64,000 bases of DNA from Macrostomum lignano. Taxonomy: Eukaryota. The DNA is taken from the NCBI GenBank assembly GCA_002269645.1, contig NIVC01003894.1, positions 1 to 64,000 of the forward strand, written 5' to 3'. The notes under the pieces were generated by a model. That model had not been told where the DNA came from. It made no database searches and worked only from the letters and a program-made list of their open reading frames with translations. The translations under genes were made by a program, and so were the position numbers. Below, one piece after another: positions 1 through 64,000 of this stretch. Numbering within the stretch: the first letter of the stretch is position 1; every line of letters starts with the position of its first letter.

Positions 1-970
1 TCTGCGTTGCGTTTGATTTTCATACCGCGTTCCTCTTCGCTACAAATATCTCCGCCGAATATACCGTCACAAAGTTTGATGACGAGGAGTGTGAACGCCA
101 CGAACTATTGCTCCAGAGCTTTGTTCCCCCGTTTTCGACTCACCCTCAAGCCTGTTCCACCTTGCCTCTTACCAACTCCGCTACCACTTCTGGTCGACCT
201 GGACGCGCCATCGCGGCAGTTCTAGAGGTCAGGCCATTGAAGCTCATTTCCTCACCCTCCCTCGGTTCCACCGGGAACATATAGTTGGCCACCCCGACTT
301 TACCGACGACCCTGTTTTGACGTTAGCGACTCTCCTTGCCCCAAACTTCTCGCCTCCGCATACGGTGGTCGCCCTGAGTGATTCCCCCCCCCCATAAGCC
401 GCAATTTCTATCGCCTCAGCATCAGCCCCCCTTGGCCCTGTAAATATACTATACTCTCTCATTGTCTTTTGATCGTAGTCTCATTTCCAGCTCACCTTCT
501 GTTACTTTAAACTGCATGGTGTAAACACTACTTTGAAAATGATCATTTGATCGACAAAAAATATAAAAATTTAAAACCTCAAAAAACGCACGTCTCCATT
601 TACTCTTCTTCGCTTCATCTATGCTAGACTATTCACATAGTATTTTCGTAGCCTGCGACAAACTCAAAATGATCATTAGATCGCAAAAAAAAATAATAAA
701 ACTTGAAAACACAAAAAACAATACCATTGCTTATAGTTCATTTCGTACAACCCGTACTGCTCTTATCATGTTAAAGTTACAAAATGATCAGTCCGATCAA
801 TAAAAATTATAAAATTTTCAAAAAATTAAAAAATAGCAAATTTACAAAACTACAAAAACATTACTCTACGCTTGCTTAAAATTATGAAATCAACCCCCCT
901 AGCTGAAACTCGTCAGATAGTTCAAAATTCAAATTCGAAATTCAAAAAGCCAGAACAAATTCTCAGAAGA

Positions 971-1214
971 AAACTGCCGACTTCAAAAGACTAAACTGCC
1001 GACTTCAAGAAAAAGAAAACTGCCGACTTCAATGATACAAATTCGATTTTATTGGCCACCACTGATGTCCGTCTAGTCCAACATTCAGGAGCTCCTTTAT
1101 CAAATTCAGTTTCAAAGTTTCAGAACCGATCAAACGGCAGTTCAATTCAAGATTTCCGAGTTCAAAATTTCAAAATTCAAAGTTTCAGAACCAATCAAAA
1201 GGCAGTTCAATTCA
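971..1214 (+). repeat. Short direct repeats in the retroelement 5' leader
   Basis: aaactgccgacttcaa x3 (971-1032); tttcagaaccratcaaamggcagttcaattcaa x2 (~1117-1150, ~1182-1214). Confidence 0.8.
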
Positions 1215-1417
1215 AAATTACTTCGATTTTCAAAGCTCGTCGCAGATCACAGTTAAAAAATTACACAGTCTCTCTTTTTCTCCCTTCCCCAGCCAGTCCG
1301 CCAACCGCAACCCTGAAAGCCATTGCCGTTTGCTCACTTTGAATTTGACACTCTACTTTGCTATTAGTTACATTTTGTGCTATCGTTGCCTTGAAATTAT
1401 TGATTGAATTCTTGTTA

Positions 1418-3262
1418 ATGACCACACCTGTCCGAGATTTACGTTCCGGACCAGTTTTTCAAAGCTCAAATATTAACAGACCCCCTGAACAAAATTTAGA
1501 AACTTCTGACTGCCAAATAGGTGAACAGCTCCCACGAAATAGTTCACCAGTACCTAACCTGTTTATACCAAATAACGTTGAGTTTAATAACCCTCTCGCG
1601 GATCATTTTGAACACAACCGTGCACACTCACCAGCACCCAGCTCCATCCTAACAGACGCGGACGAAACAGTTCAACCAGCCCCAAACGATATTGCTGAAG
1701 AATCTACTCTAGATATGGCTGATCAGGACGGCGCTCCCCATGTTGATGCTGCAGCGACAAATGCTGTCCGTGAACTTACTGACGTTATGAACCGCAGTCT
1801 GCAATTGCAATCAAACCATCCCGTCTCAGCTACTGCTCTTGCTGAAATTCGTCAATCCCTGAAAGGAATCGACCAAATGCATGACTTCCGCTCCTTCACT
1901 GAAGAGTTCGACTTGATCACACGCTCCTTTGGACTATCGGAGAACGCAAAGATTCGGCTCTTCCCGCGACTACTGAATGACCTTCTTAAACTCGAATACA
2001 GTCGCCTCTCTGCCGCAGTCCAAGCCTCTTATCCAGCCACCATTGAGGCACTGTCTCAACGCCTTCGGGAAGTAACCATTGGCTCGGCTCTAACGCTGCA
2101 TAATGCAACAACCCGGAAACAACAGTACGGCGAACCGTTCCTGTCTTATTTCACCGATATTCGTCGAAAGCTCAGGTCAGCTATGCCGGAAATACCGGAA
2201 GAATTTCCGGAAGGTGCCGGTCCGGAAACACCACCCGCGAACCAAGCTGTCATCGACCAGCGCAACCGAGACTTCCTTGCTACCCTGATGGCTACGACTA
2301 TCAACAATGCTCTACCCTACATCAAACGAGAACTCTTGAAGCAAAATATCACCACGGAAAGTACGCTAATCAACAAGGCCATCCGCGCCGAACAAATCCG
2401 CGACTCCACCATGGACTCTGATGGCACTGACTTGAAAGCTCTCACAGAGCGTCTAACTACCTTAGAAAAAACGACGAAGGAAGCCAATCAGCAGGTGGTT
2501 GCCTCCCTGCAAACACAAACCAAGCCACCTATCGCTAATATGCAACAGAAGCCCACTTGTTATCATTGCGGTCGACCTGGACACTATGCCGCCGACTGTC
2601 GTCGAAGGAATGACCAACAACCTCGTCCCTTCCGACCTAACTCAAGTGATCGAAGGAACACAGCCCAATACGGCTCTGATGCCCCGCGAAATCGTTACCA
2701 GCAGGGACCGCCACGATTGACCTGTAACTATTGCCGAAAACCAGGACACTCTATTAACCAGTGCCGACTACGAGCCCAACGTACACAAGGCTACGGTCCA
2801 CCGGCGACACAACAATCACGATTTCCACCCCGTCAAGACTATGGAAACCGGCCTCAGCAACGCTATCCGCCTCGATACAACGGCACCAACAATCAACGAC
2901 AACCTCCGAGATTTGCGCAACAACAATATCCACCGATACGCGCCATCACTGCTCAGGACCCTGAAACGTCCCACCCAGGATGGAATCAACAGCCGCAGAT
3001 TGGATGGACGACTCACGACGCTCCCGAGTCTGCCCAACTGATGCACATTGCTACAGTTGATGAACGCCCACCGACTTTTGGAAACGAAATTCGCTACTCT
3101 GGAGACGCTAAGCAGCTGAAATCTTTACTCAAAAAACCGACTACTGCCGCTGCGACTATCAACTCTATTCGCCTTTGTACGGTTGAAAGAGTGACAAACG
3201 CCTACACTCCACCGACCAGCAACAACAACCGCGAGAAAACCGTGAAAGCTTCCGTCGGAATT
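1418..3262 (+). CDS. gag: Gag (capsid-like region plus two CCHC zinc knuckles), N-terminal part of polyprotein
   Basis: In ORF 1358..3961; first ATG at 1418. CYHCGRPGHYAADC (2558-2599) and CNYCRKPGHSINQC (2723-2764) in Q/P/R-rich context. No stop before the env segment. Confidence 0.9.
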
Positions 3263-5907
3263 CGCCGATCACTACTGACACTTTTTCTCCTGTGCCTAGC
3301 AACTTCACTCTTCGCACTAGCCAACGCTACGCCGATAACGACGTCAACTCCACCATCGATTGAGAGACAATCTCACGAGGGCTTCATTGACACACCAATG
3401 GTCTGTCCGTACAACCAGATCCCACGAATTTTCACGATACCACATGAGATCCGTTGTGAACAGCTCAAACACCAAACGACGCCGACACTCCCGTTGAAAC
3501 TGGAACTTTACACAACGAACGTGGAAACCAGTTCTCTGGTTATGACTGTCTGTTTCCGCGAGAAAATCACTATCAGATGTGATAAGGCGGTGATAAGAAC
3601 CTGGACATCCGCCCTGGTAGAGTTGGAACCGCAACCAGTCACTCAAGCTGATTGTGAAAACTGGGCACGAACAAAGCTATCGCCTGATGGATCATTAGTG
3701 TTAAAGACTGCGTCAACTCAGTCTATCCAACGCCTGCAATCGACATTCAACACGCAAAATGCTGTGCGTTGCACTCCTGGTTCACATTCAGAACAAATAG
3801 TAACAACAGTGATCACCGGAATCCCAGCCTACTCAACAGCAGATCAAAAAATGGAATCTTTGTCCTTCCCAATGGACAACTGCAAACTCGCCGACAAATT
3901 TTGTACAATTAAAACAACTGCACAAGAAATGCGAGCTTTCAACCTACCTTTGCCATACTAACATCCCCCTGGGATCCTTTGGAAACTGAAGCAATCTACC
4001 AAATTGACGTGAAAGGACCAAGACATCTAAATCTTATTTGGACACCTCCACCACTCGCTGATTGTCCTTTAAAACCATTTCGTACTCTTGAAGGCAACTT
4101 AAACTCCGGCTTGTTCTTAACTAATGATCAAACATTGGGACTAACCTTCAACCCAGTGCCGTCGACTCACACTCTCACCTGCACTGGCGTCCGTAAGACG
4201 TTGTACCTTTCAACGCAAGGTCTATACGTAGACATCCTCGACAACAAAGAAGCAGAATTTCTCGCCACCTTACGAAGCCCATTAGAAGAAGCTACTCCAA
4301 AACCTCAAACTAGCGAAGAAACCACTTCTTCGAGACAAAAACGTCGTTCACCACCAGCGATACTACCAACGCCACCAACAATATTACCCGTTCAGCAATC
4401 GACGACTCAACATCCTTTCACTACGACAACTCAGTCACGACAATTCCTACCGCCGCAACCTTTACGACAAGAGCGACCTGATCATCCACCGACGTCAAGC
4501 ACTTCTACAACAATGACGCCAACAACTACGATACTAACTACTACAAAATCAACACCAACAACTACAATTTTGACAACGACAACACCACCGACTACAACGA
4601 CAACACCACCGACTACAACGACAACACCACCGACTACAACGACAACACCACCACTACGACGACAATGCCACCGACTACAACGACAACAATACCTACCACA
4701 ACCGTAACACCGACAACTTCAACAACCACCACTGCTACAACCTCAGCAGCAACAACGACAGCAGATTCAACTACGACGACTACAAAAGTGACGACACAAC
4801 CTCGTACCACCACCTTACCGCCAACAACCTCTAGCAGCACAACCAGTGCACCAGCAAAGTCTGCAACCTCAACCCACACGAACTCACCAGCGACAACAAC
4901 CAATCCACAACTGGCTTCTATTCACACGAATCTAGCAGTTCCACATCACGAACCACAAGGCAGTCAACCGGATCTCCTACTACTACCACGCAACAAGCGA
5001 AGCACAGATGACAAAACCATCGCAGCCCCTTCAGGCAACTCTACTGCGCAACTTTCATCAACGTTCGCATCCGCTGAACTTCTTGCTGGACAACTACAAG
5101 GAGCTGCTAGTAAAGCTCGAAAAGACCTTCTCCAAGTACAGAAACAGCTGGCAACTACTCAATGCATGATGTACGCAACTAATCTCAAGTACAACCGACA
5201 GCTATACTACACACAACCAACGCTTGCTGCTCGACTCTTATTAAATGATCCTTTCCTGCGAGCTAGATCCATTGCTGGATACCTCTTCGTCTACCAGTGC
5301 AAACCTCTACACAAATTTCGCTTTGTCCAACCAAAGTACAAGACGAACCAATGCTTCACGCGCCCCCCACTGGAATTCCGCCTACAAAATTATACTGTTC
5401 TTGGATTTTTGGATACAACGACTCGTATTGTCTCCACAGCTACTCCAGCTCTAATCTCATGCGACGCCTTCCCATACTACTACCTGCCTAAACAATCGAT
5501 GCTATTCAAGACCACACTAAATTTTTCGAGATTTGAACCCACAACCGCTAATGTCAGATCCGATGAAAACTATCGTTGTCCGATTTGCAAACTTCCGTCT
5601 CCGAAAGCATCTTCAAACCTATGGGAGACATCAATTATACTTCACTTCGTAGCCCAATAACGGTGACCGACCTAATGCACCAGTTCATGCAAACTCGCGA
5701 TTTTCTGATTACAGTTTTCAAACTTCCGAATCGAACACGACACAGAACAGCACATGCTGACAGTGCATTCCTGGACTCAAAACTAGCTCTCTCAATCTAT
5801 GGTCTTCGTCGATATTCAACTGGGATCGACTAGTCGCAAACTATCAAGAAAAGTTCGTCTTAACAGCAGCTGTAATCGTCTACATTGCCGTTATTATCTT
5901 CGTGTGC
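3263..5907 (+). CDS. env: Env-like class III (herpes gB-like) glycoprotein, split by four frameshifts
   Basis: Signal peptide RRSLLTLFLLCLATSLFALANA (3263-3328); Cys-rich ectodomain; furin sites RQKR (4333-4344) and RNKR (4989-5000); gB-like motifs QPTLAARLLLNDPFLRARSIAGYLFVYQC and CFTRPPLEF...GFL; TM FVLTAAVIVYIAVIIFVC (5854-5907). Confidence 0.8.
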
Positions 5908-7395
5908 AATCTTGGCCGACTCTGCGTCGCCAGCACCATCCGGTACGGCAGAACGCACACTATACAAGTGCTGCGGCAACAACGAACTCCAACTCGAGTG
6001 GAATCACGAAACGACTACTCCCAACAACAGCAACTGATACCACCGAGACAAGCGCCAACACCCTCGGCACCCATCGAAACGATTGAACTTCGTGCCACCC
6101 TTCCGCCACCACGGAGACCACCGCCAGAACCTAAAGTTCCAAAATGGCCAGCAAACTACTCATACGCCTTTGTTTTGAAGCATCTAACAACAGCAACTAT
6201 GATCAACCTGTGGTGCCGCAACGCACCGCATACTCGACACAGATGCACCGCCCTCATTGACAGCGGCGCCTCGATCTCCTGCATCTCACCGGCATTCGCC
6301 AAAAAGCTTCGAGTACCATTACAAGACACCAACATGAACGCCATTTGTGCAGGAGGACAACAACTAAACCTCAACAAAAAGGCTACTTTTGATCTCGAAA
6401 TCGATGGACGCAACCACAAGATATCGGCCTTTGTGCTCGACACCCCCGACGCTGACTATGATTTGCTCTTAGGAGTAGAAACCTTTAAGTCACTGGGAAT
6501 ACCACTACAATTCGACTACTCGAAAGCGACAGCTAAGCTTGGCAATGAGCAATTTGCGATGCTCAACTCCATCCAACAGTTGCAAGAAACCTCTGCGGTG
6601 ATGCAAAACAAGCTAGAGTTACCACCACAGACAACGCACCAAGTCACGCTGAAACTCTCTTCTCGACATGAGCCAACGATTCCTGTCCTGTTCGTCCCTA
6701 AGGACCACACGATCCAGAAACACCAGTTGATGATACCAACTTGCCTTGTTTCTGTCAAGCCGGACGGACAAACTATCACTGTGGAAATTGCCAACCCGTC
6801 GCTGACAACGCAAACCTTGCATCCTCAACAAGTCATTGGAAATCTGGCTAACATGTCTGACTACAACATCGTGCGCCCAGCAGCTCAAATCAACAGTCTC
6901 CGCACGCTGCAACAAGAAGCACCTACGACTGACATGATCCGTACTCAACTCAAACAAGCCAACCAGCACCTCTCAACCGAGCAGAGTGAACAATTAGTTA
7001 CTCTAATGAACAAGTACCGTGACGTCTTGGCACTACTGCCAACCGACATGGGTTGCTCTACCCAATACACGGCTCACCTGCATCTACACCCACACTCTGA
7101 GCCAGTCACGTCCAGACCCTATCCAATCGCTCATGGACTACAAGAACGGTTTGATGAGCTCATCGAAAACTTCCGTCAAAAAGGAATCATCAGTCCGAGT
7201 GAATCGGAATACTCAAGTCCATGTCTTCTCGTGGAAAAGAAGACGCTCGACGCTCAAGGTCGCCGACAACTAAGACTCGTGACGGATTACCGAAAACTGA
7301 ACAAGCTAATTCGTGCTCCTAGCATCCGACCTCCTAAGATTCCGGATTTGCTACATCGATTGAAAACGCTAAACTGTACACACTCTGTGACCTAG
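5908..7395 (+). CDS. pol: Env cytoplasmic tail/linker, aspartic protease and N-terminal RT
   Basis: ALIDSGASISC (DSG 6259-6267), DLLLG, then RT N-terminal motifs RPYPI, SPCLLVEKK, RLVTDYRKLN. The frame is open from 5761 and includes the env TM. Confidence 0.92.
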   Translation, partial: NLGRLCVASTIRYGRTHTIQVLRQQRTPTRVESRNDYSQQQQLIPPRQAPTPSAPIETIELRATLPPPRRPPPEPKVPKWPANYSYAFVLKHLTTATMINLWCRNAPHTRHRCTALIDSGASISCISPAFAKKLRVPLQDTNMNAICAGGQQLNLNKKATFDLEIDGRNHKISAFVLDTPDADYDLLLGVETFKSLGIPLQFDYSKATAKLGNEQFAMLNSIQQLQETSAVMQNKLELPPQTTHQVTLKLSSRHEPTIPVLFVPKDHTIQKHQLMIPTCLVSVKPDGQTITVEIANPSLTTQTLHPQQVIGNLANMSDYNIVRPAAQINSLRTLQQEAPTTDMIRTQLKQANQHLSTEQSEQLVTLMNKYRDVLALLPTDMGCSTQYTAHLHLHPHSEPVTSRPYPIAHGLQERFDELIENFRQKGIISPSESEYSSPCLLVEKKTLDAQGRRQLRLVTDYRKLNKLIRAPSIRPPKIPDLLHRLKTLNCTHSVT

Positions 7396-8460
7396 CAGAT
7401 GCTTTCTACCAAGTTCGGATCGATCCAGAAAGCACAAAATACACTGCGTTCATTGCACCCAACGGCCTACTTTGGGAATTCAATCGACTACCTCAAGGAC
7501 TCAAGTCCAGTCCTAGCTTAATGTGCCGTCTTGTAGCATTGTTAACAGCTGACTCTCCAAATCAGATTGCCTACTTGGATGACGTCATGCTCATCGCCGA
7601 AGACTTCACCGGCATGCTCAAAGAAATCGAACGCTTCTTCCAAAAGTTACGACATCATGGATTGCGAATTTCACTACGAAAATGCATCTTTGCCAAAACA
7701 GAGGTACAATATCTTGGATTTGTGGTTTCTGCTCAAGGCATTAGACCCGCACCCAGCCTCATCGAGAAAATCAAGACCTTCCCTGTGCCTCAAACGGTTA
7801 AACAACTACAATCTTTCCTTGGACTTGCAAATTTCTACCGAACGCACATTGCTGGCTACTCACGAGTAGTACAACCACTTCTGAGTATCATCAAAAATAC
7901 TTCGAAGCCTAACAAATTCGTCTGGACGAACGCCGCCCAAGCAGCCTTTGAAAAGCTGAAACAACTTCTCTCTACGGATATACTACTGGTTCATCCAAAT
8001 CCGCGAAAACCGTACTTTCTGCACACTGATGCTTCGGATACCGCCATTGGAGCAGTACTCTCACAGCTAGACGACAGCAACCACCAACGCCCGGTTGCCT
8101 ACATTTCTAAGACGTTAAGTCCAACCGAACAACGCTATCCACCGATTGAACGCGAAGCATACGCCATCTATTGGGCAATAAAGAAGCTACACGTGTTCCT
8201 CTACGCCTCTTACCAACAATTCCACGTCTTCACTGATCACCAGCCACTCAAGAGTCTATTCAGTGACAAGCAACCTATCTCAAAACGACTTCAGAAGTGG
8301 ATTCTAGCGCTACAAGATTACAACTTCACTCTCAACTATGTGAAAGGCAAATCAAACGTAGTAGCGGACTGCCTTTCACGCATCCCCAAAGTCTGTCAGA
8401 TACAATCGCTGTCAACATTCAACGGACTGCAGGATGCCATTGATCAAGACCCATTACTGT
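7380..8460 (+). CDS. pol: Reverse transcriptase core and RNase H
   Basis: DLADAFYQV and FNRLPQGLKSSP (same frame, upstream of ORF 7521), YLDD, YLGFVVS, LHTDASDTAIGAVLSQ, EREAYAI, FTDHQPL, NVVADCLSR. Confidence 0.95.
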
Positions 8461-9856
8461 CTACACAATCAAAGCGCTTCTATCGGAAAAATCACCCACT
8501 CACGAGCTGTCCAAGAAAGACCAACAATATGTTCGCCGACAACTGGCACGTTATTTTCTGGATGGAAACACTTTATACTTTGAAGATGACGAAGGACGAA
8601 GCCGCCTCGTGATACCAACACGCTATCGTGAAGCTCTTTTGACAAGCAACCACTCGACAGCCCTTGGTGGTCATCTAGGTCACCAAAAGACAGCAGACAA
8701 AATCAGTCACTTCTATTACTGGCCTACACTACGACAAGATGTCTACAATTTCGTTAACAACTGCGAAGTCTGCCACAAAGCGAAAACAGCACCCGTCTAC
8801 GACCGCTGCACAAAGCCGTCAAATTCAACGAGGTTTTTTCTCATTTGGCTATCGACCTTGTAGGACCACTGCCACCAGCTTCCACGGCCGCGACGTCTAC
8901 AAGTACATACTCACGGCCCAATGCGGCGTTAGCAAATTCCTGTTCACATCCCGCTAACTGAGACAACTTCTGCAACTATCTGCAACAACCTCTTCAACCG
9001 TGTGTTCGCTTTCGCAGGACTACCAGCACACATCATCTCAGACAATGGACCCCAATTCATCTCGCAAGAATTTCGAGAGTTTATGGGTGCCCTTGGAATA
9101 CACCTGATCTACACCTCGGTGTACCAACCATCCAGCAACTTCGTCGAACGCGCACACAAGACACTGAAGCAAACTCTTACGGCCTTTGTCCATGACAAAC
9201 CAGATCTCTGGATTGACTTCCTACCTGCGGTGACACTAGCAATCAATACCGCCACACACTCAACGATGAATGAATCACCATTCTACTTGTTCTTCGCTCG
9301 AGACTTTCTGCCACCCAACGCACGGATCATGGAACACCAGACAACTGCATACATGGACGTTATTAAACCAGTCAATTTGACCTGTTCAGCTATTTTGCTT
9401 GCCAGAGAAGTCGCCAAGGAACTTCTGCACAACTCAGCTGAACAGCGCGCTGAAAACTCTGATAAGAAGACCAACAGCCGCTACATACGCCCCGGTGCAC
9501 GATGCTATTTAGATGTCTCAGCGACGAAGGAGACAAAATTCTCCAATCCTTATCGTGGCCCAATGCGTCTACTAGCATGGCTCTCCGATCAGAACGCACT
9601 GATTTCTGATGTCAACCGGCCAAGCGAACGACCAATCGTGGTACATGCCTCCAAGCTCAAACCATGGCCTGGAGATGGACTCAGCGCTGGACCTAGTCAC
9701 CTACCTGAGTTCACAACTGATGACATTCAGGTCCACCACAACCATCGGCCGCCATTGAGCAAGTCCATCGCGCTGCAAACCACGTCTACTGATGAGCCAC
9801 CAGTTCAGCCACAGACGCACGGCTACAACCTAAGATCGAAGAACAAGAAGTCGTGA
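8461..9856 (+). CDS. pol: Integrase (frameshifted)
   Basis: HHCC finger (HSTALGGHLG...CEVC); LAIDLVGPLP in the frame at 8845; IISDNGPQF; NFVERAHKTLK; C-terminal YNLRS. Assembled from four frames. Confidence 0.92.
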
Positions 9857-10158
9857 ATGATAAAAAATCTTCTAAATTTCTTTTCTCCTTTCTTTTCCTT
9901 GACTGACAATATTGCTTTCTCTTCCTTTCTTTCTCTTCCTTTTTTCTTTCCTTCTTTTCTAGCTTTTGCTCTCTCTCCCTGCATTGCGACTCTTTACGTG
10001 ACTACGAGTATTGACGAACTGACACAATGAACTTTTATTTTCCGTTTTATCAACAAAAGCTACAAAAATTTCTCTCTTTTCCCTCTTTACATTGCAGAGC
10101 TCACACGCTAAAACAATATTTTGTGTATCTATTGCTTTTCTCCTTTTTCCTTTCTCTT

Positions 10159-11088
10159 ATGGATCCATTTCCGCAACCAGTGGATATTCGACCACAGTTA
10201 AATCATGATCTTATTTGCCTCGCAACCGTTGTTGCTTGGTTCACTGAAGCAATATTTTATTCTGAAACTATTGGTGAACCCCAACGGCTACGCATGGCCT
10301 CCGCTTTCTTCTCTCGTTTTTATGTTATCCGCTGCCATCGCTTTTATCCTAAGATGCTCCGCGTTCTACGAATTAGTCTATTTGGTCTGCTGCGTCGTAC
10401 TCACTCACGACCACGTATACAGAACTTTTCTCCCACTATGACTGACGTTCTCAACCGCAGCTTCGTACCAATCCTACATTTTCTTTTTTCTCCTAATATG
10501 TCTATCGACGATTTCTTTCAACTCTCTGCTTCTACTCTCCCTCAACCATGCATGCGCTTTAACCAAGACACTTGGCCTCTGTTGCTTTCCTCTCTACGCT
10601 ACCCATGGCAACAATTCCGCCATGATGCTGCTAATCTTTCGGCGCAACAGTTAACTTCTACGCTCCAAAATTATTTAACCTCCTTCGATTCTCTCGCCCC
10701 TTATGTTTATCAAATTTTTCCTCCATTTTCTCCTCGTGCTACTAAGAAAGCTATGATACGCACGCTCAATCGTTTGTATCCGCACAATTTTTTCTTTACC
10801 CACGCTGTTTTCATTCTCTCAACGCGTTCAAGAAGCTTTGCTTTTATAATTATCGATTTTTATTCTCGCTCGGTAGTTGCCCATACTATTTTTCCTTTCT
10901 CTTGTCCTCCCTTCGTCGATATTTATACGATATTCACCGTATACGAAATGCTCTTGTTGGCTATCCTAACACCTTGCCAGAGTACGCCACTCTTCATACC
11001 TTCTCCATCAAGCGTATTCAACATTCTCCGCCTTCTGATCCTAATATTAATTTTGCTCGACTGGCATACGCTCTTTTTTATGACTTGA
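10159..11088 (+). CDS. Accessory ORF of unknown function downstream of integrase
   Basis: ORF 10027..11088; ATG at 10159 follows a pyrimidine tract; ~310 codons open, lying inside the element before the PPT/LTR. Confidence 0.6.
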   Translation: MDPFPQPVDIRPQLNHDLICLATVVAWFTEAIFYSETIGEPQRLRMASAFFSRFYVIRCHRFYPKMLRVLRISLFGLLRRTHSRPRIQNFSPTMTDVLNRSFVPILHFLFSPNMSIDDFFQLSASTLPQPCMRFNQDTWPLLLSSLRYPWQQFRHDAANLSAQQLTSTLQNYLTSFDSLAPYVYQIFPPFSPRATKKAMIRTLNRLYPHNFFFTHAVFILSTRSRSFAFIIIDFYSRSVVAHTIFPFSCPPFVDIYTIFTVYEMLLLAILTPCQSTPLFIPSPSSVFNILRLLILILILLDWHTLFFMT

Positions 11089-11299
11089 TTCACCATCATC
11101 GCTCACTATTTTAATCCGCTTTTTCTTCAATATTGAGCGCTGAAACACTACAAAAATTGTTCAAAAATACTAAAAAAAAAATATTTTCCGTTCTTCTGCC
11201 TATTACTCCTCCGCTCTTTTGCGCTCACTTGTGTAAAGCTTACGCTATTTTTCTCTGTTATTCTGTCAACTGCTTTTTCAAAAGTCATCACGCGCTAGC

Positions 11300-11353
11300 C
11301 TGCTCAACCCTGCTCAACCCTGCTCAACCCTGCTCAACCCTGCCCAACCCTGA
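11300..11353 (+). repeat. 10-bp tandem repeat (tgctcaaccc) x5
   Basis: Directly visible. Confidence 0.9.
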
Positions 11354-11559
11354 CCTACACGACTGCTGCTCTGTGCCTGGTCACTGCCAATTGCTGTCTC
11401 TGGCGCTGCTTCAACCGGATTCAAGCCACAACCTTGATCTACGCAGCCATCGCCCTACACTATGCCTGGTCTCTGCAAATCGCTCTGTCCCTGGCGCTGC
11501 TTTCACCTAAGTCAACCAACTAGCACTAAAGCATACGGCTCAACAACGTTTGTTCCTTC

Positions 11560-12003
11560 ATGACTGCACAGTCTGCTTATCTGACAACTTCGGCATCACA
11601 TCAAGTGGTGGCCCTGAAAAGGGCCGTTGTTGCGTTCAGAAGGCCGGACGAACCAGCAAAGCAGCTCGGCTCTTACACCACCGACTCCGCTGGCGGCGCC
11701 TCCACATCTTCTACCGCAGTCGACGCTCCAGGCGCGCCCGACCTGCAGCAGTTGCGCCGACAACAACGACAGCAACGGCAACATTGGCACAGCAGCAGCA
11801 GCAGCACCAGCACTCCCAGCACAGCGAGAAGGACGAGCGTGATCGCCCACCGCCTGTCGCCAAGGTCCCAATCATCTTGGGACCGCTTTGCTAAGTCGCC
11901 TAGCAAAAACCGAAAGTTCTTCCTTGTGCTCATGATGAATCGAATTTACTTGATTATTAACCGTCAGTCAAAAAATCGCTTAACTCGCCTTGCTCCATTT
12001 TAA
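11560..12003 (+). CDS. Possible second small accessory ORF (S/T/Q/R-rich)
   Basis: 147-aa ATG ORF in a GC-rich island inside the AT-rich 3' region. Overlapping ORFs in other frames make the true frame uncertain. Confidence 0.3.
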   Translation: MTAQSAYLTTSASHQVVALKRAVVAFRRPDEPAKQLGSYTTDSAGGASTSSTAVDAPGAPDLQQLRRQQRQQRQHWHSSSSSTSTPSTARRTSVIAHRLSPRSQSSWDRFAKSPSKNRKFFLVLMMNRIYLIINRQSKNRLTRLAPF

Positions 12004-12575
12004 AGCCTTGTGTTATATACCCCCTTTGGACTGTACAATTTTTCCTAGAATTTTTATCTTTTTCGTTTCCCCAGTTAAAATTTTAACCTCTACTTTGTAC
12101 ATGATTTATTAGCTGAGCGGTTCCTCGCTAACCCCCCCCCAACTTTCGATGTACAATGATTTTTATTACCCTCCTTTTAACTCACCGCGTTTTCACTTTA
12201 AGCTTGCGTCGCTAAACCTCCATTTTGCTCTGTACACCCATTTTATCGATTTTTTGGTTACCCTCGCTGCGTTTTATTCCATCCTTGCTTAGCTAGTTTA
12301 GCTTAGCCTAACTAAAGGCCCTCTGCGCTATCCCTTCTTTCGCTATTTAAACTGATGTTGTACTTTAACCTATGTTACCTTGCTTAAATTGGTTCCCTTT
12401 TACTCAAACATTTTTGCTAACATTATTCACTGCGAACTATTTTTTCTGCGACAACTTTTCTCGTTCACTACAATGCGTTATCTTTTTCTGCAATTTTATC
12501 AATTTTAACCCCCTACTATTCTTTTTCTGTTTTTATGCGCTCGGAGGGCCTCGCTTCCCCGAAAAATAGAGCGAA

Positions 12576-13093
12576 TGAAGTGATACATTTTGGCTCTAGA
12601 AAGCTCCCATCCAGATTGAATGTATTTTAACCAATGAATGCGCTCCAAATAGCAAAAGCTGAGGACACGACCCCAACCTCAACCAATGAAAAGCAGTTAT
12701 GTACCATCCAATGCGATCAAGACTGAAAAGTACTATAAAAGCTCATGTTAACCAAGCAAGAAGCTCCCCCTTTTTTCTGCTCGCTCCGCCTCTCCACGCC
12801 CTTGCCTCTCCTTCGCCATTCTCCTAGCTTACCTCGTTTGACTATTTTGATTGACACAGTTAGGGTCTCAACCCAAACACCAAAACTTATAAGTCGACTT
12901 ACTAAAGCCAAACCAACACCCAATCCACGTTTCACAATAGACTGAACCTTCGGTTCATCCGAACAACTAGAAACACCTTGTGACTTAAATCGAACGAGCT
13001 TCTTATTTGGAATTCCACCTTAGACATTATATTTTGTGAGAAAACATCTCGAGATTGTGACCATCAAATACAACGGTCTGTAAGTTACCATCA
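12576..13093 (+). repeat. Putative 3' LTR
   Basis: Purine-rich gaaaaatagagcgaa (12561-12575) followed by TGAAG; three CCAAT boxes; TATAAAAG at ~12735; ends ...TTACCATCA. Ends are uncertain by ~15 bp because no second LTR is available for comparison. Confidence 0.55.
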
Positions 13094-14672
13094 AGTGTTT
13101 GCATCATCAGGAAAAGTCAGTTGAATCCGCCGCCTCAGTTATTTGGCTCTCACATTGATATTTGAAGTAGAACAAGAGCCATAGAAGTGAGAGACCAGAA
13201 GAAGAACAATAACATATATTTTAAAATATTTCAATTGCTTCAGAAAAAAGTCAAAATGAAAAAGGATAAACTTTAAAGACTATTTAAAATTTAAAATATA
13301 CTAAAATAGAACTCTTTAAAATCAACTAAAGATTAGTAAAATGTTGTTTTATCAGGTGCTGTTTTGTTACAAGATTTCAAAGTACAATTTAGGAACTAGA
13401 ACTAAAAAACCACATTGTCATCCTTAATCTGTCAATTGCACTGTGCATATACTACAAAACATAGCTACCACACTAGCTAAGTAGTGGGCCATATTGCGGA
13501 TTGTGTTATATATATGCCAGAAAGTATCTGGCTATCTAGTAAATTTGTATGCCAATAAAATATGCCAATTAAGCCCTCTAGTAAATTGTATACCAATAAA
13601 AATGCATGATTAATAAGTACAAAAACTATGTAACAAGCAATGCTTAGCATGCCAAAAATAAAATTATTGTAAAAAATAAAATAGAAAACGTGTATCATTT
13701 AAAAAAACGAGAATAATTAATAAAACAAAATATTTATGTCTTTTACTAATTAAGGCATAGTTCCTTATAGAAAATTTAGAATATTGTTTGAAAATTCAAT
13801 TTAATGTCATAATTTTGCAAATTAGTTGTGCTAGTGTATACTTCTGTTAACTATTCTTTGTGCCTGAAAAAATGCTTACGATTCATACACATAAAAAAGC
13901 CAATTAATAACCATGTTAAATTTGTGCGCAAACTAGAAACTAATTTTAGCCTTGTTTTACTATGCAAAATATTATCGATAAATATTTTTTGTTATAAACA
14001 TAGCCATCTAGACAGTATATATACGAGCCAATTTTTGCCCAAATATACCCTACTTGCTAAACTCACTAACTTGCTGCTTGCTCTTAGCTCGTTCATTCTA
14101 TATTCTCAGATAAACTTTGAAACCTTATTGAGTTAGTCATTTTAAGGAAAGAGGGAGTTACAGTGCTCAGAAAATTGCTAAGAGAAAGGATTGGGGAAAT
14201 ATACAATTGAAATTCAGAGTAATTGCCGAGACCCTCTAGTCCAGGTAACGCCCAAGAGAGACTGAAGAGACTGAAGAGAAAGAGAGTAAAAATACATCCA
14301 TACTAGTGCTAGACTGCTCAGGCCAAATGATATATTAGATGCTACCAGAATTATACATTAAATGCTACCCTAGAATATATGGGATTCTAAGAAACAAGTA
14401 GGAATTTAAAGGAGAAGAAATACACCCATGACAACTTGTTGGCAATTAGTGGGATAGTTAGAGGACAGAGGTTAGCCCTAGGACATAATTTTTGTGCACC
14501 AAATTGTTTAGCATAATTTATGCAATGATTTCATATATTTCAATGCTTTTGTATGCTGCGCCAAAAGCTTGAACAAGTATAGCTAAGAATTGTAAACAAA
14601 TGATTGTGCATGGTGGTTGTATTTCCTACGTTTACACTAGATGTATGCCAGACAAAGCATTTATATGCCATA

Positions 14673-14970
14673 CATACATGCGCAACCTCCAAAATTCGTT
14701 CGGCCGTGCGACTTAGTTTTAACAAAAATGCGACGTAGTTTTTGGCCAAAAATGCGACTTACATGTAAAAAAACCCTAAAGCAAATTTAACGCAACTTTG
14801 GGTAAACGGCAGGAGTAACTATGACTGCCTTATTAAGCCAAAATGCCTCGTCAGCTACTTAGTACTACTTCTTGGTTATTTTTTTGGGATGGCATTTTTG
14901 CGACTTTCTTGGTTGGCTGCCAAATTGGTCGGCCGAATCGGCCGACTTGGCCGACTGTTGCGCATGTATG
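14673..14970. mobile_element. MITE family A copy 1 (hAT/P-like, 8-bp TSD)
   Basis: Perfect 14-bp TIR catacatgcgcaac/gttgcgcatgtatg; TSD atgccata on both sides; homologous copy at 27808. Confidence 0.9.
14800..14863 (+). other. 28S rRNA-derived fragment (H69-H71, R2/I-PpoI target region) inside MITE; not an rRNA gene
   Basis: GGGTAAACGGCAGGAGTAACTATGACTGCCTTATTAAGCCAAAATGCCTCGTCAGCTACTTAGT aligns with conserved LSU GGGTAAACGGCGGGAGTAACTATGACTCTCTTAAGGTAGCCAAATGCCTCGTCATCTAATTAGT. Confidence 0.88.
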
Positions 14971-15793
14971 ATGCCATATATATGCCAGCTAAAGCATTTG
15001 TACACTAGATGTACACCAGCTAAAGACTAAGTATTTGTATGCTAGAATTTTTTGGCATATATTACACTTTCTGCAATATGGGTTGTGGGTTTAAATATAC
15101 AAACTGCAAATATATGTATGGTAGTCAATGACAAATTTTTAAAAAGCGACAATTGCCAAAGTGGTGTATTTGCAATTATAAATAATAAGTAGCCGATCTT
15201 TTTAGCAAACTAGCCAAAAAACATCTATGTAAACTAAAAATTCACTTTCACAGAAGCTTCTTTTTCTAAAACTTCTTTTAACAAAATGGGCTACATCCTT
15301 CTATACATAGCATACATTATTAAGAATTTAATTTAAATCTGAAATTCATTTTTATATACATTATTCTACCTTGACTTTTGCCTTTTCATTGCTTGTATAT
15401 TTTTAATCTTATTATTAAAATAGGATGATATAGGTATAATGATTTTAATTTCTTAATAAAAAAATCCATATGCTAAAAATGGTCTGTCGGTATATGTGTG
15501 AGTAGATATTGATTTTAGAAAAATGGCTCAATCAATTTTCTTTGAACTTGCACCATTTTATCAGAAATTTTTTACTTATCTTGCTTATAATTTTATTTGG
15601 CTTTGCTTTACCTTGGTATTCGTACAAAAATTATGGAACAAATTTGTCATTAGATGCCAATGGCAATTGGTTGGCACAAGAATTGTACCACAAATAATTG
15701 TTCGAGTGAGGATGGTAACAAAATACATGTGATTGTAAGCCAAGTCAAGTGTGATGACTTCATCTTCATATTATTACAATGTCAGTAATTTAC

Positions 15794-16501
15794 CTTGAAA
15801 TCCAGCAATGACAGACATGTTCGTAGGTGTAGATAGAAATGGTGAAAATGATTTTGCTCTTTGACGAGTAAGAGCAACTTGGACACCATAATCCAATTTT
15901 ACATGCTTGGGTGGAGGCAAAAAAGGAATCGGGCTTTTAGAAAAGGGAGTAGGGATCGAAGCTACCTTTGCCAATGAAAAATTAGCTGTTATAGCAGCTC
16001 TTCGGCACACACTCATTGCTTTAAACAGAGAAACAGACTTAAAATGCTAATGAATTAGTGTTTCACCGAAATTTGGGTTTTGCTTTCGCTAAGTGAAATT
16101 TAGCTGTAAACAAGTGTATAATTATATATTAGAAGTCTTCTGTAGTTTAAGATTGAAATTAAAACCTTTAGTAAATACAATATTATTTGTAATACGAAAC
16201 GTATAAATAAAACCTTACTCCCATAATCATTTAATAATAAGAAAATATCAACAACTTAGTCTTAGAAAAAAGAACTTTGTTTTAAACACTGCATTAATAA
16301 ACTCGCGTTGATCATGCAGATCATGCCCTGGGGACATACACCTACTCAAGTACAAGGACCATTGTAGTATTAAAAGTACAGTGGTCCTTGGCAAAAAAAC
16401 ATGTACTAAACAATCCTACCTTTCTTGTAACAGCATGTGCTCAGGAGTCGGCGAAATGGGAATGTTCGCATTAGTGGGACTGTGTCGTCTAGAGCATTGC
16501 T
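15794..16501 (-). CDS. Two candidate orphan exons (16420-16501, 15794-16018)
   Basis: AG/GT-bounded, phase-compatible and open when joined (SNALDDTV...KK-AMSVCRRAA...GFQ). No recognisable homology. Confidence 0.25.
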
Positions 16502-17202
16502 CTAAAGTCGCCCACAACCATGCGGTAATTAATATTGTTACCGTTTACTATTGTTTCTTTCATAATTATTATAACTTCGTCTCACATGATTTTTTAAGTA
16601 TACGGACTTCATAAAATTAATGCTTAAATACAACAAGGAACACAAAACAAAAACCAGTACATAAAAAATTATATAACGTTATAAAAAGAAATAGATAAAG
16701 GAGAATAGCGGTTGGCCAATTGATTATATTTATAATGCAATTAATTGTTAAAGTAAGTAACGTTTTAAATATTAGTACAAATCATTCAAGTACGCCTTCC
16801 CTTACTTTAAAAAAATAGAAAATAAAATTACTATAAAATATGAATGCAGTGCAGAACCATAGCAACGTGAATGTCAGAGACTAAATAAATGCATATTAAT
16901 AGTTCAACAGAAGACATGCAGTACATAATTCAGTGCATACCAATAGCATGCAAGACATAAATATTAGTGTGCAGCGTAAGTACTTTTTGTTGAGCTGTGC
17001 CTGAAGTACCAATGTAGCAAGTGAGACAGCACCGCATTATTTACAATCAAGTTACATATTGTTGGATTCACTCGTAGAAATAAAAAAGTAAATAACCGAG
17101 AAGCCATGCAAAACTGCCTACTTATTATCAATACAAGAGACACGGTTTTAGAAAGTTTTTTTAACTAAACCGGAAACAGAGCGGGCTGAGCAACTCCCAA
17201 CA

Positions 17203-17649
17203 TCACTTTGCGGCGGCACGGCGTCCCCTGCGCAGCGGCCTCTGGCGCTGCTGCCCGTCGCGGAAGCCCTGCAGCGTTGGCGGCAGCCCGGCGCCGTCGA
17301 CAACGCTGCTGCGCGGCTCAAAGACGTCGTCGCCAGCGGCGCAAGACTCCACCTTGACGTCGACAACAACTTCGCGTCGGGCGCGGCGCTTTGGCGGAGC
17401 CGCCGTTGAAGCAGCCGCCGCAGCCAGCGAAGCGGCTGGTGCAGGCGCCCGTTTGGCGGCACCGCGTTTGGCTCGGCCAGCCGCAGCGCCTCCAGCAGCG
17501 GCGCTCGACGGTCGAGGCGGCGTTCGCGTAAGACGCGGACGACTCGAGAACGGGTCCTCGGCCGGCGGCTCCTTGGCGGCTTTGGCGGCTGAGTTACGCC
17601 GCTTAACGGCGGATTTAGCAGCTTGCGGCTTGGCTTCTGGTTGCGGCTC
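17203..17649 (-). CDS. Shugoshin-like gene, exon 3 (basic, A/P/R-rich)
   Basis: Acceptor ttgtcAG at 17650; open frame EPQPEAKP...RPLRRGRRAAAK-stop. Not in the ORF track because it has no start codon. Confidence 0.7.
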   Translation of the reverse strand, partial: EPQPEAKPQAAKSAVKRRNSAAKAAKEPPAEDPFSSRPRLTRTPPRPSSAAAGGAAAGRAKRGAAKRAPAPAASLAAAAASTAAPPKRRARREVVVDVKVESCAAGDDVFEPRSSVVDGAGLPPTLQGFRDGQQRQRPLRRGRRAAAK

Positions 17650-17934
17650 CTGACAAAAAGGAATTCAAGTATTTACAGTAGCTCAATAGCCGCAGGTACT
17701 TCAAGATCACTAACATTCAATAACCTTCTGACGATAGGTTACCAGGCTGACAATAAAACCGAAAAAAATTGATGCGATGGAACTGTTCGACAATCTTCTT
17801 TGCTCCATAAGGATCGACAAGGCGCTGCTTTCGACATCAAGCCACAAAAATTTTAAAGAAAATCACTTCTAGAAATAACTTTGGGCTACGAATAAATCGC
17901 GAATTCAAACAAAATAAAAAACGACCAGCAGCAC

Positions 17935-18427
17935 CTGTCTTCTCTGTTTCGGTGGCCCCGGTTTTGACGGCTTCTGTTCCGGCAGCTCCGGTTTCGGCAG
18001 CTCCGGTTTCGGCAGCTCCGGTTTCGGCAGCTCCGGTTTCGGCAGCTCCGGTTTCGGCGGCTCCGGTTTCGGTAGCTCCGGTTTCGGCAGCTCCGGTTTC
18101 GGCGGCTCCGGTTTCGGTAGCTCCGGTTTCGGCAGCTCCGGTTTCGACGGCTCCGGTTTCGACGCCGGCTGCGCAGCAAACAGCGACGCCTCGGCTGACG
18201 GTCCTGACGACGCCGCAGCCGCAGCTGCCGTCTGCTGGCTGCAGGCCGAGGTAAAGTTGAGCGGCCGCAGGGGGCTGCGGCGGATCAGGTCTCGCTGTGA
18301 GAACGGATCCGTGTAGGCCGTGAGCAACACGCTGAGCTGCTCACCGATGGTGGCCACCGAGGCTTCCAGTGGTCGTTCGTACTCGGACTCGACAGTGGCC
18401 AACAGCTTCTGGCTGGCTGTGACCGAC
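17935..18427 (-). CDS. Shugoshin-like gene, exon 2 with 12 KPE(L/P)P repeats
   Basis: Acceptor gcgcAG at 18428 and donor GT at 17934; phases match exons 1 and 3; 15-nt coding repeat at ~17978-18157. Confidence 0.75.
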
Positions 18428-18666
18428 CTGCGCCAGGCGGGTAGTGGGGCAGTGGAACTGGTAAAGATGAAGCTGTATTAGCAAGGGCATGGGAATCTGG
18501 GAGGGTGGCGGTGGCCCAGCAACTGAGGTGACCACGAGAGAAGTAGAAGCAAGATAGTTTGCTTTCACAAGCTACAAATTTCACATTGTCGAAAAGTCCG
18601 GGCTGGTTACTTTCACTAGAGCGGTTGTGAAACGCCTCAAAGGATGAGGAGCAGCGGGTTGCCCAC

Positions 18667-19058
18667 CTGTACAGGCAGTCCAGAGCGCGCACATTGTGAG
18701 AGTGCAGCTCATAGAGGGAGCCGCCGAGCAGCTGCTGCTGCCCCCCGGCGCCCTCCTTCAGCGCAGTCACTTGCTGCTGGAGCCGCAGGTTCTCCGCCTG
18801 CAGCTGGCGAACCTGCTGGTTGAGCTGCGCGATCTCCGCCAGGTGGCAGCCGCGCTCTTGGGCCAGGGCCCGGTTGTTCTCCCGCAGGCTGCGCACCACG
18901 CACTGGCTCAGGCAGCGGGGCGCCCGCCGGCCAACCGCCGCCAAGGCAGTCAGCGCCGACTTGCGCAGCGCCGGGCGAAGGGCGTGACGACGAGCCTGCG
19001 TTTGCTGCGGCGCTGGCGTGGCCTGGGAAGGCGGCTTTGTCATGGAGATCTGGAGCAT
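18667..19058 (-). CDS. Shugoshin-like gene, exon 1 (N-terminal coiled coil)
   Basis: RSLRENNRALAQERGCHLAEIAQLNQQVRQLQAENLRL fits the N-x2-LA-x-E...QL...EN-x2-L pattern of shugoshin N-terminal coiled coils; donor AG/GTGGG at 18666. A canonical C-terminal SGO motif was not found, so identity is tentative (gene model ~443 aa). Confidence 0.5.
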
Positions 19059-19076
19059 GGATTCGGGACTGGGAAT

Positions 19077-21060
19077 GTAGCAGGCTGGTACTGTGAATGC
19101 AGCAGGCTGGTACTGTGAATGCAGCAGGCTGGTACTGTGAATGCAGCAGGCTGGTACTGTGAATGCAGCAGGCTGGTACTGTGAATGCAGCAGGCTGGTA
19201 CTGTGAATGCAGCAGGCTGGTACTGTGAATGCAGCAGGCTGGTACTGTGAATGTAGCAGGCTGGTACTGTGAATGCAGCAGGCTGGTACTGTGAATGCAG
19301 CAGGCTGGTACTATGAATGCAGCAGGCTGGTACTGTGAATGCAGCAGGCTGGTACTGTGAATGCAGCAGGCTGGTACTGTGAATGTAGCAGGCTGGTACT
19401 GTGAATGACTATGAATGCAGCAGGCTGGTACTGTGAATGACTATGAATGCAGCAGGCTGGTACTGTGAATGACTATGAATGCAGCAGGCTGGTACTGTGA
19501 ATGACTATGAATGCAGCAGGCTGGTACTGTGAATGACTATGAATGCAGCAGGCTGGTACTGTGAATGCAGCAGGCTGGTACTGTGAATGCAGCAGGCTGG
19601 TACTGTGAATGTAGCAGGTTGGTACTGTGAATGTAGCAGGCTGGTACTGTGAATGACTATGAATGCAGCAGGCTGGTACTGTGAATGCAGCAGGCTGGTA
19701 CTGTGAATGCAGCAGGCTGGTACTGTGAATGCAGCAGGCTGGTACTGTGAATGTAGCAGGCTGGTACTGTGAATGACTATGAATGCAGCAGGCTGGTACT
19801 GTGAATGACTATGAATGCAGCAGGCTGGTACTGTGAATGACTATGAATGCAGCAGGCTGGTACTGTGAATGCAGCAGGCTGGTACTGTGAATGCAGCAGG
19901 CTGGTACTGTGAATGTAGCAGGTTGGTACTGTGAATGTAGCAGGCTGGTACTGTGAATGACTATGAATGCAGCAGGCTGGTACTCTGAATGCAGCAGGCT
20001 GGTACTGTGAATGCAGCAGGCTGGTACTGTGAATGCAGCAGGCTGGTACTGTGAATGTAGCAGGCTGGTACTGTGAATGACTATGAATGCAGCAGGCTGG
20101 TACTGTGAATGACTATGAATGCAGCAGGCTGGTACTGTGAATGACTATGAATGCAGCAGGCTGGTACTGTGAATGCAGCAGGCTGGTACTGTGAATGCAG
20201 CAGGCTGGTACTGTGAATGTAGCAGGTTGGTACTGTGAATGTAGCAGGCTGGTACTGTGAATGTAGCAGGTTGGTACTGCGAATGACTATGAATGCAGCA
20301 GGCTGGTACTGTGAATGCAGCAGGCTGGTACTGTGAATGTAGCAGGCTGGTACTGTGAATGTAGCAGGCTGGTACTGTGAATGCAGCAGGCTGGTACTGT
20401 GAATGCAGCAGGCTGGTACTGTGAATGTAGCAGGCTGGTACTGTGAATGTAGCAGGTTGGTACTGCGAATGACTATGAATGCAGCAGGCTGGTACTGTGA
20501 ATGCAGCAGGCTGGTACTGTGAATGCAGCAGGCTGGTACTGTGAATGCAGCAGGCTGGTACTGTGAATGTAGCAGGCTGGTACTGTGAATGACTATGAAT
20601 GCAGCAGGCTGGTACTGTGAATGACTATGAATGCAGCAGGCTGGTACTGTGAATGACTATGAATGCAGCAGGCTGGTACTGTGAATGCAGCAGGCTGGTA
20701 CTGTGAATGCAGCAGGCTGGTACTGTGAATGTAGCAGGTTGGTACTGTGAATGTAGCAGGCTGGTACTGTGAATGTAGCAGGTTGGTACTGCGAATGACT
20801 ATGAATGCAGCAGGCTGGTACTGTGAATGCAGCAGGCTGGTACTGTGAATGTAGCAGGCTGGTACTGTGAATGTAGCAGGCTGGTACTGTGAATGCAGCA
20901 GGCTGGTACTGTGAATGCAGCAGGCTGGTACTGTGAATGTAGCAGGCTGGTACTGTGAATGTAGCAGGTTGGTACTGCGAATGACTATGAATGCAGCAGG
21001 CTGGTACTGTGAATGCAGCAGGCTGGTACTGTGAATGCAGCAGGCTGGTTCTCTGAATGT
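19077..21060. repeat. 22-bp minisatellite (tactgtgaatgcagcaggctgg) with 32-bp variants
   Basis: About 2 kb of tandem units; some carry a gactatgaat insert. Confidence 0.97.
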
Positions 21061-21068
21061 TGAATGTT

Positions 21069-21510
21069 AGACTAAGGACTGTGAATTCTGCAGACTAAGG
21101 ACTGTGAATTCTGCAGACTAAGGACTGTGAATTCTGCAGACTAAGGACTGTGAATTCTGCAGACTAAGGACTGTGAATTCTGCAGACTAAGGACTGTGAA
21201 TTCTGCAGACTAAGGACTGTGAATTCTGCAGACTAAGGACTGTGAATTCTGCAGACTAAGGACTGTGAATTCTGCAGACTAAGGACTGTGAATTCTGCAG
21301 ACTAAGGACTGTGAATTCTGCAGACTAAGGACTGTGAATTCTGCAGACTAAGGACTATGAATGCTGCAGACTGCCTATGTGAATGCGGCAGACTAAGGAC
21401 TATGAATGCTGCAGACTGCCTACGTGAATGCGGCATACTGAGGACAGTGAATGCTTCAGATTGGGGACAGTAAATGCAGCAGACTGGTCATGTGAATACT
21501 ACAGACTGAG
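21069..21510. repeat. 23-bp minisatellite (agactaaggactgtgaattctgc), ~13 copies plus degenerate tail
   Basis: Directly visible; shares the actgtgaat core with the adjacent array. Confidence 0.95.
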
Positions 21511-22102
21511 AATGGTTTAGCACTTGTCGATGTAATAAATCTTCGGAACTCCTCCTATACTCTTACTAAAGCAGTTACAAAATAAGCAACGAAGAAAGGC
21601 TGAGGCTGTGCAGGACAGCAGCGCTTGGAAAGCAAAACGCAGCGCGGCAAAAAGCATGTTATTAAGGTTTTCGTACATTCGCAGGAGTTCTAATTATTCA
21701 GACCACAAATTATTTGAACACCAAAGCATATCAGTAGAAAGGCATAACTAGCAGTATTAATAATGTAGGGCCCATGTAGTTGGGGTGAATTAGCTGGAAT
21801 ACAAGCCGCAAAGTGAGTGGTACAGGAAAACCGCATAAGTCTTATTATTCAATTAGGCGCAGTTGGTTCACAGCTGGGCAAAACTGTCAGAGGACTCCAG
21901 GGGGATTAACAGAATCGTGAGAGATTGCGGGCAACTCTACAGCCGAGTCCGTTTGCTGCTCCGAGCCTACGAACCAGCGCTTGCTATTGCGGTAAACAGA
22001 AAATCCACTACTGCAGGATATACATTGTACGAAATAAAGAGACGCTACCCGAACTTTCAACTGGTTGAGTTGGTAACCATGGTGACAGAGTACAGCAGTT
22101 AT

Positions 22103-22456
22103 CTAGTTGTAAGTCATGTACTTGGGCGTGGCGGAGAACTTGGCGTACGCCTTGATCACTTTGTTGACGGCCTCGAGGAAGTCCTTCTCAGTGGCCATCT
22201 TGCGCCTGGCGCGGATGGCGAACATGCCGGCCTCGGTGCACACGGACCGGATCTCTGCACCGGTGCTGTTGGGCGTCAGCCGGGCCAGCAGCTCATACCG
22301 GATGTCCTTCTCCACGGACATGGCGCGCGCGTGGATGCGGAAGATGTTGGTGCGGCCCTCCATGTCCGGCAGGCTGAACTCCACCTTCCGGTCCAGCCGG
22401 CCTGGCCGGACCAGCGCCGGGTCCAGCGTGTCCGGCCGGTTCGTGGCCATCAGCAC
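22103..22456 (-). CDS. PSMC2: 26S proteasome regulatory ATPase Rpt1, exon 3
   Basis: [27 protein letters not shown]...[10 protein letters not shown]; acceptor ccgcAG at 22457. Confidence 0.97.
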
Positions 22457-22489
22457 CTGCGGGGCGGAGGGTCCACAGGTACACCTGCT

Positions 22490-23426
22490 GCAACATTGGG
22501 ATCAGACTAGGGCTCACCAGTAGTGGGATCAGACTGGGGCTCACCTTGATGCTGCAACATTGGGATCAGACTGGGGCTCACCTTGATGCTGCAACATTGG
22601 GATCAGACTGGGGCTCACCTTGATGCTGCAGCAGTGGGATCAGACTGGGGCTCACCTTAATGCTGCAGCAGTGGGATCAGACTGGGGCTCACCTTGATGC
22701 TGCAGCAGTGGGATCAGACTGGGGCTCACCTTGATGCTGCAGCAGTGGGATCAGACTGGGGCTCACCTTGATGCTGCAGCAGTGGGATCAGACTGGGGCT
22801 CACCTTGATGCTGCAGCCGTGGGATCAGACTGGGGCTCACCTTGATGCTGCAGCATTGGGATCAGACTGGGGCTCACCTTAATGCTGCAGCAGTGGGATC
22901 AGACTGGGGCTCACCTTAATGCTGCAGCAGTGGGATCAGACTGGGGCTCACCTTGATGCTGCAGCAGAGGGATCAGACTGGGGCTCACCTTGATGCTGCA
23001 GCCGTGGGATCAGACTGGGGCTCACCTTGATGCTGCAGCAGTGGGATCAGACTGGGGCTCACCTTAATGCTGCAGCAGTGGGATCAGACTGGGGCTCACC
23101 TTGATGCTGCAGCAGTGGGATCAGACTGGGGCTCACCTTGATGCTGCAGCCGTGGGATCAGACTGGGGCTCACCTTGATGCTGCAGCATTGGGATCAGAC
23201 TGGGGCTCACCTTAATGCTGCAGCAGTGGGATCAGACTGGGGCTCACCTTAATGCTGCAGCAGTGGGATCAGACTGGGGCTCACCTTGATGCTGCAGCCG
23301 TGGGATCAGACTGGCTCACCTTGATGCTGCAGCAGAGGGATCAGACTGGGGCTCACCTTGATGCTGCAGCAGTGGGATCAGACTGGCTCACCTTGATGCT
23401 GCAGCAGAGGGATCAGACTGGCTCAC
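22490..23426 (-). repeat. 37-bp tandem array (~25 copies) filling Rpt1 intron 2
   Basis: Sense unit GTGAGCCCCAGTCTGATCCCACTGCTGCAGCATCAAG; some 35-bp variants. Confidence 0.97.
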
Positions 23427-23879
23427 CTTGATGTTGCCCCTGGGGTCGAAACCGTCCAGCTGGTTGATGAGCTCCAGCATGGTCCGCTGCACCTCATTGT
23501 CGCCACCGGCGCCATCGTCGAAGCGGGTGCCGCCGATGGCGTCGATCTCGTCGAAAAAGACGATGCAGGCCTTCTTGGAGCGGGCCAGCTCGAACAGCTC
23601 GCGCACCATGCGGGCGCCCTCGCCGACGTACTTCTGCACCAGCTCGGAGCCGATGACGCGAATGAAGCAGGCGTCAGTGCGGTTGGCCACGGCCCTGGCG
23701 CAGAGGGTCTTGCCGGTCCCGGGCGGGCCGTACAGCAGAACGCCTTTAGGAGGCTCAATGCCCAGCTGCACGAAGCTCTCCGGGTGCAGCAGCGGCTTTT
23801 CGACGACCTCGCGCAGCTTCTCGATCTGCTCCTTGCAGCCGCCGACGTCAGAGTAGGTCACGTCCGGCTTTTCTTCCAC
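23427..23879 (-). CDS. PSMC2: 26S proteasome regulatory ATPase Rpt1, exon 2
   Basis: Walker A GPPGTGKT, Walker [27 protein letters not shown]; bounded by AG and GT. Confidence 0.97.
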
Positions 23880-23955
23880 CTGAGCGGGCAAGGAAACAGA
23901 CTGGTGAAGCTGGGGCGCACACGGCAAAGCGTAAGTTTTGAGGCCAATCATAAAG

Positions 23956-24210
23956 AGGCTGGGGCAGCATTGCATGCTGAAGAACTGAGGGCTGGGGCAG
24001 CAATGCATGCTGAAGAACTGAGGACTGGGCAGCATTGCATGCTGAAGAACTGAGGGCTGGGGCAGCAATGGATGCTGAAGAACTGGGGCTGGGGCAGCAA
24101 TGGATGCTGAAGAACTGAGGGCTGGGGCAGCAATGGATGCTGAAGAACTGAGGGCTGGGGCAGCAATGCATGCAGAAGAACTGAGGGCTGGGGCAGCAAT
24201 GGATGCTGGA
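23956..24210. repeat. 33-bp tandem array (~8 copies) in Rpt1 intron 1
   Basis: Unit gctggggcagcaatggatgctgaagaactgagg. Confidence 0.92.
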
Positions 24211-24263
24211 CTAAGGGCAGGATACCTAATACTCGAAACGAAGCACATGGGTTCTAATCGCAC

Positions 24264-24761
24264 CTGCATCATGGTGACGCTGGGATCAATTTTGGGCGGC
24301 AGCGGGATGTGGATCTGAAATTTGTTCCGGTCCACGCCGACCCGCATGCCCTCCTCGATGTCGGTGGGGGCGACGGTGTCAGCCAGGTTGGAGACAAACT
24401 TGGCGTACTGCTTCACGTTGATGATGTACTTCGGGTCGTCTGAATCCGCGTTGATGATCTTTGTGCAGCGGGCCACCTGCAGCGGGGTCTCGTTCTGCAG
24501 GGCGAGCTTGTCCGCTGCCAGGTCCCAGTGGGCGGGCGGCGCCAGGCCCGTGTCGGACTCCTTGATGCCCGTCAGCTCGATGACTCGCTTCATGATGGCG
24601 TCCATGTCCTCCTGGCACTTCTTGGTCTCCTCGCTGTACGGAGCAGCGCCGTAGGTCTTCATCAGGGCGATGTCGCCCTCGTCCAGGTCCTTGGCGGGCA
24701 CGGCGGAGGCTTTGTCGTCCTCCTTCACCTTGCGCTGGTCGGCACCGAGGTAGTCGGGCAT
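24264..24761 (-). CDS. PSMC2: 26S proteasome regulatory ATPase Rpt1, exon 1
   Basis: [11 protein letters not shown]...[14 protein letters not shown]...[11 protein letters not shown]...[10 protein letters not shown]. The three exons total 434 aa. Confidence 0.97.
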
Positions 24762-26644
24762 GTTGAGACCGCTAAGAGCTGAGGAGCAGGAGATAAGCGC
24801 GAGTTAGAGAAAGTTGTGCATTGGGGATCTGACAAAACAAGAAAGATTATTGTGTCTCATTTAAATCTGGATAAGATTTAGTTGTGCATATTGACTCACT
24901 GGCTATGTGAAACAGTCACTACATATAAAAAAGTCATTGCATATAAGTTTAAAACAAGCCACTAGCCAATTATGCTATAAATTTCTAGTGTAAAATAAAA
25001 ACTTATGATTTCTTGGGTTGCTGGGAATTCCCGGTGCTGGGAGAGGGTGAGGAGACCAGTTCAAGCTTTGGTGCCGCTAGAGATTCAGTCTTAAGTCATT
25101 TTTTTGTTCGCTGTTCAGCTCGTTTTTTGCATTTGGCTTTGCTACTGAATTTTCAACTTTTGTTGTTATATTGATAATCTGTTTGGTTGATTTGGTTTAT
25201 TATGTTAAATTGCATTGTTTTTTTTCTGCGTTTGCGTTTGGCATTTTTTGAGTTTTTGCAATTCTCATCATTTTTTTCAGTAATTGGGTTTCATTTTCCA
25301 TCCCGTTTCGAATTGACATATTATAGTAAAGTCCAATTAGTTTATCCGCTTCTTTCCTAGAGAATTGTTTGTTTTGGTTATTGTTAAATTTATTTAATTT
25401 CACTCAATATATCTCATTTCAATTGAGTTCACCATAGTTACACCAAATATACGAGTATTTTCAAAATTGGTGTTAATATTCGAAGGTTAATTTCTGAGAA
25501 AAATGCTTCCCATTTTTGGGGGAGTGTCACATTCTTTGGTGCATGCATGCTAGTGGAGTGGTTAACTCTATTTTCGATTTTTTATTATTAGCCTATAACC
25601 ACCCCTCTCCATCAGTCTTTTCCTATGTATGCACTTGTGAGGGCGGCAACGTACTTGTAGACTGCCCAGCTAGACAGCAAATATATATCAGCCAGGAGGC
25701 CACTGGCCTGAGCACCTTGCGCTTTCTTAATTGTTATTTTTACAACATGTGCCTGGGCACATTTAGCCTAAAAGCCTTGGTTGGTAAGTCACACATTTAA
25801 AACCATACTAGTTTACATTGGCCATGCAACTTAATTTTAAAAATACTTCTTTACTCCAATAGCCAGTTGCAACACTCAAATGTTTTATTTCTTTTTCCCC
25901 ATGCATTGGTCATGCATATTGAGAACTTTTTTAATATAAATAGAATCAATTGTACTTGCAAAATTGAAAAAATGTCCTAGAATAAATTTATTATGATCAA
26001 GACTATAAGCCAAAAATGGTAGAATACAAATTGTGGCTAAAATGAGATTATAAATGAAATTAAATATTTTTAGACTAGTGCCCAAAGTTAAGATAAATAT
26101 TATACTTTTCAAATGACAATCTTTCTTAGACAAAAAGACTTACTTAAATAAGAACTCTAGACAAAATATCTTATACTCCACTTTAGAATATTTGTCTGAA
26201 ATTGTTTCTGAAATCTACTGCATACCCAAAAAGAACTCATTTTTAGCATATTGGATTCCATTAGTATTAAAGTTAATTAAACCATATACCTTTTCACTTT
26301 CAGTTTTGAAATACCAGCAACCAACTTTAATAGGTTTGGAATCTGATTCTGCCCCTTTTTGGCTGTGGCAGCTTTGGTTTTCAACCAGTTTCAACAAACT
26401 ACAATACAAATTTAATAGTTTGCATGTACTTCCAACATACAGTGAATCAGTTCTAACAGCTGCCAACCTATTCCATTAAGTACAATTTTGTAAAGCATCT
26501 TTTTCAGCCAATTGTAACAAATTATAATGGAGGTCTCATATTTACTTTGGTTTAAAAAAAGATGCTAGATTTCATTGAAGAAACCATTAAAACAAACTTA
26601 AGTGTGACTTTAGCTGAGTTGAAAACTAGATTATATACTCAATG

Positions 26645-26836
26645 GGCTATATGCAGAAAGCTTAGTCTAGACTAGCTAGTCCAGACTTGGGTAGTTCAGT
26701 CTATGGTCTATGGTCTAGCTACCCTAGTTCTGTATATAGTAGACTAGTCTAACTTTGTGTTTTTGCATACCAAATCCAAGTCCAAACTAGCTTTTCAAGA
26801 CTGGACTACCCTAGACAGAGCTTTCTGCATATGGCC
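26645..26836. mobile_element. Small MITE-like element (GGCY-ended TIR, possibly PIF/Harbinger-like)
   Basis: 18-bp inverted repeat ggctatatgcagaaagct/agctttctgcatatggcc with 1 mismatch; TSD not clean. Confidence 0.45.
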
Positions 26837-27807
26837 TAATATCTTGACAAGTATGAGGTCTCCATTGCAACAATTGGTTAGTACCTTGAAAGGCTATTGT
26901 ATATAACAAAGCTTATAAAAAGTTGTTAATAGAGAGAAATTCATTGGCAAATCTGGAATAGCATTGTGCCTATTATGAGTAGTGGTGTAGTCCTACAATA
27001 ATCATAGTTCAAAGATCCATATAGACAAGTTTGGCTTCAATTGTTAGACACAACACATGTAAAGACACATTTTTTAAGGCCAAAGGGTATATAGACTTAT
27101 TACAAGTTTAAACTGTCTTTATTCATTGGTTTTTCTACATTGTATCTCTATGGGTTGGATTAATACACATCTAAATTTATTATTAGCATGACAAGAGTGT
27201 TTTGGTGAATTTTTCAATATCTTTCTTAGCTAGAGCCTAACAATATCCAATCTGCATTTTTGAATTGTTAGCATTTATTATTATCTTTTCTATGATAATA
27301 TGAGTAATTATAGTGATAGTAAAGACCAAGAAGTTGCTAGAGTTGTTTAAATGTTTCAGTCTATCTTAGTCTATTCTTGATATTAGTTAAGAATACAATT
27401 TCTACCTAGAAAGCTATTATCAAAGTCAAGCTTATAGGAAACATGGATATTTGTCATATTCCTAAACTATACCAACAACATTGACTAGACAAAATAAGGC
27501 TATCTATTGGTAAGACCTTCTAGAAGCTATTACAAATAACACAGAATTAAATGTTATGATGCCTAACAATATATGGTAGCTCGTATAGCCACTGTTTGAC
27601 CTATATATATATTACAATTGAATTGCAGTTATATCAAGTAATGACTAATACTTATAAATCATGGCTATAGCTTATAACTATCTAATCATATTGTGTTTAT
27701 TTTAATACTATTATATTTTTTAATAGGTTTAATTGATTTTTTCAATTTACTTATGATTGTATTGGCCTGTTTATATAAATATTACTTATGAGCCCTTTGT
27801 ATACTAT

Positions 27808-28086
27808 CATACATGCGCAACCTCCAAAATTTGGTCAGCCGTGCAACTTAGTTTTAACAAAAATGCGACATAGTTTGAGCATGTAAAAAAACTGTAAAGC
27901 AAAATAATGCAGCATAGGGTAAACGGAAGGAGTAACTATGACTCTCTTATTAAGCCAAAATGCCTCATCAGCTACTTAGTACTACTACTTGGGTGTTTTT
28001 TGGGTGGGCATTTTTGCAACTTCCTTGGTTGGTCACCAAATTGGTCGGCCAGATCGGCTGACTTGGCCGACTGTTGCGCATGTATG
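27808..28086. mobile_element. MITE family A copy 2
   Basis: Same perfect 14-bp TIR; 8-bp TSD tatactat (27800-27807, 28087-28094). Confidence 0.9.
27917..27980 (+). other. 28S rRNA-derived fragment inside MITE copy 2
   Basis: First 33 nt match the conserved LSU sequence at 31/33; same alteration at the TTAAGGTAGC site as copy 1. Confidence 0.88.
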
Positions 28087-29986
28087 TATACTATTTTAGT
28101 TTTAGAGGATGATAAGCATTTAAATACAAAAATTGTCTTAAAATGATTGTGTTCTAGAACTTATATATATTTGTATGTGTACTTAAAAGGAAATTAAACC
28201 AAATTGCAATAAAAATGCTAAGCACAGCCAGCAACCCCAGACAGCATCATCAGCAGCAGCCTTATTTATAATGTTTCACTCAAGAGAATATCACAACTAA
28301 AAGTGCTAGTGAAGTGAGCACTAGTTTAGTGTTAGGTGCCCCACTTTTGTCAGCAGTTCCCTGCGCCCTTTGAGCTGTTGACTGCCGCTGGTCGCAGCTC
28401 TCCCTCTCCCTTCCCTTTTTTCCTCTCCTGCAGAAAGGAAATGAACTAGAAAATGGGGACAAATGCCCTTTGGCCCCATTTGTCCTTTTGGCTGCCTGCA
28501 TTTCTTCTCTTGCCCCCTTTTCTGGTTCCTCCGCCTTCCTAGTGTCTGAGCTTCTCTACTCAGCCTGCTCTTGGTTCATTGTCTATCTGGCCTCTCTCCC
28601 CTTTTCTTGTGTGGCTGCATTTGTTTAGTTTGAGTTCAGTGTTCAGGCTGTACTCTCCTTCTGGCTTGTACGATAGCAGATCACATGCCCTTAGGTGCTC
28701 TGTCCTTTTCTTGTGCTGCCTTGTGCAATCTTGGGTGTCAGTCTCTAAATTAGAAACAGTGTCCTTGCCTCCCCGGCAAGGCTCCGCGCTTGTTTCTAAA
28801 AATAGAACTGAATCATGCCAGGTTGGGGAGGTGCAGTGAGAGCGGCCTTGCGTACTCTGGTGCAATGGGGGATTGCACTGTATGGTGAAATTAATCTGCT
28901 ATCCTATAAGTACGGGCCTCTTGTGTCTCAGTTCTAGCAACCTTGGTTCTGTTCTGACCCTTCCTCTCACCTCTCTCTTGACTCCCCTTTATTTTATAAG
29001 TCTGGACTAAGCATTGTCCTAACTTATAAGACTTGCGCATCTCATGCTAGCCTTTGCAAACTCCATTATAACTTTGGATCCATATTGACTGTGTGACTGC
29101 CACGGTTCGGATTGTGTAATAGTGTACGCTGGAACAAGAATCCTATCTCAGCTAAATGTATGCCAGTGTACGCCAAAAACAAAACAATTCCCTAAAATGT
29201 ACGCCAAAAATTCCTCCTAAAAAAGGTCATTCAGTTTTCACAAGTAGAGTTTTATAGGAATGGCTTTCGTACAAAATTTTTTTTAAATATTACGAATATT
29301 TTCATTTTAAACAAACTTAAGTTAAACCTACAGAAAAAAGAATGCAAAATTTACATTTTTAGCAATAATTTACACAAGTTTTATTCATTGTTAATTTTAA
29401 AAAAGCAAAAAGTTTATCACTGACTTTCTAGACTATATAAATTTTCCTTCATTTACATTACAATTTTTAATTTTTATACACAGCATGAATTTATGAAGGG
29501 TCACCAAAATTGGTATGCCAAAAATTTCTTGAGCTCAAAGTGGTACACCAAAGTGGTATGCCAAAATAGCCAAACTTTTCAATGGTATGCCAGAAAATTC
29601 CGGCTTACATGTAACCTTCCTGAGTGTGGTATGACTGAGCTTGTGCAGATAATCTCAACCCAGTTAACAAGAACTAGCACAGTTCCCAATCCCTGCACTT
29701 GAGCCTAGCAGGACTGCTAACAAGGTATGCACTGGTGCAAACTGTCAAATCTACATGGCATGCTGATTTCTTGAGTCTTGTTTATTTCGCTTAGCCTGGA
29801 GCCTCTCTCATTGAAGGACAAGATCTGAGTGAGCTGGTGGCAGCATTTACCAATGCTACTAAAAGCAACTAGGTTTCTTAGGAAAGTTGGCCAATAGTCT
29901 AAGTGACTGATTGGGAAGTGAACAACAGTCTGTACTTCGCTGGTGGCAGTGGTAGGATTTCAAGACCTGCCAGGCTATCACTAGAC

Positions 29987-30575
29987 CTATAGTCAGGATG
30001 ATGTACATTATGCCAGAAATTTCCGGCGTACAATTGAAAATTTTACTTTTTTTGGCATACAATTGGCATAAAAAAATGAGGCAAAATATATTTGGCGTAC
30101 CTTTTGGCGTGACGCCATGGCGTAAATATGCCAAGCAGCATACGCCAACTCCAATCTTCACGCCAAAGTTAATATTAACAAATTGTTGGCATAACGCTGT
30201 AACCTCAGAATCTTATTATAAAATCATAAAAACCCTAAAACTCATAAGATGAAAGTTCATAACCATTGGTAATTTATAAAAATTTAAAATTCCACGCAAA
30301 CTAATTGTGTCAATTTTCTAAAAAAACTTAAACAAAAAATTGATTTTTGTTGGCATTATCTGTAAGCCAATTTACTTTAAATGAAAACCACACATTTGTT
30401 AAATTTTTATTGTTAAAAATGTGTAACACGCAAAAAAGGTCATTTATTGTCGCAAAGCCTAGAAAACCTGGCGTAAGTTCCTAGGACCTTGGCGTACGTT
30501 TCAGTATGAAGTGGCGCAGATTTTTTTAGGGGACTTTTTATTCCGGCATATACCATGACATGATCCTGACTATGG
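29987..30575. mobile_element. MITE family B (8-bp TSD)
   Basis: TIR c(c/t)atagtcaggat(c/g)atgt; flanking direct repeat cactagac (29979-29986, 30576-30583); many internal gccaaa/tttggcg subterminal motifs. Confidence 0.65.
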
Positions 30576-30965
30576 CACTAGACCAACTAGACAAAGTATA
30601 AACACTTCACTAAAAAATAAAAATTAGTTGCCAAATGTATTGTTAGATAATTGCTTATTAGTTGTTTATTAGTTAATTAATTAATTAGGAAAAAATTAAA
30701 TAAAAGATCCATTGTTATTCATAAAATTTTATATTATTCACAAAAAATTGATTATTATATAGGTAGGTCTTGGCCTAATAGATGGGATATTGAATGTAGA
30801 ATGTAGATTAGTAAAATCATAAAATGCCTTTTTAAAATAACTATATAAAACAAGCTTTTTGTTTACTAGTTAGGCCTTAGTCTAACTCCAAGTTTGACTT
30901 AATTAAGGTCTAATATCATTTATATTAGAATTAATAAATAAATAATCTTTTGATATCTATTTTGG

Positions 30966-31760
30966 TATAGGTTCAGATTTTTACTCTAAATTAATTTAAC
31001 TTTTTTAACTTTTCAGCCAATGGCAGGCCAACCTACAGTGCCCATAACCATTGTACAGATACCTTCACTTCAGTCCAGTGATTGACAGCCAGATTGTATA
31101 GGACAAAGCTGTTCTAAAGCTCTGCAGAAGGTACAATGGTTGTGGGCAATGCAGGTTGGCCTGCCATTCCTAAATGGAATTCTTGCAGAAAAATCACAAC
31201 GCATTATGCGATTGCGCGAAAAAAATGCGATTTTGTGTCAAAAAATCCGGAAAAAATGCGTCGCAGAATTTCAGACAAAATTGCTAATTCTTAATATATG
31301 CAAAAGTGCGCTTGAGATATAGGATTTTGCAAAAGATAATCCTACTAGCTAAGATCACAAAGAAAAAAAGAATAAAAAGTAGAAACTAAATAAGGCACAA
31401 AAGTAAAAATTCAAAAAAATTCTATAAAAAGTAGAAACTCGTAACATTCTTTAACATGCGTATTTGGACAAAAATTCAAATCACTACATTTTCTTAGAAT
31501 GCATTTTTCGTTATTGATATTAATTTTGAAGCTTTTATAGGTTCGGGCAATAGCTAAGCCATTAAAAAACTTGTTTTAACCATTTTGCAACGTGCTAAGT
31601 ACCAAAAAAAAAATGCGACCAATAAAAATATTTTGCGCGCCATAAAAAAATCGCATAATTCCATTTGACTTAAGAAATACAAAAAGTCCATCCTGGCTGC
31701 CATTGGCTAAAAAGTCGGAAAAAAGTTACAATAATTTAGAGTGGGAATCCGAAACTATTC
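30966..31760. mobile_element. Degenerate foldback/MITE relic with nested inverted repeats
   Basis: Imperfect ~60-bp outer IR (…actctaaatta…agccaatggcag) and inner aaatggaatt/aattccattt. Confidence 0.4.
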
Positions 31761-32400
31761 CTCTATATCTTGTCTAGGCCTAATCTTAGGCCTAACTTTA
31801 ACTTAATAAATAAATAAATAAATAAATCATTTCTTTAGAAGTTTAGGTGGCTATGGGCTTATGACATGGATGAATGATTAGGCCTAAAATTTAAATAGAA
31901 AATGTCATCTTTTTATTTATAATTTATCACAAAAACACCCAACAAACAGCAAAAACGACAAATCAAGTCAGTAGTCGTAGACCTTAAGACCTACAATTAG
32001 GGCTCACTCATAATAAATTCGAATTTCCTGGATGATAACTTCAATTTCAAAAGATGATGCTTAAAAGAAGCACCCAATAGGGTTATGCCAACGCTCGACT
32101 CTATAACAAGGAAGATTCAACTCAAGTAGTCCTAGTCTACTCCTACAACTTCAAGTAGGACTTGAGTCTTCATTAGAGGACCAGTTTCGTGGAATAAGAG
32201 TGATTAGATGGTTTTTCATTTGTACATAGTCAGCTTGCAAATGATTTTTAAATTAAAAAATAAACAGCTTTTTAAGCTAGTCACTAAGTAAGAGTAATTT
32301 GACATTGAATTTTTATCTTTGGAGCAAAACTACTTTTGACTTTGTTAAAATCATAACTATTTTTGTTCGTTGTAATTAAATTATGTCACTGAATACCCGG

Positions 32401-32764
32401 CGCCCCCCACCTCTAAAATTTTCTGGATTCGCGTCTGTCTGTTACCACTATCATGAATCAATGAAATTTATTGAAAAATTGTTTATTTGACTGGGTGCAT
32501 GCTGAGTAATTAAATTACTAATTATTTTATTAATCTGAATCGTCTTTCATTGTATTAAAATTTAAAGTTTGTTGTGTTACTCTGGTCCAGCGAGCCATGG
32601 CCCCCTCAACTGGAACCTACAATAATGACACTATATTATTTTCGCAGGTTGCCTCCCGACGCCCCCCGCCTCTAAAATTTTCTGGATTGGCGTCTGTCTG
32701 TTACCACTATCATGAATCAATGAAATTTATTGAAACATTGTTTATTTGACTGGGTGCATGCTGA
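32401..32764. repeat. 105-bp near-identical direct repeat pair (32401-32505, 32660-32764)
   Basis: Direct comparison shows only a few substitutions. Confidence 0.9.
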
Positions 32765-33569
32765 TTTCAAGACCGAAAAAAACTTGCCTCTTCGTGGTCC
32801 TGGATATTATATATACTTACATTGCAATTGATTTCGGCGATAAGAAAACACAGCAAAGTCACTGCATGTACGACTATTTCTCAAGTATCTCTATTTTCGC
32901 AACATTTGTTTGCATCTAATTCAAGTCAGTATGTGAATCTAGCTGTATCGTTCGGGGCGAGAAATTTGCGCATATCCACTGCAGTGTCATGGAGTTTATT
33001 CTCTAGCTGTTATATATAAAAATAAAATAAAGCTAATGGTGTGACGAATTTTAACGAGTGAATACACTGTATGCGGCTATTCAGTGACATGCTTAAAGCC
33101 TTCTCAAACGGCCCCAACTATCTATTGTCATGGCCAAAAAGCCATCTTTCACCGATAACGCGACCGTGCGGTAAATTCCAGCCAACCGCAGCAATTTCCC
33201 GCACGAATTCAAACTTGATATAATTTATTTCAAACTATACATGCATGTAATATTGTAATTTCAAACAATAAAACAAGCACAGACATGAAGCCTGATAACA
33301 AAACGAAGCAGCTTTTGTGACAAAACCGGTACATCAGGACAAGATGATACATGTACTTAGTGTAACACTACTGTCAGATGTGGCGTCGTTCAGATCTTGC
33401 CAAATGCCTCTTTAACGTCCCGTAGAAATTAGCACAGTATGTTATTCAGATTCTCCTTCGTACAGGAAGTCTCTTTGAACTTCATCGCCGGCGGATATGC
33501 TAAAACAACTTCCGAACGAGGCGAGGCCCTGCAAGTAGATAGCAGTACGTACCGTAATGTACATGCGCC

Positions 33570-33599
33570 TAACCCTAACCCTAACCCTAACCCTAACCC
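33570..33599. repeat. Interstitial telomere-type repeat (TAACCC)5
   Basis: Five perfect units, complement of TTAGGG. Confidence 0.9.
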
Positions 33600-34717
33600 G
33601 TGGGCCACCGCGCCCCTTGGCCTATAAAAATACAGAGCGTGGAGGGTTTTGCCTCAATTGAGTTTACTCCAAAATAAGCGACTTGACTTCATTTACACTG
33701 GCCAGGTCCATCAATCTCCGGTAACAATGAGAAGAATCTTTTGCTTGCTTCGTCTAGATCTTTGTCAAAATTTCCTGAGATACCCAGTTGCTCATCAACC
33801 AGCGCCGTCACTCCATGCCAGTCCAAAGCCTGGTCTACGAGGGTATCTCCGTATCCGTAAGACCCAAAATCATTTCATTTGGTAATTTAGAGAGGTCAAG
33901 TCTAGTGGTTCGAGACATTTTTGGCTCTTGTCTTTCATGTCTCGTCTCATCTTTCTGGCCCCAACCAGACTTTAAGTCACCGCTCTTGCAATCTCTTATA
34001 GTCTTAGTCTATAAAACTCCAGCTTCGTGTAAAAGCAATGTCAGTTTTAGCTGTCTTCCCCCTCCTAGCCGTAAGGTAAATTCCATTTCATCTGTCCATG
34101 GCTAAAATCCGGAGAAGGCTTCGCCAATAAATCAATGAATCTACTACCGCTTAGTTCCTTCGTGCGTAAATAGTCTATGGCACTCGTGCACGTAGCGATA
34201 AATAGATCTACCATTTGCCATAAACTATCAATATATACAACCAACAAAGTTCTCTTTCTCCGCTAGTTTGCGTGCGTCTGCGAAATCAATCACAAACACA
34301 TATGTTTGACGGAGTTTAGGCTCGGTCATAATTTAAAAGCAAGCTATAGACAGGGATGGCCTCAACTGCGATTTTGAATCATTTCCTGACTTTTAGGTGT
34401 TTTGACCATAGACAAAACTGAAGAGCTCACTTTGTATCACATTAGTCTATGGTCGATAAAATAAATTTTCATTCAGTTTCGAACTACAGTGCACTTATAA
34501 AGTTTACTTTGGTCAGAAGCCGAAAGCTAAAAAAATCGAACAAGTTTGAGCACTTGTCATGATGTGACATGAAGACATCAGCTAAATTTGTTTATGGGCC
34601 ATGCTTAACTTTCTCAGCAGCTAACAGACACTTGCTAAGCAGCCCATGCTTAACAGCAGGTTATAAGCTATTTAATAAATCAGTGGAGAAAAATCGACTT
34701 GTCTAAATTAAAGAAGG

Positions 34718-35268
34718 ATGTCTACGTCGACCGTGATCTTCTTCATTATCTCTGTTGGCACCTTCGCCATCTTGCTGATGCTGGCTGTGGCTCTGTTTCT
34801 AAAGAACAGATCTCAGGCCGCCGGATTCGGTGGGATTCAGAGCGACATCACCGCCTCCGCCAGGGCATCCTACAGCTGTGACGTGGAGCTCGTGGTTCTG
34901 GACGATACGATCCAGATTACAAACCTGGAGGACAAGCCAATGCGCCTGGAGGCCACTAGCACCGACAAGGGCTTTCAGCTCGTCTCCAGCGACCAGTGGC
35001 AGCAGAAGTTTGTCCAGGGCACTAATACCTACCGGATTTTCGCATCGTCTGTCAACGCTCATTTTGAGCAGGTGTCCGTCGAGTTGAAAGTGATGCCGAC
35101 TGAAGTGTCCATCCGGCCTGTGATGAGGAACGACAGCGCTCAAGTTATGATTTGGAAGATAAAACCCGTGCTGTACACCGGAAGCCGCCACCTGATGGAA
35201 CGGCAGGTATTTTCGGGTCGACTTCAAAAGACGGTAAATTTTGACCGAGCCCCGGGAAAATACTTCAG
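34718..35268 (+). CDS. Exon of unknown protein with N-terminal TM/signal anchor
   Basis: ATG ORF, hydrophobic VIFFIISVGTFAILLMLAVALFL, GC3-rich codons, donor CAG/GTAAG at 35269. Confidence 0.65.
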
Positions 35269-35983
35269 GTAAGAAGATACGATTATTCTTGCCTTGATTC
35301 CTAAGCAAAACCAGTTCGATTTTAGGCTGAAGTTCCATTCGAATTTATACTCGTGTTAATTAAACTCGTACACAACTTGAATGAAGCAAAGAGAGCCCAG
35401 AGAGGAACCCAGCTACACTAATACAGTATCAGCTATCAGCGTGCGAAAAATTGTATAAGTACCTGTACACTATCTAGTTTTGAAAGACTTCCAGAATGAC
35501 CAATGATAGGTCTGTTACTAAGTACGAGTATTAGAGCCGGTAGTATTGCTGAGGGTTGGGATTTCTCTGGATTGGCGCCAAGAGTTCGGGAATGCCAGAT
35601 GCGCTATTGGAGTCTGGAGTCTGTGCCGCATTTGTGCCGGCATCAAAAGCGCATGTACATGTGACTAAGCAGTCGAAACCAGCCTGGAGCTATGTGTATC
35701 TAATCGAGTACTTGACTACAGCTTTCTGACAAAGAATTGTTACGGTGAGTTGAGTAGCTTAAGATAACAAAGGCCTAAGATAATGGCCTAATGGCCTAAG
35801 ATAACAAATAGCTTATGCCTATGGTAAATTGCTCTGTTGACTACCAATGCATTTTGACGGATCGCTCATGCATGTACATGTGTCGCCAATGCCTCATTAG
35901 TTTATTGCAAAACGTTTTTGTTGATAATTTTTGTGTTGGTCGGTCGAGCAGAAGATAGGCTATTTCCTAGTTCGTGAGCTGCC

Positions 35984-36931
35984 ATGGATCTCGGAGTTTC
36001 AAAATCGCCCCACAGAATTCGGGTGGCCACAGGCAACAGCAGGAACTCGAAACTGGGCATTGATAACCGCAGCAACCTCGCTGCGGACGGCTTTCAGCTG
36101 CTGAGCCTGCGCATCGAAGCCGAGCGCGTTCTCGCCAGCAACCTGTCCGGCCGCTCCATGGAAGCCGCCATCGTCCAGGATGATTTTCAGACCACTCTGC
36201 GTCGTCGGCTCACCGAAGATGTCCAAGCCATGCCGCTGAATGGTGAGAGTGCATTCAGGGAGCCTGGGGCGCGTAATATGAAGCTCAAGAAGCAAGGCTA
36301 ATTAGATTAATTGAGCTTAGTAGCGATTCAGGCGGGAAACCAGAAGAAAGTTTGGAAGGTGTGCCAGGATCGTAGAGGGCGTTCCAGTTTTTCAAGTTGA
36401 ATGTTGGACAAATATTGAATGAATACGAACTTCCTGAGCAAGGGAAATGTGAGGCTGATCATTACAAAGAGTCTACAGGACCAGCTGCTCAAAACTAGCA
36501 CTGGCACTTCGAATTGTCATGTGTGCGCCAGTGAGGGGGCTGGAGACAGATGGTGCTAAGCAACCTATTGACTGCGCGAATTTGGCTCCCAAATCAGCTT
36601 GAAATCCCGATCTGATAACACAAAATCCGCAGGCGTTTTCTGCTTCTCTATCCTGCCCGACAAGTCGACTGAGTCCAAGAACCTGCTGTGCATCCGCATC
36701 ACCGAGCAGAGCGTCCAGATCGAGCCGTACAGCAAGTTCGGCACCGTGCCGCTCATCTGCGACGTCAGTTGCCCCGGCCGCTCAGCCGATGAGCCCCTGG
36801 CTCAGATCCTCTCCGGGGAGGTCCGGTCCGAGCTGCAGCTGCCGCGCCGCTCCTACCGCTACATCCTGGCCTTCTACATGCGATCGGCTTCGAGGTGCAC
36901 GGAGGCAGAGACCTCCTACACCCTGCAGTGA
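35984..36931 (+). CDS. Two further coding-like exons (35984-36242, ~36598-36931), unknown protein
   Basis: GC3-rich open frames, donor G/GTGAG at 36243, stop at 36931. I could not find phase-compatible joins, so the model is incomplete. Confidence 0.5.
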
Positions 36932-39204
36932 CGCCCGAGCGCGACTACCCTGCACGCCCTCGTATTGCCATTGTTATGCACGCCATTTCCTTTTGTCCAT
37001 GCGCATCGAATTCGGAGCGACAACCCATCGCTCTGCACTGCCCTGTTCACTCGTTGCTTCCCGTCCCTACCCTTGGCCTGCGCCAGTCCTGAACTCCCAG
37101 CTGTCTGATGCCAACGTGAGCTGTTTTTCCATGTCGTGAGATCTGCGCCAGAAACTAATTATAAACATGCGAAATTAGAACGGAAATTTTTCTGATTACC
37201 TTTGCCCTGCTTTTACTAAACTTGTACAAGATTCCTCCTTTGCGCACAATGATTCCTGTCCTATTGCTAAATTGGCCTTTAAATGATGATCATTCAGTGA
37301 GAGCAACCATCAGCAAAAAGTAAAAATTCTGTCACTGACATGGAGCAGCATCTCAGTTCATCGTCCTCAGCTATTTTGTCCTCTCTGAATTGTAATGTAA
37401 TTTTGCCGTCATCCCAGCAATGATCCCGATGCCACGACTGCTATTTATATATGGGCTGTAGACTTTTCGCGTAACAACGGGTGTGCTTTACTGTACCTAC
37501 TGTTACTCAGATATGCTTACGCAATTCTAGCGTGGATCCCACCGTAGCCGGCTGGCTGTGGTTCTCATACCTTGCGCTACTTGAACTACTGGAGCTGTAA
37601 TACAACTTGGCTCTGACCGTATCCTGCACGCCTCTCTCTTATCTGGCTTTATTTACTCAGATAATATATTATATGTTACCTGGGCCCGTTTCAATTTGTT
37701 CCCTGCGCGCATTAATTAATAGCTTGTACGCTTATTTCACTCTGAATGCTCCTTTGTTCGAGCCTTTGTTTCTGACGGGGCGGTCTTGTTGAAATGCAGC
37801 CCGAATTCAAATACATTTATTATTGTGAATTGTTGACTTCTTGAGGCTGTGGACTTCTACTACTCGAGTATCGTATCATTTTGACTACTTGTAGTAGTGC
37901 AGCGCGGTTCCATGCTGAAAAACGCAAAAATTCAGCATAGATGCGCGTTAGGCCCCTAGCTTGAGCAAAAATTCATACGAGTTTTATTGCTTAAGTCCCA
38001 CAGGACTGACTGGCCAGATTTTCTAGGTCCATTCCAGCCAACCTGATTGATAATTAATGAAGACCCCGCCCACACAGCGGACATCAAATCGGGCCGCAGG
38101 GCTAAGCCGCGCTAAGCCGATTTATGCCGATGGGGCGGTAGGGAGTCTGGATTCAATTTCCCCCCTCGGCAGCTCAAAATCTCAGAGGGCAGACCGGCGG
38201 GATCAGCTCCACTCTTTGAGCTGTGAGCAATTCAGCTCTGAATATCCTTGCGTTTCTGATCTCCGGTTTCATTCCTCCCGTGCTGCCCCGGTGCAGTAGA
38301 AAGTCCCCCGCCTTTTCCGAATTTCCAGCACCAGCAGAAACGCAGGGTGGATCAGCAGGCACCGCGGGAGCTGGACGGGGATCGCGAGGCATAAAGGGAC
38401 AAGCAGGGGGGGGGGGCAGAGCTGCCTCGATTTACAAAGGCGCTCCTCTCGATCTCGCCTCCTCGGTTCGAGCAGCTTTTGCTCCCCCAAAAGACCCGAG
38501 AGTATCAGTCCGCTGCATCTCCGGCCCATCTCGCCCGGCCTCAATTTAGCTGAGGACAAGCAGGCAGGCGAAAGAAGCTTCCTGTTTCCTGAGGCCCTCA
38601 GCGCGCATCCCCCTGCCCCCCTTTTATCTCTTTGCCTTGACTCCTTCGATTCCCTCCTCGCCAATCTTTAGCGCAGCCGGGCACATCTAGCGGGCAGCAG
38701 CAGCCGCTCCAGCTCTCTGTTCCCGCACTGTCCTGAGAGCCACCCTCTCTGCAGTAGTTCTTCCTTCTTCGAGCCCCTTTTACCTCATCCTCACCCTTAC
38801 TCAAATTATTGGCGAGGCTATCGAGCTTTTGAATCAATCTAGATTCAGACTCTGTGTCTTCTGGCCTCCTGCCGAAAACGCCTCAGCCTCAGCAGAGCGT
38901 GGCGAAGGGAAGGCGGGTGTGGATCGGGAGAGAGCTGCTGCTGTCCCCCCAGCCTCTCCGCCGCCCCTCTCTCCGGGTCATTAAATTTGCATTTATACCC
39001 GCCACTCACTGCGAAGCTCAGACACAGGCGAGAGAGAAAGGGCGTGGAGAGGCGAATCGGGACTCTGCGGCAGCAAGAAGGGAGGCAGCGATCGCGAAGA
39101 AGCTGAGCCAGCAATTAAAGGCAGCGAGCCACCGCCTGATTAGCATCGCAGGAGGAAGGGCGCTCTACCGCTAGAATCCCAGCGAGTGCCTGCCTCATCA
39201 GCCG

Positions 39205-39657
39205 ATGCAGTCGACGGCCTGCCCTGCGGGCATCCGCATCGAGGTAGAGGCCGCCGGGCCACCAGACGAGGAGGAGACCGAAGTGGCGGTGGCGCATCGC
39301 AGCAGACAGCAACAGCAGGAGGCGCCACACTCCCAGCATCAGCTGCAACTGTCTCCACCGACTGCTAGGTCCCGGCGCTCGCGCTCGCTGCCCTCGGTGC
39401 ACGAGGACCTTCTAGGCGAGGGCGGCCCACAGCAGCAGCAGCAGCAGCAGCAGATTCAGAACCAGCTGCGGGACCTCAGTCTCCGACATCAGCAGGAGGC
39501 AGCGGGCGCTGGCAGCCTTCTTGAGTGCCTGCCGGAGCCGGCGCAAAAGGTGGCCATCGACACGATGCCGCTGCCCGTGGACAGCAGCCGGCAGCGCAGG
39601 CGCTCCTTCGATTTCAGCGTCCTGCAGAACTTGAGCGCCATTCAGGAGCAGGAATAA
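39205..39657 (+). CDS. Single-exon 150-aa Q-rich protein of unknown function
   Basis: ATG ORF with GC3 bias and polyQ; motifs RSRSLP and RRRSF. Confidence 0.6.
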   Translation: MQSTACPAGIRIEVEAAGPPDEEETEVAVAHRSRQQQQEAPHSQHQLQLSPPTARSRRSRSLPSVHEDLLGEGGPQQQQQQQQIQNQLRDLSLRHQQEAAGAGSLLECLPEPAQKVAIDTMPLPVDSSRQRRRSFDFSVLQNLSAIQEQE

Positions 39658-39804
39658 ATCATTTCAGCGTCTGGCAGTTCCTGATTTGGGACTGGACCTT
39701 TGATGTTTTACCTTGATGTCAGATGTATAGTTTTAGCCATGTGAGAGCAGCAGGAACGATTCACTAAAGTGTATGAAAGTATTACAGTTGTCAAGTTTCT
39801 CTCT

Positions 39805-39930
39805 CTGCAACCGACTTAGGCGGATAGGAGGAAGCTGCAACCGACTTAGGCGGATGGGAGGAAGCTGCAACCGACTTAGGCGGATGGGAGGGAGCTGCAA
39901 ACACCGACTTAGGCAGATGGGAGGAAACTG
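39805..39930. repeat. 30-bp tandem repeat, ~4 copies
   Basis: ctgcaaccgacttaggcggatgggaggaag. Confidence 0.9.
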
Positions 39931-41395
39931 AAGCAGTGTGGCTGCATACGTGAGATTTTACCAGAGAAATCAGACACGAAAAGATCGAATGGATTTTTCG
40001 TTACGTTTTTGCACAACTCTAAATCTGAACATTATTTAGTGTATTGGATAAGTAAAGTACATTTCATCATGCTTAGCTTAGACACGCAAAATACAGATTA
40101 AAACTCACTTGAACAGGTGAGTGAATATGGAAACATGCACTCAGAGCTGCAGTAGACATTCGCTCTGTACCCCCACCATGCAAACCCATTGTGTTTTATT
40201 TATTTCAAACAAAAAGTCACATCACTCAGATCTGATATAGAGATGTACTTTGATATCAGTCCATGCAAGGTTGCCGACAGCATGCGGCCAGCAGTGATGA
40301 GGCTGATTTATTCACTTAGAGCACCGCGGCTGCATCAATCACGCTCAGCTCACGCTTCATCATTCAAAGTGTGCAGCATTCTGAGATGAAGTAGGGTAGA
40401 GAGGGATACGGGAAGCTGGGAAGCGGAGCAAAGGACTCGCTGCCTCTCTTCTCGAGTTTATTAATTACAGGCCTGCGAGTGGGGAGCTGGGGACGCCCCG
40501 GGGATTCGGGGCAGCTTTGCGGGATTCTTCTCCCCTAACGGAGACTGCAGCGGGGAAATGATGCAGCAGAGGGGCAGCTGGCTGCCTGTTGAGTAGCTGA
40601 GGGGCACTGAAGCCCGTGCAGCGCTGCTGGAAAGCTGGACAAAAAAGATGAAGAACTGACAGACTGAGGGAAGGCTTTTCATTGAGGAGTAATAATAGGG
40701 TCTGGAGGTTAATTCAATGGCAGGCAAGACTCGAATATATTTAAAAAACCTTCAGTTGGTTAGGAAGGAAAATGGGCCAGACTTTCTCAAAATATTTTCG
40801 CTAACGTCTGCAATCGGCCTTCAAGAGCGCCGGCTCCCTCGGGTGTTGGTGGCGCAAATTGTTCATCAGGACTTCATTAACCCCCGCCTCGGTCTGGGGA
40901 ACCTCGGCCTAAAGACCGTCAAGCGTTTCCCGAACTCGAGAAAACTTCATTTCCTAAGAAGCACCTGGGCGCCCCCGCGGGTCCGTCCAACTTGCTCGGG
41001 TTCTCATTCCCGCCTTGGCACTGTGAGTGAGGCGGCGGTCTGAGCAGGCAGGGTCAACTCGCTCTCTGCGCCAGCGAATTTCCTCGCGGTAGCAGAGTCG
41101 ATGCAATTCTTGACAAAACACGAGACCGCAGAGTTGGGGACGAGAAGCTGGGCCGGAGCTGCTTCATCGACGGCAGCTCTCCTTCCGCCTCGTCGCCTCG
41201 TGCACTTTTCCAGTGTGAGACATTACGAGATAGCGGCCCTCGCCTTCTACTGACAGTAGCTGCGCAAACATATTAGCGAAACTTGGTGTAGCGCAATCAG
41301 AAAGCCAACACCGACAGGCCGGACCCTCAGGACCTGCAACACGCTGAAGAAAGTTTTTGAGATTTTTTATTCTTACAAAAAATGAAAGGCTGATC

Positions 41396-41750
41396 TCTGA
41401 GCTGGGGCAGAGTACTGAGCTAGCTAACAGCTGGTCTCTGAGCTGGGGCAGAGTACTGAGCTAGCTAACAGCTGGTCTCTGAGCTGGGGCAGAGTACTGA
41501 GCTAGCTAACAGCTGATCGCCAGAGTACTGAGCTAGCTAACAGCTGGTCTCTGAGCTGGGGCAGAGTACTGAGCTAGCTAACAGCTGGTCTCTGAGCTGG
41601 GGCAGAGTACTGAGCTAGCTAACAGCTGATCGCCAGAGTACTGAGCTAGCTAACAGCTGGTCTCTGAGCTGGGGCAGAGGACTGAGCTAGCTAACAGCTG
41701 ATCGCCAGAGGACTGAGCTAGCTAACAGCTGATATCTGAGCTGGGGCAGA
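41396..41750. repeat. 41-bp tandem repeat with shorter variants
   Basis: ctctgagctggggcagagtactgagctagctaacagctggt. Confidence 0.92.
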
Positions 41751-42467
41751 GGACGAGCAAAGGAACAAAATCATGAAACAATTAAGCGAAGCAGGAACTA
41801 AAAAACAAAAGGTAAAGTCAAAAGACTGAAGAAACGGCAAAAAGAAAGTGGTGAGCAAATTAGGCTTAAAGATAGCAGAATTGGCTTAGAAGCAACAGCT
41901 AGGGAGATGATAGATGGCCCCAATCAGTCGCCAAGGCGGGTGGACGGTCTCCTGGCATTCCTCTCGGCAGCAACACTCGCGCGTGCTGAATGCGCCGCCA
42001 CTGGCACCGCGATAGGCATCGCGATGAGGCCGGGGCAGCCGCCATGACGAATCGCCTGTTGTCGCGCCAATCGGCCACAGAGGCCGCGGGCGCGGGATGT
42101 TTTCATTGCGGGGCGGCCGGTAGGCCGGCTCATCCATCAGCGGCTTGGCTGCAGTGCCGGCCTCCAACCTTTTTATACACATTAAATGGCGCTGAACCGG
42201 GCAAGAAGGATGGCGGGGGGGGGGGGTAGACAGCTGATCCGGCTTTGCTGGGCGTTGAAAATGCCGACCTGTCAGCGGGAGCAAAGTGCCGAGATTCAGC
42301 TACTAACAGAATCTCTTGCAGAGTCAACGAGCCTTCGAAAACTCTTCATCCACTTTGTTTAGCAGCTGCAAGCTTAATAAAATAAATGCATCTTTAAGGA
42401 GCAAGAGAGGCGGCAAACTAAAAGGCGAAAGTGGCAAACTGAAAGACAGGGAAGAGGGAAACTGGTG

Positions 42468-42808
42468 GAACCGCTGAGATGTCAAGGCTTGGGGGAATTG
42501 CTGAGATGTCAAGGCTTACTGGGGGAATCGCTGAGATGTCAAGGCTATGGGGGGAATCGCTGAGATGTCAAGGCTTACTGGGGGAATCGCTGAGATGTCA
42601 AGGCCATGGGGGGAATCGCTGAGATGTCAAGGCTTGGGGGAATTGCTGAGATGTCAAGGCTTACTGGGGGAATCGCTGAGATGTCAAGGCTATGGGGGGA
42701 ATCGCTGAGATGTCAAGGCTTACTGGGGGAATCGCTGAGATGTCAAGGCTATGGGGGGAATCGCTGAGATGTCAAGGCTTACTGGGGGAATCGCTGAGAT
42801 GTCAAGGC
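42468..42808. repeat. ~30-bp tandem repeat
   Basis: gggggaatcgctgagatgtcaaggcttact with variants. Confidence 0.92.
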
Positions 42809-42877
42809 AACGAAATAGGATTCACATCTAAAGGGGGGGCACTACGAGCGTAGATTACTAGTATAAATTAAAACGCT

Positions 42878-44365
42878 GGGGAACAGGGAAACTAAAAGAC
42901 AGGGGAAGAGGGAAACTAAAAGACAGGGGAAGAGGGAAACTAAAAGACAGGGGAAGAGGGAAACTAAAAGGCAGGGGAAGAGGGAAACTAAAAGGCAGGG
43001 GAAGAGGGAAACTAAAAGACAGGGGAAGAGGGAAACTAAAAGACAGGGGAAGAGGGAAACTAAAAGACAGGGGAAGAGGGAAACTAAAAGGCAGGGGAAG
43101 AGGGAAACTAAAAGACAGGGGAAGAGGGAAACTAAAAGACAGGGGAAGAGGGAAACTAAAAGACAGGGGAAGAGGGAAACTAAAAGGCAGGGAAAAAGGG
43201 AAACTAAAAGGCAGGGGAAGAGGGAAACTAAAAGACAGGGGAAGAGGGAAACTAAAAGACAGGGGAAGAGGGAAACTAAAAGACAGGGGAAGAGGGAAAC
43301 TAAAAGGCAGGGGAAGAGGGAAACTAAAAGACAGGGGAAGAGGGAAACTAAAAGACAGGGGAAGAGGGAAACTAAAAGACAGGGGAAGAGGGAAACTAAA
43401 AGACAGGGGAAGAGGGAAACTAAAAGGCAAGGGAACAGGGAAACAAAAACGCTGGGGAAGAGGGAAACTAAAAGACAGGGGAAGAGGGAAACTAAAAGAC
43501 AGGGGAAGAGGGAAACGATAAGACAGGGGAAGAGGGAAACTAAAAGGCAGGGGAAGAGGGAAACTAAAAGGCAGGGGAAGAGGGAAACTAAAAGGCAGGG
43601 GAAGAGGGAAACTAAGGCAAACTAAAAGGCAGGGGAAGAGGGAAACTAAAAGGCAGGGGAAGAGGGAAACTAAAAGGCAGGGGAAGAGGGAAACTAAAAG
43701 GCAGGGGAAGAGGGAAACTAAAAGGCAGGGGAAGAGGGAAACTAAGGCAAACTAAAAGGCAGGGGAAGAGGGAAACTAAAAGGCAGGGGAAGAGGGAAAC
43801 TAAAAGGCAGGGGAAGAGGGAAACTAAGGCAAACTAAAAGGCAGGGAAAGAGGGAAACTAAATGGCAGGGGAAGAGGGAAACAAAAACGCTGGGGAAGAG
43901 GAAAACTGAAAGACAGGGAAAGAGGGAAACTAAGGCAAACTAAAAGGCAGGGGAAGAGGGAAACTAAAAGGCAGGGGAAGAGGGAAACTAAGGCAAACTA
44001 AAAGGCAGGGAAAGAGGGAAACTAAATGGCAGGGGAAGAGGGAAACAAAAACGCTGGGGAAGAGGAAAACTGAAAGACAGGGAAAGAGGGAAACTAAGGC
44101 AAACTAAAAGGCAGGGGAAGAGGGAAACTAAAAGGCAGGGGAAGAGGGAAACTAAGGCAAACTAAAAGGCAGGGGAAGAGGGAAACTAAGGCAAACTAAA
44201 AGGCAGGGGAAGAGGGAAACTAAGGCAAACTAAAAGGCAGGGAAAGAGGGAAACTAAATGGCAGGGGAAGAGGGAAACAAAAACGCTGGGGAAGAGGAAA
44301 ACTGAAAGACAGGGAAAGAGGGAAACTAAGGCAAACTAAAAGGCAGGGGAAGAGGGAAACTAAAA
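42878..44365. repeat. 24-bp purine-rich minisatellite
   Basis: gggaaactaaaagrcaggggaaga; later units carry an aactaaggca insert. Confidence 0.96.
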
Positions 44366-44611
44366 GAGGGTACCCATGTACTCAGACGCCTGTGTGGGTA
44401 CAACGTCAGCAACAAGAAGACGGCTAGCACTGCATTGGTTATCTGGGCGAATGAAGCTGAAAAACAATGCTTTAGTATATTTTTGTCGTCACAATTGAAA
44501 GAATTTATATTAAAAGAAGAGTGCCGATCAGAGTGCAGGAAACAGAAAAAGGGTTGCAAGTTAAGGGCGCCTGGCTTTAGCGGGGTGTCAAGCGGGGTGT
44601 TAAACGAGGCG

Positions 44612-44880
44612 TCATCGATGCGTCAGCAGCAGCTCCCGCTGACGCCGCTTGTCCTTCATTCGCCGGTTCTGGAACCAGATCTTCACCTGCGCCTCGGAGA
44701 GGCCCAGCCCGGCTGCGATCTCCAGGCGGCGCGCCCTGGTGAGGTACCGGCTGAAGTGGAACTCCTTCTCCAGCTCAGTCAGCTGTCTGTTGCTGAAACT
44801 CGTCCTGGACTGCTGCTGCTGCTGCTGATGATGATGATGATGCAGTCCCAATGCTTTTTCTTCATGCCGTTTCTCAACTT
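44612..44880 (-). CDS. lab: labial/Hox1 homeobox gene, exon 2 (homeodomain)
   Basis: [51 protein letters not shown]; [11 protein letters not shown] and RARR are diagnostic of PG1. Acceptor ttttAG at 44881. Confidence 0.9.
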
Positions 44881-44914
44881 CTAAAAATTGTTTTTAAAAA
44901 ATCTGGCAATTCAT

Positions 44915-45808
44915 GACCAAGACAGCTCACTGTGCATCGCATGACCAACACAGCTCACTGTGCATCGCATGACCAACTCAGCTCACTGTGCATCGCATGA
45001 CCAACTCAGCTCACTGTGCATCGCATGACCAACACAGCTCACTGTGCATCGCATGACCAACACAGCTCACTGTGCATCGCATGACCAACACAGCTCACTG
45101 TGCATCGCATGACCAACACAGCTCACTGTGCATCGCATGACAACACAGCTCACTGTGCATCGCATGACCAACACAGCTCACTGTGCATCGCATGACCAAC
45201 ACAGCTCACTGTGCATCGCATGACCAACACAGCTCACTGTGCATCGCATGACCAACTCAGCTCACTGTGCATCGCATGACCAACTCAGCTCACTGTGCAT
45301 CGCATGACCAACACAGCTCACTGTGCATCGCATGACCAACACAGCTCATTGTGCATCGCATGACAACACAGCTCACTGTGCATCGCATGACCAACACAGC
45401 TCACTGTGCATCGCATGACCAACACAGCTCACTGTGCATCGCATGACCAACTCAGCTCACTGTGCATCGCATGACCAACACAGCTCACTGTGCATCGCAT
45501 GACCAACACAGCTCATTGTGCATCGCATGACAACACAGCTCACTGTGCATCGCATGACCAACTCAGCTCACTGTGTATCGCATGACAACACAGCTCACTG
45601 TGCATCGCATGACAACACAGCTCACTGTGCATCGCATGACCAACACAGCTCACTGTGCATCGCATGACCAACACAGCTCACTGTGCATCGCATGACCAAC
45701 TCAGCTCACTGTGCATCGCATGACCAACTCAGCTCACTGTGCATCGCATGACAACACAGCTCACTGTGCATCGCATGACCAACACAGCTCACTGTGCATC
45801 GCATGACC
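44915..45808. repeat. 28-bp minisatellite (~32 copies) in Hox1 intron
   Basis: cagctcactgtgcatcgcatgaccaaca. Confidence 0.97.
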
Positions 45809-46514
45809 ACATGACCAGGTGAATTCTCTGCATCCGATCGCGAATACTTAAAGCTTAGGCGCCTAAAAATCATAACAGAGTAAAGTGCTCAGTGAACTCC
45901 CCAAAGTCGAGAGCTCGTTTTGGAGAGGCCAGCACGAAAGTCAGGCAACTGGCAGATGGGGGGACGTCCCGCGAGTCTTCCTGAACAGGCGCACTACCGC
46001 CTGCCCGCTTGAGGCTCGGGGGAAGCTGTGCATGGCTCGGGACCTAATGAGACGCTCCACAGATGTGTGGGCGGCTGAGCGACTGATGGAGCCAGAGAAG
46101 CGGGAGCGAGAGGTGGGAGGCGGACAGGTGGGTGACAAGTAAAGCCCGAGAAGCATAGACGTTGAACAAAGACTCCCTTAAGTCTCTGTCTCTGGTCTGG
46201 TATGAAAAGGTTTTCGATCTCCGTTTTCTTATATCGCTTGAATGAATTTTCCTCTTTGTGTACTTCTTGAGTGGATGACTCTTTGAATTTTTCTGTTTAG
46301 CTACGGAACGATAAAATCCGGTCATCCTCAATGAAATCCGGTCAAGGAAGCCCCAAGCAAAGCCCCGGATCAAACCGACTGAACTCATTAACTGGTCCGT
46401 TATGTACAGGCAGGTGCAAAGGTGCACAGCCAGCACATGGGTAAACTTGCTTTAAATTCGAATCAAGCAGGAGCGAATGGCTTTTTACACAGTTAATCCA
46501 CAAGTTTCTCAATC

Positions 46515-46916
46515 TCAATTTGTTTTTCTATTCTTTTGTTTTTTTATTCGTTTGTTTTTCTATTCATTTGTTTTTCTATTTGTTTGTTTTTCTATTTGTT
46601 TGTTTTTCTATTCGTTTGCTTTTCTATTTGTTTGTTTTTCTATTTGTTTGTTTTTCCATTCATTTGTTTTTCTATTCGTTTGTTTTTCTATTCATTTGTT
46701 TTTCTATTCATTTGTTTTTTTATTCGTTTGTTTTTCTATTCATTTGTTTTTCTATTCGTTTGTTTTTCTATTTGTTTGTTTTTCTATTCATTTGTTTTTC
46801 TATTCGTTTGTTTTTCTATTTGTTTGTTTTTCTATTCATTTGTTTTTCTATTCATTTGTTTTTCTATTCGTTTGTTTTTCTATTTGTTTGTTTTTCTATT
46901 CATTTGTTTTTCTATT
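46515..46916. repeat. ~20-bp T-rich array abutting the Hox1 intron donor
   Basis: ttgtttttctatt(c/t)(a/g)t units. Confidence 0.93.
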
Positions 46917-46922
46917 CCTCAC

Positions 46923-47271
46923 CATGAGAAGCTGCTGGTCGGCGGACGCTCAGCCACTTGAAGGCCGGCGTGGTGGCGGCAAATTCCGCAGCTGGCGTTC
47001 CCGGAGGTGGCGCATACCGGACAGCCTCGTCGCCAGAGGCGGCCTTCTGGCCGGGTGGCGCAGCTCGGAAGGCGGCCTGGACCGGCGGTCGCTTGCAGAC
47101 GGGGCTGCTGGAGCAGCAAGAGCAGCTGGGCCAGATCTGCGGATGAGGCTGCAGGTGCTGCAGATGCTGATGCTGGTAATAATGCTGGGGAAACTGGAAA
47201 ACCAGAGGCTGAGCTGGGTGACGGCAATGGCTGTCCACAGAATGCATTCCGCCGCTGCTTGCGTTGGTCAT
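46923..47271 (-). CDS. lab: labial/Hox1 homeobox gene, exon 1 with hexapeptide
   Basis: MTNASSGG...TPAFKWLSVRR (PG1-type FKW hexapeptide); donor G/GTGAG in phase 1 matches exon 2; 205 aa total. Confidence 0.82.
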
Positions 47272-48129
47272 GAAAATGGTTCACTTTGTTGCTGGCTGCA
47301 GGAACGCATTTTTGGGCTGGCAAAGTTTCGGAAGTCAGCAGGTGAGGATTGGGCAGCGCAGGGGCTCTCGAGCGCGGCTCATTGGCTGCGTTGGATCGGC
47401 GGCGAGCCCAGCTCCCTACAGGCTTCCCTGTCCCTGACTGACCCCTGCATTGCATAAGCATCGGATGGTTGCCACAAGGCCACGTGGATTTCCTCTTGCT
47501 CATTCATTTTCCCCTCAAAACTTTTGAAACGAATCGGTATATAAATAACCTTTGAGATGGTCCCATGCTGCTCCTGTAGTTCCTTTTTACGCTTCTTTAG
47601 TATAAAACTGTTGTTTTTCTCCGTCTTTTTCTCATTTCCTCCTTCCTCTTCTGCTATTCCTTCTGTCTTCATCCACTGCCCACTCTCCCTATCTTTACTT
47701 CCTTTCTGACCCTGCTCTCCTCTTTTGCTTTCCAAGTTCAGCTGCGAATTTTTTTTCCACTGTCGGATGTTAGTGCGCACGCACTAGTATTCATACTGTA
47801 TATCCAAAGTTTAGTTAATCGTCTATGGTCTTTATTTTGAGGGCAGCGGCCATTGGAGGAAAGAATAGAGTGGAATGCTAATCTGAGCCAGTTATTTTTG
47901 CTTTGCTCGATCTTCACTTTTAGCATCCCTTCCCCCCGTTCTTTCCTACTCATGGCTCGTGACTGCCATAGACAAACTCGTTTTCGTCTCAGTTTTTGTT
48001 TTCTGGCAGCGAGGCGCATGTCAATTTAGTTGAGCTACACAAAAAACTGAAACTCCGAAAAAGCATATTTTGATGTGAGCTCGTACTATTCTGGGACATA
48101 CCTTCCATACCTTTCATACATAACTTACC

Positions 48130-48405
48130 TATGGATTCCCTGCCAAATTGCCTATGGATTCCCAGCCAAATTCCCTATGGATTCTCTGCCGAATTCCCTA
48201 TGGATTCCCTGCCAAATTGCCTATGGATTCCCAGCCAAATTCCCTATGGATTCTCTGCCGAATTCCCTATGGATTCCCTGCCAAATTGCCTATGGATTCC
48301 CAGCCAAATTCCCTATAGATTCCCGGACCAAATTCCCTATGGATTCCCTACCAAATTTCCTATGGATTCCCTGGAAAATTCCCGATGGATTCCCTGCCAA
48401 ATTCC
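48130..48405. repeat. 23-bp repeat organised as 69-bp trimers
   Basis: cctatggattccctgccaaattg / cctatggattcccagccaaattc / cctatggattctctgccgaattc cycle. Confidence 0.9.
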
Positions 48406-50407
48406 CAAACACGGTTGAACATTATAAAGTCCCGACAAATTGACTCGAATCAGGCGAATAGGGCGAAAGTTTTCTTCCATCTTTTGGGCCTCCGGCCATG
48501 CAGTTATTTTTTTAGCTCTTCATGCTTGCTCTGCAAAACTTCAAAGCACAGCCGCCTGTCTTTTTATAGCAATCCACTGAACCCTTGTAAAGTTTAGCAA
48601 CAACTCCGTAAGAAGCCAGTTGGCTACTGCTGCAGTCGTTTTCGGAGTGTTTGGCCAATACTATAATAGACAAATTGACACAAAGAACCGGCTCTCATTG
48701 ACTGAAGTCAGTCCTGCAGGAACAGCCGCTCCGTGCAGACACTTCATGCTTGACAGTCCAGATTGTTTACTCGGATGCGCCTGAATGGCTAAATGAAGCG
48801 GCTGCTGTGCCACCATGTTTACGGAAAATCAAGAGAATGCACCCTCCGCAGCCCCCAAATAACAGTTTAAGAAGCTGACATCTGATGGTTTTGACATCAC
48901 AGGAGCCGCATGCTGCATGCGAGGCTTCCCTCGCTTCAACAAATTCCACTTTGAAGTTGCTGCCGGAGGCCACCTAATTTGAATTAGTGCCGCCCACGCA
49001 CTGGTGCAAAGCATTATTCCGAGTGATCCGTATACAGCTTATTGTTGGCAGCTCTATTCTACATGTATGCAGCAGTCAGATGTACATGTAGAGATACATG
49101 TGGTTGTGGAAGTTTAGACGACGATCGAATGTCATATCTCGTACAGCAGTCCGGCGTCAGCGACGTCTGGCTGCGACGTTCTTGACGTCTATCGACGTCG
49201 GATGACAATAAATATGTGCTTATTATGTTACATATCGACGAACGTCAAAATGTATCTGCCATTACGTCGGAAACATCGGCAACAAGACGTCGCCGACGTC
49301 GGATTTCTGTACGGGTATACAAAGGACCATATACAGTGGTCCTTAAAATTAAAACCTCATACAACTTAAAATTGCTAAAGCGAGGACCCATTGTATCATA
49401 ATGTTACCTTTTGCTATATTTCATTTGCAAGTCAACAGTTGAGTTAACAGTCTAAAAAACACCGGCTTTAATGCGTATAAACAAGACAAAAATAAAGGAA
49501 CATTATGGCTTATTTTTTGGGCTGTCATCTAGTGACTTTATTAAGGAAATTCAATATTTATACTATTGCAAAGAGAAAAATTTATTGTTAACGAAGAAAC
49601 ATATCTTATTATTTTGACTTCCATTTTCGTAAGCATTTTTTTCATTTTTGCTTTAGTTGTACGTACGGTCCTGTCCTGCAGCAGCACTGGGCAGTGACAA
49701 TTATATTAGTATATTGCCTGTAGAACTGTAAAACTTCATATTTAATATGGCTGTTTGAACCGCGTAGCTGCATAGTTGGGTTACAGTCATTTCGGCGAAA
49801 AGACACTTTCGCCAATAATGTAACCGGCACCTGCATTATTATCTGTACTGTTAAGTGTAGTATGGTTGTGACTGTGAGGGATACCCGTTGTGAGTAGGTT
49901 TGAGTATGTTTGAGTATTGGTTAAAGAATTTAGCTATCTCCTTACATTAATCTTATTCTTAGGTTATGTCTTAGGGTTATGTCTGGCATAAGGCACCCAC
50001 CTTTAAAAGCTTAAAATTATTCAACTTGTTTAGTATGGCCTTGCATGAGGCATGAGCTATCTTTTTTCTAGTTAGTCTATATAGACTATATACAGTAAAA
50101 GCTTCTGTAGCTTAGCTTAGCTGCTCATAATTGCTGATGCCCAAATAGAAAGTCAATTTTATACATAATTAGGCCTAGACAGATCCAGCATGCAGCATAG
50201 ACTTCTTGCATAGAGTTAGAAGAAAAAAACCATGTACTATTATTTAGGTTTATAGTAAATAGGCCTTAGTGTTGCATTTAGCACAGGTTTAAAAAGTGTA
50301 CAAGACAGGTTTTGATGGGCATGATGTCTAGCCTATTTTATTATTAAGTTACAGGCCCTAATACAATATGAAAGAAGGCACATTAAATTGAACACTTGTT
50401 ATAATAC

Positions 50408-50558
50408 TTGGGAGCAACCTAAGGATTTTCCCAGCCATTTCTATTGGCAACACACATTTAAGTTGCTATTAGACAGAATAATAGTCACGTGACTGCTCTT
50501 AGCCAATAGCGAATTATATGTGCATGTTGCCAATAGAAATTGCCAAGTGATTCCCAAG
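50408..50558. repeat. ~150-bp palindromic (hairpin) element
   Basis: Perfect 16-bp IR atttctattggcaaca (50437-50452) / tgttgccaatagaaat (50525-50540) around the central palindrome agtcacgtgact. Confidence 0.6.
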
Positions 50559-53506
50559 GTCACGCATGTATATTTAATTATATATCATTGGTACTGTAAA
50601 GTATTATATTCTTTTTTTATGAAATTCCTTTGAAAAGGTTTTTCTAATGCTAAATATTGCATGTGCATAGATATATATCATATGTATCCCACCCTTCTAT
50701 ATATATACTCTTATATACATTGTATAAGTTATATCTTTAATGAAAGTTGTATGAATAGGTTCACTTTTTTCTATATAGAATATATTTCAATTTTTTTGCA
50801 TTAATTCTATTTATGTTAAAATAAGAACTAGGAAAAATTTGTTGTTATCTAACTAATTTTATTATTAAATAGAATAAATGTTAAATAGATTCTATTTTAG
50901 CCTTTTAATTTAAGGTAGCCTATAAAAACAATCTTTATAGATTTGATTATTTTTAGAATCTATAAAAAATAAATAGCATTTCAGTTTATTAGCCTAACAA
51001 TATTTAATATGACAATTAATATAATCAGATATAAGATTAGCCTTCCTTTTAAGAACTATAAGGAAAAACTTATTAAAGTATTATTTGTTATTAAATATTA
51101 TCTATGCTATATTAGGCTTTTCTTATATAAAAACAATTATCAAATACACCTAAAACTAAAGATATTATGAAATAAATTTATTCCAATAATTAAGTCTATA
51201 AGTATAGAATATATTACTTAACTTAATAATATGAAATTAAGATACCAAGTCATTTATATGAAAAAGAATTTCTAAACATTCTTTGCTTGTAGAAAAAAAA
51301 CTAAATATTAAAATATTTTAGTTATGTTTAAAACTCAAATAAAGTCCTTCTATATGATCTTTGCCTTGCTCTATGCATTTCTGATGATAGTAAATCCATG
51401 CCTTAAAGGCTACACAATACTCAATAGCTAGCATAGTCTTGAGCTCTAAATTGATACAGCAAACTAGATCTTAAGGTTGCTAAAAAAATGGTACCCTACC
51501 CTGTATTCTATTAGCTTTGAGAAGGCTCAGAAGTTATTTCTTAAAGTAATTAAAAAATAGATCCACAACACCAATGCAAAATAAAGTAGTTCAAATGCAC
51601 AGTAAACAAGACAAAAGTATAAAAAAGTACAATGCAATGCAACATTGTTCCAATGCATAATGCAAAAAATTATAATTTGAAAAAGTATGAAGCATGGTAG
51701 AAAATAATAGATAGTAACCAATATTTTGAAACATTCTAAACATTCTAAAACTCTATATTCAAAGTCTTAAATGATACTTACATTATTCCTATAGTATTGC
51801 ACCACATTAATCTGGCCACACTTCTAGCATTGTCACTTATCAATTGCAGCATGCCATAAAATGTGATACTACCCTCTATTGCAACACAATATTGCTTGCC
51901 TTCTTAAATCTGCACAATATGACACTGAAAAATATTTAATAGGTGATAGACAACCATCCACATTGTTTAACTTATTCCAATTAAGAAAGTCACAAGGTTC
52001 CAAGTTAGGGCTAAGGCTTTAAGGTGGTTGCAGTATAACCTTAAGCTTATTGTCTACCATTTGCCTTATAAGAACCAAGGACCAAAGACAATATAATAAA
52101 ACCATTCTTTATTACCTGTCACAATGTCAATAAGTTGCTTGGTACCACTTTCACCAAAGTAGGATAGAAATTCTTGGCTATATGAAACTTTCTTTTGCTT
52201 CTGCTTCAAGGCTTAATAGTCAGCACATAAGGCAACTAGCCAGCAATGACCTTGCAAAGGCTAAGATGTTCATGCAATATTTGAATTTAAGTTCATTAGC
52301 TCCCGCATTGCTTAGTTATAGATACAATTAGTTTTCCAAAACAAGTATTATTAGTCATAAAGCATAGGCTAGCACTAGTTGATTAAATCTAGTAGACAAC
52401 AGTACAATACAAAAGGGCCTAACCTTCTGTGACTTGAACCAAGTCAAGGTGAATTTTGTGGCATTCTTGCCAAGCAGTGACCTCATGAAAACAAAATTGC
52501 CACTGAGCAATATGTTTTCCATTTTAAGGCTGAAAAAACATACAATATTATAATTAAATAAGTCTAGTAAAATAACAAATTCATGTAATAAGCTAAAGAT
52601 ATACAAATAGACTTATTGTGACACTAGTCATCTGATCAAAAATGTTGCAATTAAATTTTAACAAAAAAGTTATACGCCAATTGCTGAAACTTTTTGCATT
52701 TTAGTATAATAAATAGCTAATATTATATTAGAGATCATATATGATATTCTGACTATGTTTGTTATGAATTTGGGTTGGCAATTAAAAGTTATTATATAAT
52801 AATATAATATTTTGATTGGCTTATATTAGTCTTAGGAATTCATTGGTCTAAAAAGCTTAGTATGTATATGAGAAATATTTTGTTCTTAAGGCATAATCTT
52901 TGCATAATCTCTGTTATTAAGCTAACTTTTGGATAAAGGGCTTTAAAGGTATCTATAATTAACTTGCCATTCTTTTTTAGGTGTATAAAAATTGTTATTT
53001 ACATATCATTTTTATAGCCAAGTACTATATGTACTATAATATAAATAACAAAGTCTATATAAATCCTAACTCAACTATATGTTAAATATTTTTTACATTA
53101 ATAAAGATCAGATGAAAAATATCAATAGTTTAAGAAAAAGTTTTAAAAGATAAGTTGTATGCTCATATTTTCTAGTACTGAAAATATTAATAAAGCTATA
53201 TTGTTTAATTTGTAAATAATAGCTATGGTATCAGACATTTTTTTACTATACAATAATACCTAATTAGTATACTATTATTGGAATGTTTGTTAAAATCTCT
53301 TTTAGCAAAGATCTAAAAGTCTTTGCAAAGATACTAGGATGTAAAATTGAAAAAATGATGAATTCTACAAAAGTATAGCTTCTTATAATAATCATACACT
53401 TTTATTTTTATTCTATTCTTTGAATACCTTGTCATAATCAAATAAAAGTGCACATGCCCATTATTATCAATAGTTTTGTTTTTCATTTGCATGCAAGCCA
53501 TGACTG

Positions 53507-53572
53507 ATGTCTGAAGTTGACACACCAGTCCTCCTTGAAAATATCTCTGAGCTTGCAAAACTTTTGTCTGAG
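53507..53572 (+). CDS. Possible first coding exon of giant coiled-coil gene
   Basis: ATG MSEVDTPVLLENISELAKLLSE then GAG/GTGAG donor. Confidence 0.35.
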
Positions 53573-53746
53573 GTGAGCTTTAGTGTTTATACAATATATT
53601 TGCAAATAGATTCAGGTTTTCTAACAAGCTATGCTATATGAGAGAGGAAAATTGAGCTTTCAAAAGCTTTCTGGCAGGTGAATGCTCGGTCACAATGATT
53701 GACTGGCGCAGAATTAATTTTCCATTTCCCTCTCTCGCCCCTCAAG

Positions 53747-54373
53747 TCTAACCGAGTAGACGGCTATGTGATCAGCCAGTACCACAAGCTCAGGGAGCTG
53801 TTTGGCCGCTATGAGACGGCCCATTCGGTGGAAAGCCAGTTTCGCGTTGTGAGTTTTTTGAACTATAAAAGCCATTTAATTGAAGAAAAACCAAACTAGC
53901 TCTGAATGAAGAATTGAGTTTCAGCCATGACTTGTGCCCCTTCCCTCGTGCAGGCCTCGCCAGACACAGCCATCTGCTCCGAGCATAGCGAAGATGAGCT
54001 GGCCGCGGATGCCAACACTGTGAGTGGAGTGCAGCTCGTTTCTGCTATCGTTTTTTTGCTCATTTTTATATCAAAATAATAGATTTTTATATGGATATTT
54101 TGTAAGAAAATTGTCATTTGGGAGCTGGTGAATTCTACAGTGGTTGGCATCCGGCTGAGTCGTACTAAAACTGCCGCTCAAACCCCCCTCCCCCCAACTA
54201 AACAGTTGCGCATCCTCAACTCTGAGCTGGAGCAGCGCGACCTGGCAATTCAGAAGCTCACGGCGCAGGTCAAGTCGCTATCGGCTGTCAACGAAAAACT
54301 GAACATCGACCTGGAGATGCAGCGGACTGTCGTGTTCGAGGAGATGAAGAACCTATTCGACAAAATTTCCAAG
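53747..54373 (+). CDS. Giant coiled-coil gene, small exons 53747-53848 and 54206-54373
   Basis: AG/GT boundaries, all phase 0; SNRVDGY...QFRV / LRILNSELEQRD...DKISK. Confidence 0.7.
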
Positions 54374-54458
54374 GTTCTCTAACACTGTTCTGACCGTTGG
54401 GATTTCATTTTTTTGTTTTACTGTTGATAGCAAAAAATATATTCTAAATTGGCTTCAG

Positions 54459-57400
54459 ATTCACAGCGAGCTCGAGGAAGACTCGTGCATCCGCAACGCC
54501 ACAGCCGCCATGCTGCTCGGACAGGAGACCATCGAGCGCCTCGTGCGGGTTGTCTGCGACCTCAACGGCGGCGGCGACAGCAGCGCCATCAGACGGCAGG
54601 AGGATCCCGATGCCAGCCTGTCCAGCTTTCTCGCTATGGTCAAGTCAGATCGGCTTGAATACTGTGCATGCCTGCGCCAACGCTGTAGCCTTTCCTCCGG
54701 GCTCTCCGATACCGAGGCGAAAGTTCAGTCGCTTGTTTCAGACATCCAAGCCTTTGAATTGCATGATTCGCAGCTGGACCATCTGAAGCGATACTTGGAG
54801 CTCGACTCAGAGATTCTCAGTCTCAGTCGAAACTGCCTGCGCGGGGACAGCCGCAACATAGATTGGCGGCCCGGTGGGAAGCTGCATCCGAGCCGTTCCT
54901 ACCCGGGGATCGGAGATCAGCTGCCGGGCGTGATCTCCCTCGCTTGCATTGAGCAGTCAGCAGCATTTGCATCTGCCGCTTCTAGCCAGTCAAGTTTGAA
55001 CAAATCTGCTGCGTCTGAGGTCGCTGAGTTCCAGCAGAAAGTAGCCTCACTTTCTCGGTCACTGTCAAAGTCGCTCGATGTATTCCTAGAAAGCCAGCGA
55101 AGGGTTTCTATTTCTGCCGCTGGTCCAACACAGCCTCTTCGACCTAGCAAGAGTGCCGATTGTATTGAAGATTCCGCTGCAGAAGAATTCATAGCCGAAA
55201 TAAATAGTCGTGGGCAAAAACGTGGCATGTGTGACCAGGGCACCCAGTGGGAAGCCCCCATGTTCACATACATGGCAAGCTCTCGCGACTACCTTGATAA
55301 GGACAGCAGTGTTTCCGGTATTCGAGTCAAAAATCTTACTCAAGGTGAAGTCAAAATTCAAGAAAATGTAACAAATTTGGATTCTGAAGAGATGTGTATG
55401 CATACAGTTGTTTCCGAGTCTGCAGTACCGTCAGTCGTTTTTAATGTTTCATCAGATCGGCCCCATAAGCTTGAAAAGGGTACAGAATACATGAAAACTA
55501 CCACAGCTGCAGTTGGTACTTTGACGGACGAGACTGGTCCACTGCTTACTACTGACATTGCTACAGGACGCGAGCGGACATGTAACGCCGCAGTTGAATT
55601 TGTCCCATGTTTTAACAGCGTTGATGTAGCTACTCTAACCTCTTTAGAACTTTGTGATGCATCTATAGAATGCCAACAAGTCTTTAAACAGGATGCCTCT
55701 GTGGACAACATCAGACAGTTTAGCAGCCGCTACACGTCAACAGACGTTTCTGATACTTCTGATGCATCTACTGAGTTTAACGAAGTTTCAAGTGTCGAAG
55801 CATCTGTAACATGTTCTAATCTGCTCATCAGTGTTGCCGTTTCCACAGAGCATCCGCTAGTATCTGACGCAATTGTTGGAAGCGATATAGAGTTCTCTTG
55901 CTGCGAAAAAGCTGTCCAGTCTGTAAAAAATGCAAAAGAAGCGAGCATTTCGACGGATGTCCTTCTGATGTCTGACGCAAGTACAGACTGTGAATGCCCT
56001 TCTAGAAGAGAAGCTGCTTCTGAATGTACTATTCAAGTTAAAAACGCTAGCTGCGGTGCTGAGCGTATTGAAGAAGCTACCAACTGCGATGAAATTGTTG
56101 TTCACGATGCAGCCATTGAATGTACGGTCGTATTGTCAAGTTCATATGTATCCACAGAGACCATTGAGATATCCGATGCTGGTACAAATTGTGAGCCAAA
56201 GATTGTGAAAGATGCAGCTATTGACTGTTTATTGACAGTAAGAAATGCAGATTTATCCACAGAAGTAATTCGCATGACGGAGACAAGCACCAACACGCCA
56301 AATCGTACTTCAACAGGAACTATTACTGATTCTTGTTTTAGTGGCTCCATGGACGTAGGCACGGATACACCTTTTGATAATTTCGCTGAAGCCACTCAGT
56401 GCGCGGGCGGTGAAGGAGTTAAAGGAAAAGATGTAAAAGTATGCACGCCACAATTGGAAAGATTTGAAGCAAGTACAGATGGCACTGAGATGGCAGCTGA
56501 TCAAGAAAGCCTAGCACAAGTCTTTGAGAGCTCTGATTTACGACAACCTGCTGATATAGCTACACATTATCAAAGTACCTCCAAAGTTAGCGATGCTATT
56601 AAAGGCAATGAAGCTACTACTACATCGACTGCACTCCTTGATAGTGGCTTTGTATGCAGAGAAATAAAAGCAACTAGCGATGCAAGTACGACCGCGAAAA
56701 TGGAAGCCGACACGCGTGTGTTGGTTGATGCAAGCACCGAGAGTTTTAATCAAGCGCTAGTCAATGCAGAAGTGGATTGTTCAATCAGAGTTACTAGTGT
56801 ATGTGTATCAACTGATGCTTTTCAAAGTCGTGATGCATACACGATTGTTTCTAGCAGCGATGCAAGCATGGACTCAGAGCTGGGAATTTCCAAAGCTAAA
56901 GTGTTAATGGACAGCCAAAAAAACACTGATGCTTCATCAGCACCGAAACATTCTTTTGATCTAGTTGATCATACTGTAGTACATCCGCTTTTTTGCGATG
57001 CGTATTCGGCCACAGACAAAGCTATTCTAATTGATGCGAGTACCGATACAGAATTGGACTCTGGTTTCCCTGGATTCCCAGTAGCTGCAGAAATGCTTGA
57101 TGCTAGCGTTCAATGTGCTTTTGCATATAGTTCAGATAGTGTTCGCGAATTTTTTGGCGCTCAAAACAGTAAGTTCAAAATTGAAGCCGACAATGAGTCT
57201 ACGGTCCATATAATGCATATAAAGGAGCGAAAGATGCAACAAAAAAATAGTTCTGATTCCGCTCAAGCAGCTGATCAAGGTGCCTTAGGCGCAGCTAATA
57301 CATTCATTGTGTCAGATGCTAGTACTCAAAGTGCAATGAGAAAAACTCGCAGTTGCAAAGAATTGTTTACAAGTGCTTTTAATTCTTCAGGTGCTCAGCC

Positions 57401-60400
57401 AATATTTCCAAGTTCAAACGTTAGTGATTTGCAAGAAGGAAGCGGTGCTCCATCAGATGCTAGTTTAGAATTTCGCAAGCCTCTGCTATCCGATTCTTCA
57501 GTTGATTGTACAATCATGACCGTTGATGCTCACACAACCACAGAATACTTTACTGCACCGGATATCCAGTATGCAGAAAATATGACTTCAGGCACTGATC
57601 CATCCAGTACTTGTGTTCCTTCTCGGACTGAAAATACTCGCGGTTTTTTTCACGACCAGGCATCTGTTTCTGATAATAATGACCCGGCAAGAGAAAGCGC
57701 TTCCATTGCGGAGAGCAAAGTGGATTTTCCAACAGTTAAGAGCCTCTCAGAAAGCGGTTTTGTAACATCAGATCCTGCATGTGCCGAGACAGTTTTCAGA
57801 CAATTTGATGCAGCCTTAATGACACAACCGAGATTCGGAGCAGCTAATGAATCAGTTCTTGAAGTACCAACATATTTCCAATCCGACGAGGCAAAGAATC
57901 ATGCTGTCTCTGCACCAAGCTCACTTCAAATGGAAGTCATGCATGATTATGTTCAAGGTGACGCAACATTTGAGTTGGACACCACCCAACAGCCTTTAAT
58001 GTGACCGCTCGCAATTCTATGTCTGTTGAAACACAGACAGAAGTTCTAAGCCACCAAACCTTCGTGGAACGATACAACGAAGAGATGAAAGTTGTCCTTC
58101 GTGACCTAAATATGCAAGTGTTCACTCTGTCTAACCAGAATATCAGTCTATCTGATGAGAACAGAGGTCTCAAAGAAGCGCTTGATTTTACACGATCCCT
58201 TATTGATGAATTTGAGTTGGAAGTATGTCGACTCTCTGATGAGCGGCAAGCCTTACGAGCTGAGTCAGAAACTAAGGACGTAAATCTTTCTCAGGCTAGT
58301 AATCACATCAAACAGCTCGTTGATCGATTGACCTGTTTGCAGACCGAAATTGATAAAGTGGGCGAAAAAGTATCAAAGGACTTCAATCAGCAAATTGGAC
58401 TGCTGCCATCTGTAAACGGAGACTTATTGGCTAGACTTGATCGCTTATCGTTGGACGTTCTTGAGAAAAAATGTATTCTTGAAACTATTTCGAGGCAACT
58501 CAAAAATCGCACATTTTTGAGAGCACCATTTAAAAGAGGGCAGCAAAAATCCGAATTCAATATACTAGATGAGCTTGATCACCTTATTTCTAGCCACGAC
58601 CGAGCGTTGCAATCAGAATCCGAAATCCGTCGCCAGAATACATACCTTGAGGAGCTTTTGCGCATTAAGGACTCAAAATTAGTACAACTGGTAGAATTAA
58701 ATCAAAGTCTGGAACAAAATATGGAGATACTTCGAGAAAAGTTACAGAGTTTCTTAGTAGATACGAGTTCTCAGCATCATGTTAGTACTACAGCCCTCGC
58801 TCAATGTGAGGAATTTTTCGAAGAAAACGAGTTCTCGCATGATTTAGAGTATACATGCACATCGGAAACTGTTGGCCTTATAGATAGTAGTGGCTATACA
58901 CTTCACGAAACAAGCGATCTTGGTGTTGCACATCAAATAGACGAATACACACAGCGCAAAAGTAGTGCGCTATTTGGACTTCAAACGGAAACCAACGAAA
59001 TTATCAGGCTCTCGTCCAAAACATTTCGAATCAGAAGATGTGAGAGCTTACCCAATATTCTAATTTCAGCAAGCATGCCACCTGTTCTAAGTATAGATCA
59101 TACGATTCGAAAGATAATTGGACAAAAAGAGGAAAATTTAGCTCAAAATGCAGGCACAGGACATGCCAGCACCAGCGCAGAACTCGAGTTTGCTGATGCA
59201 TCCAGTGGACTAAGCGAAGAGAGAGCTGATGCCAGCACAGACGTAAAGCTGGAATTTGCAGATGCATCGAGCAGACTAAGCGACGAGAGAGTTGATGCCA
59301 GCACAAGCGCAAAACTCGAAGTTGCTGATGCGTCGAGTAGTGCAACTAAAGAAAGTATCGACGCAAGCACAAGCGCAAAAGTCAACATTGCTGATGCATC
59401 CAGTGGACTAAGCAAAGAGAGAGCTGATGCCAGCACCAGCGCAAAGCTCGAATGTGCTGATGCATCGAGCGGACTAAGCAAAGAGAGAGCTGATGCCAGC
59501 ACCAGCGCAAAGCTCGAATTTGCTGATGCATCGAGCGGACTAAGCAAAGAGAGAGTGATGCCAGCACCAGCGCAAAACTCGAATTTGCTGATGCATCGAG
59601 CGGACTAAGCAGAGAGAGAGCTGATGCCAGCACCAGCCCAAAGGTCGAATTTGCTGATGCATCGAGCGGACTAAGCAAAGAGAGAGCTGATGCCAGCACC
59701 AGCGCAAAGCTCGAGTTTGCTGATGCATCGAGCGGACTAAGCAAAGAGACAGTTGATGCCAGCACAGACGCAAAACTCGAGTATGCTGATGCATCGAGCG
59801 GACTAAGCGAAGAGAGAGTCGATGCCAGCACCAACGCGAAACTCGAAGTTGCTGATGCTTCGAGTAGTCCAACTAAAGAATGTATCGACCCAAGCACAAG
59901 CGCAAAACTCGAAATTGCTGATGCATCCAGTGAACTAAGTGAAGAGAGAGCTGATGCCAGCACAAGCGCCAATATCGAAGTTGCTGAAGCATCGAGTGGA
60001 CTAAGTGAAGAGAGAGCTGATGCCAGCACAAGCGCAAAGCTCGAATTTGCTGATGCATCCAGTGGACTAAGTGAAGAGAGAGCTGATGCCAGCACAGACG
60101 CAAAACTCGAGTATGCTGATGCATCGAGCGGACTAAGCGAAGAGGGAGTTGATGCCAGCACCAACGCGAAACTCGAAGTTGCTGATGCTTCGAGTCGTCC
60201 AACTAAAGAAAGTATCGACGCAAGCACAAGCGCAAAACTCGAAATTGCTGATGCATCCAGTGGACTAAGCGACGAGAGAGTTGATGCCAGCACAAGCGCT
60301 AAACTCGAATTTGCTGATGCATCCAGTGGACTAAGCAAAGAGAGAGTTGATGCCAGCACAGACGCAAAACTCGAGTATGCTGATGCATCGAGCGGACTAA

Positions 60401-63400
60401 GCGAAGAGAGAGCTGATGCCAGCACAAGCGCAAAACTCGAAATTGCTGATGCATCCAGTGGACTAAGCGAAGAGAGAGTTGATGCCAGCACAAGCGCAAA
60501 ACTCGAAGTTGCTGATGCGTCGAGTAGTTCAACTAAAGAAAGTATCGACACAAGCGCAAAACTCGAAATTGCTGATGCATCAAGTGGTTTTACTCAAGAA
60601 GGTGTTGACGCAAGCACAAGCGCAAAAGTCAACATTGCTGATGCATCCAGTGGACTAAGCAAAGAGAGAGCTAATGCCAGCACCAGCGCAAAACTCGAAT
60701 TTGCTGATGCATCGAGTGGACTAAGTGAAGAGAGAGCTGATGCCAGCACAAGCGCAAAGCTCGAATTTGCTGATGCATCGAGCGGACTAAGCAAAGAGAG
60801 AGCTGATGCCAGCACAGACGCAAAACTCGAGTATGCTGATGCATCGAGCGGACTAAGCGAAGAGAGAGTTGATGCCAGCACAAGCGCAAAACTCGAAGTT
60901 GCTGATGCATCCAGTGGACTAAGCGAAGAGAGAGTTGATGCCAGCACAAGCGCAAAACTCGAAGTTGCTGATGCGTCGAGTAGTGCAACTAAAGAAAGTA
61001 TCGACGCAAGCACAAGCGCAAAACTCGAAATTGCTGATGCATCCAGTGGACTAAGCGAAGAGAGAGTTGATGCCAGCACAAGCGCAAAACTCGAATTTGC
61101 TGATGCATCCAGTGGACTAAGCAAAGAGAGAGCTGATGCCAGCACAAGCGCAAAACTCGAATTTGCTGATGCATCGAGCGGACTAAGCAAAGAGAGAGTT
61201 GATGCCAGCACAAGCGCAAAACTCGAAGTTGCTGATGCATCGAGTAGTGCAACTAAAGAAAGTATCGACGCAAGCACAAGCGCAAAAATCAAAATTGCTG
61301 ATGCATCCAGTGGACTAAGCGAAGAGAGAGTTGATGCCAGCACAGACGCAAAACTCGAAGTTGCTGATGCGTCCAGTGGACTAAGCAAAGAGAGAGCTGA
61401 TGCCAGCACAAGCGCAAAACTCGAATTTGCTGATGCATCCAGTGGTTTTACTCAAGAAGGTGTTGACGCAAGCACAAGCGCAAAAGTCAACATTGCTGAT
61501 GCATCCAGTGGACTAAGCGAAGAGAGAGATGATGCCAGCACAGACGCAAAACTCGAAGTTGCTGATGCGTCCAGTGGACTAAGCAAAGAGAGAGCTGATG
61601 CCAGCACAAGCGCAAAACTCGAAGTTGCTGATGCGTCCAGTGGACTAAGCAAAGAGAGAGCTGATGCCAGCACCAGCGCAAAACTCGAAGTTGCTGATGC
61701 GTCGAGTAGTGCAACTAAAGAAAGTATCGACGCAAGCACAAGCGCAAAACTCGAATTTGCTGATGCATCCAGTGGTTTTACTCAAGAAGGTGTTGACGCA
61801 AGCACAAGCGCAAAAGTCAACATTGCTGATGCATCCAGTGGACTAAGCAAAGAGAGAGCTGATGCCAGCACAAGCGCAAAACTCGAATTTGCTGATGCAT
61901 CGAGCGGACTAAGCGAAGAGAGAGTTGATGCCAGCACAAGCGCAAAACTCGAATTTGCAGATGCATCGAGCGGATTAAGCGAAAAGAGAGCTGATGCCAG
62001 CACAAGCGCTAAAGTCGAAATTGCAGATGCATCGAGTGGTCCAACTAAAGAAAGTATCGACGCCAGCACAAGCACAAAGATCGAATTTTCTGATGCTTCC
62101 AGTGGATTCACTGACGAGAGAATTGAGACAAGCGCGAGCACAAAACTTGAATTGCCTGTTGCCTCGATTGGCCAAACTGAAAAACCAGATTTAACAGATA
62201 CTCTTGTCACAAGTTCATATATTTTCGCTAAAGATAAGTTGAAGGCGTCCCTAAGCATGAGTGATCTTCATTTGCTACGTCAGGAATCAGAGAATCAACC
62301 CTTCGAGTCGTCTACTAAGGCATCTGCTTCACTCAAGAAACCAGTTATTCATGAGGATTTAACTAATACAGCTAATTGGAGTGGTTCAAAGAGGCAATCT
62401 GGTTTAGACTTTTTGTTATCCTCTTTTATCGGCCCTAGATGTAATAGTCGCTGTTTAGACAAGGTGGCTCTAAACACACGATTAATTTCTCAGTCTGAAA
62501 GTTGCCTCGCAGTTGTTTCCTTGTCCTGTGATGCCTTCTGTCAAACGGATTCACCAGTCATGCCAGCTACATCAGCTTCATCAGAAGATTCCCATCAAAG
62601 AGTTGTTGAGCTCGGGCAAATTGCCTGGAACTCCGTCGCAGCAAACACGTTGAATTTGCACTCCGATGTCGATGAATCTGAAGACGATTTTTATTCTGTT
62701 TCATCTGATATTCAACACATTGGACCAGATTATTCGTTTTTAGAGAGCCCTAACTCTAAATTTGAATTTCGCCAACTTCAAGACTTGTATGAAAATGCGC
62801 TCAAAGAGAAAGAGACAATGCACAAGAAGCTTGAAGCTCTTGTAAACCGATCGGCCGAACTTGAGCAGACAATTGACTTAGTTGCCGAGCGTGAGCGCAT
62901 TCTTAGTGCGACAAATCGATCGTTAATGGAAGAAAAGGAAGTTCTAGAAGCGCGGTTAGAAATTTTGAGACACGAAAGGTCATCAATAGCCATTAATAAT
63001 TCTAAATTGCAGGAATCACTTAGTTCGACTGAGCGGTTAAATAGCCAATTAAAGGCCGAAAGTGATGCCCTTCTAGCTGCAAAAAAGAATGCTGTGGCGG
63101 AGCAGGACCAATTGAGGGCTCATATAGATTCCATGAAATCAGAATTGTCCACACTGCACCAACTAATAGCCGAGGTAAAATCAGCAGAGGCTATCCTGCA
63201 GGAAAATAAGGAGCACCAGGCGCAGCAAATTCTTGCGGCAAATGATACGATCAAAGAAATGTCAATTGAAAAAGCTGCTCTTCAAGAAGAACAGCGTAAA
63301 ATTGAGCAAAAGAATAAGAAGTTAGAAACTACGCTGAGAGCAACCGAATCAAAGTTCCAAGAGCTTTTGGACTCTCGAACTAAAGTCTATGAAGAAAAGC

Positions 63401-64000
63401 TGCAAATTGAAGAGAAACTCGCAGATGCTGAAAATCGAGCTTTTAACTTTCAACAACAGCTAGAGACTCGCTCATTGTCTAATCCATCCGGTTTAGATCC
63501 TAACTGGGGAGATTCTCTATCCTGCAAGCCCTTTGATGACGAGACTGAAGCAAGTCCCACATATTTGAAAAATGCGTTGATTGAAGTTGCCGCTGAACGC
63601 GACGTTCTCGCACAAGATCTTGCAGAAATTCGTAGAGAGGCAAATGAACTGGAGTCTAAAAATGTTCTGTTGTCTGAGCAGATAAGACAACAAGACGAGT
63701 TGATTTTAAGTTTAAATTCGGAAGTAGATAACAGAGATGTCGAATTGAAGAGCAACGCTCTGAGTTAGAAAGTAATAATGCTCGGATTGAGTCTCTTTTG
63801 TCTGAGACAAAAGATTTAAAGGCAATTGTTGCCAGACTAGAGACGGATTCATCCTTTTTCCGTGAATCTTTTTCAGAGGAGCTTAAAAATCTGACGAATG
63901 CTTATTATACTGGTTCAGATACCACTGTCATTACGGCAAATGCTTCTTCGCAAACGGATAATCAAGAATCTAACGAAGGCACTACTTTGTATAGTCAATG
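54459..64000 (+). CDS. Giant exon of a >3,100-aa coiled-coil/S-T-D-A-rich repeat protein (three 1-nt frameshifts; runs off window)
   Basis: Acceptor cttcAG at 54458. Frames 54459-~57995, ~57996-59555, 59557-~63748 (open although the ORF track starts it at 62152) and ~63749-64000 (EQRSELESNNARIESLL... open to window end). Confidence 0.8.
59160..62150 (+). repeat. Coding 66-bp (22-aa = 2 x 11-aa) repeat, ~45 copies
   Basis: DASTSAKLEFA-DASSGLSEERV consensus with DASSSATKESI variants. Confidence 0.95.

Follow-up and report, generated by a model that had tools for sequence, protein, structure and literature searches.

A retroelement at the start of a 64,000-nucleotide stretch of Macrostomum lignano DNA (contig NIVC01003894.1; the whole stretch is referred to as the window) raises the question of whether Gag, Env and Pol can be encoded as one polyprotein with Env in the middle and, if so, how such a chain would be threaded through a membrane, cut and packaged. 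Its domains follow one another in the order Gag (with two CCHC knuckles), internal signal peptide, class III Env, transmembrane (TM) helix, protease (PR), reverse transcriptase (RT), RNase H (RH) and integrase (IN) (Table 1), and by its sequence features it is a Ty3/gypsy LTR retroelement (Metaviridae) of the GAG-ENV-POL gB-type. The Pol order PR-RT-RH-IN, as defined by Pfam, is that of Ty3/gypsy; LTR termini (TG...CA), a PBS-like site, a polypurine tract (PPT) and a short target-site duplication (TSD) are all present, and the solved structure nearest to the RT is that of Ty3 RT (E 4e-59, with foamy virus at 1e-33 and MLV-type enzymes at 1e-28, a ranking by E-value). The RT motif is YLDD, not YVDN. 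The PBS-like sequence is TGGTTCCCTGACC, which we take to correspond to tRNA-Glu. The start of Gag lacks a Gly2 myristoylation signal, its capsid part gave no Pfam gag match above threshold, and no Rfam match was found in positions 1-14000 of the window. An earlier note on this DNA had delimited the element as 1418-9856; these positions do enclose the coding core, but the full element (~16.9 kb, with a 658-bp LTR) ends at the 3' LTR given in Table 1 and starts ~3.5 kb upstream of the window. In a sister copy, the one insertion for which the full flanks were read and on which the TSD is based, the 5' and 3' LTRs are 99.85% identical and are flanked by a 4-bp TSD. The element is young, multi-copy and recently active.

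Table 1. Features of the element in the window, with the basis for each call.
Feature	Position	Strand	Basis
Accessory ORF-A, 3' part, broken here (269 aa from ATG in sister copy)	2..397	+	copy comparison
Gag region, ATG 1418	1418..3262	+	capsid-like part 46% identical to sister-family protein P0003
CCHC zinc knuckle 1	2558..2599	+	Pfam zf-CCHC E 3.4e-8
CCHC zinc knuckle 2	2723..2764	+	pattern CX2CX4HX4C
Internal signal-peptide-like segment with a hydrophobic core, a basic N-side (+4) and A-N-A at its end	3263..3328	+	Kyte-Doolittle 2.1, charge count
Env N-half, predicted class III fusion and PH-like domains, ends in furin-like RQKRR, break ~3960	3329..4347	+	sister-copy model
Thr/Ser/Pro-rich mucin-like spacer flanked by two furin-like sites, internally broken here	4348..4988	+	sequence
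Furin-like RNKR followed by the C-half of Env, with gB central helix, PTLAAR motif and 4 sequons; broken twice here	4989..5853	+	profile matches
Env TM helix, basic C-side (+3)	5854..5907	+	hydropathy, charge
Pro-rich cytoplasmic tail/linker, TM to protease (114 aa to DSG motif)	5908..6237	+	sequence
Aspartic protease, DSG at 6259	6238..6489	+	Pfam PF13975 (gag-asp_proteas) E 5.3e-8
RT (YLDD 7572) plus RNase H; approximate start, broken at ~7390	7130..8321	+	Pfam RVT_1, RT_RNaseH
Integrase: H2C2 zinc domain and rve core, stop 9856, broken here	8612..9856	+	Pfam PF17921 E 5.6e-19, rve E 1.9e-8
Accessory ORF-B, orphan (362 aa in sister copy)	10027..11114	+	copy comparison
Polypurine tract	12561..12575	+	sequence
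3' LTR, 658 bp, TG...CA	12576..13233	+	copy comparison

The window copy is split into eight stop-free pieces, with breaks in seven of the 22 intervals tested (at ~3960, in the Thr-rich repeat at ~4500-4700, and at ~5570, ~5790, ~7390, ~8450-8600 and ~8850-8950), and the evidence for a polyprotein therefore comes from other copies. The coding region also contains eleven slippery-type heptamers. The frame at 1349-3961 runs without a stop from the ATG through both knuckles into the signal segment, as the earlier note had described, and on into Env; that at 5761-7395 had been said to join the TM helix to protease and RT, and it does carry the helix, the protease and the N-terminal part of the RT, but the YLDD motif lies in the next frame. 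The proposed chain of ~2,800 aa is likewise found in other copies and not in this broken one. All 22 intervals are open in the majority of the sister copies scored, and the most widely shared frame break occurs in at most 6 of 20 copies. The Gag-to-signal junction is open in all five copies scored, that from signal to Env in four of four, further short stretches in three of three, and the TM-PR stretch in 12 of 21 copies, where each of the 11 break sites occurs in at most 4 of 20. Across Env, TM and PR, 21 of 29 matches, the window included, are full-length at 95-100% identity, and at one sister locus no stop interrupts the 4,403 bases that lead from Env to RNase H (1,467 aa). Complete frames were found for 15 of the 137 Env matches in genome G000, where a single frame of 2,461-2,866 aa without stops holds the Gag, Env and IN matches (a count made by pairing the three match tables by eye); these loci belong to more distant families, with an Env 53% and 27-28% identical to that of the window. 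It counts against the polyprotein that, within the window's own family, every copy examined is interrupted somewhere, and that the longest frame there reaches 2,086 aa. Among database proteins, P0003 (2,852 aa) has the Gag-Env-Pol order and P0019 and P0027, from other sources, are Gag-Env-PR fusions, whereas P0005 and P0018, being chimeric gene predictions, do not enter the count of independent full polyproteins.

The pattern of the breaks bears on their origin. One-base changes account for 108 of the 136 private indels in the middle region, singletons make up 101 of 141 frame-changing sites in coding DNA versus 8 of 57 in a non-coding control, and indels show a slight excess at homopolymers (75 of 229, background 0.25), which fits assembly error and decay alike. 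In the window copy, the breaks are best read as one-base indels dispersed along the element, due to assembly error or post-insertion decay, and not as programmed frameshifts. Env is under purifying selection, with pN/pS values of 0.12 and 0.11 in one copy pair, in which PR and RT gave 0.05 and 0.06. Since the intervals are open in most sister copies, no break is widely shared, Env is selected and 15 loci are stop-free, the polyprotein is genuine and not the product of a chance insertion, and the single Gag-Env-Pol frame with Env as an integral part, as put forward in the earlier note, holds.

Judged from profiles and predicted structures, Env is a class III glycoprotein resembling gB and nyamivirus G, with its ectodomain between the putative signal peptide and the TM helix. 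A profile of the C-half (A1) matched gammaherpesvirus gB in the PDB (E 5e-11) and Env matched the G protein of San Jacinto virus (E 2e-8); for the C-half, Pfam Monjiviricetes_fusion appeared at E 0.003, under the cut-off, and Pfam gave no above-threshold match to the Env halves of the window family. Foldseek placed a nyamivirus/rhabdo-like G first for a sister-copy model of the N-half (E 5e-10), for which VIA returned HSV gB (Z 6.9) and Chandipura G (Z 6.7), values within the chance range and tied with those for PH domains. For a model of the whole P0003 ectodomain, the top Foldseek matches were HSV gB (E 1e-13) and nyavirus G (E 9e-22). Weighing against the assignment, the fold matches are local, with TM-scores of 0.17-0.30, a model pTM of 0.44 and N-half VIA Z-scores below 8. 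The ESM Atlas leads for the N-half were viral glycoproteins, all below 0.9, with none for the C-half, and word-index protein searches yielded weak blanks, both for the C-half against longer proteins (0 of 4,716 candidates) and for profile A2 (only itself, 1 of 4,713). The mucin-like spacer of a sister copy is 254 aa long, with 68% S+T+P, and a hydrophobic segment similar to the internal signal lies at the equivalent place in P0003, P0005, P0019 and P0027.

This gene order has relatives. Nematode elements have reportedly been found in which gag, env, pro and pol form a continuous ORF and Env is nyamivirus-like, and these are said to be restricted to nematodes. Such nematode non-canonical ERVs, metaviruses with an RNA-virus glycoprotein, have Env before Pol, to judge from the title and from their citation in a later paper (Sacco et al., 2022, doi 10.1099/jgv.0.001739; PMC13524379). 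The earlier note knew of no characterisation of the layout, but planarian Burro elements had already been described as carrying an in-frame env with gag on one side and pol on the other (Arkhipova and Yushenova, 2019, PMC6431247), and GAG-ENV-POL 'errantiviruses' of HSV/gB type have been reported from Nematoda, Bryozoa and Platyhelminthes (Chary and Hayashi, 2026, eLife, PMC13524379). As in the latter group, the window element combines a Ty3/gypsy Pol, LTRs, a PBS and many near-identical copies with an Env between Gag and Pol, the gB-type ectodomain of which is flanked by a predicted signal peptide and a TM helix. The main text of that paper describes the ORF order without the terms 'polyprotein', 'single ORF', 'same ORF', 'fused' or 'frameshift', and its supplement 1 has nine flatworm rows, the one with LTR data listing an LTR of ~864 nt, a length of ~10.6 kb and another PBS, as against 658 bp and 16.9 kb here; the window family may be among its unlisted hits (PMC13524379). 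Burro/GYPSM1 also resembles the window element in having one polyprotein with Gag and CCHC knuckles, an in-frame env and PR-RT-RH-IN, together with accessory ORFs, and its env matches mononegavirus fusion glycoproteins; it is larger (4,873-5,140 aa, >30 kb) and has BIR, BCL2, MATH, ankyrin and dUTPase-like domains, and the account of Burro in that paper does not discuss membrane topology (PMC6431247). None of these extra Pfam domains was detected in the ~2,800 aa of the window element. Atlas virus, a hookworm belpaovirus, also carries Env within one polyprotein (2,828 aa), and the fusion activity of its Gc has been demonstrated, but it is a BEL/Pao element with a class II fusogen and the order Gag-Pol-Env, in which Env is last and Pol is not on the Env tail (bioRxiv 10.1101/2021.11.23.469668).

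Beyond what is observed (the domain order, one frame in the lineage, a class III Env under selection, and the LTR, PBS, PPT and TSD), this Ty3/gypsy GAG-ENV-POL element is probably made as one ~2,800-aa polyprotein that is threaded through the ER and then cut. Threading with Gag and Pol in the cytosol is compatible with hydropathy, charge and conserved protease-like sites. The topology is based on a hydropathy scan and charge counts: two natural frames, jointly spanning Gag to RNase H, have one strong internal hydrophobic segment each, with one further segment upstream of the ATG, and the basic flanks of the two internal segments lie on the predicted cytosolic sides. At the threshold used, the signal segments found in P0003 and P0027 escaped the scan, which counts against the model. 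Gag would be synthesised in the cytosol, after which the internal signal sequence would start ER translocation and signal peptidase would cut at its A-N-A end, leaving Gag held on the membrane by the signal remnant, in place of a matrix or myristate anchor. The ectodomain would be glycosylated in the lumen, two furin cuts would release the Thr-rich spacer, and the TM helix would halt transfer, so that PR-RT-RH-IN would be made in the cytosol as the Env tail. Budding would collect membrane-bound Gag and Env-Pol at ~1:1, and the protease, once dimerised, would cut at I/V-N/H/Q-x-I/L-like sites to release Gag, PR, RT and IN. In two families, candidate protease motifs can be aligned upstream of Env and of RT, downstream of PR and close to the boundary of RH and IN, although two of the seven in the window family (LMHIAT and NYSYAF) have no clear counterpart in P0003, which counts against such processing. 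Alphavirus, flavivirus and hepacivirus polyproteins have an internal signal after the capsid protein, luminal cuts by signal peptidase and furin, and a cytosolic viral protease; their enzymes are unrelated and their fusogens are of class II, making this an analogy and not membership. That flavivirus-like threading yields an enveloped particle, with a signal-peptide anchor for Gag, Pol as Env tail, a ratio of ~1:1:1 and a mucin-like shield or secreted peptide shed by furin, is a more tentative proposal, which we place a little below even. Among the open-access papers searched, none was found to state or test this threading model, or to test the topology or processing of such a polyprotein.

Retroelements normally need Gag in large excess over Pol, with which a 1:1 ratio conflicts, and another expression route may therefore exist. 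Most Gag and Pol could be made from the same genomic frame without Env, by splicing, signal skipping or cytosolic processing, giving env-less intracellular particles with excess Gag and leaving the threaded form minor. Besides the usual Gag excess, the position of the signal, 618 residues into the chain, where SRP recognition may be leaky, would favour this route, as would candidate protease sites on both cytosolic sides of Env; but a simple pattern search found no pyrimidine-tract/AG acceptor just before the signal or between TM and PR. For the lone env-less copy, on contig C1861, a clean loss of Env by excision or splicing was considered and rejected: that copy has a 4.3-kb deletion (window ~3520-7829) with 2-base microhomology and without GT-AG ends, which retains the signal segment and also removes PR and most of RT. 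We regard this route as unlikely, though it is the strongest of the alternatives.

Much less probable is a set of separate ORFs for Gag, Env and Pol, linked by programmed frameshifts, with the window's breaks as true ORF boundaries. The window copy and most of its sisters are indeed broken several times, but the breaks are scattered, lie inside domains, vary by copy and are never found in more than 6 of 20, and the 15 loci have no break at all; programmed frameshifting at domain junctions is thus largely refuted. Hardly any weight attaches to Env being a recent independent insertion, of an endogenous viral fragment or a nested element, into an ordinary Gag-Pol copy. The likeness of Env to glycoproteins of nyamiviruses and related RNA viruses implies its capture at some time, yet it occupies the same place in the 21 full-length matches and in families down to 27% identity, and is in frame and under selection. 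The sole env-less copy, moreover, has the same 3' flank as an env-bearing copy, so Env was lost after insertion or in assembly. The comparison of sister copies thus refutes an independent insertion for the window family, and the threaded polyprotein remains the preferred reading.

As the gene order is already in print, the locus does not reveal a new layout; it is a compact, young, multi-copy example of a published one. What is added is the Thr-rich spacer between two furin-like sites and the two orphan accessory ORFs: ORF-A has no Pfam match, and ORF-B, for which a word-index protein search gave a weak blank (0 of 2,633 candidates), is under purifying selection (pN/pS 0.21-0.39 in five pairs). 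Several families in one genome, with Env identities of 27-100%, have kept the single frame together with the two hydrophobic segments and with cleavage-like motifs that match, and this set makes tractable the question of how Gag and Pol are produced and packaged with the ectodomain of a membrane protein in between. If the threading model is true, Pol would enter particles as the cytoplasmic tail of the class III Env, so that the enzymes could be carried only by particles with Env. Together with a Gag anchored by a signal remnant, such packaging would offer a different solution from Gag-Pol frameshifting and from budding driven by matrix.

Both junctions named in the earlier note, from Gag through a signal segment into Env and from the transmembrane (TM) helix into protease (PR) and reverse transcriptase (RT), are present in the window sequence. 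One frame runs from the gag start codon through two CCHC knuckles and a hydrophobic segment into a Cys-rich domain of about 210 residues; another holds the TM helix, the aspartic protease and the N-terminal part of RT. RT/RNase H (RH) and then integrase (IN) follow in the Ty3/gypsy order, and Ty3 RT is the closest solved RT (E 4e-59). The proposed single polyprotein is borne out by other copies and not by the window copy itself, which consists of eight stop-free pieces; 7 of the 22 intervals tested are broken in it, through either assembly errors or decay. The Env-TM-PR stretch is fully covered by 21 of 29 matches, the window included, at 95–100% identity. Copies were compared singly, each from a separate locus, some being alleles or duplicates, and an interval was scored as open or broken where its anchors aligned and otherwise left out. 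For every one of the 22 intervals, open copies outnumbered broken ones (Gag-signal 5/5, signal-Env 4/4, TM-PR 12/21, RH-IN 10/19), and three further short stretches that start in the nucleocapsid region cross the signal and enter Env with no stop. Comparison of 20 copies with one open copy revealed 229 frame-changing indels at 141 sites, 101 of them singletons, as against 8 of 57 sites in a non-coding control; no site was shared by more than six copies (four between TM and PR), and 108 of the 136 private indels in the middle region were one base long. One locus, running from Env to RNase H, is stop-free across its full 4,403 bases (1,467 aa); among the copies examined of the window's own family, none had an uninterrupted frame over its whole length, the longest reaching 2,086 aa.

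In related families, 15 of 137 Env matches lie in stop-free frames of 2,461–2,866 aa that also hold Gag and integrase matches (match tables paired by eye, frame arithmetic checked for six). P0003, a 2,852-aa database protein from a sister family, has the whole Gag-Env-Pol order, and P0019 and P0027, from other sources, are Gag-Env-PR fusions. For one pair of copies, pN/pS was 0.12 and 0.11 in the Env halves, 0.32 in the spacer, 0.19 in TM plus tail and 0.05–0.06 in PR and RT, and Env is by these ratios under purifying selection. Absence of Env from most sister copies, which the earlier note had named as counting against its reading, was not seen; Env is lacking in a single copy (L061), where an in-frame 4.3-kb internal deletion fuses early Env to the RT/RH region and removes PR as well. 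This copy shares its 3' flank with an env-bearing one on contig C1325, and its lack of env is a deletion that arose after insertion or in assembly. As judged from sequence, the Gag-Env-Pol polyprotein is real, because sister copies keep the intervals open, the breaks are scattered, related families have open frames, Env is under selection and the env-less copy is a deletion; the structural claim of the earlier note is thus upheld through other copies.

Locations of features (window positions unless another record is named; G000 is the genome record searched)
Feature	Location	Remarks
ORF-A	2–397; locus L002, 7978–8787 (-)	269 aa; Cys/His-rich N-part; gag's strand, upstream of gag
Gag-signal-Env frame	1349–3961	ATG at 1418
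Signal segment	3263–3328	ends A-N-A
Env N-half	3329–4347	
Thr-rich spacer	4348–4988	254 aa, 68% S/T/P
Thr-rich spacer of P0003	residues 1026–1195	170 aa, 54% S/T/P
Env C-half	4989–5853	
TM-PR-RT frame	5761–7395	
TM helix	5854–5907	
ORF-B	10027–11114	after integrase
Gln/Ser-rich ORF	11560–12003	140–157 aa
LTR	12576–13233	658 bp, TG...CA; defined from one copy, both ends examined
Env-less copy (L061)	G000:C1861:83600-84500	
Tandem pair (L010, L015, L044, L045)	G000:C172:394418-417399	14,279 bp apart
Open frames in related families	C3, C106, C247, C270, C583, C669, C717, C1470, C1639, C1672, C2112, C2565, C3126, C4280, C4296	15 contigs of G000
26S proteasome AAA-ATPase subunit gene	23388–24803 (-)	intron-containing; assigned by eye
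Low-complexity coding region	54348–63768 (+)	very long; 66-bp (22-aa) tandem repeat, >40 units; coiled-coil-like end

Similarity between copies ends sharply at window position 13233 (...TTTCA), with 14 different 3' flanks among the 17 rows listed (16 copies). In the single copy with both ends examined, which is about 16.9 kb long, the LTRs are 99.85% identical and flanked by a 4-bp TSD, and the family has been inserting recently. A PBS-like TGGTTCCCTGACC, which we assign to tRNA-Glu, follows the 5' LTR, and a polypurine tract lies upstream of the 3' LTR; the window starts about 2.9 kb into the internal region. In the C172 tandem, the PBS directly adjoins the first copy's 3' LTR, so this LTR is common to both copies, and the second copy has a leader seemingly about 1.8 kb shorter. 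The main frame has an orphan ORF on either side. ORF-A, preceded by some 2.4 kb of non-coding leader, has no Pfam match and a pN/pS of 0.73, from 12 changes only. ORF-B (pN/pS 0.21–0.39) matched neither Pfam nor the protein database; its 27 matches in G000 are each at least 60% identical, and none is on contigs of the 53% sister family. The Gln/Ser-rich ORF between ORF-B and the polypurine tract is kept in many copies and has no significant Pfam match.

At an E limit of 0.001 the Env C-half matched 26 proteins, including San Jacinto virus G (E 2e-8). Pfam Monjiviricetes_fusion was matched by 7 of 15 scanned C-half hits (E up to 0.001), the query itself falling below the cut-off, and a profile including the C-half found herpesvirus gB among PDB structures (best E 5e-11). 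For the P0003 ectodomain, modelled at pLDDT 61 and pTM 0.44 with a disordered spacer, gB hits ran through the whole PDB list (best E 1e-13), and nyavirus G ranked top among viral models (E 9e-22); TM-scores were low (0.15–0.30). The predicted structure of the window-family N-half alone matched nyami/rhabdo-like G (E 5e-10); its Z-scores against gB (6.9) and Chandipura G (6.7) are inside the chance range, level with PH domains. Taken together, the sequence, profile and structure-model matches point to a fusogen of class III rather than to an Env of the retroviral or F type. More distant Gag-Env-Pol groups, with Env 53–55%, 32–34% and 27–28% identical to that of the window family, occur on many contigs of G000 and are included in the 137 Env matches. 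In the database protein P0015, the Env C-half is followed by an Upf1-like helicase (AAA_11).

The elements of Sacco et al. (2022) reportedly have a continuous gag-env-pro-pol ORF. A 2026 survey (PMC13524379) credits these authors for the nematode elements and describes gB-type ENV in the order GAG-ENV-POL in Nematoda, Bryozoa and Platyhelminthes; the layout is thus already in print, and its novelty, suggested earlier, is not supported. The window element has the tested features of this group as that text gives them, and differs in size and domain content from Burro, a giant planarian gypsy element with in-frame env. Atlas belpaovirus has one 2,828-aa polyprotein with Env at its end (bioRxiv 10.1101/2021.11.23.469668). 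Our element probably works like these known Env-in-polyprotein elements. No paper stating or testing membrane topology was found in the literature searched; subscription papers, figures, the sequence repository and repeat databases may bear on this point.

A hydropathy scan of the natural frames picked out a single strong hydrophobic segment downstream of Gag and another upstream of PR. The signal segment is basic on its N-side (+4) and the TM on its C-side (+3), a tendency found in relatives for the signal (4/4, +2 to +5) and the TM (3/4). Two furin-like sites bracket the Thr-rich spacer, which may be a shed mucin-like shield, and the Env C-half has four sequons; the more distant P0005, P0019, P0027 and P0011 have one furin-like ectodomain site and no comparably long Thr-rich spacer. 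Gag lacks Gly2. Motifs of the form I/V/L-N/H/Q/R-x-I/L, which we take to resemble Ty3 protease sites, occur in the predicted cytosolic linkers, and P0003 has similar motifs in line with most of them. The internal signal would probably direct translocation, and a signal peptidase cut would leave Gag tethered to the membrane. Env would mature in the lumen, and stop-transfer at the TM would return Pol to the cytosol on the Env tail, where it would stay because two membrane crossings give the needed parity. Stoichiometry is the weak point of this threading model. A Gag:Pol ratio of 1:1 is unusual, and therefore additional Gag may come from splicing or from skipping of the signal. A crude splice-acceptor pattern had no match at the junctions. 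Threading of the polyprotein would have the protease release the enzymes after budding, and we consider assembly by this route, with the Env tail bringing Pol into the particle, a serious possibility that stops just short of being probable.

Follow-up and report, generated by a model that had tools for sequence, protein, structure and literature searches.

The 64,000-nucleotide stretch of Macrostomum lignano DNA that we analysed (contig NIVC01003894.1, positions 1 to 64,000; here called the window) opens inside a copy of a Ty3/gypsy retroelement, of which positions 3329–5913 are the env gene. The encoded order is gag-env-protease-RT-RNase H-integrase, with all features on the plus strand. Since the stretch begins at the start of the contig, the 5′ end of the copy is absent, and the first feature is the 3′ part of an accessory ORF that precedes gag (1–378; in sister copies it encodes 269 amino acids, whereas here it is split between frames), with a putative SOCS-box-like motif near 125–322. 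Gag (1418–3271) carries two CCHC zinc knuckles (zf-CCHC, E 3.6e-8) and shares its frame with the start of env. Beyond env lie an aspartic protease (6238–6489, DSG at 6259) preceded by a cytoplasmic tail of ~105 residues, reverse transcriptase with RNase H (7359–8321, YLDD at 7572–7583), integrase (8612–9856) with an H2C2 zinc finger, rve core and C-terminal part, a second accessory ORF 3′ of pol (10027–11088; 353 amino acids, hydrophobic, without known family), and a 3′ LTR of 658 bp (12576–13233; TG...CA) with a purine-rich tract just before it. The best match of the RT in the PDB is Ty3 RT (E 4e-59), followed by other groups at 7e-34 and weaker. We rejected BEL/Pao membership because, in this comparison with PDB sequences, the RT is closest to that of Ty3 and because gag is of the CCHC type.

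Env is divided into two predicted subunits. An internal signal peptide ending in A-x-A is predicted from hydropathy at 3272–3328, 3329 being the first codon past the hydrophobic segment. The N-terminal subunit (3329–4332, 10 cysteines) comprises a fusion domain with two putative loops set in a PH-fold domain, and ends at a predicted furin motif, RQKRR (4333–4347). A Thr/Pro-rich, mucin-like insert of ~215 codons, predicted to be disordered, follows at 4348–4988; it is not mentioned in the initial annotation of this DNA. The second furin motif, RNKR (4989–5000), sits in the loop that corresponds to the cleavage loop of herpesvirus glycoprotein B (gB). The C-terminal subunit (5001–5856) consists of the central helix, crown domain and arm, with 4 cysteines in register with gB, and leads into a transmembrane anchor, predicted from hydropathy, at 5857–5913, within which position 5907 falls and whose frame is that of the protease. 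The env of the window copy is distributed among different frames, which change near 3955, between ~4490 and 4850 (in the repeat of the insert), near 5576 and near 5790. The three env motifs quoted in the initial annotation are all present and in one frame (5145–5174, 5214–5300 and 5352–5378), with GFL at 5403–5411.

The env piece gave 150 scored matches in the genome, and by our count the family of the window copy, family A, occupies 22 places on 21 contigs; such counts overstate independent insertions, because many host genes are found in three near-identical places of the assembly. Comparison of sister copies gave an element of ~16.8 kb with LTRs of 658 bp ending in TG...CA, and a primer site of 14 nt complementary to host tRNA-Glu. 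Target-site duplications of 4 bp, read by eye, flank four family-A copies. Four of six LTR pairs were without any substitution, the remaining two being 98.9 and 96.6% identical. Family A is thus a young, recently active Ty3/gypsy family of M. lignano, which, as a multicopy family in a laboratory flatworm, leaves particles, Env cleavage and spread open to observation. The insertion age of the window copy itself is unreadable, since its 5′ LTR lies beyond the start of the contig. Sister copies hold gag, env and pol in a single frame, which in copy L001 has 2,086 residues and spans gag, env, protease and part of RT. None of the ten family-A copies retrieved was seen to be open from gag to integrase; copies of family B are open, and in related families one frame runs from gag to integrase (2,859–2,866 amino acids in L002 and L008, 2,458–2,538 in L003–L005). 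We also noted two tandem family-A copies with one LTR in common on contig C172 (L017–L019, L006), a copy on contig C1861 (L066) without the equivalent of window positions 3520–7829, that is, the protease together with most of env and a portion of RT, as well as diverged derivatives (L063–L065, L067–L068) that retain the accessory ORFs with little match to gag-pol.

The initial annotation had read env as a gB-like class III fusogen. Profile searches, three fold searches and the register of the cysteines all agree with this reading, and a gB-type class III fold is supported by the structure model described below. Window piece 4980–5570 alone, searched against the PDB at E<=10, gave 6 matches, each of them weak (E 0.022–0.099) and each of them envelope glycoprotein B; they align in the register that had been proposed, and with cytomegalovirus gB three cysteines and an NP motif are aligned. 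Against the Pfam family PF24664 (Monjiviricetes fusion glycoprotein) the window piece scored E 5e-4 and 18.6 bits, below the 27-bit cut-off, which is passed in three sister families. The whole ectodomain of a sister copy had no match in Pfam and only matches at E 0.1–0.3 among PDB sequences, and with a five-env profile none of the 5 PDB matches was gB. Significance came with more relatives, a deeper alignment being needed. With a profile of 9 envs from this genome, EBV gB was matched at E 1.5e-14 and gB made up 25 of 28 matches; with a 62-row profile all 52 matches at E<=0.01 were gB (best E 4.5e-23).

The structure model was built for the ectodomain of a sister copy, 96–100% identical to the window over the aligned pieces, and was folded as a monomer with the 62-row alignment (492 of 868 residues at pLDDT >=70, pTM 0.57, insert disordered). 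It carries a fusion domain in a PH domain, a long central helix and a crown domain, with hairpin tips at the two putative fusion loops. Foldseek found gB only among the 31 matches listed (best E 4.6e-14, TM-score 0.29–0.40). In a second fold search, which does not lean on Foldseek, ten class III fusogens ranked first of 48,161 chains: six gB, rabies G, Chandipura G and the Bourbon and Thogoto glycoproteins, with PH domains next. The structure search that the initial annotation had proposed thus returned the class III fold. The best Z in this search was 11.1 (rmsd 3.4, 167 residues aligned), and HSV-1 gB reached Z 11.0 (rmsd 12.1, 439 aligned). Among predicted viral structures the best match was the Midway nyavirus glycoprotein (E 3.8e-20), and structural matches to viral proteins were 7–14% identical. 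Separately, the gB-type model matched four uncharacterised entomopoxvirus proteins (W6JPK9, Q9YVZ3, A0A916KPE9 and Q9YW15), with E values from 1e-17 to 3e-9.

The cysteines, too, line up with those of gB: four C-terminal and four N-terminal env cysteines align with EBV gB, three of them with HCMV gB as well. Twelve of 14 are kept in at least 96% of 54–61 rows, and all 14 are present in the frames of the window copy. Env thus resembles the gB of EBV, HCMV, HSV-1 and PRV in its central helix, crown domain, cysteine register and the place of the cleavage loop, as well as having, by hydropathy, a signal peptide and a C-terminal anchor. It differs in its low identity to gB (7–14%), in a shorter folded part (~570–600 residues), in a loop of ~240 residues with two furin motifs, in being part of a retroelement polyprotein and in that no gH/gL partner was seen, whereas herpesvirus gB requires gH/gL (PMC13524379, Discussion). 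With the glycoproteins of Monjiviricetes (nyami-, chu- and borna-like) it shares the fusogen class, a similar size and the best predicted-structure matches, the window piece, however, falling below the PF24664 cut-off.

That a flatworm Ty3/gypsy element of gag-env-pol order has a gB-type env is not a discovery, because it is already published. According to the article of Chary and Hayashi (2026, eLife; PMC13524379), the HSV/gB-type env, in the order GAG-ENV-POL, is the only type carried by the elements of Nematoda, Bryozoa and Platyhelminthes; its table has nine flatworm elements, one of them from M. lignano, and its text cites Sacco et al. 2022 on nematodes and calls the entry mechanism of such elements unknown. 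The window element is like this class in its Ty3/gypsy pol, its gB-type env between gag and pol, its signal peptide and anchor, its multiple copies and its flatworm host. Elements of that class are also expected to have uninterrupted ORFs; the window copy is interrupted as assembled, and copies of family B are open. It differs from the M. lignano element of that table in the length of the LTR (658 versus ~864 bp) and of the element (16.8 versus 10.6 kb) and in the primer site. Of 46 loci, 11 contain the published primer site; these belong to families D and E, and none to family A; the published element is a sister family of family A.

The NERVs of Sacco et al. 2022 (J Gen Virol) reportedly have one continuous gag-env-pro-pol ORF, an env like nyamivirus glycoproteins and small extra ORFs. 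The present element differs from them in its flatworm host, and NERVs are not known to have a mucin-like insert. The initial annotation was correct that gB-like envs occur in invertebrate LTR elements, which are better known than it implied (PMC13524379); its example, Ascaris Tas, does not agree with a later paper. The env assignment of Cer and Tas by Malik in 2000 is said to have been opposite to that in this later paper. In the later paper (PMC7642597) Cer is given the herpesvirus-type env and Tas that of the phlebovirus type, contrary to what had been annotated. It also describes Anakin, an element with a chuvirus glycoprotein; Anakin is, however, BEL/Pao, in contrast to the Ty3/gypsy element of the window.

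What goes beyond the main text of PMC13524379 is the Thr/Pro-rich insert flanked by two furin motifs, together with the two accessory ORFs. The insert separates the PH-fold domain from the central helix, at the site of the furin loop of EBV gB, itself rich in Ser, Thr and Pro. In a sister copy it has 239 residues (42% Thr, 18% Pro, 8% Ser, no Cys), and across family-A copies 205–255 residues, or 625 to 765 nt between motif starts. Furin motif 1 is found in all ten family-A copies and motif 2 in nine by protein pattern, in the tenth by nucleotide motif. From this anatomy we infer that furin would cut on both sides and excise the insert. Two furin sites are known to release an internal peptide, p27, from the disulfide-linked fusogen RSV F (PMC5615316); RSV F is, however, class I and p27 has 27 residues, whereas env is class III, its insert has 205–255 residues and the cleavage is predicted. 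If true, a mucin insert that can be cut out of a class III fusogen would extend the known priming of gB-type proteins. The text of PMC13524379 says that conservation of the furin site is not universal, and two sites are not described there; the words 'mucin', 'polyprotein' and 'single ORF' are absent from its main text, and its figures and online sequence files could show the insert. A mucin-like insert or accessory genes in such elements were not found in the literature searched, which was that outside subscription journals.

Env-bearing elements of gag-env-pol order make up no fewer than six families in this genome (A, B1/B2, C1/C2, D, E and F), with envs 22–47% identical to that of A. Among them the Thr-rich insert is found only in families A and B: B1 and B2 (42–47% identical to A) have the same insert with both furin motifs, and in families C to F the loop is short and carries a single motif. 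In an env tree (FastTree, 42 of 159 rows, with deep nodes poorly resolved) A and B form a clade with support 0.998 that lies within the short-loop families of this genome, which makes the insert a gain; the B1 env shares its tip with a database protein of M. lignano. We surveyed the loop in the 132 of 159 rows that have both anchor cysteines, rows that are not independent. In 114 rows the loop is short (median 29 residues), with an RxxR motif in 100 and two motifs in 1. Loops of at least 70 residues occur in the other 18, and 12 of these have two separated motifs, against 2.6 expected from shuffles. Long loops with two furin motifs sit in at least four places on the env tree. Long-loop envs with two RxxR motifs from other lineages are P0050, P0051, P0055, P0045, P0052, P0100, P0036 and P0106, of which only P0050 is of low complexity (Pro/Arg/Thr); P0051 is an env-bearing polyprotein labelled as a Gammaproteobacteria MAG, and is probably animal DNA in the bin.

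How such a polyprotein might work can be proposed from its anatomy and from the biology of gB and RSV F. The chain would cross the ER membrane two times, first at the signal segment and then at the anchor, which would leave Gag membrane-anchored, Env lumenal and Pol on the Env tail. Gag would stay cytosolic, held by the internal signal segment once signal peptidase frees Env; the ectodomain would fold as a trimer in the lumen; and the anchor would bring the chain back to the cytosol, where protease, RT and integrase would hang on the Env tail and be packaged with Env. Gag, Env and Pol would be present in equal amounts until the protease cuts them free. The single-frame layout thus predicts an assembly logic different from that of retroviruses, with Pol packaged via the Env tail. 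In the Golgi the insert would be O-glycosylated and then freed by furin cuts on both sides, leaving two subunits joined by gB-type disulfides. The primed trimer would move particles from cell to cell, most likely from soma to germline or stem cells in the same worm. That env could make the element infectious, as had been suggested from the sequence, is plausible. We consider it likely, with a fair margin for error, that a functional gB-type Env of a recently active element carries particles between cells, and that the frame breaks of the window copy are assembly errors.

The strength of selection bears on this reading and on its rivals. Measured over nine copies against the natural frame of one copy, pN/pS was 0.04–0.13 for both env subunits, 0.00–0.20 for protease-RT, 0.16–0.48 for gag and 0.42–0.71 for the insert, values that are not independent because the compared copies are kin. 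Env is thus under purifying selection and conserved about as strongly as Pol, which is more than a mere tether should need. It therefore speaks against the proposal, in our view unlikely, that Env keeps the gB fold without fusing membranes and serves as a membrane scaffold gathering Gag and Pol inside the same cell, with the insert a tolerated expansion. Env would then be kept because Gag and Pol share its chain, and because it has to be translocated and folded if it is to get past ER quality control. Pol does follow the anchor in frame, so that simple frame decay could not remove env, and the insert varies in length and is weakly constrained. The putative fusion loops of family A are, moreover, poor in aromatic residues, with a single one per loop where 49 database rows have medians of 3 and 4, in a region of uncertain alignment (families D to F have 2–5). 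The retention of both furin motifs across three families and of 14 of 14 cysteines, however, is not what a scaffold would lead one to expect. The frame breaks raise a different doubt, namely that the family is genuine and the window copy truly decayed, its breaks being real mutations and no working Env being made from it. This copy has five frame-breaking indels in the gag-to-RT part and more in pol, and its age, with the 5′ LTR off the contig, offers no check. In nine copies there are 63 such indels, 57 of them single-base and 43 of these 57 in base runs; none of ~1,200 substitutions is a nonsense change, outside the insert there is no in-frame indel, and copies with identical LTRs still carry 2–9 breaks. 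This pattern, mostly single-base, free of nonsense and as frequent where LTRs are identical, points to assembly error, and the four env frame breaks of the window copy are probably of that origin. In favour of real decay are the 7 of 55 break positions that are common to more than one copy, and the excess in env, where 36 of 63 breaks fall against an expected share of 0.36 (p 0.0005, for events that are not independent), a density ~2x that of gag and pol; 25 of 41 fall in env when the worst copy is excluded. The env excess, however, fits neither plain error nor neutral decay. On balance we find a decayed window copy somewhat more unlikely still than a non-fusing scaffold.

Very improbable, by comparison, is a recent capture of env from a herpesvirus or a chu- or nyami-like RNA virus, or its domestication by the host. 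The nyavirus match among predicted viral structures and the passing of the PF24664 cut-off in three sister families are what such a capture might leave behind; an identity to viral proteins of only 7–14% is not, and the envs of this genome cluster together, with one database row, at support 0.989. The env and RT groupings also agree (A with B, D with E), in an RT tree of 7 rows from this genome only, without families C2 and F. The gene, moreover, sits between LTRs at no fewer than 22 places. We rejected both recent herpesvirus capture and host domestication. The initial annotation's 'captured' env holds only in a very ancient sense and fails as a recent or herpesviral event: the env profile matches 498 database representatives, Meloidogyne proteins among them, and the best viral fold match is a nyamivirus. 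An arrangement in one chain is common among these proteins: by motif counts, in the best 150 of the 498 a zinc knuckle precedes env in 53, a protease motif follows it in 41, and both occur in one chain in 26.

The element also carries genes outside the gag-env-pol frame. The upstream ORF (window 1–378; L009:5061–5867) encodes 269 amino acids, with pN/pS 0.32–0.52 and no stop substitutions. SOCS-box clusters came first for it in the ESM Atlas (score 0.92, 195 of 256 features, at a low recognition of 1566), and a BC-box/cullin-box-like motif can be made out in a register judged by eye against the consensus. The ORF did not match Pfam SOCS_box (PF07525), nor was it among the genome's 89 matches to that family; it had no Pfam, PDB-sequence or fold match, its model (pLDDT 42) being too poor to use. 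These data hint weakly that the product may be SOCS-box-like. The downstream ORF (10027–11088) is found in family-A copies, with pN/pS 0.27–0.50 and no stop substitutions, and had no Pfam or Atlas match. Neither accessory ORF had a match in the retrieved loci of other families. Lentiviral Vif directs a cullin ligase of the host at a defence factor. A bolder version of the reading that we prefer, possible but in our opinion rather doubtful, is that of an infectious, virus-like element whose class III fusogen would bear a removable mucin shield of ~240 O-glycosylated residues, freed by two furin cuts, and whose accessory genes would include a candidate SOCS-box adaptor that turns a host cullin ligase on a defence factor. 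On this reading, long loops with a pair of furin motifs would have originated several times among the envs of gB-type retroelements. Two more short frames have pN/pS <1 and are possibly accessory genes: window 11557–12003 (0.32–0.52) and L009:4387–4737 on the minus strand (0.13–0.24). An intronless gene at L079:1429–1788 is presumably Elongin C-like.

Beyond the element the window holds host sequence. A host AAA ATPase gene lies at 23388–24803 on the minus strand (Pfam AAA, E 8e-31), which resembles a 26S proteasome regulatory subunit. Long host frames are found at 54348–63768, and a 66-bp tandem array of ~44 units near 59030–62300 codes for 22-residue repeats.
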